Positions 1-33,031 of a DNA stretch of 33,031 nucleotides are shown here, piece by piece. This DNA comes from Candidatus Hermodarchaeota archaeon (GTDB lineage: Archaea > Asgardarchaeota > Lokiarchaeia > Sigyniarchaeales > SOKP01). Under the pieces are notes generated by a model. It was given only the letters and a program-made list of their open reading frames with translations, had not been told where the DNA came from and did no database searches. The position numbers and the translations under genes were made by a program. The stretch lies in NCBI GenBank assembly GCA_048885925.1, contig JBHLLG010000029.1, positions 1 through 33,031 of the forward strand. Reading direction: 5' to 3'. Within the stretch, counting starts at the first letter, position 1; every line of letters begins with the position of its first letter.

Positions 1-942
1 GGACTAATTGAAGATAATACTTTAAAAATTAAAATATTGTTCAATATCGCATTAGCTTTAAAAAAGCAAGAAATAAAGTCTGAATTAGTTGTTGTATTTA
101 ATTTAATTATTGAAAAGATCTTAAATTTTCTCAATAAAGGTTATGAAAAGCGGAATTATAAAATATTAAAGGATATTTTATCAGCTTTTGCTGAAATTGA
201 AGGTCCAGCAAAAGCTAATTCAATTATTGAAAGCTTAGCGATACCCAAAGTAAAAGAAAAGGTAACTAAAGACTTATTTAATAAAATTTATATGATGGTT
301 GATGAAGTTCAAACAAAAATAGAATCTGAGTTAGTTTTCTCTCAATTCTTTGTATTAAATACATTTATTTCAAGTATTAATAATGATTTAAAGGAATTCA
401 GTTTAAATGGTGGAAATGTAAGCAATAATATTCTTGCAAATGATTTCAAATTCACTACGGCATTTTTATCATTATTCAGTTTTGATTTTACTATTTTTCC
501 CATATTAGATCGTGTTTATAACGATTTGAGATATTCATCAAACAAATCAATCGCCTATTATGTGTTTCCATCAAAAAAGAATTATAATATGGATGAATTA
601 AGAATACTGAATACTTCTTTAAGACAATTCTTTAAAAATCTCAACACGACTTCAAGACAAGTATCAATTTTCAATTTAGACTTCATTCCTTATTTAGGAA
701 AACCTACTGCTATTATTTCTCGTGAATCTGAATTAGATGATTCATTTTATTCGAAAATTAAAAAACTAGGAGATAGTATTAATCTTATCATAGACGACTC
801 ATTTTTCAAAGGTGGAAAAATCACTGATGATCTAAAACAAATATTTCCAGCAACAAAATATAGGATTATTAATTTAGTTCTCTCCTATGAATTCATCAAT
901 GATTATAACATCTTTAAATCATTTATTCAATCTTTACTATAA
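1..942 (+). CDS. Hypothetical protein, 5'-truncated by the window edge
   Basis: Frame 1 is open from base 1 (GGA CTA ATT...), so the TTG at 37 is probably not the true start. Stop TAA at 940-942. No recognisable motif. Confidence 0.7.
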   Translation, partial: GLIEDNTLKIKILFNIALALKKQEIKSELVVVFNLIIEKILNFLNKGYEKRNYKILKDILSAFAEIEGPAKANSIIESLAIPKVKEKVTKDLFNKIYMMVDEVQTKIESELVFSQFFVLNTFISSINNDLKEFSLNGGNVSNNILANDFKFTTAFLSLFSFDFTIFPILDRVYNDLRYSSNKSIAYYVFPSKKNYNMDELRILNTSLRQFFKNLNTTSRQVSIFNLDFIPYLGKPTAIISRESELDDSFYSKIKKLGDSINLIIDDSFFKGGKITDDLKQIFPATKYRIINLVLSYEFINDYNIFKSFIQSLL

Positions 943-1056
943 AAACAAGACAATAAACTTAAATTATAAAATTAGGATTTGTTATATATAGAGTAAGCTC
1001 AAAGAATATATTTTAAAATAATTAATGATCTAAATATATAAAAAGGGAAAACATCG

Positions 1057-2724
1057 ATGGCAAAAGACAAAAAAAAGAAAAAGGAGAAGAAGAAAAAGAA
1101 AGCAGATAAACGGGATGATACACTCTCACAATTATACGGCAAGAAAGGTAAGGGTGCTGCGATTGCGGCTGTTTCCATAGGTCAAAGTATTGATAGATCC
1201 GCTGATAAACTATTTTTAGGAACTGATTATCGAGAGATTCTTATCCCAGAAAGATCATGGGCTGAAATGCTTTCGGATACTGAGTATTGGACTCCTTTAC
1301 CATTTACACATGGTATTGAAATGGAACTAATTATAGCTGATGATAATGGTAATTATCCCCCTGGAGACGAAATGGTTTTTCGAATGAAAGAAATTGTAAA
1401 AGATGCAATTAAAATTATGGATGAGATCTTATATGAGGGGAGAAGTGATTTTCTGCCAGTACCAGACTATATTAGGCAAAAAGTCTTAGCTCGACCGTGG
1501 GGGCGAGATGATCTAGAAAAGGGATATGCAATGGATCTTAGATATCAATTGCCTAATGGCAATTACGTGGATATTGATACGTTTGCTAGAGATGGAAATG
1601 TTACAGCAATCACATATATTTTAGAGCTTGTAACCCCACCAGCAGAATATGTAGAGGAACTGGCATATTGGGCCTCAACTTTATTTCTATTAGCTAAAGC
1701 TACATTACCTAAAGACTTGCATATTATCGCTTCTGCTATAAATCCCGCAACAAGTGATTATATGCGAGGAGTTTCTCAAGCAGATCATAGTCATATTGGT
1801 AGCTTTGGATCAGAAATAGAAAAAATTCAAGCTTATTGTATGATACGAAACTTTATACCTCATATTATTGCACTCACATGTAATTCGCCTATATTAAACA
1901 ATAAACCAACAGACGTTGTAAAAATAATAAATAACAGAATTACTGCACCTAATTGCGTAAGATCGTTAAGATTAAAATTTAACACCACAATGTTAAGTGG
2001 GAATGATCCAGAACATTATATTCCTTATTTAACTGATCTTAGTGAAAACTCTGTAAATTATTTTCTAAATATTGTCCAAAAGGCAAGTCTTGAAGATGGA
2101 CGTTTCCAAGATGTCTTCCCCGTCACAGATTTTGGAACTATAGAGGTTAGAATTAGCGATGCACAGATATCAATTTGTCGCCGAATTGGAATTGCTCTTT
2201 TAATACAGACTCTATGCTATAAAGCGAGAAAATTGCTCCAACAAGGAGTTTGGGTTCCTGATGCGGGAAGTAACACTATAGCACCTAATCGTCAGAGTGC
2301 TATTGAACGTGGTTTAATTTCTTTATTTCGACCCGCTCCTGATCTTACTCGAGAAAAACTAGCTCAATACGATCCTGAGTTTGCAAAACAATATTTGGGA
2401 CCCTCTGATCGGCCAATACGCTATATGATGCAAGCAGTTCAGAGAATGTTTTTCTATTTAAAGGATGAATTAAAAGAGTTAGGTTTTTTATATTCTCCAT
2501 TTATGAAACCCATCTTACAATCTGTTTTTGGGAGTGTTTCTTATGCAGAGCCACCTATAACAGAAGCAGAATATCAACTTTCTCTTTATGATTATAAATT
2601 GAAAAACGGAGAAAACCCAAGCATTTTATATGATTTAATTTATTTTACCATTCAATATTGCCAGGATCCTTTAAATAACCCACTTACTGGGACTCTAACC
2701 CTTCCAAAAGAGATGAGAGAATAA
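1057..2724 (+). CDS. Glutamate--cysteine ligase family 2 (GCS2/YbdK-like) carboxylate-amine ligase with a Lys-rich N-terminal extension
   Basis: Motifs HGIEMEL, LELVTPP, HSHIG, PHIIALTCNSP and FGTIEVRISDAQ match the GCS2 signature pattern in order. Confidence 0.8.
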   Translation: MAKDKKKKKEKKKKKADKRDDTLSQLYGKKGKGAAIAAVSIGQSIDRSADKLFLGTDYREILIPERSWAEMLSDTEYWTPLPFTHGIEMELIIADDNGNYPPGDEMVFRMKEIVKDAIKIMDEILYEGRSDFLPVPDYIRQKVLARPWGRDDLEKGYAMDLRYQLPNGNYVDIDTFARDGNVTAITYILELVTPPAEYVEELAYWASTLFLLAKATLPKDLHIIASAINPATSDYMRGVSQADHSHIGSFGSEIEKIQAYCMIRNFIPHIIALTCNSPILNNKPTDVVKIINNRITAPNCVRSLRLKFNTTMLSGNDPEHYIPYLTDLSENSVNYFLNIVQKASLEDGRFQDVFPVTDFGTIEVRISDAQISICRRIGIALLIQTLCYKARKLLQQGVWVPDAGSNTIAPNRQSAIERGLISLFRPAPDLTREKLAQYDPEFAKQYLGPSDRPIRYMMQAVQRMFFYLKDELKELGFLYSPFMKPILQSVFGSVSYAEPPITEAEYQLSLYDYKLKNGENPSILYDLIYFTIQYCQDPLNNPLTGTLTLPKEMRE

Positions 2725-2811
2725 TTTCATTTGTTTACTTTTTACCTTTAGAAATTTAGTGAGGTAAAAATTAATAATAATATTTAAAGAGAAATGGTTG
2801 TTTAAATTCCC

Positions 2812-4107
2812 TCACCTTAAAATTAAGGTATAGAGCATTGTATATCCCAATATTATTAAGAAGTGAAGAGTAGCAAAAAGAGCACCATTTTTTAGCAAGC
2901 GTTTGTAATCTAAATTCACTACTTTATATTTTTTTGCTAAAGAGAGAGTGAGAAGATCACATGCTGAACCTTGTGGTAAAAAGTTACCCGCCATATTAAC
3001 GCCACTAATGAAGGCGATTATAATTGGATTAGGGAAAAAGCCTTGTCCTATTACTGCTGAAAAAATCGGGAGTAAAATAATTGTTACGGGAGTACCCGCT
3101 AGAAAAGCTGATAAGAGAGAAGAAATGCTTAGTGTGATTAATACAGCAAGATAAATGTTATTGTTCATTAGATTAACCAAACTTGTGGAGATCATTTCTG
3201 AAAAACCAAATCTAGCTAAAGAATTTGAAAGAATGAACAATATTGCGAATAAAATGATGATTCTCCACGAGATATCATTCTTAAGATCCGAGAAGTGAAT
3301 CTTGTTGGAATGAACAAGAAGTAGAATAGCTGCTGAAATGATAGCAACAAGAGCAGGTTCAAATCCTAAAAACATGATGATAAAAGTAGAAAGAATAATT
3401 ATTGAAGTCAAAAAAAAGTACTTTTTATCCTCAATTACAATTCCTGGGTCGAGAAATGACATTAGTATCTGTTTGTTTCTTTCAGTAGGTTTTTCCTCTT
3501 TTTTTAATATGAAATAATCCATTAAGAAAATAGTTGATACTAAGGTAAGTATAAATAGAATGCCCATATTGGAAAGATATTCACCAAAACCCCATCCGAA
3601 TTCCTTGGCGATAATTAAATTTTTTAAGCTGGAGATAGGTGTAAGTATTGCGCCGATATTTATCGTAATGGTCATTCCCATCATATAAGTACCAGCAGGT
3701 ATTTCTAAAATTCGGCATGTCCTGTAGATCAACGGCATTAATATTAATGAAAGTGTTAAATCCTCGATAAAGGCAACTATGATGGCAGTAAACAGACATA
3801 TCATATAGAAGAATAATCTATTATTCCCCTTCGTGATTCGGATTAACTTTATAGAAAGATATTCTAGAACACGGTCATTAGTTGCAAAATAGATGATAAT
3901 CTGCATAGCAAATATGAAAATTAAAGTGTCAAAATTAATAAATTCAAGAATTTCTCCCTCTGTAACATCAAAAAGCATGACCATCGAAACAACTGCGATG
4001 GTTCCTATGATTAAAGCAATAGGGAAATAATCGAACTTATCTTGAGAAAAAAAAGCCATCAAAATGGCAAATAAAATCAAGACTACTATTATTGCTGATA
4101 AGTTCAT
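2812..4107 (-). CDS. ArsB/NhaD/SLC13-type (ion transporter superfamily) anion permease
   Basis: 431 aa, highly hydrophobic with about 11-12 TM segments. Motifs NIGAILTPISSLKNLII and NMAGNFLPQGSACDL resemble the two IT-superfamily hairpins. Confidence 0.8.
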   Translation of the reverse strand: MNLSAIIVVLILFAILMAFFSQDKFDYFPIALIIGTIAVVSMVMLFDVTEGEILEFINFDTLIFIFAMQIIIYFATNDRVLEYLSIKLIRITKGNNRLFFYMICLFTAIIVAFIEDLTLSLILMPLIYRTCRILEIPAGTYMMGMTITINIGAILTPISSLKNLIIAKEFGWGFGEYLSNMGILFILTLVSTIFLMDYFILKKEEKPTERNKQILMSFLDPGIVIEDKKYFFLTSIIILSTFIIMFLGFEPALVAIISAAILLLVHSNKIHFSDLKNDISWRIIILFAILFILSNSLARFGFSEMISTSLVNLMNNNIYLAVLITLSISSLLSAFLAGTPVTIILLPIFSAVIGQGFFPNPIIIAFISGVNMAGNFLPQGSACDLLTLSLAKKYKVVNLDYKRLLKNGALFATLHFLIILGYTMLYTLILR

Positions 4108-4440
4108 TTAATTAACTGAAATGGTCTTTAAATTAAAAATTTTCTCTTAAATTAGGAAATTGAAAAAATTCTGGGAATAGAAATCTGATTATAATAGAAA
4201 AGTTTCAAAGTTTTTGATTTTAATTCGAGTGATATATAATTTAATATTTTTAGTTTTAATTTAATAAGACTCATTGTAAAGAAATTTAAGTCTTTTTTTT
4301 TTTTAATATTTTAAATAGCATAATTTGAAAATTATAATTAATTTAGAAAAAAGTATAAAGAACTATAATTTTCATTCAAAGCATTTCTTTGAAAAACTCA
4401 ATTATAATATAAATAATAAAAGAAGAAAAAGGAGATATCA

Positions 4441-5988
4441 GTGTTAACTGCAACAATAGAACAAGGCGGAAAAAAAAAAGTAGAGCATATAATAATTATC
4501 GATGCTCATTCACATCTTGGTCAAGATGTGGATGGAGCAACCATGATGAATCCATTGGCTCCAGGAGTAGGGACATTTGATTTCTGGGGTAATGTTCAAG
4601 GAAGAATCAAAGCTGATTGGGAAAAAACAGGAGAACAATCGTTTTCAACTAGAATTAATGGACTATCTACAAAAATTTCATGGTCTTTTACTCCATTTCC
4701 TTTTACAGACAAATTGTATTCCGAGCTAGAGACATTAGGAAAGCGCCATTCAGACTTAAAAGAAAAATCCAAGTTTTATTCATTTGTCGATCAAGGCGTT
4801 TGTTTTCCATTCCAAGATGTATTTCGAGATAAGTATTCTGAAGCATTATATAGAGCTAGTAATATAAACATTTCACGTTTTACAACTAGATTTCCTTTTT
4901 CTATGAAATTAATAGGATATGGTCGTTGCGACCCCATGGAAGGTCAAAAAGCCATCAATGAAGTAAAATATATAAGAGAAAATTTAGGACTAAGAGGTTT
5001 GAAATTACACCCTCGATCAGAAGGATATATAGATAAGATGACCTCTGAAAAAGTAATAAATGTTCTTATTGAAGCTGCGAGTTATTCTATGCCGATCATT
5101 TTTGATACAAGAGGAAGAGGATCAATTTTAGAGATAGGTAAATTAATTACATCTGCTAGAAATATAATTCAATCTAATTTTCCGGATATTTTACCCCACT
5201 TTAAAGTTGTGATTGCTCATTTTGCTCAAGGAAATATTGATGATTATGAAGTATATAATACAATAGTTCAGCCCAATACATATGGGGATCTTTCGATGTT
5301 ACATGGAGCAGGTGCAGGAAACTTTTTTGAAAGTTTTAGAAAATGGTTTCAGTCGAATAATAAGTTAAGGATGGATAACCGGACATGGTCGGAGTATCTC
5401 CTATTTGCTACGGATTATCCTTATTTTGGAGATGCTCATGCCCAAAAACTTCTTAAATATATTATTAATAAACAATTTTTTGATACGGGTGGAACGCTTG
5501 AAGATGTAAGAAATATACTCGGATTGAATCAAATAAAACTTTTACCTGAATATAGTGCATTTCAAAATCAGATAGCCTCAAGTTCGGTCCCAAGTATAAT
5601 TATTTCTAATCCTTCATTTCATCAAGATAAAAGAAGTACATATGAAACCTCTATCATGGCTTTAGCAAGACTAATTGTAGAAAATAAAATTGATATTAAA
5701 CGATTTTGTATACAATTCAAGGATTCATGGGATACTTTCAACGAAGATATTTTACTAACAATTGAATCTAATAATACTAAACAAGAAAGAAATTTATTAT
5801 TAATGAATTTAGTGAAGGATCAAATAGTTCTCTTTGCCCCCTTACTCTCTGGAATGGAATGGAAAAAATTTGGTTATAATTATTTTAATCCTGAAGACCG
5901 TGCATTTTTTGCTTCTGTATTTAAGCAAAACTATTTAGCCACTGATCTTCTTAAGACTGTTGAGACCTTTTCACATATTTACAATTAA
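4441..5988 (+). CDS. Amidohydrolase family (Amidohydro_2-like TIM barrel) protein with a C-terminal extension
   Basis: IIDAHSHLG, GLRGLKLHP, VVIAHF and LLFATDYPY metal-binding motifs. GTG start preceded by AGGAG. Confidence 0.85.
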   Translation: MLTATIEQGGKKKVEHIIIIDAHSHLGQDVDGATMMNPLAPGVGTFDFWGNVQGRIKADWEKTGEQSFSTRINGLSTKISWSFTPFPFTDKLYSELETLGKRHSDLKEKSKFYSFVDQGVCFPFQDVFRDKYSEALYRASNINISRFTTRFPFSMKLIGYGRCDPMEGQKAINEVKYIRENLGLRGLKLHPRSEGYIDKMTSEKVINVLIEAASYSMPIIFDTRGRGSILEIGKLITSARNIIQSNFPDILPHFKVVIAHFAQGNIDDYEVYNTIVQPNTYGDLSMLHGAGAGNFFESFRKWFQSNNKLRMDNRTWSEYLLFATDYPYFGDAHAQKLLKYIINKQFFDTGGTLEDVRNILGLNQIKLLPEYSAFQNQIASSSVPSIIISNPSFHQDKRSTYETSIMALARLIVENKIDIKRFCIQFKDSWDTFNEDILLTIESNNTKQERNLLLMNLVKDQIVLFAPLLSGMEWKKFGYNYFNPEDRAFFASVFKQNYLATDLLKTVETFSHIYN

Positions 5989-6105
5989 ATCTTCAACCTT
6001 CAAAACTTCTATACAATACTTTTTTTATAGTAATTAATATTAAAGTGAAAAACAATATTCTAAATAAGGAAGTATATAAAATAGTTATTTTTTTAGGTTT
6101 ATACC

Positions 6106-7152
6106 TTGCAAGGCATTGCTATTCTAAATCTTGATAAGAAATCAGAACTAACTATTGATATTGAGTATCCAGAAAATATCTGTGAAAATTTAGGCGTAAC
6201 TGAATCAATGTTAACAACTGTTTTTGAAGAACATAAAAAGATACGGACAGGACCTAATTATCTTGAAATGCAGATCAAACGTGACCTTAGTGTAGCCAGT
6301 TTTTTTACTGGTCATACTTCTAAACACTTTATTGGAAAGGGTGACCACGTCATTACAGTCTTTTTATCTGATGAAGATATGCTTCCTAGAAATTTTGAAG
6401 GTCAAGTAAGAAGAATAGCTTTTGAATTACTACCTAAAAGAAAAGAAAAAAAGTTTAAAGACTTATTTACTAAATCCTATGAATTTTTAGAGAAAGGTGA
6501 GCTTGATGTATATTGGCAAGAAAGACAAGAATATCAGGAAGAAATTGGAGAGAAAAAAGAACGAATTAACGATCTTGCTCAAAAAGTATCGATGTTAGTA
6601 TCTGATAGATCCGAACATCTTAGGAATGTTGAAGCTTTAAAAGTTGAAGTCTCAGAACTATATAAGAAGCTAGAAGGTTGGAGTTCCCAGATGGCTGATT
6701 TAAATGAATATAATGCTACATTAACCTCAAAAAATAGAGAATTATCAAGATTAGTAGATGTTCAAAAATTGGCATTAGAACAGAAAGATGAACGAATTAA
6801 CAAATTAAAATCTACAATTAATGATAGAAAGGAAATTGAAAACGGTGCAGTAAAACTTCTTGATCAAATAAAACAGATTAAAAAGGAAAATGAACTGTTA
6901 CATCAAGAAATAAACAACTTGAATGAAACAAATAAAAAATTGAAATTCGAAGAATTAAAAGCAAAAAGAGAAAGCGAATCAATCCCAGATTTAGAAAATG
7001 AAATAAAGCAATTAAAAAATAAGCTATTAGGCGCAACCAATGAAAAAGATAATATGAAACGAGAGATAATGGAATTAAAAAATGATATTGAACTAGTCCG
7101 TCAAGAGCGTGAAAAATATTATAAAATTATAAAGGAAAAAAATCTTCTTTAA
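6106..7152 (+). CDS. N-terminal longin/uDENN-like domain fused to a long C-terminal coiled coil
   Basis: The N-terminal ~130 aa aligns with 12566..13693 (G-I, YPE, H, N, V-S-[FY]-FTG). The C-terminal ~200 aa is E/K/L heptad-rich. TTG start with AGGT upstream. Confidence 0.6.
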   Translation: MQGIAILNLDKKSELTIDIEYPENICENLGVTESMLTTVFEEHKKIRTGPNYLEMQIKRDLSVASFFTGHTSKHFIGKGDHVITVFLSDEDMLPRNFEGQVRRIAFELLPKRKEKKFKDLFTKSYEFLEKGELDVYWQERQEYQEEIGEKKERINDLAQKVSMLVSDRSEHLRNVEALKVEVSELYKKLEGWSSQMADLNEYNATLTSKNRELSRLVDVQKLALEQKDERINKLKSTINDRKEIENGAVKLLDQIKQIKKENELLHQEINNLNETNKKLKFEELKAKRESESIPDLENEIKQLKNKLLGATNEKDNMKREIMELKNDIELVRQEREKYYKIIKEKNLL

Positions 7153-7177
7153 TTTATTTCATTATTAAAAAGACATT

Positions 7178-8125
7178 TTACCCTTTTTTAAAAAATTCAG
7201 CAAGAAAATCAAGATTCCACCTAAAGATTATACTTTTCCAAGACTGTAACTCTTTAGAAAAATCCTCTCTTTTTATTTGAGTTGGATCTTTACCCGCTTT
7301 TATCCTCTTTTTAACTAGATCGATTATCTCCTTAATATAATCACTTTCTAAGGCAAACTCCTTTTTAGAAGCTAAATTTCCATGCCCTGGTACAACAATT
7401 TCAAAATCAAGTGCCATTAATTCTTCAAGTATAGAAAGCCATCCTTCAGGGTCTCCCGATCCTAACCATGGATCGCGGTTTGCAAATAAAAGATCTCCAG
7501 CAAATAATAGTTTTTCATCAGGAAGATAAACTATAACATCCCCATCAGTATGAGCTTTCTTAAAAGTTCTTAAATGAACTAATTTATCCACCCCATATAT
7601 AACACATCCTTTATTGAACGTAAGATTCGGCTCTCTAAGTGATTCTATTGTACGAATACCTTTTAAGTATCTAATATCATTTTTTATATCTAAAATTTTA
7701 TACTCATCTTTTTCTGTTTTGAGTGATTCTTCCAATTCAGCTATTTTTTCAGGCTCAAAGTTTCTATACTCTTCAAATGATCTTTTACTCAAGTTTTTTA
7801 TGTTTGCTAAAGTTCGATCTGAGGTGAATATTTGAGTTGATTTATCAAATATAGAGTTTCCAACAATGTGGTCCATGTGATAATGAGTTATCACGATAAA
7901 ATTAGGCTCTTTTTGAGTATATTGCATTGATGCCAGTTTCAAATCTTCTGCAGCATTAGCATTTAAAGTTGTGTCAATAATAATTAAATAATCTCCAATA
8001 TCTATGAATCCTGCATTTGAACCCATCATTGAATCTTCCTTAGAAATAGCACCATAAGCACTTTCTGAAAGCTTATACAGATCGAAAAATTCTGACTCGA
8101 AATCTAATTTTTTTATCAATGACAT
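7178..8125 (-). CDS. Metallo-beta-lactamase-fold hydrolase (cyclase/glyoxalase II-like)
   Basis: THYHMDH, AHTDGD, LFAGDL and VPGHG motifs. Confidence 0.9.
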   Translation of the reverse strand: MSLIKKLDFESEFFDLYKLSESAYGAISKEDSMMGSNAGFIDIGDYLIIIDTTLNANAAEDLKLASMQYTQKEPNFIVITHYHMDHIVGNSIFDKSTQIFTSDRTLANIKNLSKRSFEEYRNFEPEKIAELEESLKTEKDEYKILDIKNDIRYLKGIRTIESLREPNLTFNKGCVIYGVDKLVHLRTFKKAHTDGDVIVYLPDEKLLFAGDLLFANRDPWLGSGDPEGWLSILEELMALDFEIVVPGHGNLASKKEFALESDYIKEIIDLVKKRIKAGKDPTQIKREDFSKELQSWKSIIFRWNLDFLAEFFKKG

Positions 8126-8315
8126 AAATTTACTGAAGTTATACCATTGATAAATTTTTTTGAATTTCTCTGAAAATTTTTTAAAATCAAGAATTTAGTT
8201 TCGACATTATGAATTTGAAGAATTAATCTTCTTTCTATGATTTAACTTTTAAGGATAAGAAATAATATATAAGATACATAAATTAAAATGAATTTATAAA
8301 AAAATCTTAAATCTC

Positions 8316-8789
8316 TTAATCAGGTGTAAGTTGGTCAAGATCTGATAAATCCAATCCACTGTCCATGACTTCCATAGTCTCTGAGAGAAATTCATCCAAA
8401 ATTTCTTTCAATTCATCTCCTGATCGTTTTAGAATTAACCTAATCAACCCAATGTTGATATCTGGGTCAGAGATTAGGGTCAATACTCCTTTAGGCCCAC
8501 ACGAAGACGCAAAGATTTTACCGCCGCTGAATTCTGATGTAACAATTTCAAGATTACCTAATTCTAAATTCTTACCCTGCTCTTCTGATGCGCAAAATAC
8601 AGCGCTTGCTATTGCACCAATCCCATCAACATCAGCAGGGAAATAAGAAAACTTCGAGACACTTGCGATTGTAAGTCCTGTTCTGTCAACCAAAATAACT
8701 TTTTTAATACCACTTTCACTCTTTATTATCTTGCTGAGAATATTATCGAAACTTTTAGTGTCAATACTTATTATTATACACCTTTTCAA
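8316..8789 (-). CDS. Roadblock/LC7 (MglB/LAMTOR-like) domain protein; true start possibly the ATA at 8771
   Basis: VILVDRTGLTIAS...IGAIASAVF...NIGLIRLILKR roadblock pattern with an acidic C-terminal tail. Confidence 0.88.
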   Translation of the reverse strand: MKRCIIISIDTKSFDNILSKIIKSESGIKKVILVDRTGLTIASVSKFSYFPADVDGIGAIASAVFCASEEQGKNLELGNLEIVTSEFSGGKIFASSCGPKGVLTLISDPDINIGLIRLILKRSGDELKEILDEFLSETMEVMDSGLDLSDLDQLTPD

Positions 8790-9131
8790 GAAATTTGATA
8801 TTTATTATAATTATATATTCTTCAATACTTAAAACTATTATAATTATTTGAATTTATAAAATTATCTTTTTAAAATCTTTCATGCGAATTATAGGAATTT
8901 GATTTTTTAAATCCAGATTTAAATGTTATGTATTAAAATCCTAATAATTTTAATGAAAGCTATTTTCCTTATATTAACAAAATGAAAAAATGAGTATATG
9001 TGAGATCAGAAGCGAAAATAGTGGAACAGCAGTTAGAAGTTCTCGAGGGAGATCGTAAAGAAGCAGTAATAGGAAAAAACGCAGACACAAGCAATTAATT
9101 CGGAATAAGGGAGTAATGAGGGTGTAATTTT

Positions 9132-9302
9132 ATGAGAGATGATATTGAAAAGAGGTTACATAGAGTTATGATAAAATTAAAAAAAAAAGATATTGTTTGT
9201 CCTTATGCAAAAGAGTGTATAAGCTCCGAAAGTAGTAATAGATGTAATCAATTTTATAATAAATGTTCACGGTTTACAGATTTTGTTTCAAATTCAATAT
9301 AA
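9132..9302 (+). CDS. Unannotated 56-aa Cys-rich small protein (C-x5-C-x8-C-x6-C)
   Basis: Manual translation: MRDDIEKRLHRVMIKLKKKDIVCPYAKECISSESSNRCNQFYNKCSRFTDFVSNSI*. GAGGGTG SD-like site upstream; ends 18 nt before the SDR start. Confidence 0.6.
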   Translation: MRDDIEKRLHRVMIKLKKKDIVCPYAKECISSESSNRCNQFYNKCSRFTDFVSNSI

Positions 9303-9320
9303 AGAAAGGGGTAATTAAAA

Positions 9321-10124
9321 ATGGATTTGGGTTTAAAAAATAAAGTAGTATTAGTTTTAGCATCAAGTAAGGGATTGGGATTTGCTTGTGCAAAAGGATT
9401 TTATGAAGAGGGTGCTAATGTAATAATATGCAGCCATTCCGAGGAAAATTTAAAAATTGCCAAGCAAAAACTTGAATCATCAAAATCGGGCAGCTCCAAT
9501 AATAGAGTCTTATCAATTTTCGCTGATTTAATGTATGAGAAAGATATAAAAAATCTTGTAGAAAAAACCATAGAAGAATTTAGCAGAATTGATATTTTAG
9601 TGCATAACGCTGGTGGTCCTCCTTCAGGACCAGTTGAGAAAATAACTCGGGAAGATTGGTCAAATTCGATTGATTTAAATCTTCTTTCTTTTATTCGGAT
9701 AACTGAGCTAATACTTCCTGTCATGAAAAAACAAAATGGAGGGAGAATTATTGCCATCACTTCTGTTTCTGTAAAACAACCTTTGAATAATTTGGTATTG
9801 TCAAATACAACTCGTTTAGGAGTTGTAGGTTATGCTAAAACACTTGCAAATGAGTATGGCAAGTATAATATTTTAGTAAATGTTGTGTGTCCTGGACCAA
9901 CTCTCACAGATCGCATGAAGGAATTAATCAATAAAACCGTACAAGACACAGGAAAATCACATAAAGATGTGGAGAAAACTTGGATGGATCCTATTCCAAT
10001 GGGACGATTAGGAAAACCAGAAGAATTAGCCAACTTAGTTGTGTTTTTAGCTTCCAAAATGGCAGGATATATTACAGGAACCGTAATACAAGTAGATGGT
10101 GGATTTATAAAAAGCCCTTTTTAA
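9321..10124 (+). CDS. Short-chain dehydrogenase/reductase (3-oxoacyl-ACP reductase-like)
   Basis: VLASSKGLG, NAGGP, NVVCPG, GRLGKPEE and YITGTVIQVDGG motifs. The catalytic YxxxK is replaced by SNTTR, as in a known atypical SDR subgroup. Confidence 0.92.
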   Translation: MDLGLKNKVVLVLASSKGLGFACAKGFYEEGANVIICSHSEENLKIAKQKLESSKSGSSNNRVLSIFADLMYEKDIKNLVEKTIEEFSRIDILVHNAGGPPSGPVEKITREDWSNSIDLNLLSFIRITELILPVMKKQNGGRIIAITSVSVKQPLNNLVLSNTTRLGVVGYAKTLANEYGKYNILVNVVCPGPTLTDRMKELINKTVQDTGKSHKDVEKTWMDPIPMGRLGKPEELANLVVFLASKMAGYITGTVIQVDGGFIKSPF

Positions 10125-10300
10125 GAGTAATATTTCTTTTCGATATCACGTAAATATTTAAGAATTTTAAATAAATAAATACAAATAAACATTTTTATAT
10201 TCCGTATTTATATTAGAATCATAATCTATTATATCTAAAACCTATACTTAAACATAACAAATTTAAAAGTCAATATTTACCCAAAGAAGATGATTAAAAA

Positions 10301-12565
10301 ATGAGGAAAAGTAGAAAGACAATTGGTTGTGTATTATTGTTAAGTATTGTTTTTTCACTGGGTTTGGAATTTTTTTCGTTAAAATTAATAAATAATTCTA
10401 ATGAATCAATTAATGAAAAACAAATAAATAATTCTGCGCAAGAATCATATATAAGACAATGGATAGAAAATCCATATTTCACATCTACAGATAATTGGAC
10501 ATCAAGCAAAGGGTTATTAGGAGATCCTGACGATCTTGAAGCAAGTATAGATATTTCTGAGGAACAAGCTAATTTTCAGGTTATAGGTGAGAAAAGGACA
10601 AAAACAATTGATGATCCAATAAATATCGCCAATAGTGGTAATTGGGAAAAATTCAATAAAACAGAACCAGCAATAAATCCTGATACATGTATTATTGATA
10701 ATAATGGTTTCTATGTGTCACATTCATGGCATGATGCTACAGCTGACCAGTTTGCCAGTGTATATTGGAAATATAATGTTAACATGGATGTAGATATGTC
10801 TGAATATGAAATAACGTCTGCATCTCTTATCGCAATAATGAATGCTACTGTGGATGATAATGTTGACACGCCTACAGATACTACTACAGAAACAAATAAT
10901 GGAGAACAAAATATAAACCAACCAGGAATATATGATCATGCATTCTTTTATGTTGAAATTGCAGATTTAAATGTAGTTAATACCTATAAAATTGCTTATA
11001 ATCAAACAAATGATTTAGGTCGTAATTCTCCTCCTTTATTAAATTATAATGATAAGCAAATTGAACCTTATGGAGATGAGCAAGATTTAATTTATTATTT
11101 AAGTAAGATTTTTGAAAACGATCCAGGTCATGATAACTTTACAATAATAGTGGGAATAGAAATTAATTGTGAAGATGATTATACAGGTCAAGATTATGAT
11201 GATTGGACCACGCTTAGAATTAAGTCTATTAATTTGACTTTCACATATGAAAAAAAGATAGATAAATTATCCACTATATCATGGAATCAAGATGCAGATA
11301 AGCCAAATGATATAAGTAACGATACAGTCGTTGTTAATGAGGCTTTACTTGGATTTAAATATAAAATAAATGAAACTTGGCCTTATTCATCCCCAAATTC
11401 TGAAATCAGAATTAATATTAATAACAATAAACATTCAGAAACAATTAAATTAAGTTCTGCTACCACAACCTATCAAGATGCAAAATCAGGGGGATTTGAC
11501 ATGACTTATCTTATAGATGAAGATAAAAACATTAATCTTTCTATTCAAGTATACATCGCTGATGACTTTAAATTAAATCGTACTATTGAAATCTCTATTG
11601 ATGATGTTTATCTTAATATTTCGTATACAATAATTTTTCCAGATTATCAAACCAATTTGCAATTATTTCTAAATGGTGAGGATAAGACACTTTCTCCTTC
11701 TATTACGATTCCCATTGGTCAAAATCTAACTATCACTGTAAAATATACTAATCAAACAGGTGACCATATATCAGGAGCAGAAATTCAATTAACTGGAGTA
11801 GGAATTATAAAGGATTTGAAAGAATTAGGAAATAATTATTCAGTTAGCATCAATACTACCCAAGAATTAAGTATAGGAACAAATTATTTAAATATTGAAG
11901 CTACAAAAACAAATTTTCAAACTAAGTTAATTAATCCAACGATCATCGTGAGAAAAATATATACAGAAGTCATTACAGTATCTGGAGAACCAACAATTGA
12001 TATCGATGTGGGAGAAGATGTTCAATTAGAGATTATGTTAAATGATACAGATAATGATGAATTGATAAGGGGTGCTATAATCACTTATACTTGGGACTTA
12101 GATGCTGTTCCTAGGGTTTTAACAGAAAATAATGGAATATATGAAGGTGAGATTGAAAATCCACCAGAAGGTCTCTACACAATAAGAATTTCGGTATATG
12201 CTGGTGATAATTATGAATTTGAGGATTTTGAAATTACCTTAAATGTGGAAGCTTATGTTCCTAGCCCTCAACCTGATTTGGGTTGGGTAATATATATTCT
12301 AATTGGTGCAATCTTAGGTTTGGTTATAATCTTTACTCTATACCAAACACACTTTAAATATCCTCCGATGGTAAGGAAAATAAGAAAACTAAAGAAAAAA
12401 GTTCAAAAAACTAAAAAGACAAAACCTATCTTAGTGAAACAACGTGAAGAGATTGTTAAAGAAAGTATACAGAGTCAAACCCAATTTTTACATATCGATA
12501 TACTACAGACTGGAGTATTTAAACAAAATGATAAATTATATCTAAAAAAAGAGGAAGAATCATAA
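10301..12565 (+). CDS. Large secreted, membrane-anchored beta-rich surface protein (Ig-like repeats likely)
   Basis: N-terminal basic + hydrophobic signal/TM segment. N/D/T/I-rich ectodomain with many N-x-S/T sequons. C-terminal TM (WVIYILIGAILGLVIIFTLY) followed by a basic tail. Confidence 0.75.
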   Translation: MRKSRKTIGCVLLLSIVFSLGLEFFSLKLINNSNESINEKQINNSAQESYIRQWIENPYFTSTDNWTSSKGLLGDPDDLEASIDISEEQANFQVIGEKRTKTIDDPINIANSGNWEKFNKTEPAINPDTCIIDNNGFYVSHSWHDATADQFASVYWKYNVNMDVDMSEYEITSASLIAIMNATVDDNVDTPTDTTTETNNGEQNINQPGIYDHAFFYVEIADLNVVNTYKIAYNQTNDLGRNSPPLLNYNDKQIEPYGDEQDLIYYLSKIFENDPGHDNFTIIVGIEINCEDDYTGQDYDDWTTLRIKSINLTFTYEKKIDKLSTISWNQDADKPNDISNDTVVVNEALLGFKYKINETWPYSSPNSEIRININNNKHSETIKLSSATTTYQDAKSGGFDMTYLIDEDKNINLSIQVYIADDFKLNRTIEISIDDVYLNISYTIIFPDYQTNLQLFLNGEDKTLSPSITIPIGQNLTITVKYTNQTGDHISGAEIQLTGVGIIKDLKELGNNYSVSINTTQELSIGTNYLNIEATKTNFQTKLINPTIIVRKIYTEVITVSGEPTIDIDVGEDVQLEIMLNDTDNDELIRGAIITYTWDLDAVPRVLTENNGIYEGEIENPPEGLYTIRISVYAGDNYEFEDFEITLNVEAYVPSPQPDLGWVIYILIGAILGLVIIFTLYQTHFKYPPMVRKIRKLKKKVQKTKKTKPILVKQREEIVKESIQSQTQFLHIDILQTGVFKQNDKLYLKKEEES

Positions 12566-13693
12566 ATGGTACATGGTTTTATTATTACAGAATGGACTGA
12601 AGACAAGGGTTTAATTGTTAAACTGAGTTATCCAGAAGATCTTAAGATTGATTTAGACGATATGATGCGAATTTTTTATGCGCATATTACCGGTGCGGGA
12701 GCTGCAGGAAATGTTTTAGTACGATTAGAAAAAGCACGATCAAATGTTTGGAGCTACTTTACTGGTTTGGAATCTGATATGCCGCTAATGATAAATTTAA
12801 TGTTAGAATTGGGAGAGGATCCTGAGATATTCGGTGAAACTGTATTAAATGAGGTTAATCAAGATGTAATTAATTACTTAAGACAAATGAGCACTAATGT
12901 ATCGGAAAGTTATGAAATTGTAAAAACGATAAAGCTATATCTAAAAAACACATTAATTCTCTTAGATCGCTTAAAGAACTTATCAAAAGAGCAAAGGTTA
13001 GCACAAATTTATAGTAGTGAAAAAGCCCGGACTATATTGGAAGCTTTACAGGAAAGACCATTATTTAGAAGGGAACTGCAAGGGATTATAGAGGACAAAT
13101 TACAAAAAATAATTCCAAATATCGAATATGTTTTGGATCCTTTTATCAAAACTGGTTTAATAATGCAAGATTGGGTTGAAGGTGATACAGATATAACCCT
13201 ATTTCTTCTAACAGATTTTGTTATCTTTAGAAGTCCAGTAGCTAAATTAGTTGAGGATGCTAAGAAAAATATTCCAACTCAAGAAGTTGCAACTAAATAT
13301 CTAGAAGAAGTTAATAATTTTTTCAAGGATTACAGGCGAAGCTTTGAGGATAATTTAAAGATTGCTCAAATTCTAATGAATCCAGATAACTATGATTATA
13401 TTACATTATTCCGGGAAAGAGCATATCCATTAAATAAAATTCCTAAAGCTCCTGGAGAGAGTATAGATCAAGTTGGAAGTTTCTTGAAAGCACTAGAAAA
13501 TGATAACATTATTAAGTTAATAAAAGATAGTAAAGATACTTTATGGGTATTCTTGTTAACAGATATTACTGTTCAAACCTTTTATCCTGAGTATTTAATT
13601 GAAAATATTCGAAAAGATCGTATGGAAGGAAAATTAAAAAAGGAAGTAGCAATAAAACATTTAGAGTTTCTCGAAAAAGCATATAAAAAGTAA
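12566..13693 (+). CDS. Longin/uDENN-like N-terminal domain + winged-helix region
   Basis: N-terminus paralogous to 6106..7152. ARTILEALQERPLFRRELQGIIE...VLDPFIKTGLI reads as a wHTH. The start directly abuts the upstream stop. Confidence 0.6.
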   Translation: MVHGFIITEWTEDKGLIVKLSYPEDLKIDLDDMMRIFYAHITGAGAAGNVLVRLEKARSNVWSYFTGLESDMPLMINLMLELGEDPEIFGETVLNEVNQDVINYLRQMSTNVSESYEIVKTIKLYLKNTLILLDRLKNLSKEQRLAQIYSSEKARTILEALQERPLFRRELQGIIEDKLQKIIPNIEYVLDPFIKTGLIMQDWVEGDTDITLFLLTDFVIFRSPVAKLVEDAKKNIPTQEVATKYLEEVNNFFKDYRRSFEDNLKIAQILMNPDNYDYITLFRERAYPLNKIPKAPGESIDQVGSFLKALENDNIIKLIKDSKDTLWVFLLTDITVQTFYPEYLIENIRKDRMEGKLKKEVAIKHLEFLEKAYKK

Positions 13694-13700
13694 AAAGGAT

Positions 13701-15623
13701 GTGATGATTAATTTGTCAGGCAGGGAAGACTCAGCAACGAAGCAAGTTTTAGAACTAATTGGTCTAGCTCAAGATGAGGTTGATACATATTATAAAATAA
13801 CAGGCAGAGGTCCTGTCATGATTGGTGAAATTGCTCTTCTTGCTAGTGTTCCTGAAGATCGAGCCGTAGAAATTGCAAATAATTTACATCAAAAAGGTCT
13901 TCTTAAACAAATTCCAGGAAAAACACCAATTTATGAGGCTTTACCTCCATATGCTGCTCTTGTCAGTCAAATCCATCAGTTCAAAGAAGCAATACAATCA
14001 TTTCAAAAAATTGCACCCCAAAACATACAAGTAAAATTCGATTCCTTAGAGCAGCACTCTGCAAAGCTAAAAAAGTTGGATGACTATCGAACTTACCTAC
14101 AAATAATGAAGGAAAAATTACCTGCTCAAATAAAGAGTCAATTTGACCGATTTGAAAATGAACTTGAACAGGTTAAAAGATTCCGAGATGTTAGAAGTTT
14201 TATAATAAACTTAAAGGAAATTGTTCCTGCTGATATAACTAGAGATTTTGAAGCTATGGCAACTCGATTAGATTCAGTGAAATCAGAGATTGCAACTAGA
14301 TTCGAAAAGCAATTTAGAATAGGAGCACTGAGTAGTATGGCTGAAAAAATAGTTTCTAAAGTAATTGAAGAGCAATTTGCAGAAATTACGAAATCTTTCA
14401 GAGATAAATTTGTTCAAACTACACAGAATATGTTAGATCAAGTCACAAATCAATTGGGAAGCCTTACCAGTACTGCCGGAGAAATTAGCACTGATCTGGG
14501 GAGCGTTTTTGAGGATATAAAGTCAGGAATGGTAAATACATTAGAAGATTTAGAAAATAGAGTTTCAGGTGTCTACAATGATATCCTTACAGGAATCCAG
14601 GAATTAAAGGATCTCTTCAAAAAGGAAATATTTGAATCAATACAAGATGATATAATTTATAATATTATAAATCAGTTGACTAGTGCCGAGTTAACGATGA
14701 ATGAATTTTGGGAGCGTTCGAAGAAAGCTTCATTATTAAGTTTTAAAGATGTTTGGTTTGTAAGAAGCGTTGAAGGAATGATGGCACAAATCAATGCATC
14801 TTTATCAAGAGTTAAAATGCGAGTTCATATTGTGGCTCCAAAATTACAAAATATTGATTTAATTGCATTAACAAAACTCCAAAAACATATTAATATTAGG
14901 ATATCTACAAATTTCGATTTAAAAAATCCTGAAGATCAATCAAGGTTTAAACAATTAGAAGATTATTCCAATATGACTATAAGACATTATGGCAGAGAGA
15001 ACTTATGGTCAATTAACAAAGATTTCGAAGAAGTAGTAGTATGTGTCGTATCGAAAAAAGAAGAGGGAGAAATTGAAATAGCTGGAATGGGTTCAGTATT
15101 AGAAGAGCATGTAAAATTATTTGCTGCTGTATTAGAGGATGTTTGGATTCAAAGCAAAAAATATGAACAGGTAGAGATTACTAAAGCAATAAAACAAGCT
15201 CCTACACCAAGTGTTGTACAATCTCAATTCCAAGAACCACAAATTCCATCAACATCAAAAGTTACTCCACAAATTCCTCCTAAACCTATTCCAACACCTT
15301 TAGAACCTCAAAGATCTCAGATATCACCTGAAAAATTTTCACCCGAGATTCAATCAACAACGAGAATAGGCTCAGATGCTTTTATTTCAACTCAATTTGA
15401 TAATATATCAGGAAAAATTGATACCTTACCTGGTGAACATATTGCTCCACTTTTAGAAAGATTACAAGATGATATACTGGAGAAAAAAGGATTCAGTGCT
15501 GTTCTAAGGCAAATAAGAATGGCTATTGATTCTCTAAAAGGCAATAAGAATTTGCTAAATAACACTGAAAAAGAAGAATTGAGAAGTAAAATTAGTTTTT
15601 GGAGAAGTAAGTTAAATATCTAA
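13701..15623 (+). CDS. TrmB-type HTH + long helical/coiled-coil insert + PLD-like/TrmB effector-type domain + Pro-rich linker + C-terminal helical domain
   Basis: LIGLAQDEVDTY...IGEIALLASV...LHQKGLLKQIPGKTPIYEALPP is a TrmB-like N-terminus. VWFVRSVEG...RVHIVAP...INIRIST resembles the TrmB middle domain. P/Q/S/T-rich stretch near aa 500-550. Confidence 0.65.
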   Translation: MMINLSGREDSATKQVLELIGLAQDEVDTYYKITGRGPVMIGEIALLASVPEDRAVEIANNLHQKGLLKQIPGKTPIYEALPPYAALVSQIHQFKEAIQSFQKIAPQNIQVKFDSLEQHSAKLKKLDDYRTYLQIMKEKLPAQIKSQFDRFENELEQVKRFRDVRSFIINLKEIVPADITRDFEAMATRLDSVKSEIATRFEKQFRIGALSSMAEKIVSKVIEEQFAEITKSFRDKFVQTTQNMLDQVTNQLGSLTSTAGEISTDLGSVFEDIKSGMVNTLEDLENRVSGVYNDILTGIQELKDLFKKEIFESIQDDIIYNIINQLTSAELTMNEFWERSKKASLLSFKDVWFVRSVEGMMAQINASLSRVKMRVHIVAPKLQNIDLIALTKLQKHINIRISTNFDLKNPEDQSRFKQLEDYSNMTIRHYGRENLWSINKDFEEVVVCVVSKKEEGEIEIAGMGSVLEEHVKLFAAVLEDVWIQSKKYEQVEITKAIKQAPTPSVVQSQFQEPQIPSTSKVTPQIPPKPIPTPLEPQRSQISPEKFSPEIQSTTRIGSDAFISTQFDNISGKIDTLPGEHIAPLLERLQDDILEKKGFSAVLRQIRMAIDSLKGNKNLLNNTEKEELRSKISFWRSKLNI

Positions 15624-15782
15624 CTTTAAATTATTTTAATTTTTCTCCTTATTATTCGAAAATAAGATTTTTTAAACTTTTTTTAGGATATGAATTAATT
15701 TAAATCATATTTTTAAAAAAAATAATTCCCTTATTTTAATCAAAGATCTATGCTCGGGAAAAAAAGTTTGAGAGAATGAAAA

Positions 15783-16154
15783 ATGAATAAGGATAATAGA
15801 TATTCAATAGATTTGGAAATAAAATATAAACCCTTAGAGATTATTGATATTCCAAAAATAATAAAGAAATGTACCAAAAAATGGCAGAATGTTTCCCTGT
15901 GTAGTATTAATGATTCTGTTGTGAGATTAGCAGTTATTGAAGGAGAATTCCATTGGCATAAACATGAAAAAGAAGATGAATTCTTTTTTGTTATCGAAGG
16001 ATTACTTATAATTGATTTGGAAGAAAAAATAATCGAGTTAAAAACTAAACAGGGTTTTACTGTTCCAAAAGGAATAATGCATAGAACAAGAGCCCCATCT
16101 CGCACATCAGTTTTAGTGATAGAAAAAAGCACTATTAAACCAACGGGAGATTGA
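15783..16154 (+). CDS. Cupin domain protein
   Basis: GEFHWHKHEKEDEFFFVIEG and FTVPKGIMHR cupin motifs. Confidence 0.9.
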   Translation: MNKDNRYSIDLEIKYKPLEIIDIPKIIKKCTKKWQNVSLCSINDSVVRLAVIEGEFHWHKHEKEDEFFFVIEGLLIIDLEEKIIELKTKQGFTVPKGIMHRTRAPSRTSVLVIEKSTIKPTGD

Positions 16155-16161
16155 AATCACT

Positions 16162-17235
16162 TCAAAATAACAATGGATTTGCAATGTTTAAGTATTTTTC
16201 AATAACTTCAAATATATCCTCTTTAGAACCAACATATCCAAAAATTTGGTGTTTTGCTTTCCCATGAGATGCTTTTTCAATTGTTTCAAATCTGTTTAAT
16301 TGTAGCTCAATCTCTCCATAATTTAAAATTGGTTTTTCTGGTGATTCAGAATTATATGATTGAATAACACCTATCTCAGCATTAGGATGATCTCTAGCAA
16401 CATCGAAACAATCATTTTGATATCTCGGAATATCATTAGAAAGTTTAACTAAAAATCCATATTCCTCGCTATCAGGCATTTTTAGCATATAACCTATTTT
16501 TGCGTGTCTTGAAAAATCGATATCTTCAGGTCTTATAGCCAACTTATAAATCTCATCAACATCGATCTTATAAGCAACGTAATTCTCTTCGATTTTCAAA
16601 CGATTTTCCGGGATTTTACGAAAATAAGATATTGGCTTTGGATTCGATTTAGTTGGCACTAAAACAGTTCCCGGATTTTTTGGACCACCACTAATAATAG
16701 TAGCTAAACTCCATCCATTAATTTTAAGATTTGGTGTAAAAAAGATGCAATCATCCAAAAATTCTATTCCAATATGATTGATACCAGTAGAAAAAGGTTC
16801 TTTAATGAGTTTAAATTGTCTCGTAATTTCTCCTTGATATCCCTGCTTGGTTCTTTGATTTAATACAAAAATATTACTTGAAACAGTGCATGATGTATCT
16901 GAACTTGCTAAGATTTCGTAATTTGCGGGATCTAATGAAGTTGGACAATACCAATCCTTAAAATTCTCAGGATCTTTGTAAAAGAAATCTCGCTCAGGAC
17001 TTATCCAATATCTATCCCCGCCAATTGCTCTGTTCCTTGTTTTTATTGTTCTATTAATTTTTGGATTTATCCATAATAGGCTATAGCAATCTTGTTTTGG
17101 AAAAATACCTAAAAGACGACCACCAAACTCTGAAATGATCGCAGATGCCTCTCCTAACTTTAAATCAATAAGATTAGTTAGGGTTCCAACCGTAGATTGT
17201 AAGATCTCTTTTGTAAAATAATTCATATTTAACAA
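16162..17235 (-). CDS. Conserved hypothetical protein, possibly galactose-mutarotase-like beta-sandwich (DUF6786/DUF4380-like)
   Basis: GGRLLGI...LLWIN...GGDRYWISPE pattern recalled from such families; uncertain. May start at the ATG at codon 4. Confidence 0.5.
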   Translation of the reverse strand: MLNMNYFTKEILQSTVGTLTNLIDLKLGEASAIISEFGGRLLGIFPKQDCYSLLWINPKINRTIKTRNRAIGGDRYWISPERDFFYKDPENFKDWYCPTSLDPANYEILASSDTSCTVSSNIFVLNQRTKQGYQGEITRQFKLIKEPFSTGINHIGIEFLDDCIFFTPNLKINGWSLATIISGGPKNPGTVLVPTKSNPKPISYFRKIPENRLKIEENYVAYKIDVDEIYKLAIRPEDIDFSRHAKIGYMLKMPDSEEYGFLVKLSNDIPRYQNDCFDVARDHPNAEIGVIQSYNSESPEKPILNYGEIELQLNRFETIEKASHGKAKHQIFGYVGSKEDIFEVIEKYLNIANPLLF

Positions 17236-17406
17236 TAATAATCTGTACTACAGATTTAAAATTTTCAAAAAAAAATTATAAGACCCTTCTATATTAAATA
17301 TTTTTCAAAACTTAGTTTCCTTATATTAAAAATTTATTTTTTTTTAAGCGAAAGATTTTTAAAATTCTAAATTAATCTAAAAAATTAACAAATTAGAGGT
17401 AGAAAT

Positions 17407-17775
17407 ATGCCCAAAATAAATCATTTTGAAATCAATGCTGATGATCCTAAAAGAGCAAAAACCTTTTATGAAAATGTTTTTAATTGGAAAATTGAAAAAT
17501 GGGAGGGTCCACTCGAATACTGGCTTATTAAAGCTGGCGACGATGATGAACCTGGTATTAATGGGGGATTACAAAAAAGGGAGAATAAGGAGGACTCTAT
17601 AACTACTTATATTGGTGTGAAATCTGTTGATGAGACAATTAAAAAAATAAAACAAAGTGGTGGAAAAATTGTCAAACCTAAAACTCCCATTCCTAGTGTA
17701 GGATATTATGCAATTTTTAAAGATACAGAAGATAATAGGTTAGATATCATGGAAGAAGATGAAAATGCAAAATAA
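17407..17775 (+). CDS. VOC/glyoxalase family protein
   Basis: INHFEINADDPKRAKTFYENVFNW, GINGGL and GYYAIFKDTEDN. GAGGT SD. Confidence 0.9.
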   Translation: MPKINHFEINADDPKRAKTFYENVFNWKIEKWEGPLEYWLIKAGDDDEPGINGGLQKRENKEDSITTYIGVKSVDETIKKIKQSGGKIVKPKTPIPSVGYYAIFKDTEDNRLDIMEEDENAK

Positions 17776-17815
17776 AATTTATAGACAACTATTTTTTTTT
17801 ATTCAATTTCAAAAG

Positions 17816-18280
17816 TTAGCAAGGTTCTAATTTTATACCACAGCATTCACACAAGTTTTCGAGATTTTCAATATAGTTTAACATTGAATTGTACCATTTA
17901 TCTAATAACTTCTTAAATTCTCTTTTTATTGAATCTATGTTTTTTGCATTATAGATATAAAGATATCCCTGTTTTTTGTCATTTTCTGTCTTATGAGTTT
18001 TATTATAATCTTTCATTGATATTGATTTTCGTTTAATGAGTTTTAATCTTAACAAGCTTTTAACAGCTTTTTGAATTGAGCTCCTATCCATTTCAATTTT
18101 TTCAGTTAACTGAGATGTGGTTAAATCTTGATTTTTTAAAAGAACACAAAAAATTTTAGATTCTATTTCATTCAAACCGAGGATGCATTTAAATAATTCT
18201 TGACTTGAATATGATTCTTTTTTCTCTAAGATATTGTTTATCTTCCCAAAACCTTTTAGTTGTTTATCTATTATTTCCAA
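17816..18280 (-). CDS. TrmB/MarR-like HTH transcriptional regulator with a C-terminal Cys cluster
   Basis: KCILGLNEIESKIF...LTEKIEMDRSSIQKAVKSLLRLKLIKR and GYLYIY. C-terminus is LCECCGIKLEPC. AAGGTG SD 7 nt before the TTG. Confidence 0.8.
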   Translation of the reverse strand: MEIIDKQLKGFGKINNILEKKESYSSQELFKCILGLNEIESKIFCVLLKNQDLTTSQLTEKIEMDRSSIQKAVKSLLRLKLIKRKSISMKDYNKTHKTENDKKQGYLYIYNAKNIDSIKREFKKLLDKWYNSMLNYIENLENLCECCGIKLEPC

Positions 18281-18337
18281 TTATATACACCTTATAATTA
18301 TTAAATAATTAAAGAAAAAAAGAAAGTAAGTAATACT

Positions 18338-18745
18338 TTATTCATTTAGCTTTTCTAAAAGTTGCTTCATTCCATCATAATTCATAGCACCAATAACTTT
18401 ATTTAAAACTTCACCATTTTTTATAAACAAAGTTGTAGGAATGCCAGTTATTCCATATTTCATTGCTGGAACGCTGTTTTCATCAACATTGACCTTGGCA
18501 AAAATAAAATCCTCTTGAAATTCTTCTTGAAGCCTCTTAAAAATTGGTGCAAAAAACATACAAGGACCACACCAAACTGCCCAAAAATCAATGATTATTA
18601 CCTTATCTGGAAAATTCTTTAATAGATTATTAAAATCCTCAGCAGTGTTTAGTTCAACTATGCTTTTCGGCATCGGTTGTTGGTTTATTAAAGCTTCAGC
18701 TTTTTTCATTCTCAGCACTTCTAACTCTTTATCTGTTTCGTTCAT
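18338..18745 (-). CDS. trxA: Thioredoxin with archaeal N-terminal helical extension
   Basis: DFWAVWCGPC active site and GIPTTLF. ATG at 18745 (MNETDKELEVLRMKK) preferred over the GTG at 18775. Confidence 0.92.
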   Translation of the reverse strand: MNETDKELEVLRMKKAEALINQQPMPKSIVELNTAEDFNNLLKNFPDKVIIIDFWAVWCGPCMFFAPIFKRLQEEFQEDFIFAKVNVDENSVPAMKYGITGIPTTLFIKNGEVLNKVIGAMNYDGMKQLLEKLNE

Positions 18746-18924
18746 TTGTTTTTCACTTGTGAAATTTTTTTTCACAACTTTTTAATTATAATATATTTAA
18801 TACAGTATTTAAAAGTGATTGTAGTGCGAGAAAGTTCACTACTTTCCTAATTATTTTCAGTTATATTTTCAAGTAATAGAACAACAGATTGAAATGGGGT
18901 ATTAAAATAAATAAGAGAAAAAAA

Positions 18925-19005
18925 TCCTAGAAGTAATAATTAACTTCTAGGACAATGATATGGAAAAGAAAAGATGATAAAATAAATTTATCACTGTGAT
19001 GGTGA
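18925..19005. repeat. Copy 1 of a ~80-bp hairpin-containing repeat
   Basis: TCCTAGAAGT-aataatta-ACTTCTAGGA, then AATGATATGGAAAAGAAAAGATGATAAA, then TATCACTGTGATGGT. Confidence 0.9.
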
Positions 19006-19315
19006 AAAAAACACTAATGAATTGTTTCTCAGATTATTATTTAGCTTTTCTATCTAAATTATGGATAAATTAAAAAACGAAAATCTTCTATTTAAATATT
19101 TTTTGAAATTGTTTTAGGAAATTCATTTTTTCCACATATCAAAATATTATGTAGTTCTTGATCATTCCAAATTTTCAATATATTGAAAAAAATAAGTCTT
19201 ATTTTGACATTCCAACATATCAAGATTTTGTGATTTTTTAGGAGAACTAAGCTGTCTCAAATGCAATTTTCATAAATCCCTTTATAATAGGAAAAAAAAT
19301 GTCTAATTAATCAAG

Positions 19316-19395
19316 TATCCTAGAAGTATAAACTTCTAGGATAATGATATGGAAAAGAAAAGATGATAAATTAGTCTATGACCATGATAGTTCAA
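19316..19395. repeat. Copy 2 of the ~80-bp hairpin-containing repeat
   Basis: TATCCTAGAAGT-ataa-ACTTCTAGGATA, the identical 28-mer at 19343-19370, then TATGACCATGATAGT. Confidence 0.9.
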
Positions 19396-19416
19396 TATCT
19401 CGGAATTTATAATTCA

Positions 19417-19566
19417 CTATTCTTTAATATCAAATTTTGATTGCTCCTCTAATTCCACTTGCCAAAATTCGTCCTTTTCACATTTTTTACAAATTGCTAC
19501 TGAATTAGTAAAATCTAATTTCATTACATTCCCACATTTTATACATTTTATCTTTATCTTGCTTAT
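19417..19566 (-). CDS. Unannotated 49-aa zinc-ribbon microprotein, copy 1 (putative ATA start)
   Basis: Manual translation: (I/M)SKIKIKCIKCGNVMKLDFTNSVAICKKCEKDEFWQVELEEQSKFDIKE*. 33/49 identical to 26018..26167. Confidence 0.75.
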   Translation of the reverse strand: MSKIKIKCIKCGNVMKLDFTNSVAICKKCEKDEFWQVELEEQSKFDIKE

Positions 19567-19569
19567 CTC

Positions 19570-20547
19570 TTACACACCCTTCTCGATTTTTTTTTCGTCA
19601 ACAAATAAGAATAAAAAATTTTCCTCCAAACCTCTATTACGCTTTAAGCTTAAATCTCGTCTTCTGAAGGAGAGCATTCGCTGAAATTCTAAATCTCTGT
19701 TATATTTATGAGCATTTTCGATTATCTCTTCTAAGATTTTTTCTTTAATTCTATTCTCATTAATATCAATTCCATCAAATATTTGAATTTCAGAACACTT
19801 TTCAATAAAATTTTTTAATAATTCATCCGATAAAACATCAGACCTTTCTCTTATAGCATTATTAATTATGTCCTCCAATTTTTGATAATATTCTCTCTTA
19901 CAAAATTGACAAAGCATGCATTTTGAACTACGATTTTTAAATATATTGAGTATAATTAATCCAGTAATTAATTTGAAATTTTGAATTAAAATATCAATTT
20001 CTTGGTCTTTTTTCTTAGAATCTTTAATATATTGTTGAATATGTTTTTCTGCATCTAGATATAACTTAGAAAAAAATCTAGCTCTTGCAAAATATACGGG
20101 TACTATACAAAAAATTCGAAGAAACCAAAAAGAACTAATGCCTAGAGGAGGATTCTCAGAAAAAATATAATAAACTATTCGCCCCTCCCGCTCCTTATAT
20201 AAAGTAGATTCTTTTTCCAAAATATTTAAATATGTTGATATTGTAGAGCGAGCAACATCTTTAAAATATCGTTCATATTCTTCCTCAACATCTGCAGTAG
20301 TTACTTTTTCCTGTCCATCTAGATAAAACTTTAATATTATGCCTAATATACGATTTTCATGAAGAAGTCCTGTCTTTACCTGTTGTTCTTCCGCCTCATC
20401 CTCTCTAAATTGATATAAATAAGATAGTTCAGGAGCAAAATCTCGAATAACTTCATCCATTAACCTAAGTTCTGGATCTGATATCTCAAATTTTTCTATT
20501 TTAGGTCTTACGATCATTTCCTTTTCCATATCTATTTTTTCTAACAT
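19570..20547 (-). CDS. Winged-helix transcriptional regulator with a CxxCxxC motif
   Basis: VTTADVEEEY...VARSTISTYLNILEKESTLYKEREGRIVYY wHTH; KCMLCQFC motif further downstream. Confidence 0.7.
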   Translation of the reverse strand: MLEKIDMEKEMIVRPKIEKFEISDPELRLMDEVIRDFAPELSYLYQFREDEAEEQQVKTGLLHENRILGIILKFYLDGQEKVTTADVEEEYERYFKDVARSTISTYLNILEKESTLYKEREGRIVYYIFSENPPLGISSFWFLRIFCIVPVYFARARFFSKLYLDAEKHIQQYIKDSKKKDQEIDILIQNFKLITGLIILNIFKNRSSKCMLCQFCKREYYQKLEDIINNAIRERSDVLSDELLKNFIEKCSEIQIFDGIDINENRIKEKILEEIIENAHKYNRDLEFQRMLSFRRRDLSLKRNRGLEENFLFLFVDEKKIEKGV

Positions 20548-20619
20548 CTTAAAAAAACTCAGTCAAATAGTCTCTATTATCAAGTATTATTAGATATTCA
20601 ATTCCATTTATAGATTTAT

Positions 20620-20675
20620 ACTTCGCACTTCGAATAAAGTTCGGACTTCAGTCTGAAGTATAAAATTTAAATAAT
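20620..20675 (+). promoter_or_regulatory. Phased A(C/G)TTC operator array + TATA-like box in divergent promoter 1
   Basis: ACTTC at 20620, ACTTC at 20627, AGTTC at 20638, ACTTC at 20645. Inverted repeat ACTTCAG-T-CTGAAGT at 20645-20659. TTTAAATA near 20666. Confidence 0.6.
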
Positions 20676-20718
20676 AAAAACGAATTATATATACAAAAGC
20701 AAAAAAATAGGTTTTATT

Positions 20719-23715
20719 ATGAGTAGATCAAAGGGAATAATGTATCCTCCAGGAGATATATTGAATCCCACTTTAGGGAAAACTGATTATAGTTATATTA
20801 TCCTTTGGATGCTTAATAATAACGAATATTGTGAGTGGTCTGACTTTGTTGTAGAGATTAGTGAATCAACGTTATCAAGTCATTTGCGAAAATTAATGAA
20901 TAAAAATTTCGTCAAAAAGCCAGAAAGAAATAAATATAAAATTACTAAGCAAGGAACTGAACGATTCAATGAATTAACCTATAGTATGAGTACAGGAAAA
21001 AGACGTTTGGTCTATCCTCCAAGAACTATTCTTAATAAGCGGAATTACGATCATTGGATACTGTGGATGTTATATAATAATTATTCTTGTAAATGGATTG
21101 ATTTAAAACAAAAACCACTTTCTATTAATCAATCTGCCTTATCTAATAATATAAATTCATTAATAGAAGAAGGTTATATCGTTAGAGAAAATAAAGAATA
21201 TATAATAACTCCATTAGGTACATCACATTATTTTACAATTTTAAAACAATATGATCTAGACCGTCAATCGATTCTAGAACAACAAAGTAAAAGAGTCGAG
21301 GAAATTACAGAAAAAACATCTGAATTTTTCAATAGGTATAATATTAAGAATCAAGAGTTAAAATTTCGATATATTAATTATGTTCTAACATTAGATTACT
21401 CAAAAGTAGAATCCACGTTAAGAAATGAGGATGATTTCAATAAAATTTTATTATTCCTTGCAATTAATCATCCAGATCAATATTCAAATTATACATCTCC
21501 TGAAAAATTTTCCCAAAATTATAGTATTGATATTACGACACTTAATTATTATATTAAAGAGATTGTGGATAACCAATTTTTCAAGATAAAATTCTTTAAG
21601 ATTGAAGAGGAAACTGGACAAGATTATTATTTTCAAAAAAATGAACCACTTGAGAAAATCCTTAATGCCATTGTTGAAAAATATATTACAAAATTCACCT
21701 ATCTAAATAAATTTCAAGATAATCCTTCTCTAAACATTGAATTCTTACTAGATAAGATTTTGAAAGATATATGTGGTTATTTGTTTGATGTAAAATTTGA
21801 AATACCATTAAAGAACTTTTTACCTGAATATATAAAATATTTAGCTTATAATATAGGAACTGAGAAATCCTTAATTGATAGCGAGGCAAAATTAGAAGGT
21901 TTTGTATGGCAAAACATTTTTGAAGAGTTTTTGACATTTCAACCGTCTTCAACACCTACAGAGACTGGTAAAATAGATGAATCTGCTTATACCCTTGATA
22001 AATCAATTTTCAGCATTTTGGATATTTTTTATACTTCAAAGTTAAAGTTTTTACAAACAGATGAAATACAAGAGATTTATGGGCTTAAAAGTGTTGAAAT
22101 TTTTGATGATATTTATGAACTATTGTATAATTATAAAGTGCAAAAAGCAAGGGAACTATATGAGAAGAATAAGGAAGAACTCAATGAATTACATAAACTA
22201 ATTTTAAAAGATCTCCTTAATACTATAGAATATAATTTTAAAGAATCAATTAATATTACCAACAAAATTATTAAAAAGTATCCAGAAGATGTTATAGGAT
22301 ATTTATTCCAATCAATTACATACTTTCTAATGGATGATTATGAAAATTCATTAAATATTGTCGAAAAGGGATTAAAAGAAGCGCCAAATATTCTTTTATT
22401 TTGTCAAAAAGCTCAATTATTTATAAAAATGCGTAGAGCAGAGGAAATCATCAGTGATCTTGATGAAAGTTTATCTAAGCATCCTAATAATATTCCTTTA
22501 TTACGGACAAAGTATATATTTTTTATTAATCACTGGATTGCACATAAAAAAAGTTCTGAAAACATTTCTAATCCCATTAATTCTGCAATTAAATTGAAAC
22601 CAACAGATCAAGAGCTATTATTACTTAAAAGTCTATCTTATGTCTGGATGAATAAATACCAAGAGGCAAAAAAATTCATAATAAATAAAATTAATTTAAG
22701 TATCTTAAAAAAAAATCCTAGAATTGATACAAGTGCATTATTTATTTTGGCATTTTCTTATCTTGCACGAGGGAAATATAAAAAAGTTTTGAAAATAATA
22801 AATCAACTCTATGAATTCTATCCAGATCATCCAATATCAATCATTACAAAATCCATATTTCAAGGATATAACTTGATTTATAAATTTGGATTTGATCAAT
22901 CTAATATTAATACATTTTTAGAATTGATGGAAGCTATACTCTCTCTTGAACCACTAAAATATAATAAAGTTCAGTATCTCATTTTAAAAGCAATTATATT
23001 ACATGGAATACAACAATACGATATTGCTATTGACTCACTTAATACTGCAATTGAATTAATACCGGATCTAAATTATCTTTATCTTAGAAAAATTTTGTTT
23101 TTAACTGCGATAAATCGAGATTCTGAGGCTTTAAAATTGATTGAAGAATTAAATCTAAAAATTCCTCAATTAAAATTCAATCTTGGTCAATTAAAAACAT
23201 GTATTCTTGTTAAACAGAAAAATTATGAGGATGCTTTAAAGACCACCAATGATTTACTCAAGATATTCATTGATAAGATGGAAATTATAAATAATAAAGC
23301 TATAATTTTAGCATATTTAAATAAAAAAGAAGAAGCTTTAGAGGCTGCGGAACATTTAATCCAGCTTAATCCAAATTGGAGTAATTCCTATGATAGTTAT
23401 GGCATCATTCATATGTTTTTTGAACAATATGAACAAGCAATAGAGAAATTTGAAGAGGCTATAAGAATTGATCCAGCAAGTGATTTTGTTTTCCAGACAT
23501 GGTTAAACTTAGGTCTTTGTTATAAAAAACTTAAAAAGTATGATAAAGCACTGGAATCTTTTGAGAAAGGGAAATTACTTACAGAAAGAATGATCCCAAA
23601 TTTAAGAGAATTCTATTTTAATGAAGCTTTTAATGAAGCAGAAAAAAATCTTTCAGAAATAAAAATAATAATAGAAAAATTGAAAAAAGGGGATCATCAA
23701 CACTCGGAAAAATGA
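20719..23715 (+). CDS. Tandem winged-helix + TPR repeat protein (paralog A)
   Basis: Two internal repeats YPP..I...ILWML.NN...W.D....S.LS.....L...(F/Y)V/I...Y.IT..G (wHTH). C-terminal TPRs such as YDSYGIIHMFFEQYEQAIEKFEEAIRIDP and WLNLGLCYKKLKKYDKALESFEKG. Confidence 0.85.
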   Translation: MSRSKGIMYPPGDILNPTLGKTDYSYIILWMLNNNEYCEWSDFVVEISESTLSSHLRKLMNKNFVKKPERNKYKITKQGTERFNELTYSMSTGKRRLVYPPRTILNKRNYDHWILWMLYNNYSCKWIDLKQKPLSINQSALSNNINSLIEEGYIVRENKEYIITPLGTSHYFTILKQYDLDRQSILEQQSKRVEEITEKTSEFFNRYNIKNQELKFRYINYVLTLDYSKVESTLRNEDDFNKILLFLAINHPDQYSNYTSPEKFSQNYSIDITTLNYYIKEIVDNQFFKIKFFKIEEETGQDYYFQKNEPLEKILNAIVEKYITKFTYLNKFQDNPSLNIEFLLDKILKDICGYLFDVKFEIPLKNFLPEYIKYLAYNIGTEKSLIDSEAKLEGFVWQNIFEEFLTFQPSSTPTETGKIDESAYTLDKSIFSILDIFYTSKLKFLQTDEIQEIYGLKSVEIFDDIYELLYNYKVQKARELYEKNKEELNELHKLILKDLLNTIEYNFKESINITNKIIKKYPEDVIGYLFQSITYFLMDDYENSLNIVEKGLKEAPNILLFCQKAQLFIKMRRAEEIISDLDESLSKHPNNIPLLRTKYIFFINHWIAHKKSSENISNPINSAIKLKPTDQELLLLKSLSYVWMNKYQEAKKFIINKINLSILKKNPRIDTSALFILAFSYLARGKYKKVLKIINQLYEFYPDHPISIITKSIFQGYNLIYKFGFDQSNINTFLELMEAILSLEPLKYNKVQYLILKAIILHGIQQYDIAIDSLNTAIELIPDLNYLYLRKILFLTAINRDSEALKLIEELNLKIPQLKFNLGQLKTCILVKQKNYEDALKTTNDLLKIFIDKMEIINNKAIILAYLNKKEEALEAAEHLIQLNPNWSNSYDSYGIIHMFFEQYEQAIEKFEEAIRIDPASDFVFQTWLNLGLCYKKLKKYDKALESFEKGKLLTERMIPNLREFYFNEAFNEAEKNLSEIKIIIEKLKKGDHQHSEK

Positions 23716-23720
23716 TCTAA

Positions 23721-24383
23721 ATGGATTACCAATTCATAGAAACAGTTACTCTTGATTTTGACTTGGGGAAATTATTATCAGTTGATTTCAGCTTAAATTT
23801 TGGTAGTTCATGTACAGTTAGTCTAACTGAAAAAGTGATGGATGAAATAATAGATTATATTCAAAATGAAGGAGCTCCAGATTTTATATGGTTTAAGAGA
23901 ATAAAAACCTCATTTAAGCATGCAAAATGTAAAGAAATTGTTAAACAAATTAAAATGGTTTATCCAAATCAAAAAATTGGTATCTACTTAAATTGTGCAC
24001 TTTTTCAAGATGTAAAAATTAGAAAAGATTTTTATAAGTATGATTTAGTTGCGATAAATTTGAATACAGTTGATCCTTTAAATTTCTCAAAGATTAATCA
24101 ATGCGCTGATTCTGTAGATTCAGAAAAAATTTTAGCAGGAATTAAAGAATTCAGAACAAAATTCAATGGTAATTTTGGGATTTACTCCTTATTCTTACAC
24201 GGGATAAATGATAGTAGTGAAAATCTGGAATCTTTAAAGATGTTTTTATTAAAAACAATACCAGATCATTTTTCTATTAGTACTTATACTTTAAATGGAT
24301 TTGAACCTATTTCAAAAGAATTTAAGAATAAAGTTAAAGAGACTTTCAGATACCTCCCATTTAAGGTATATTATAGGTTTTAA
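23721..24383 (+). CDS. Degenerate radical-SAM-fold protein lacking CxxxCxxC
   Basis: LG..LSVD, DLVAINLNTVDPLNFSKIN, ILAGIKEF...F.G, LFLHGINDS and PD....ST resemble an uncharacterised archaeal/bacterial radical SAM family, but no Cys triad is present. Confidence 0.55.
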   Translation: MDYQFIETVTLDFDLGKLLSVDFSLNFGSSCTVSLTEKVMDEIIDYIQNEGAPDFIWFKRIKTSFKHAKCKEIVKQIKMVYPNQKIGIYLNCALFQDVKIRKDFYKYDLVAINLNTVDPLNFSKINQCADSVDSEKILAGIKEFRTKFNGNFGIYSLFLHGINDSSENLESLKMFLLKTIPDHFSISTYTLNGFEPISKEFKNKVKETFRYLPFKVYYRF

Positions 24384-24444
24384 AATAACATGAGTAATAA
24401 GAATTAATTATTATATTTACTTTATAATTAAAAAAAAAATAAAT

Positions 24445-25767
24445 TTATTCTATAGAATCAGCAATTTGTACAACTTCAGGGATTTCTATAATTTCCTCTT
24501 CTTTCTTCTTTTCAGCTTCCGCTTCTGCCATCTTTTCGCGATCAATTATTTCAAGGTGTCTAATTTTTGTGAAAAACCATACAAAAAGCGGAAATATTAT
24601 GCCTAATATAGCGCATGTAAGGAATAAATTAATTATCCCGAATATTTCTGCTATTGGACCAGCAATAAGTGCTCCAATCGGAGCAATTGCCATAGAAATC
24701 ATATGATCAATCGACATTATACGTCCAACTTTATCCTTCGAAACAACTGTTTGCAGGATTGCTAAATATGTTGAGACTGTGATTGGAAACAATACTGCTC
24801 CTGGAAAAAGTGAAATCATCATAAGAATAAAATTCCCTTTAGGAGCTAAAATCGCAGGTATTTGTCCAAGAAAGAATAACGATGCTCCAATTACATTTAT
24901 CTTGATCTTATGTTTCCATGTTTTCTTAATTGACATTACAATAGCACCAGTTATATTTCCTAGTTGCATTGCCATCATTAATAGTGCCAAGTTGAAAGCG
25001 GAGCCGTCATGTGTATATCTAATGAAATATGGAGTTAAAACAGCCCATGGTCTATGAATAAAGTTCCATACCATCGCAAATAAAATCATCGCAAGCAAAC
25101 CAGGGATCAATTTAATTGTTAATAATCCTGTTTTGAAGTCTTTAAACATCGATTTTTTGACAGCTTCTTCAGTTGTCTGGTAGACTTTGGGAATTTTAAT
25201 AATCAATAATGGGATAAGTGCAATCAGGAAAGTTATTCCGTCGATAAGGAAAATTTGGGTTATTGGAAAAATTGCTAAAAGTGTCGCTGCAATCATTGGA
25301 CCTAATGCATAAATTAATCCATTAAACAAAAAATTTATCCCATTAATCCTACTTAGGTGTTCTTTTGGAACCATAGTTGGTATAAGTGATAACACTGTGG
25401 GATATTGAAATGCAAATAACCCTGCCCTAAATGTATTCATTCCTAAAACAAACCAAATACTTTGAAAATCCACTAAAAAAAACACAAATAATAAAGTTGT
25501 TGACATCGCTTGCAATGTATCTGAAATTACTATTATCACTTTTTTATTCCATCTATCTGCAATAACTCCTGAGAATGGTGTTACAATAATCTGTGGAAGA
25601 AACATCAAAAAGGTTGAAATTGAAAGATAAACTGCACTACCAGTCTCTATAGTAATCCACCATGTTATAACAAAATTAACTATCAACGATCCTAACATAG
25701 AAAACTGTTGCCCAAATAAAAAATACAGATAATGTCTAAAGCTTGTTTTCGTCACATTTGTTTCCAT
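24445..25767 (-). CDS. MFS transporter (DHA3/MefA-like efflux)
   Basis: GQQFSMLGS, PFSGVIADRWNKK (motif A) and MVPKEHLSRING; 12 TM pattern. Confidence 0.92.
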   Translation of the reverse strand: METNVTKTSFRHYLYFLFGQQFSMLGSLIVNFVITWWITIETGSAVYLSISTFLMFLPQIIVTPFSGVIADRWNKKVIIVISDTLQAMSTTLLFVFFLVDFQSIWFVLGMNTFRAGLFAFQYPTVLSLIPTMVPKEHLSRINGINFLFNGLIYALGPMIAATLLAIFPITQIFLIDGITFLIALIPLLIIKIPKVYQTTEEAVKKSMFKDFKTGLLTIKLIPGLLAMILFAMVWNFIHRPWAVLTPYFIRYTHDGSAFNLALLMMAMQLGNITGAIVMSIKKTWKHKIKINVIGASLFFLGQIPAILAPKGNFILMMISLFPGAVLFPITVSTYLAILQTVVSKDKVGRIMSIDHMISMAIAPIGALIAGPIAEIFGIINLFLTCAILGIIFPLFVWFFTKIRHLEIIDREKMAEAEAEKKKEEEIIEIPEVVQIADSIE

Positions 25768-25842
25768 TTTAACTTACTTCTTGAATATAAATTTTTCATT
25801 ATTCTATACTAATCACTATTTTTATTTATAGATTAATTAGAT

Positions 25843-25885
25843 GAACTTAAAATAAACTCTGAACTTAATTCTGAACTATCACTTA
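25843..25885 (-). promoter_or_regulatory. Phased AGTTC array upstream of the MFS gene
   Basis: The minus strand reads AGTTCAGAATTA-AGTTCAG-AGTTTATTTTA-AGTTCAT (spacing 12/7/11). Confidence 0.5.
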
Positions 25886-26017
25886 AATTTATTCTACAAT
25901 TTTTACACTTAATTGAAATTCAAAAATATGAAATAAAATAACTTCACTATAAATCAAACTAAGGATGAAATTCAAGTTTGGATAATCATCTTTTATTATA
26001 TAAGAAATCATAATTAA

Positions 26018-26167
26018 TTATTCAATATTTTTAAGTTTTGGGTGATCCTCAGGTTCAATGTGCCAAAATTCGTGCTTTTCACATTTCTTACAAATTGCTA
26101 CTGAATTAGAGAAATCTAACTTCATTACATTACCGCATTTTATACATTGTATCTTTAATTTACCCAT
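26018..26167 (-). CDS. Unannotated 49-aa zinc-ribbon microprotein, copy 2
   Basis: MGKLKIQCIKCGNVMKLDFSNSVAICKKCEKHEFWHIEPEDHPKLKNIE*. ATG start with GAGG upstream; paralog at 19417..19566. Confidence 0.85.
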   Translation of the reverse strand: MGKLKIQCIKCGNVMKLDFSNSVAICKKCEKHEFWHIEPEDHPKLKNIE

Positions 26168-26209
26168 TTTCGCATATTCCTCTAATTTTAATTAAAAAAT
26201 AAAAAAAAA

Positions 26210-26293
26210 TTACCTAAAGAAACTGCTATAATTTAGATTATAACTTGCCGTATCATTCCTAATTATAATGATTCTTTTTCTGTTTTTATTCAT
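26210..26293 (-). CDS. Candidate 27-aa peptide
   Basis: MNKNRKRIIIIRNDTASYNLNYSSFFR*. GGAAGGTTG SD-like site before the ATG; co-oriented between two small genes. Confidence 0.4.
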   Translation of the reverse strand: MNKNRKRIIIIRNDTASYNLNYSSFFR

Positions 26294-26334
26294 CTTTTCA
26301 ACCTTCCTTTTTCATTTTTATATGTTTTTATATA

Positions 26335-26583
26335 TTAATAAATTGCATAAACCCTATATACTGATTTCTGCTTAACACGATTTATGGGAATTAAATCTCG
26401 ATGATAAATTCCGTTATATTTAGAGATTAATCTTGAGATGTTATTACTAAGTTTCTTTTCTTCTAATGGTTCCTCTAATCTTTGAATATCTCCCCTTTCA
26501 ACATCGCTTAAACATTTTTTGATAACTTCTTCTACATCAACACAATTTTTTCTTACATCCTTATTTATTACTGCTTGAGCCAT
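26335..26583 (-). CDS. Hypothetical 82-aa protein
   Basis: ATG with GAGGT SD; first gene of the small-gene set divergent from the wHTH-TPR paralog B. Confidence 0.7.
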   Translation of the reverse strand: MAQAVINKDVRKNCVDVEEVIKKCLSDVERGDIQRLEEPLEEKKLSNNISRLISKYNGIYHRDLIPINRVKQKSVYRVYAIY

Positions 26584-26670
26584 TATTTAAACCTCTTTTT
26601 TTATTGTTTTGATATTTTTTTTTCTTAAGTTTTTATAATCAAAAAAAACATTTATAGTTTCTATTACAAA

Positions 26671-26735
26671 ACTTCGCAAGTAGTTTGTAGTCCAATAGAA
26701 GTTCATAGTACAGAGTGAACCAGAACATTTATAAA
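26671..26735 (+). promoter_or_regulatory. Phased operator array + TATA-like box in divergent promoter 2
   Basis: ACTTC at 26671, AGTTT at 26682, AGTCC at 26689, AGTTC at 26700, AGTAC at 26707 (11/7/11/7). TTTATAAA near 26728. Confidence 0.55.
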
Positions 26736-26779
26736 TTAGAAAACTTAATCATATATTGTTAAAACTTTGGTGTTTACTA

Positions 26780-29302
26780 ATGAGTGGAACACATGAAATA
26801 AACTACCCCTCTGAAGAAATTCAAACCCAGTTATTAGGTGAAAAACAAAATACTGAACATCTTATTTTATGGATGCTTAAAAATAATGAAGCAGTAGGAT
26901 GGTCGAATTTTATGGAGGAACCAATTGGTATTCCTCAATCTACGTTATCGAATTATATGGCAACTCTCATAACTAATGGATTTGTAAAGAAACCGAAAAG
27001 GGGAATTTATGAAATAACTGTAGAGGGAGAAAAAAGATTTAATGAATTATCTCGATCACAGGAAACTAAAAGAAAATTAAGTTATCCGCCTGATACTATT
27101 ATTGGAGGGCGTAATTATGATGATATAATTCTTTGGATGGCATATAATAATAATTATCTAAAATGGGCAGATTTCATTGATAGTGATAGTCCAGTATTCA
27201 TTAATCAATCATCATTATCAAAAAATATTAAATTATTAGTAAGTAAAGGTTCAATAAAAAAAGACGACCAGACGAAAGAATATCAAATTACCCAAAAAGG
27301 TAAAACTGAATACTCAAAGATGTTAAAACAATACAATTTAGACAGACAATCTATTTTGGATGAAGAAGCCAAGAGAATCGAGGAGATTACAAAAAAAACA
27401 ATTGCATTTTTTGAAAAATATAAAATAAAAGACGGAGATGTTAAATTTCGATTTTTAAATAACATTTTAAAGTTACCTTTCGCAAATTTGAAAGGTTCTT
27501 TAGATTCAGAGGAAGAATTTAACAAGATATTGTTATTTTTATCAATGAATCATCCAAATCAATTTCCTGATTACATTCCACCTGAGCAATTTTCCAAAAA
27601 ATATTTTATTAATTTATTAGATCTTAAATTTAATATTCGTCAAATTATTGAAAAAGAGGCCTATACGACAAAATTTTTTAGGTTAAAGGCTGGGGAGAAC
27701 ATAGTTTATTATTTTCAAGCAAATGAGAAAATAGAGAAAGTTCTTAGTGCGATAACTGAGGATCATATAACAAAATTTACCTATTTAAATAAATTATATG
27801 TCAATACTCCAAAAGGAGCTCCAAAATTAAGTTTAAATTCTACTGTTAATGCAATTTTAGAGGAGATATGTGATAATTTATTTCATGAGGGATTAAAAGA
27901 ACCATTAAGAGAGTTTTTACCTGAATATATAAAGAATTTAGCTTATAAAATAGAATCTGAAAGAAAGTTATTAGATACATTGGATAAGTTGGAGGGAGTT
28001 GCCTGGAGGGATATTCCTGAAGTATTTCAATCCTATAGTACACAGCAAGATTTAATAGAACAAGCTCAATTCAAATATTACATCGATTATTCAATACTAA
28101 AAGTATTAAGTCTATTTTCTTCTCCTAAAATTGAAAAGAAATTCGAAGAAGCAAAATATTTAATGAAACATAAGGATTTCGATAATGTATTAGAAAAATT
28201 AAATTCTGATATCGAATCAGAACCAAACAACTTAAACTTATTATTCTTAAAAGTAATTTTTTTAATTTTATCAAACAGACATCAAGAAGCAATTCGATTT
28301 CTGAAAGAAGAGCTAAAAAGCTATTCGAATAAAAACGATGAGAAATTTGTAATTCCTTATAATTTTATATTATTATACATCAATTTAGTATTAGCTGAAT
28401 TTAATAAAGCTTTAAAAATCAGTAAAAAATTATCTGATGAGTATCCAGATCATCCGTTATCCTATATTTCAAAAGCTTTAATATTTGGATATAAAATTAT
28501 CTATCAACTTGATTTAGGAAATATAAGAATAGATCAAGTATTGGTTGATATTGATCAAGCCATTTCTTTAGATTCAAATAAAGGTAATAAAGCGAAATAT
28601 TATCACTTTAAGAGTTTTGTTTTACATCAAATAAAGAAATATGATGAAGCGCTTGAAGCGATTGAAACTGCTATTGAGTTAGATCCTAAAGATCTTCATT
28701 TACATTTTATGAAATACAATATTTTATATGATTATGAAAAAATAGATAAAGCTTTAGAACTGGTAGATCAAGCTATAAAAGAGTTTCCTAAATATGAAAT
28801 TAAATTATCCATACATAAAGCATTTCTTTATAAAAAGAATAACAACTTTAAAGAAGGATTAAAAATAATAAATGATTTACTTGAAAAATACCCTCATGAG
28901 GTAGATCTCTTAAATAATAAGTTATACTGGCATTTATATCTTCAAGAAAAAAATGAAGCAATTGAAACAGGAAAACTACTCACTACTTTAGAGCCTGATG
29001 ATGGAAATTTTCATGATTCATATGCTGAAGCTTTAATGGAATTTGGTGAGTACGATGAAGCGATTAAAGAGATACAAAAAGCCTTAGAACTTGAACCATA
29101 TGGTTGGTTTACTTATAATTCATATCTTACGGTAGCAAAATGTTATAAGGAGATCGGGGAATATAATTTCGTACGAGAAGCTTTAGATAAAGGAGAAGGG
29201 GCGATAAACACATGTTTTTGTGGAATAGAAAAAAGAAGAGAATGGAAAGACAAAAAATTAAAACTTTTAAACGAATTAGAAAATTTAGAGAGAACAATTT
29301 AA
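26780..29302 (+). CDS. Tandem winged-helix + TPR repeat protein (paralog B)
   Basis: Collinear with 20719..23715 (ILWML.NN, YPP..I...NYD..ILWM.YNN, LKQY.LDRQSIL, FNKILLFL..NHP.Q, FLPEYIK.LAY). ATG at 26780 with GGTG SD preferred over the TTG at 26756. Confidence 0.85.
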   Translation: MSGTHEINYPSEEIQTQLLGEKQNTEHLILWMLKNNEAVGWSNFMEEPIGIPQSTLSNYMATLITNGFVKKPKRGIYEITVEGEKRFNELSRSQETKRKLSYPPDTIIGGRNYDDIILWMAYNNNYLKWADFIDSDSPVFINQSSLSKNIKLLVSKGSIKKDDQTKEYQITQKGKTEYSKMLKQYNLDRQSILDEEAKRIEEITKKTIAFFEKYKIKDGDVKFRFLNNILKLPFANLKGSLDSEEEFNKILLFLSMNHPNQFPDYIPPEQFSKKYFINLLDLKFNIRQIIEKEAYTTKFFRLKAGENIVYYFQANEKIEKVLSAITEDHITKFTYLNKLYVNTPKGAPKLSLNSTVNAILEEICDNLFHEGLKEPLREFLPEYIKNLAYKIESERKLLDTLDKLEGVAWRDIPEVFQSYSTQQDLIEQAQFKYYIDYSILKVLSLFSSPKIEKKFEEAKYLMKHKDFDNVLEKLNSDIESEPNNLNLLFLKVIFLILSNRHQEAIRFLKEELKSYSNKNDEKFVIPYNFILLYINLVLAEFNKALKISKKLSDEYPDHPLSYISKALIFGYKIIYQLDLGNIRIDQVLVDIDQAISLDSNKGNKAKYYHFKSFVLHQIKKYDEALEAIETAIELDPKDLHLHFMKYNILYDYEKIDKALELVDQAIKEFPKYEIKLSIHKAFLYKKNNNFKEGLKIINDLLEKYPHEVDLLNNKLYWHLYLQEKNEAIETGKLLTTLEPDDGNFHDSYAEALMEFGEYDEAIKEIQKALELEPYGWFTYNSYLTVAKCYKEIGEYNFVREALDKGEGAINTCFCGIEKRREWKDKKLKLLNELENLERTI

Positions 29303-29380
29303 TTAGATTCTTTCTAGTTAATATTTAATTTAACTTTTTTTAAATTTGAGTGTTTAAATTATTGAACTGTTTTAATAATA

Positions 29381-29410
29381 AATTCATAGTTCAATAAAAC
29401 TTCATAGATT
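29381..29410 (+). promoter_or_regulatory. Phased operator array upstream of the ATC-hydrolase-like gene
   Basis: AATTCAT-AGTTCAATAAA-ACTTCAT-AGATT (7/11/7), closely matching 26682-26711. Confidence 0.55.
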
Positions 29411-29484
29411 TAATCTATTTATAGAAATAATAATTTTAAAATATTAAAATTAGAGATTTTTCTAAAAAGATAATGTGATATAAG

Positions 29485-30303
29485 ATGAAAAATGATGACA
29501 AAATAATTATGACCTATAATCGAAACGCAAAGATAACTTATAAAATTCATGATATTATCACTTTATGTTTAACAGCACTAGAATCTTTTTTAAAAAATGT
29601 TTATAATGAAATATCAAATTCAATTTCCGCTATATTTGAATTTTTGAATGAATTATATCGAAAGAATGAAAATTATAATGTTTCAATTGAGTCTGATTAT
29701 GAAATCCTAAATCAACATCCTAAATTATTGAAAGCTTGTATCAATTATATTTTAACTCTGTTAGATTTTAAAATGTATAGTCAAAATGCTCTTAATGACG
29801 AAATTGAAATTGAAGTTATAAACCTTATTCATACTTTCACTCATTTTGAATATTCTTTTGTTAGTTCTTTATTTAAATTAATGACTCAAGAAGAAGCTAT
29901 TAAATATTATAAAAATTTTGTGGATGAATTAACTCAATCAAGAAGAGATCCGAAGAAAGATCTGAATAATTTACATGATCTTGCCAATAATTTTAAAGAT
30001 TTTTCAGAAAGATGGCATGATTTAGAGGCTATTCTTGAAATTATTAATGAAGAAAAGTTGATTTTTAAAGTAAAAAAATGTAGATGGGCTGAAAATTTGA
30101 AAGATTTTGGATCTGAAATTGGTTATGCAATGATGTGTCATCAAGATTTTGAAAGAGCTAAAAACTTTAACCCGAACTTTCTCCTAACTAGAAACCATAC
30201 ATTAATGCAAGGTAATGATTATTGCGATTTCTGTTATCATGACACGCGAAAAAATAAAGATTTATCTCATCCTTCAGAAAAAGAATTTAAGGACTTAGGT
30301 TAA
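29485..30303 (+). CDS. L-2-amino-thiazoline-4-carboxylate hydrolase-like (V4R-related) domain protein
   Basis: C-terminal KKCRWAE...GYAMMCHQD...FNPNFLLTRNHTLMQGNDYCDFCY signature. Confidence 0.8.
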   Translation: MKNDDKIIMTYNRNAKITYKIHDIITLCLTALESFLKNVYNEISNSISAIFEFLNELYRKNENYNVSIESDYEILNQHPKLLKACINYILTLLDFKMYSQNALNDEIEIEVINLIHTFTHFEYSFVSSLFKLMTQEEAIKYYKNFVDELTQSRRDPKKDLNNLHDLANNFKDFSERWHDLEAILEIINEEKLIFKVKKCRWAENLKDFGSEIGYAMMCHQDFERAKNFNPNFLLTRNHTLMQGNDYCDFCYHDTRKNKDLSHPSEKEFKDLG

Positions 30304-30324
30304 TCTTTTTGATATATAATATGG

Positions 30325-30906
30325 ATGGAATATATTATGAAAGAAATTTTATGTTTTTTATATGATGGATTTGTTGATTTTGAGATGGCTCTTACTTGTT
30401 CGCCAATAAATGGAAATGAAAATTATAAATTAACCTATATTGCGTATGACAAAAAACCGATTAGAAGTTCTAGTGGATTAACAATTTTACCAGATAAAAA
30501 AGTTTCTGAGATCACTGACTTAAATCCAATTGAAGGTCTAATAATTCCTGGAGGAATTATAAGAATTCTTAACCCAGAACTTAAACATCTAATTAAAAAA
30601 TTAAATGATGAAAAAAAATTACTTGCAGCCATTTGTGCTGGACCAGAATTTCTAGCAAAAAGTGGTGTATTAAAGGGGAAAAAATACACTACCTCAGAAG
30701 AACCACAAAATTACAAAGAAAAAAATGAAGAGGACCCGTTTCCAAGAGATACGTATATTGATACAAGGATAATTCAAGATGGTAATATCATTACAGCTAA
30801 AGGTCATGCATTCATAGATTTTTCTCTTGAAATTTGGGATTGGTTTGATCTTTTTACTTCTGAAGAAGAAAAAGAAGAAGATAAAAAATTACTTACTCCG
30901 ATTTAA
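30325..30906 (+). CDS. DJ-1/PfpI family protein
   Basis: GFVDFE, LIIPGG, AAICAGP (nucleophilic Cys) and GNIITAKG. Confidence 0.92.
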   Translation: MEYIMKEILCFLYDGFVDFEMALTCSPINGNENYKLTYIAYDKKPIRSSSGLTILPDKKVSEITDLNPIEGLIIPGGIIRILNPELKHLIKKLNDEKKLLAAICAGPEFLAKSGVLKGKKYTTSEEPQNYKEKNEEDPFPRDTYIDTRIIQDGNIITAKGHAFIDFSLEIWDWFDLFTSEEEKEEDKKLLTPI

Positions 30907-30945
30907 ATACCTAAAAAAAAATTTTATAATACTAATAAATTAAGA

Positions 30946-31713
30946 TTATTCTTTTTTATAGCCTACTTTTATCGTCATTGATATCGTTTCATCAAAGACT
31001 TGTCCTTCTACTTCGCATTTAAACGGCATCTCTTCAGAGGTAAATAATTCCGTGAAATAGCCAAACCAATAATTACCATAGCGCTTATTTTGACGATGTC
31101 TAAATAATATATGAAACAAATCCTCTGTTTCCTTTTTGACATCAATTGTATGAAAGTAATTCGCAACGACCCATACTTTTTGAATTGTTTTTATAATATC
31201 TTCAACAGAAAGATTTTTAAGGGGTTTAGCCTCATTATACCATAGAATTAAATCAATAGCTACATTTTTACGCCATGGCTTTTGCAAACTATCTTCTGGG
31301 GATTCTGCTGCATGGATTAATTGATTAAAGGTCGTTTTTCCAATCAACATCATTTTCATCTCGTCTCTTGCACGTACCCAGAGATCTCTATCCAGATTTT
31401 TCTGATCTCCATAATACTTAATTGCTCGTTCTATAAAAGAAATTTCAGTCTCATCTTCTTTCATATATTTTTTAATGAACCCTTGAACTTCAGGTGAGAT
31501 TGAATTAAAATCATCATACAATTTTATAGCATTTCTTACTAAATCTGATATGGTTGTTCCATGTTCTTTATATTTATCTATTAAACTACGTGTTTCATCG
31601 GAAACTTTGATATATACCGGTTTGTCTTTTAGTTCATATTCTTTTAACTCATCTTCCTCGGTCTCATTATTCTTATCATTAGAATTTTCATTGGCTTTTG
31701 CCATTAAAATCAT
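30946..31713 (-). CDS. Ribbon-helix-helix (CopG-like) regulator with a C-terminal alpha/beta putative ligand-binding domain
   Basis: KPVYIKVSDETRSLIDKY...TISDLVRNAIKLY is RHH-like, followed by a partial second copy (EISFIERAIKYY). Confidence 0.55.
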   Translation of the reverse strand: MILMAKANENSNDKNNETEEDELKEYELKDKPVYIKVSDETRSLIDKYKEHGTTISDLVRNAIKLYDDFNSISPEVQGFIKKYMKEDETEISFIERAIKYYGDQKNLDRDLWVRARDEMKMMLIGKTTFNQLIHAAESPEDSLQKPWRKNVAIDLILWYNEAKPLKNLSVEDIIKTIQKVWVVANYFHTIDVKKETEDLFHILFRHRQNKRYGNYWFGYFTELFTSEEMPFKCEVEGQVFDETISMTIKVGYKKE

Positions 31714-31979
31714 CCACTATATTCTTATTTTTTATAATCTATCAAGAATATATATCTTTATATAATTATATATAACCAACAAAATATTTATCTCTTCTGT
31801 TTTTAAAAAATAAATATATATATTCATATATATCTCTCTATAGTTTTTATTTAGGTTTTAAAGCTATATTCTTCGGTTTTGTAATTGATCATAACATTTA
31901 AATATATTGTTATATACATGTATATAGAAAATAAAAAAAAATATAAAATAATATAAAAAAATATAAGAGTTTTAAAAAA

Positions 31980-32444
31980 ATGGCTTGGATACCAATTGTT
32001 GCTGGCTCTAGGAGAAGAAATTCACGTAGATCTAGCGCTGGAAGTGTATGTGTCGCCTTCATTTTTTCTTTAGTAGTACTTGGTGTATTATTTTCATTCT
32101 TTTTTGGATCTTTTGGTACTAATAGATTCGGCTTTACTCCACTTATCTTCTTCAATGGATTTATTATATTTATTGTGATTTTGATTTTTATAAGTACAAT
32201 TTCAATGTCAATAAGTGAAACAAATAAAAAACCAAAAAGAGAGGATTTGAGAACATACCAACCTTTAGAACAATATCAACAAATAAATCCCTATAAAATA
32301 CGTGATCCAATTCAAAAACAATCTGATGAATTAATTAATGAGGAATTACCTAGAGAAATTCCTGTGATTAACTATTGTAAATATTGTGGGGCGAAAATTG
32401 ACAGGGATGCAATATTTTGTCATTTATGTGGTACTAAATTATAA
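31980..32444 (+). CDS. Two-TM membrane protein with a C-terminal zinc ribbon
   Basis: Two hydrophobic segments; YCKYCGAKIDRDAIFCHLCGTKL. Confidence 0.85.
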   Translation: MAWIPIVAGSRRRNSRRSSAGSVCVAFIFSLVVLGVLFSFFFGSFGTNRFGFTPLIFFNGFIIFIVILIFISTISMSISETNKKPKREDLRTYQPLEQYQQINPYKIRDPIQKQSDELINEELPREIPVINYCKYCGAKIDRDAIFCHLCGTKL

Positions 32445-32518
32445 TTTTTAAATTGTTTAAAATTATAGATTTTTATTTATTGGAACTAATAAAAAAGAGG
32501 GTATAGTTTAGAATTACA

Positions 32519-33031
32519 ATGCAAAAAAGAATTTTCAGTAAAAGTTATGCAATTCAGTGGAAGAAAAAAGATAGCATGGCGATCTTTTTAATTTTTTTTG
32601 GTGGTTTAATATTAGCATTTATAAGTTCAACTTATAAAGAATTTTATAATATCTTTTTTAGTATGTGTGTTGGATTGTTTTTTGGTGGGATAATATTATC
32701 AATAATTTCAACATTTCTTGCTCAAATGGAATCTGGAATTACCGGAACTGGTGAATTAGACGCTGATGTTGATGTGGATGTAGACACTGATGTCGATATG
32801 GATATTGATGCTGATGTTGATGTAGATGTTGATGTTGATATAGATGCTGATGTTGATGTAGATACTGATGTTGATGTAGATGTTGATGTTGATATAGATG
32901 CTGATGTTGATGTAGATGCTGATGTTGATGTAGATGCTGATGTTGATGTAGATACTGATGTTGATGTAGATACTGATGTTGATTTTGACGCTGAAACAGA
33001 GATAGATACTGGAATTGCTACTACAATTACT
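32519..33031 (+). CDS. Membrane protein with a long (Asp-X)n tract, probably NfeD/YuaF/YqiJ-like; 3'-truncated and absent from the ORF track
   Basis: Open frame from ATG 32519 to the window end (171 codons): MQKRIFSKSYAIQWKKKDSMAIFLIFFGG..., two TM segments, then DADVDVDVDTD... Confidence 0.75.
   Translation, partial: MQKRIFSKSYAIQWKKKDSMAIFLIFFGGLILAFISSTYKEFYNIFFSMCVGLFFGGIILSIISTFLAQMESGITGTGELDADVDVDVDTDVDMDIDADVDVDVDVDIDADVDVDTDVDVDVDVDIDADVDVDADVDVDADVDVDTDVDVDTDVDFDAETEIDTGIATTIT
32759..33010 (+). repeat. Coding hexamer tandem repeat (GAY-NNN), 42 acidic-X units
   Basis: GATGTT/GATGTA/GATGCT/GATACT units in strict 6-bp phase. Confidence 0.95.

Follow-up and report, generated by a model that had tools for sequence, protein, structure and literature searches.

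Paired winged-helix/TPR proteins facing microprotein genes in an Asgard archaeon resemble a lineage-specific gene switch

What is the role of two large, related proteins of an Asgard archaeon, each encoded head-to-head with a set of small genes? The window (the whole stretch of DNA that was analysed, 33,031 nt) holds two such arrangements, and each regulator, together with its cassette and the conserved control region between them, has the look of a new gene switch specific to this lineage. The best explanation, which we consider reasonably probable, is a lineage-specific, multi-paralog family of local one-component transcription regulators that face microprotein cassettes. The regulators are probably autoregulatory. 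The features concerned are:

19417..19566, minus strand: ZR1, 49-codon CxxC..CxxC zinc-ribbon open reading frame with ATA at the start position
19570..20547, minus strand: w325, 325 aa, divergent from regulator 1
20604..20674, no strand assigned: control region 1, between w325 and regulator 1
20719..23715, plus strand: regulator 1, 998 aa (~990-aa class)
23721..24383, plus strand: p220, 220 aa, 5 nt downstream of regulator 1
24445..25767, minus strand: MFS transporter, 440 aa, downstream of cassette 2 (Pfam MFS_1, 118 bits)
26018..26167, minus strand: ZR2, 49-aa zinc-ribbon microprotein with ATG start
26210..26293, minus strand: p27, 27-aa peptide (19 unique relatives aligned)
26335..26583, minus strand: p82, of the 'p70' family (70-82 aa), first gene of cassette 2
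26651..26736, no strand assigned: control region 2, between p82 and regulator 2
26780..29302, plus strand: regulator 2, paralog of regulator 1, 840 aa counted from ATG (~840-aa class)

The preliminary description of this DNA proposed two collinear paralogs composed of two winged helices (wHTH) and a TPR array, each head-to-head with a minus-strand gene set, and the analysis bears this out. The two proteins are 35% identical over 866 collinear columns (BLASTP, E 6e-130), and the ORF map gives the divergent orientation. Within ~180 residues of the N-terminus, Pfam recognises winged-helix families in both proteins (HTH_34 in regulator 1, 38.4 bits against a cut-off of 27; HTH_45 in regulator 2, 34.0 bits against 25.5), and it assigns many TPR families to their C-terminal halves. 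Regulator 2 has an in-frame TTG at 26756, upstream of its ATG. Regulator 1 is laid out as wHTH 1, wHTH 2, a long helix, a third winged-helix-like/helical middle region and a long TPR array. In an AF2 model of regulator residues 1-450, for which pTM is only 0.39, wHTH 1 spans residues 24-92, wHTH 2 residues 110-178 and the third winged-helix-like unit residues ~237-306. The top Foldseek rows for this N-terminal model are multi-winged-helix proteins and MarR/PadR/HxlR regulators, with no row at E <= 1e-3.

Regulator 1 has 790 relatives at E <= 1e-3, and relatives of these proteins carry generic names only in the databases searched; no paper on the wHTH-TPR family was found in a literature search, in agreement with the preliminary description, which recognised no described system with this arrangement. 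Strong matches are confined to one GTDB family of the Asgard ('Promethearchaeota'/Lokiarchaeia-labelled) phylum: among 300 sampled genomes of the phylum, matches below E 1e-100 come exclusively from family f1, in which 58 of 67 genomes match. Seven paralogs are encoded in the source genome and 2-10 per genome in 33 of 35 genomes of the same genus, and regulator 2 has orthologs of 63-65% identity at loci L042, L049, L053, and L055. The divergent partner varies by paralog, being a microprotein cassette, a secreted ~450-aa protein (contigs C54 and C71), a membrane protein (C102) or a small GTPase (C57). Because each paralog faces a different divergent gene, the pattern fits local regulators.

RRNPP regulators (PlcR, NprR, Rgg, PrgX, and AimR, from Bacillota and phages) likewise combine an N-terminal DNA-binding part with a C-terminal TPR-type array and adjoining small ORFs. 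However, they have one XRE-type HTH, whereas the Asgard proteins have two winged helices, a third winged-helix-like unit and a middle region of ~250 residues without match, next to a 3-4-gene cassette that includes zinc ribbons and whose products have basic N-termini, with no obvious export signal on inspection. The host here is archaeal, and a relation in sequence or fold was not detected. The Asgard proteins are not RRNPP members, given the tandem winged helix, the lack of an obvious export signal and the archaeal lineage; what is left is a works-like analogy, that of a local regulator beside a candidate peptide partner. STAND-type HTH/NTPase/TPR proteins (MalT, AfsR/SARP-like) are also large regulators that join a DNA-binding domain to a long TPR sensor array, but their DNA-binding domain is of another type and no NTPase domain (NB-ARC or AAA) was found in the Asgard regulators by Pfam or NCBIfam. 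SarS and two-domain SarA-family proteins (PDB 1p4x) share two tandem winged-helix domains in one chain, although SarS has no TPR and is bacterial; 1p4x heads the Foldseek list obtained with the N-terminal model (E 6.5e-3, TM 0.15-0.25, not significant).

As described earlier, the genes between regulator and zinc ribbon differ between the two copies, a 325-aa wHTH protein in one and 82-aa and 27-aa ORFs in the other. The copy 2 set (82-aa, 27-aa, and ZR) is the canonical cassette, and copy 1 has been rearranged, with w325 placed before ZR; the full order is p70/p82 (70-82 aa), p27 (~27 aa), long ZR and often short ZR. These small ORFs are real coding genes under purifying selection. Median dN/dS is 0.40 for the p70 family (35 unique relatives aligned) and 0.36 for the p27 family, and the pairwise medians for long and short ZR are 0.34 and 0.10. 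Of 49 cassette starts, 34 are preceded by a Shine-Dalgarno core, compared with 63 of the 756 other ATGs in these stretches; the upstream sites are GGAAGG for p27, AGAGGA for ZR2 and a Shine-Dalgarno-like AGGGTG for ZR1. p82 matches no Pfam family and has an Atlas model of pLDDT 0.43, and p27 is basic at its N-terminus, contains a run of Ile and ends in an aromatic motif (Y/F-x-S/T-Y/F).

That the same zinc ribbon ends both gene sets stands (73% identity, dN 0.17, dS 0.53), with the correction that ZR1 begins with ATA and not ATG. The duplication also emerges from a repeat search, as a 173-nt direct repeat (19384-19556 and 25985-26157, 80% identical). ZR1 is in frame, one codon past the TAA stop of w325. 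An assembly error there is unlikely, because contigs of four other sequencing runs cover the w325-ZR1 junction and the X2 contig shows no differences; the wHTH-then-ZR order recurs in L066/L067, where the orthologous gene has ATA at the same position. In the family alignment C8, C11, G12, C26, and C29 are invariant, and the long ZR ends in ..NFDF or ..EGIL. With a single zinc ribbon, two CxxC and a Gly after the first, ZR is like the one-domain C(P)XCG zinc-finger micro-proteins (< 70 aa) of the archaeon Haloferax volcanii as portrayed in excerpts of PMC6562870, PMC11241148, and PMC10716476; they are likened by description, and ZR differs in its restriction to one genus and its fixed cassette by a regulator, its zinc binding being predicted. 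Among solved structures, the ZR profile matches two 49-aa Rpo12 chains best (PDB 4qiw_P listed; E 6.4e-4 and 1.5e-3), ZR and Rpo12 (RNA polymerase subunit P) having the stretch C-x-K-C-G-K/R-E-V/I-K/E-L-D in common, and its weak genome matches are TFB ribbons (TFB N-terminus). This is resemblance and not membership: between the ZR profile and the rpoP gene of this same genome (C24:20690-20800), which scores 35.8 bits on PF03604, hhalign finds no match (probability 16%), and the window ZRs are not among the genome's PF03604 matches. The short ZR reaches 15.1 bits against a cut-off of 24.

An operator-like block between divergent TATA boxes is conserved and class-specific. Control region 1 has a TATA-like TTTATAG at 20607, a second TATA-like TTTAAATA at 20666 and five ACTTC/AGTTC/GAAGT pentamers (20620, 20627, 20638, 20645, and 20655). 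Across 20 upstream regions that were aligned, no part is better conserved than the block of this type (mean information 1.07 bits, compared with 0.55 outside it), and a 71-nt operator matrix, trained without the source genome and then scanned over that 3.9-Mb genome, gives exactly two matches, control region 1 (score 80.2) and C11:5178 (77.0), both upstream of ~990-aa-class regulator genes. Control region 2 has TTTATAG at 26651, TTTATAAAT at 26728, pentamers at 26671, 26698, and 26700 and degenerate AGTT-type repeats; it is the most degenerate copy of its class consensus, a conserved repeated-AGTTC block flanked by two TATA-like boxes (5 aligned upstream regions of the ~840-aa class). Pentamers in -170..-31 number 5.4 in the ~990 class (n=22), 4.5 in the ~840 class (n=4) and 1.3 in the ~640 class (n=13), with a background of 0.65; upstream regions of the ~640 class have a conserved block of another kind. 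Because the genomes compared are mostly close kin, conserved gene order and intergenic sequence partly reflect shared descent.

The earlier proposal that the winged helices control the divergent promoter thus gains a conserved candidate operator, and we infer that they bind it. Two N-terminal winged helices in one chain would read the ACTTC/AGTTC block, that is, A(C/G)TTC repeats between back-to-back TATA boxes, and the bound regulator would control how its own gene is transcribed, along with p220, and likewise the divergent unit, which in the ~990-aa and ~840-aa classes comprises p70/p82, p27, a zinc ribbon and often another ribbon that is shorter. Signal reception or partner binding may fall to the TPR array at the C-terminus; what this array binds, like the direction of regulation, we infer.

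It is tempting to imagine that p27, p70/p82 or the ZR tail binds the TPR in the cell and alters DNA binding in a feedback loop. That the TPR senses a microprotein is a guess, and this version of the switch seems to us possible but doubtful. C-terminal peptides are often what a TPR domain grips (Hop-EEVD, PEX5-PTS1), and conserved aromatic-rich C-termini are common to all cassette proteins, whose adjacency to the regulators is persistent and class-specific despite heavy local rearrangement. ZR1 and ZR2 share a conserved core, with 6 synonymous and 3 non-synonymous changes in codons 5-35, but have diverged in the tails (11 non-synonymous changes in codons 36-48), which fits tails adapting to different partners, or relaxed constraint. 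On the other hand, the ZR beside the ~840-aa class in L042 has no tail, and p70 is reduced by deletion to its start codon in L049 and L065, so that no single microprotein is kept universally.

Nor is ZR found as widely as the regulators, which are family-wide. Its profile matches genus g1 only (26 of 39 genomes), with no true microprotein match in 80 genomes of other genera. Older partners of the regulators are the 70-82-aa and ~27-aa genes, which span the GTDB family; ZR, found in one genus only, is by its distribution a genus-level add-on and not the core partner. Could it be a passenger that owes its position to inherited gene order in one genus and is not functionally coupled to the regulators, in a cassette of small genes that have nothing to do with one another? 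The confinement to g1, the 13 genus genomes without a match and the ZRs beside a glyoxalase-family gene without regulator (L057, L058; also a second place in L045) suit this idea, which we nevertheless judge unlikely. The regulator-ZR linkage is conserved and class-specific, not one-off, recurring in related genomes and independent metagenome contigs as the preliminary description had asked. Among metagenome contigs chosen by regulator alone and then scored for ZR, ZR is divergent within 2.5 kb in 16 of 23 ~990-aa-class loci (three of the other seven have < 800 nt of upstream DNA) and in none of 54 loci of other classes; these loci include near-duplicates (L072/L073, L068/L069, L076/L083, L059/L060, and L066/L067). 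In 17 of 20 listed places outside G000 with at least 58% identity, the opposite strand carries a ZR match 180-1200 bp upstream. ZR has stayed divergent from ~990-aa-class genes through many neighbourhood rearrangements, and in two genomes, those of the window and of L042, it has shifted to the ~840-aa class in company with p82 and p27. It is under purifying selection.

The preferred reading, local transcription regulators, takes the winged helices as DNA-binding; winged helices mediate protein contacts too, and a second wHTH protein, w325, lies in the regulator neighbourhood in most genomes. In w325 an ArsR/BlaI-like winged helix (~residues 61-129; Pfam Penicillinase_R at 22.7 bits against a cut-off of 22.6) precedes a helical domain that carries an invariant CxxC. 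The AF2 model of w325 (pLDDT 72, pTM 0.74) has Foldseek matches to the wHTH part only (E >= 0.03) and none to the helical domain. The 'CxxCxxC' reported earlier is present in the window, but its third Cys is window-specific; only CxxC (C210, C213) and C147 are unchanged in all 10 relatives aligned. A w325 paralog, 56% identical, is on contig C11. A TrmB-family protein is also encoded nearby, and it or w325 could be the binder of the conserved block.

p220, probably co-transcribed with regulator 1, aligns at 34% identity (E 2e-38) with a 222-aa protein encoded at G000:C102:3924-4592, whose Pfam Radical_SAM score is 46.4 bits; p220 itself has no CxxxCxxC motif and no Pfam match. In 13 fetched loci the gene immediately after the ~990-aa one encodes a p220 homolog. 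If the large proteins were scaffolds, their winged helices and TPR assembling microproteins and p220 while w325 or a TrmB-like factor binds the block, p220 would make sense as an inactivated enzyme fold retained as partner, and protein-binding multi-winged-helix subunits (RPC62, cullin, TFIIIC) do occur among the Foldseek rows, none significant. We find this improbable: the block lies upstream of ~990-aa-class genes with or without adjacent w325, it differs by regulator class, as expected if the adjacent paralog reads it, and the Pfam matches are DNA-binding wHTH families.

Small conserved peptides adjoin a radical-SAM homolog and a transporter here, and in streptococci Rgg-type HTH-TPR regulators control radical-SAM peptide operons, but a RiPP-like cluster, with p27/p70 as precursors, p220 as radical-SAM-derived maturase or peptide-binding subunit, the MFS protein as exporter and the wHTH/TPR protein recognising the peptide or regulating the cluster, is very improbable as a whole given the features that p220 lacks, the ~840-aa class with cassette and MFS gene but no p220, and the absence of any other maturase, protease or immunity gene conserved at these loci. 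The MFS gene keeps its position in ~840-aa-class loci of three other genomes (L049, L053, and L055).

The preliminary description set out two wHTH-TPR paralogs, each divergent from a gene set that ends in a related zinc ribbon. This layout is recovered by the ORF listing and by the sequence identities between regulators 1 and 2 (collinear paralogs, 35% over 866 columns, E 6e-130) and between the ribbons ZR1 and ZR2 (73%), and it extends to relatives of this archaeon. The genes concerned are the following.

19417..19566, minus strand: ZR1, zinc-ribbon ORF upstream of regulator 1
19570..20547, minus strand: w325, 325-aa wHTH gene upstream of regulator 1
20719..23715, plus strand: regulator 1, 998 aa in the ORF listing
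24445..25767, minus strand: MFS transporter gene, beyond ZR2 in the copy 2 set
26018..26167, minus strand: ZR2, zinc-ribbon ORF upstream of regulator 2
26210..26293, minus strand: p27, peptide gene upstream of regulator 2
26335..26583, minus strand: p82, small-protein gene upstream of regulator 2
26780..29302, plus strand: regulator 2, 840 aa in the ORF listing

Regulators 1 and 2 stand for a ~990-aa and a ~840-aa class, respectively. In both, Pfam places winged-helix families (HTH_34, HTH_45, MarR, HTH_5, HxlR) within the first ~180 residues, and several TPR families lie above cut-off in the C-terminal half. HTH_34 scores 38.4 bits in regulator 1 (cut-off 27); regulator 2 gives 34.0 bits for HTH_45 (cut-off 25.5) and 27.8 for HTH_34 (cut-off 27). 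With curated wHTH models matching and two copies per chain, both proteins carry the domain of the winged-helix DNA-binding regulators (PadR/HxlR/MarR-like clan). An AlphaFold2 model of residues 1-450, built from a 34-sequence alignment (pLDDT 73, pTM 0.39), has winged helices at 24-92 and 110-178 and then a long helix, followed by a helical region ending with a third helix-plus-hairpin unit (~237-306) and by more helices. A Foldseek search of this N-terminal model against the PDB gave no match at E <= 1e-3; the top rows, all short of that threshold, are multi-winged-helix proteins (SarS, RPC62) and MarR/PadR/HxlR regulators.

The regulator family has 2-10 copies per genome. The genome of this archaeon (95% complete, 181 contigs) encodes seven paralogs of the regulator N-terminus and only two ZR genes, ZR1 and ZR2. 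NCBIfam models, run on seven proteins of the region, all stayed below their curated cut-offs, and relatives are named in databases only as "tetratricopeptide repeat protein", "winged helix-turn-helix domain-containing protein" or "hypothetical". In the parts of the literature returned by a full-text search, no paper was found on the wHTH-TPR family or on such cassettes in Asgard archaea. The regulators are read as one-component wHTH-TPR proteins, an already known kind, and the unusual part is the conserved cassette of microproteins.

The recurring order of divergent ORFs at the ~990-aa class is p70, p27, a 45-46-aa ribbon and a 32-aa ribbon. Here p70 is a protein of 69-77 aa beginning MVQVLEK, and p27, a peptide of 27-32 aa, combines a basic head, a run of Ile residues and an aromatic motif at its C-terminus; the longer ribbon ends in NFDF or EGIL, and the shorter terminates directly after its second CxxC. 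In the ~840-aa class, p82 and a p27-like peptide are joined by an MFS gene and by a ribbon of another kind (CPxC, 68-75 aa), which a ZR-family ribbon replaces in the window and in one fetched locus (L042). Because p82 and p70 form one family (alignment of 35 unique sequences) and p27 is conserved (19 unique sequences), copy 2 represents the canonical cassette and copy 1 a derived form. Judged by their sequence features, the small ORFs of the cassette qualify as real genes. Median pairwise dN/dS, over pairs that are not independent, is 0.34 for the long ZR, 0.10 for the short ZR, 0.36 for p27 and 0.40 for p70; a Shine-Dalgarno core precedes 34 of 49 cassette starts versus 63 of 756 other nearby ATGs. 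C8, C11, G12, C26 and C29 are invariant in the ZR alignment. A search of the ESM Atlas with p82 gave no match at 0.9 or more. The 68-75-aa ribbons (CPxCxC .. CPxC) constitute a family unrelated to ZR, which takes the ZR position in the ~840-aa-class cassettes of three genomes (L049:4964-5170, L053, L055) and occurs also at metagenome locus L126. At L065:415-531 and in L049, 180-263 nt ahead of the start of the regulator, p70 has collapsed, its first seven codons being fused in frame to the body of p27; thus p70 is lost and p27 retained there.

The ribbon beside the regulator might reflect a one-off local duplication. Within the genus, 21 of 35 genomes have ZR and 33 of 35 the regulator; among 24 genomes of other genera, the corresponding numbers are 0 and 2. 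When two listings were compared, a ZR match lay 180-1200 bp upstream on the opposite strand at 17 of the 20 listed places outside this genome with at least 58% identity to regulator 1. The exceptions are G001:C61:9149, where the contig ends ~1.1 kb upstream, G032:C281 and G007:C5. Since these genomes are kin and a set of 20 loci fetched afterwards had been selected for holding ZR, a second, unbiased set was assembled from 78 metagenome loci retrieved with the regulator N-terminus alone and scanned with HMMs built from coordinates. Of 23 rows belonging to the ~990-aa class, 16 have a divergent ZR at a distance of at most 2.5 kb, and three of the seven rows missing it have under 800 nt of upstream DNA; the other regulator classes give 0 of 54. 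Several rows are near-duplicates, so the independent lineages are fewer than the rows. These counts do not bear out a one-off duplication. Contig C11 of this archaeon's genome carries a second module of w325, ~990-aa regulator and p220 (the gene downstream of regulator 1) that is devoid of ZR.

In a phylum sample of 300 genomes, all strong regulator matches (E < 1e-100) fall within a single GTDB family, in which 58 of 67 genomes match; outside it, weaker matches fall on the TPR portion of the regulator profile. The ZR profile matches 26 of 39 genomes of the genus and, outside the genus, has seven weak matches only, among 80 genomes. At ten sister-genus loci of the ~990-aa class, HMM matches were obtained for p70 in six, for p27 in two and for ZR in none. 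Thus, p70 and p27 are the older partners and ZR a genus-level addition.

ZR1 and ZR2, recovered by a repeat search as a 173-nt direct repeat, differ at the start position (window 19564-19572), which is ATA in ZR1 and ATG in ZR2. ZR1 lies in frame with w325, one codon past its TAA. A ZR1 that has lost its ATG might be a pseudogene, a reading weakened by two observations: in two metagenome contigs of a distinct species (L066:7228-7395 and L067:4500-4667) a w325 homolog is likewise followed by a ribbon gene starting with ATA, and other members of the family start at TTG. The ATA-started ribbons carry an AGGTG (L066/L067) or AGGGTG (window) site upstream, and the arrangement suggests near-cognate initiation or coupling with w325. 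Between ZR1 and ZR2, dN is 0.17 and dS 0.53, with six synonymous and three non-synonymous changes in the ribbon core and 11 non-synonymous changes in the tail. On account of this substitution pattern, the ATA-started ribbons of L066/L067 and the TTG-started members, ZR1 probably functions, being translated from a near-cognate start or by coupling. A fusion of w325 and ZR in a sister genus was considered because of the in-frame position of ZR1 and of weak ZR matches inside ~320-aa frames, and was rejected. Of the six weak matches fetched, four are proteins of ~303-323 aa that resemble one another, and Pfam, applied to two of these, identifies TFB (TFIIB repeat 154 bits); a fifth falls within an unrelated 337-aa ORF, and the sixth has no assignment. 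An assembly slip behind the ATA is dismissed: 19528-19688 is covered by contigs from four other runs, and that of X2 shows no differences.

The statement that the intervening genes differ between the two copies (w325 versus p82 and p27) holds, but the CxxCxxC assigned to w325 occurs only in the window; the only cysteines kept in 10 of 10 relatives are a CxxC pair and one more. The protein consists of an ArsR/BlaI-like winged helix and a helical domain devoid of structural match, and its model has no fold match in the PDB at E <= 1e-3. Just downstream of ZR1, the ORF-poor gap 18776-19416 holds a 46-nt direct repeat (18939-18984 and 19328-19373, 93% identical, 389 nt apart).

A DNA-binding protein that acts locally and regulates its own gene would be expected to have repeats specific to its class, packed between the two divergent core promoters. 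Twenty aligned upstream regions of the ~990-aa class share one strongly conserved block, consisting of a TATA-like box for the divergent unit, ~45 nt of repeats (in order ACTTC-G-x-ACTTC, an inverted GAAGT, ACTT and a second GAAGT) and a TATA-like box for the regulator. The boxes are predicted ones, which we take to be such from archaeal promoter architecture. Mean information per column is 1.07 bits inside the block and 0.55 outside. A 71-nt matrix of the block, trained without this genome, finds only two sites above score 15 in its 3.9 Mb, at window 20604 (80.2) and C11:5178 (77.0), both upstream of ~990-aa-class genes. A separate block with AGTTC repeats marks the ~840-aa class, and its window copy is degenerate; the repeat thus differs by one base between the paralog classes (ACTTC versus AGTTC). 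Counts of the four pentamers in -170..-31 are 5.4 for the ~990-aa class (n=22), 4.5 for the ~840-aa class (n=4) and 1.3 for a further, ~640-aa class (n=13), against a background of 0.65. In the ~640-aa class (L101, L103, L105, L132, L135), the same interval holds a different conserved block, GGAGTCTTGGAT .. ATGGATCA, between two TATA-like boxes, which suggests that each regulator class has a private operator. We infer that the tandem winged helices bind the repeat block. The interpretation given in the preliminary description is supported in part: local regulation through this operator-like element is a well-founded prediction from sequence, whereas sensing of a microprotein is no more than a possibility.

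The preliminary description had likened this arrangement to the RRNPP regulators. Common to both is a C-terminal TPR-like array, assigned here from Pfam families and with peptide binding only putative. However, no XRE/HTH_3 family was found in either regulator at E <= 0.01, and the modeled N-terminus has helix-strand wings, unlike the XRE-type HTH of RRNPP. RRNPP structures are absent from the Foldseek rows for the model of residues 1-450, and a profile search of PDB sequences returned generic TPR proteins only and no RRNPP member. In RRNPP systems the neighboring pro-peptide is exported, processed and re-imported; small ORFs adjoin both window regulators, and the N-termini of their products are, on inspection of the alignments, Lys/Arg-rich and free of long hydrophobic segments. 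Kinship with RRNPP fails on HTH type, fold or sequence relation and lineage; by analogy, the system may work as a one-component HTH-TPR regulator beside candidate peptide partners. Searches with Pfam and NCBIfam did not find the central P-loop NTPase (NB-ARC/AAA) of STAND regulators of the MalT/AfsR type.

The C(P)XCG zinc-finger micro-proteins are grouped by description and not by homology; ZR resembles them in its size under 70 aa and its two invariant CxxC pairs, and its zinc binding is a prediction. Among solved structures, the ZR profile finds its best matches in two 49-aa chains of RNA polymerase subunit P/Rpo12 (E 6.4e-4 and 1.5e-3), which have in common with it the stretch C-x-K-C-G-K/R-E-V/I-K/E-L-D, and its weak genome matches fall on TFB ribbons. 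In the Rpo12/RpoP family search (PF03604), the short ZR reaches 15.1 bits against a cut-off of 24; the window ZRs are absent from the matches of this genome, which place the canonical rpoP elsewhere than in the window. Paralogy of ZR with that rpoP is not supported (hhalign probability 16%; rpoP does not match the ZR profile). The likeness to Rpo12 is best taken as resemblance rather than membership.

It seems rather improbable that the loci constitute an archaeal switch for intracellular microproteins, in which the TPR array of each regulator would read the level or state of its own cassette products. Candidate ligands could be the 27-aa peptide, the disordered 70-82-aa protein or the Cys4 ribbon, whose thioredoxin, TrmB-like, glyoxalase and DJ-1 neighbors make it conceivable that it signals zinc or the redox state of thiols; as it resembles Rpo12 and TFB ribbons, it might act on the basal transcription machinery. 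A complex prediction for a ~990-aa-class protein (L044, residues 185-986) with the long ZR and a zinc ion scored 0.00 against a mark of 0.32 and counts neither way. If microprotein sensing is true, the regulator/microprotein circuit would have no described counterpart in archaea, and would be a new type of one-component circuit if the TPR array is the reader; if not, the loci remain a clear illustration of how a regulator family diversifies together with its operators in an archaeal lineage related to eukaryotes. To our knowledge, little is known of transcription regulation in Asgard archaea and almost nothing of their small proteins. The locus offers an expanded lineage-specific regulator family with a readable operator code (ACTTC versus AGTTC) and, as its constant partner, a cassette of three or four conserved microproteins, of which one apparently starts at ATA. 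Its concrete parts are defined DNA sites, short peptides that can be synthesized and a TPR domain.

Genes for TrmB-family, thioredoxin, glyoxalase-family and ATC-hydrolase-family proteins, and for what we presume to be a DJ-1/PfpI-like protein, accompany the region in varying order. Neither Rfam nor tRNA scans gave a match anywhere in the window, and a look-up of RNA runs containing window 19400-29300 listed none. At window 17816-18775, a TrmB-family wHTH gene, whose product has a Cys-rich tail, is paired with a thioredoxin gene, as also in L044, L046-L049 and L053. The pair recalls thiol-based TrmB regulators (PMC9426492).

Other paralogs in this genome have different partners. At C54:2368-3798 and C71:5756-7081, two of them are divergent from genes for mutually similar ~450-aa proteins with an N-terminal hydrophobic segment, and that on C57 faces a Ras-like small GTPase together with p70-like and 84-89-aa genes.

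In the window (23721-24383), as on contig C11 and at 13 fetched loci, p220 always lies a few bases downstream of the ~990-aa gene. A 222-aa protein encoded at C102:3924-4592 shares 34% identity with it (E 2e-38) and has a CxxxCxxC and a Pfam radical-SAM match (PF04055). The window protein has no CxxxCxxC and no PF04055 match even at E <= 1, placing it outside the radical SAM enzymes, and may be read as an inactivated enzyme fold. The intact paralog on C102 lies ~1.3 kb from another regulator paralog.

Follow-up and report, generated by a model that had tools for sequence, protein, structure and literature searches.

The phased A(G/C)TTC boxes found at four neighbouring promoters of this locus raise the question of whether they form a common regulatory element and, if so, in what unit they are read and by which protein. 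The boxes lie within the window, i.e. the whole 33,031-nucleotide stretch of DNA that was analysed, which belongs to a genome of 3.9 Mb with a G+C content of 29%. TBP genes are present in this genome, which mark the organism as an archaeon. An earlier note on this DNA had described the boxes as an operator with alternating 7- and 11-bp spacing that would suit a protein with two tandem winged-helix (wHTH) domains.

Two genes of the window encode proteins that join such a tandem wHTH module to TPR repeats. TPR1 (20719..23715, plus strand; 998 aa) consists of the tandem wHTH (residues ~1–190), a helical middle and C-terminal TPR repeats, and its Pfam matches include PF13601 HTH_34 (38.4 bits, cut-off 27) and TPR_2 (87.2 bits, above the cut-off). 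TPR2 (26780..29302, plus strand) has ∼840 aa counted from ATG 26780, its longest ORF beginning at TTG 26756, and matched PF14947 HTH_45 (34.1 bits, cut-off 25.5) and TPR_19 (60.6 bits, above the cut-off). The N-terminal AF2 model (mean pLDDT 82) presented two wHTH folds in one chain, the first comprising H24-34, H40-43, H49-61, E65-69 and E72-75 and the second H110-121, H126-130, H138-151, E154-157 and E160-163. The linker between them (∼12 residues) was of low confidence, and the model therefore leaves the distance between the domains unfixed. The two halves share 36% identity (E 3e-14); judged by sequence, the tandem wHTH module of the wHTH-TPR proteins is an internal duplication. Pfam, the AF2 model and the half-to-half identity thus agree with the earlier description of both proteins as starting with two tandem wHTH domains.

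The remaining genes of the locus are smaller. The gene for wHTH325 (19570..20547, minus strand; 325 aa), a single winged-helix protein with a weak Penicillinase_R match in Pfam, is divergent from TPR1 in the window and is placed after the MFS gene in relatives. Immediately 3′ of TPR1 lies orf220 (23721..24383, plus strand), for which the Pfam search found no family; it directly follows the TPR1-type gene in the window and in 10 of the 11 relatives' loci that hold such a gene. An MFS transporter gene (24445..25767, minus strand; Pfam MFS_1/MFS_3) is followed by a string of small genes opposite TPR2 (26018..26583, minus strand), made up of orf82 (26335-26583), a 27-aa micro-ORF (26210-26293) and a 49-aa zinc-ribbon ORF (26018-26167). 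In relatives orf82 is kept beside TPR2, and in one relative a look-alike micro-ORF and zinc-ribbon ORFs face TPR1. Downstream of TPR2, Pfam identified an ATC-hydrolase-like gene (29485-30303, plus strand) and a DJ-1/PfpI gene (30325-30906, plus strand).

The phased A(G/C)TTC arrays at the four promoters are real, and the letters quoted for them earlier (at 20620, 26682 and 29381 and on the minus strand) are all correct. The array between wHTH325 and TPR1 (20620..20659, plus strand) contains ACTTC 20620, ACTTC 20627, AGTTC 20638 and ACTTC 20645, in steps of 7/11/7. At offsets 0/7/18/25, its sequence from 20620, ACTTCgcACTTCgaataaAGTTCggACTTC, agrees with A[GC]TTC without a mismatch; no other perfect four-box match occurs in the 3.9-Mb genome. 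Between orf82 and TPR2 (26671..26721, plus strand), the boxes are ACTTC 26671, AGTTT 26682, AGTCC 26689, AGTTC 26700 and AGTAC 26707 (steps 11/7/11/7); the sequence from 26682, AGTTTgtAGTCCaatagaAGTTCatAGTAC, shows three mismatches to the four-box frame, and the ACTTC at 26671 is an extra box 11 bp upstream. The MFS array (25843..25877, minus strand) is formed by AGTTC 25877-25873, AGTTC 25865-25861, AGTTT 25858-25854 and AGTTC 25847-25843. Its steps are 12/7/11, and it falls outside the four-box frame because the first step holds one extra spacer base; in orthologous MFS promoters the steps are mostly 11/7/11. At the ATC/DJ-1 promoter (29381..29410, plus strand), a strong pair 11 bp apart (AGTTC 29388 and ACTTC 29399) has a weak box on either side (AATTC 29381 and AGATT 29406), the sequence from 29381 being AATTCatAGTTCaataaaACTTCatAGATT, with three mismatches to the frame. 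Two features had escaped the earlier note. An inverted box closes both TPR-gene arrays (GAAGT 20655-20659 at TPR1 and GAACC 26717-26721 at TPR2), and both of these arrays span the gap between two divergent TATA-like boxes.

The TATA-like boxes were predicted from sequence. For TPR1, the predicted box is TATAAAAT (20659..20666, plus strand), 53 nt before ATG 20719, and orthologues present an A/T-rich TATA-like stretch at the equivalent place. A predicted box facing wHTH325, TCTATAAA (20607..20614, minus strand), corresponds to the conserved AT.TATAGATT beside box 1 in the consensus; its equivalent in relatives precedes wHTH325 or a micro-gene. On the minus strand, CTATAAAT is predicted both for MFS (25824..25831), 11 nt beyond the last array box, and facing orf82 (26650..26657), where it is conserved as at.tatagTtt in 14 TPR2 promoters. 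The putative TPR2 box, TTTATAAAT (26728..26736, plus strand), coincides with a conserved tttaaa column block, and that of ATC/DJ-1, CTATTTAT (29415..29422, plus strand), lies 11 nt beyond the last strong box. Each of the four arrays ends shortly before a predicted TATA-like box, in line with the earlier placement of the boxes upstream of TATA-like sequence. In the TPR1 and TPR2 promoters, the inverted box abuts the presumed BRE. Single-pair promoters such as that of ATC, and the MFS promoter, have their last box 11 nt upstream of the predicted TATA-like box. The repressor-type arrangement, overlapping or downstream of the predicted TATA-like box, was found in neither kind of promoter. A box ending 11 nt upstream of TATA is more typical of archaeal activator sites, and the label "operator" is doubtful.

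The four-box pattern (≤3 mismatches) matched three times in the window against 0.02 expected, and none of 100 shuffles reached three, a figure which, like the other shuffle and Poisson figures given here, is overstated by the mutual relatedness of the compared promoters and relatives. The claim that both TPR genes, MFS and ATC/DJ-1 share a non-random, phased promoter element is supported. Genome-wide, the pattern gave seven matches, four of them at promoters of the wHTH-TPR family. As control spacings reached up to six, this count alone is unremarkable, and it is the clustering that is striking.

Conservation was then compared between box and spacer columns of orthologous or paralogous promoters, whose shared pattern is partly inheritance. 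Boxes were more conserved than spacers for TPR1 (0.97 vs 0.75, n=12), TPR2 (0.80 vs 0.67, n=14) and MFS (0.82 vs 0.72, n=11); across congeneric genomes the spacers drift and the boxes stay. All 12 TPR1 promoters carry the exact 11-bp pair as well as the four-box frame. Among the 14 TPR2 promoters, ten carry the exact pair, ten the frame (≤3 mismatches) and all a pair with at most one mismatch, and the MFS promoters have the pair in 9/11 (exact) or 10/11 (≤1 mismatch). No exact 11-bp pair was detected in the neighbouring control promoters of orf255 (0/14) and Trx (0/7). For ATC/DJ-1, the exact pair was present in only 3/19 relatives' promoters (ATC 2/11, DJ-1 1/8): L034 retains it for ATC and L032 for DJ-1, L045 has a single box left, and the other relatives are without it. 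Few relatives thus keep the ATC/DJ-1 site of the proposed local regulon.

Exact A[GC]TTC pairs in the intergenic DNA of the whole genome were most enriched at a distance of 11 bp (14 against a background mean of 2.8, Poisson P 1.8e-6), and more weakly at 18 (10), 29 (8), 7 (7) and 25 bp (7). Since the exact 11-bp pair is also the one conserved in orthologous promoters, the conserved unit is the 11-bp pair and not the pair of half-sites 7 bp apart that had been proposed. Within the window, the 11-bp pair with ≤1 mismatch occurred 13 times against 6.1 expected, and 3 of 100 shuffles reached 13, which is weak when taken alone. When box sequence was disregarded, four phased pentamers in the promoters of 111 paralogues (25 genomes) were most self-similar at steps (7,11), (11,7) and (11,8), with values of 26.0–26.1 compared with ∼23.4 at other steps.

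The genome was further scanned for exact pairs followed 8–14 nt on by a TATA-like box. Six such sites were found with spacer N6, compared with 0–3 for spacers N2–N11, and all six have an ORF start 60–185 nt downstream. The genes that follow are the ATC-like gene, an aldehyde:ferredoxin oxidoreductase (AOR) gene, two MFS genes, a 103-aa ORF and an M32 peptidase gene. The same scan with one mismatch was mostly noise (34 matches for N6 vs 14–34 for other spacers). For the MFS gene on contig 32, 20 out of 26 distinct promoters of congeners have the exact pair; among the closest homologues of this gene in six genomes outside the genus the pair was found in 0/9, and those six genomes gave no match to the regulator N-terminus. 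The AOR site is kept in 3/17 relatives' promoters. The regulon would extend beyond what was first claimed, with the addition of wHTH325, orf82 with its micro-genes and two MFS genes on other contigs.

The wHTH-TPR family was present in 23/23 congeners and in 2/16 other genomes of the order. The earlier note had suggested looking for arrays upstream of wHTH-TPR paralogues, and related boxes were indeed found upstream of many paralogue clades. The clade whose wHTH1 recognition helix reads ...STLSIY... has AsTCy pairs in 13/16 promoters and AsTTy pairs in 0/16, while the ...STLSKY... clade has AsTTy pairs in 15/19, as single 11-bp pairs without a 7-bp partner, and AsTCy pairs in 0/19. Strict AsTTC pairs occur in 11/11 promoters of the SGN, SGH and SSH groups of the TPR1 clade, in 6/7 of the SYY group of the TPR2 clade and in 6/13 of its SNY group, which holds the window's TPR2. 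Box type thus appears to track the recognition helix of the first wHTH, although this co-variation amounts to no more than one or two events at clade level. The AsTCy clade has changed both boxes of the pair, yet the wHTH2 helix NQSSLSKNLN is nearly invariant across clades; this clade does not fit the simple model in which wHTH1 reads box A and wHTH2 reads box B. Given that many paralogue clades carry boxes and that box type follows the wHTH1 helix, the tandem-wHTH/TPR proteins are the candidate binders of the arrays, and on balance probably the right ones.

Alternatively, the boxes may be bound by another factor, either wHTH325 as a head-to-tail oligomer or an unlinked regulator, and the wHTH-TPR genes would then be targets rather than binders. 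We consider this unlikely. The wHTH325 promoter bears a TPR1-type element in the window and in most relatives examined, so that wHTH325 is an equally local candidate for that element. In the window, as on contig 11, in L035 and in L050, one element is shared by wHTH325 and either TPR1 or one of its paralogues; L031, L032, L033 and L043 have a separate element for wHTH325, of which L034 shows only part. Beyond that element, however, no wHTH325 gene of this genome adjoins the arrays of TPR2, MFS or ATC or the sites of the contig 32 and contig 35 MFS genes, and the wHTH325 paralogue on contig 75 has a promoter without boxes. Identical boxes would suggest identical heads, for which a homo-oligomer of a single-wHTH protein is simpler than two diverged domains, and the constancy of the wHTH2 helix where boxes change points in the same direction. 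This is countered by the paralogue numbers, only three wHTH325 against seven wHTH-TPR proteins, most of the latter with their own boxes, and by the fact that box type follows the wHTH-TPR clade.

The geometry proposed earlier, in which the two wHTH domains of one protein read boxes 7 bp apart and the arrangement is repeated every 18 bp, is improbable. The 7-bp step is conserved within the TPR1, TPR2 and MFS arrays, and the low-confidence linker of the AF2 model places no constraint on the inter-wHTH distance. The minimal sites, however, namely the ATC, DJ-1, contig 32 and 35 MFS, AOR and ...STLSKY... promoters, lack a 7-bp partner. When the family promoters were removed from the genome-wide intergenic count, the distance of 11 bp was still enriched (10 vs 2.6, P 4e-4), whereas that of 7 bp was not (5 vs 2.6, P 0.13). 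Moreover, a separation of 7 bp would set the heads ∼240 degrees apart around the helix. That no dedicated factor is involved, the repeats having arisen by chance or slippage or reflecting the DNA shape of AT-rich promoters, is extremely improbable: the low G+C content, a one-mismatch pair only about twice as frequent as expected in the window and the noisy one-mismatch scan would allow for it, but the clustered four-box matches argue against chance, the G and C of an AT-rich region lie in the boxes, which stay conserved as the spacers change, and other species keep their positions (TPR1 12/12, TPR2 10/14, contig 32 MFS 20/26) where neighbouring promoters are without them.

The arrays are most likely cis-regulatory protein-binding sites within archaeal TATA-box promoters. 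Their unit is the direct pair A(G/C)TTC-N6-A(G/C)TTC, whose two boxes are separated by 11 bp or about one turn of the helix. In the regulators' own and the MFS promoters, units or half-units succeed each other with a 2-bp gap, which accounts for both the alternation of 7 and 11 bp and the 18-bp period. With such a period, consecutive units face different sides of the DNA, which is unusual for a symmetric dimer. The binder would be the tandem winged-helix module at the N-terminus of TPR1, TPR2 and the other paralogues; because this module is an internal duplication, two like heads placed head-to-tail would fit two like direct boxes on one DNA face. The C-terminal TPR part would receive the signal. 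The presumed outputs are the regulators' own genes with their divergent partners (wHTH325; orf82 with micro-genes) and a small regulon, which may comprise the local MFS gene, ATC-like/DJ-1 and, at the pair-and-TATA sites on other contigs, two MFS genes, the 103-aa gene, the M32 peptidase gene and the less conserved AOR gene. Because only 11 nt separate the single-pair site from the TATA-like box, our guess is that a protein bound there activates by helping TBP/TFB.

Several known systems resemble parts of this arrangement. AfsR and other large SARP of Streptomyces consist of an OmpR-type wHTH, BTAD, a STAND ATPase and TPR, and SARP sites have an 11-bp repeat period. They share with the Asgard proteins an N-terminal winged helix and a C-terminal TPR part. 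PMC11301090 describes two winged-helix heads of AfsR/SARP on the same face of adjacent major grooves, at direct repeats beside the core promoter, a precedent for the reading proposed here. With direct repeats about one helical turn apart near the core promoter, 11 bp in the Asgard pairs, the likeness would lie in the way of working and does not make the Asgard proteins SARP. In contrast, SARP are bacterial and have one OmpR-type wHTH per chain, so that the dimer gives the second head, whereas here two heads are fused and the promoter is of the TATA-box type. The Pfam search of TPR1/TPR2 detected no Trans_reg_C or BTAD match (E up to 0.01) and no NB-ARC, AAA or other ATPase family.

The RRNPP regulators of Firmicutes (Rgg, PlcR, PrgX, NprR) also combine a DNA-binding head with a TPR sensor. 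A further likeness is the divergence of the regulator from tiny genes (26210-26293 and 26018-26167; in relatives too). The HTH of RRNPP proteins is single and XRE-type, and their boxes are palindromic; the Asgard arrays are instead direct repeats, the Pfam matches are to winged-helix families, and no match to the XRE-type families HTH_3, HTH_19 and HTH_31 was found in TPR1/TPR2. Two homologous winged-helix domains in one chain are seen in SarS of Staphylococcus aureus (PDB 1p4x, SarA family), which ranked fourth in a Foldseek PDB search with the N-terminal model, a weak match (TM 0.30, 14% identity). SarS differs in being bacterial, in having no TPR part and in its sites. Among archaea, Ptr2 (Methanocaldococcus), EarA (Methanococcus) and TFB-RF1 (Pyrococcus) are activators that bind just upstream of BRE/TATA. 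The Asgard site likewise lies immediately upstream of the BRE/TATA region, a position that would fit an activating site; the proteins are nonetheless unrelated (Lrp-type and others), with other motifs and without TPR. Lastly, the pho boxes of PhoB/OmpR-type regulators are 11-bp direct repeats on which winged-helix domains bind head-to-tail beside the core promoter. The Asgard arrays resemble them in repeat and position, but PhoB/OmpR are bacterial two-component regulators acting as phosphorylation-driven dimers and have no sequence relation to the proteins described here.

A broader and rather speculative reading, which we rate as quite unlikely in its entirety, is that the wHTH-TPR paralogues of this Lokiarchaeial genus are parallel self-wired signalling channels. 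Each clade would have its own box variant, with A(G/C)TTC, A(G/C)TC(C/T) or an inverted CTTCG...CGAAG layout, a specificity set mainly by the wHTH1 helix and a TPR ligand, possibly the product of the micro-genes that it faces. The channel described here would switch on an efflux and aldehyde/electrophile-detoxification set, namely MFS exporters, DJ-1/PfpI, the ATC-hydrolase-like protein and aldehyde:ferredoxin oxidoreductase, and the family would be an independently arisen archaeal counterpart of RRNPP/SARP.

To our knowledge and as far as our literature search showed, almost nothing is known of specific gene regulation in Asgard archaea, and this search found no paper on the Lokiarchaeial tandem-wHTH/TPR family. 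The finding provides a short DNA code, defined by box, spacing and TATA distance, together with a conserved target set and a candidate binder whose DNA-binding module of 195 residues looks soluble. In vitro tests of all three would need no culture of the organism. Together with the adjoining candidate regulators, the arrays offer a gene-control circuit of Loki-type Asgard archaea that is open to direct test. If the co-variation of box and helix holds, the family would provide a natural series in which to study the reading of direct repeats by a fused double winged helix and the ways in which paralogous regulators escape cross-talk.

The source genome comprises 3.9 Mb in 181 contigs, with a G+C content of 29%, and the window is contig 29. 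Since the genome encodes TBP at three loci over the Pfam cut-off, promoters of the archaeal BRE/TATA type were expected. The ORF and Pfam annotation agreed with the earlier note's descriptions of the genes around the arrays of A(G/C)TTC boxes. TPR1 (20719–23715) and TPR2 (26780–29302), both on the plus strand, encode proteins with two N-terminal winged-helix (wHTH) domains and C-terminal TPR repeats; together with their paralogues they are termed the wHTH-TPR family here. Directly 3' of TPR1 lies orf220 (23721–24383, plus; 220 aa), which matched no Pfam family and holds this position at 50–56% identity in 10 of the 11 relatives' loci with a TPR1-type gene. Further genes are a TrmB-family gene (17816–18280; 154 aa), a thioredoxin (Trx) gene (18338–18775, minus), wHTH325 (19570–20547, minus), whose 325-aa product has a single winged helix, an MFS transporter gene (24445–25767, minus), and the ATC-hydrolase-like and DJ-1/PfpI genes (ATC/DJ-1; 29485–30906, plus). 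A string of small minus-strand ORFs consists of orf82 and, between it and the MFS gene (26018–26293), a micro-ORF of 27 aa (MNKNRKRIIIIRNDTASY...) and a zinc-ribbon ORF of 49 aa. A second zinc-ribbon copy (74% identity by tblastn) was located 3' of wHTH325 (19432–19533, minus), and a look-alike micro-ORF/zinc-ribbon pair faces TPR1 in the relative G003 (L031:16674–16956).

Every string quoted in the earlier note was found where it had been placed. The array at 20620, serving TPR1 and wHTH325, matched A[GC]TTC at offsets 0, 7, 18 and 25 without a mismatch, and was the sole such match genome-wide. The sites at 26682 (within the TPR2/orf82 array, 26671–26721) and 29381 (ATC/DJ-1) showed three mismatches each, giving three matches to this four-box frame in the window against 0.02 expected from shuffles. 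The MFS array (25877–25843, minus) falls outside the frame because its steps are 12/7/11. Across the whole genome, seven matches were obtained at up to three mismatches, a total that is unremarkable as control spacings gave up to six. Four of the seven nevertheless fall at promoters of this gene family. Three of these are the window sites, and the fourth is on contig 11, where paralogues of wHTH325 and TPR1 flank it. Both TPR-gene arrays are flanked by two divergent TATA-like boxes.

The spacing was analysed in two ways, both independent of the four sites. In the first, same-strand A[GC]TTC pairs were counted by distance throughout the roughly delimited intergenic DNA of the genome. A distance of 11 bp occurred 14 times against a background mean of 2.8 (Poisson P 1.8e-6), followed by 18 bp (10), 29 bp (8), 7 bp (7) and 25 bp (7), which are exactly the distances predicted by a 7/11 alternation. 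When the wHTH-TPR family promoters were masked, 11 bp was still enriched (10 against 2.6, P 4e-4) and 7 bp fell to five pairs (P 0.13); outside these promoters, the extra pairs at 18 and 7 bp were background-like. In the second analysis, the steps maximising the likeness of four pentamers were sought, blind to their sequence, in 111 paralogue promoters from 25 genomes, and self-similarity peaked at (7,11), (11,7) and (11,8), with values of 26.0–26.1 against about 23.4. The two analyses therefore demonstrate that the phasing is real and that its unit is the 11-bp pair, i.e., two direct boxes with a 6-nt spacer. The half-site geometry suggested earlier, with boxes 7 bp apart, is probably wrong, given the enrichment of 11 bp, and not of 7 bp, outside the family promoters. 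The 7-bp step instead reflects the 2-bp gap separating successive pairs within an array.

Conservation was assessed among the relatives. The wHTH-TPR family was found in all 23 congeneric genomes (2–10 matches each), whereas elsewhere in the order two of 16 genomes had it. Synteny of the gene set is retained, albeit with rearrangement: the order in the relatives is orf255, DJ-1, ATC and TPR2, then orf82, MFS, wHTH325, Trx and TrmB, then orf220 and TPR1. The TrmB–Trx–wHTH325 block (17816–20547) is inverted or moved in the window relative to the congeneric loci L031, L033, L034 and L043, where it lies 3' of the MFS gene. The inversion in the window leaves wHTH325 and TPR1 facing one another, so that the two share a single array rather than having one each. 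Where wHTH325 lies 3' of the MFS gene, four of five loci (L031, L032, L033 and L043) give it a TPR1-type element of its own, whose box 1 adjoins its TATA-like box; in L034 only part of the element precedes it.

The promoter alignments showed conserved box columns and variable spacers. The TPR1 type (n=12; identity 0.97 in boxes against 0.75 in spacers) has the consensus AT.TATAgaTT-N3-acTTCG-N1-ACTTC-N6-AGTTC-N2-AcTTt-N5-GAaGT, followed by a TATA-like stretch. The TPR2 type (n=14; 0.80 against 0.67) presents five direct boxes at steps of 11/7/11/7 and then an inverted GAAC, and the MFS type (n=11; 0.82 against 0.72) four boxes of which the second is weak, with steps of 11/7/11 in most orthologues. 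The exact 11-bp pair was kept in 12/12 TPR1, 10/14 TPR2 and 9/11 MFS promoters, and in none of the neighbouring control promoters (orf255, 0/14; Trx, 0/7). The arrays are therefore a real, conserved cis-regulatory element, kept upstream of orthologues. The ATC/DJ-1 site was far less conserved: the pair precedes ATC in L034 and DJ-1 in L032, a single box remains in L045, and nothing was found at this site in the other relatives, in which ATC lies 3' of TPR2 or of a small ORF without such a promoter. The idea of a local regulon is largely right.

The two control promoters carry elements of their own. An inverted repeat, GTAGTG-N10-CACTAC (18821–18842, minus), immediately precedes a TATA-like box in the Trx promoter. 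The repeat recurs in the Trx promoters of several relatives and stands beside the 154-aa TrmB-family gene, whose product may bind it. A single-domain TrmB protein is described as a thiol-based oxidative-stress regulator in PMC9426492. Upstream of orf255 (30946–31713, minus), at about 31714–31910, (AT)n-rich blocks, for example GATATATATA and TATATATA, alternate and are repeated two or three times. The orf255 promoters of the relatives retain these blocks, which are unrelated to the A(G/C)TTC boxes.

A wider target set was sought as exact pairs followed by a TATA-like box 8–14 nt on. The genome holds six such cases with the 6-nt spacer against 0–3 with other spacers, all with an ORF start 60–185 nt downstream: the ATC-like gene of the window, an aldehyde:ferredoxin oxidoreductase (AOR) gene, two MFS genes (contigs 32 and 35), a 103-aa ORF and an M32 carboxypeptidase gene. 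Among 26 distinct congeneric promoters of the contig-32 MFS gene, 20 keep the exact pair at 11 nt from the downstream CTATAAAT, and 23 keep it when one mismatch is allowed. In six genomes outside the genus, the pair was found in none of the nine promoters of the closest homologues of this gene, and a search with the wHTH-TPR N-terminus gave no match. This joint absence lends weak support to a link between the pair and the wHTH-TPR proteins, as promoters that distant would have diverged anyway. AOR is a weak regulon member: its exact pair recurred in just 3 of 17 congeneric promoters. The pair also stands 185 nt ahead of the start codon, and another TATA-like box, better conserved, intervenes. 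This box, aataagaaatataaatgag, lies between the pair-plus-TATA site and the AOR start (G000 contig 2, 79957–80141; L115/L124) and is kept in nearly all congeners; the region may contain two promoters, or a small transcript between. Extending the regulon by allowing one mismatch proved too noisy (34 matches with the 6-nt spacer, 14–34 with others), and only the window MFS gene, a wHTH325 paralogue (contig 11) and an MFS-like gene (contig 9) were retained on context.

The tandem module of the wHTH-TPR proteins was then modelled. Residues 1–200 form two wHTH folds with a low-confidence linker between them (AF2 model from a 54-sequence alignment, pLDDT 82), and the halves share 36% identity (E 3e-14), which indicates an internal duplication. 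A fold search with this model returned, at low TM, generic PadR/HxlR/MarR-type winged helices and winged-helix parts of cullin and COP9 proteins, SarS being the sole tandem winged-helix case near the top; the best match of a profile search of solved structures reached only E 0.0045. Each domain thus falls among ordinary PadR/HxlR/MarR-like winged helices.

We consider, with moderate confidence, that the wHTH-TPR proteins themselves are the candidate binders of the arrays. Many paralogue clades have boxes at the same place before a TATA-like box, and in the relatives the MFS and ATC/DJ-1 genes consistently have TPR2 beside them; both observations favour this assignment. It is also favoured by the fused duplicated heads, which, joined head-to-tail, would be a natural reader of two like direct boxes one helical turn apart. 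Furthermore, the box type shifts with the paralogue clade. Where the recognition helix of the first wHTH contains ...STLSIY..., promoters of the clade carry A(G/C)TC(C/T) pairs in 13/16 cases and A(G/C)TT(C/T) pairs in 0/16; for the ...STLSKY... clade the counts are 0/19 and 15/19, respectively. Within the TPR1 clade, strict AsTTC pairs (s, G or C) were present in 11/11 promoters of the SGN, SGH and SSH groups; within the TPR2 clade, the SYY group had them in 6/7 and the SNY group, which contains the window's TPR2, in 6/13. The ...ATLSKYM... clade has neither pair type and shows an inverted CTTCG...CGAAG layout instead. These statements rest on pair counts because an unbiased array caller was misled by T-runs in many paralogue promoters. 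On the other side, this co-variation comes down to one or two changes at the level of clades, in duplicated genes that took their promoters along. The case for the wHTH-TPR proteins is also qualified by the second wHTH helix (NQSSLSKNLN), which hardly varies, yet both boxes of the pair differ in the AsTCy clade.

A fair rival is that wHTH325 binds the TPR1-type element, which its promoter carries in the window and in most of the relatives looked at. An alternative reading would make ACTTC-N6-AGTTC an inverted repeat built from the 7-mer GAA(G/C)TTC. It suits the ...STLSKY... clade and the TPR1 element in part, and was set aside for direct repeats because the TPR2 boxes are all AGTTC with no preceding GA in the promoter alignment. 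Variant layouts were observed in other clades, for example at G000 contig 57 (~16100–16200), contig 54 (~2200–2260) and contig 71 (~7230–7290). One consists of AGTCy-N6-AGTCy and then inverted GGACT/GGAyC boxes, as if two 11-bp pairs pointed towards one another. A second layout reads AGTCC-N6-AGTCC-N2-AGTTA-N7-AGTAT, and a third is the inverted CTTCG...CGAAG.

The position of the sites bears on the sign of regulation. Single-pair promoters have 11 nt between the end of the site and the TATA-like box, so that the site stops a few bases short of the presumed BRE; archaeal sites at such a position are typical of activators rather than repressors. In the TPR1 and TPR2 promoters, an inverted box is directly adjacent to the presumed BRE, and the array reaches the divergent promoter as well. 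Autoregulation could be of either sign.

Full-text literature searches, assessed from listings and abstracts, found no paper on the tandem-wHTH/TPR family or the A(G/C)TTC motif, and to our knowledge, from these searches and otherwise, no specific regulator has been characterised so far in the host lineage. The RRNPP regulators share the HTH-plus-TPR logic and the divergent tiny genes with the wHTH-TPR loci; they have XRE-type HTH domains and palindromic boxes. The closest system in apparent mode of action is that of AfsR and the large SARPs, which, according to PMC11301090, combine a winged helix with TPRs and bind direct repeats adjacent to the core promoter, two heads sitting on the same face in neighbouring major grooves. 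The Pfam matches of TPR1 and TPR2 include neither the BTAD nor the ATPase domain of AfsR/SARPs. The second head, supplied by dimerisation in AfsR/SARPs, is part of the same chain in the wHTH-TPR proteins. The system would belong to a known kind, that of one-component regulators whose phased direct-repeat site adjoins the core promoter.
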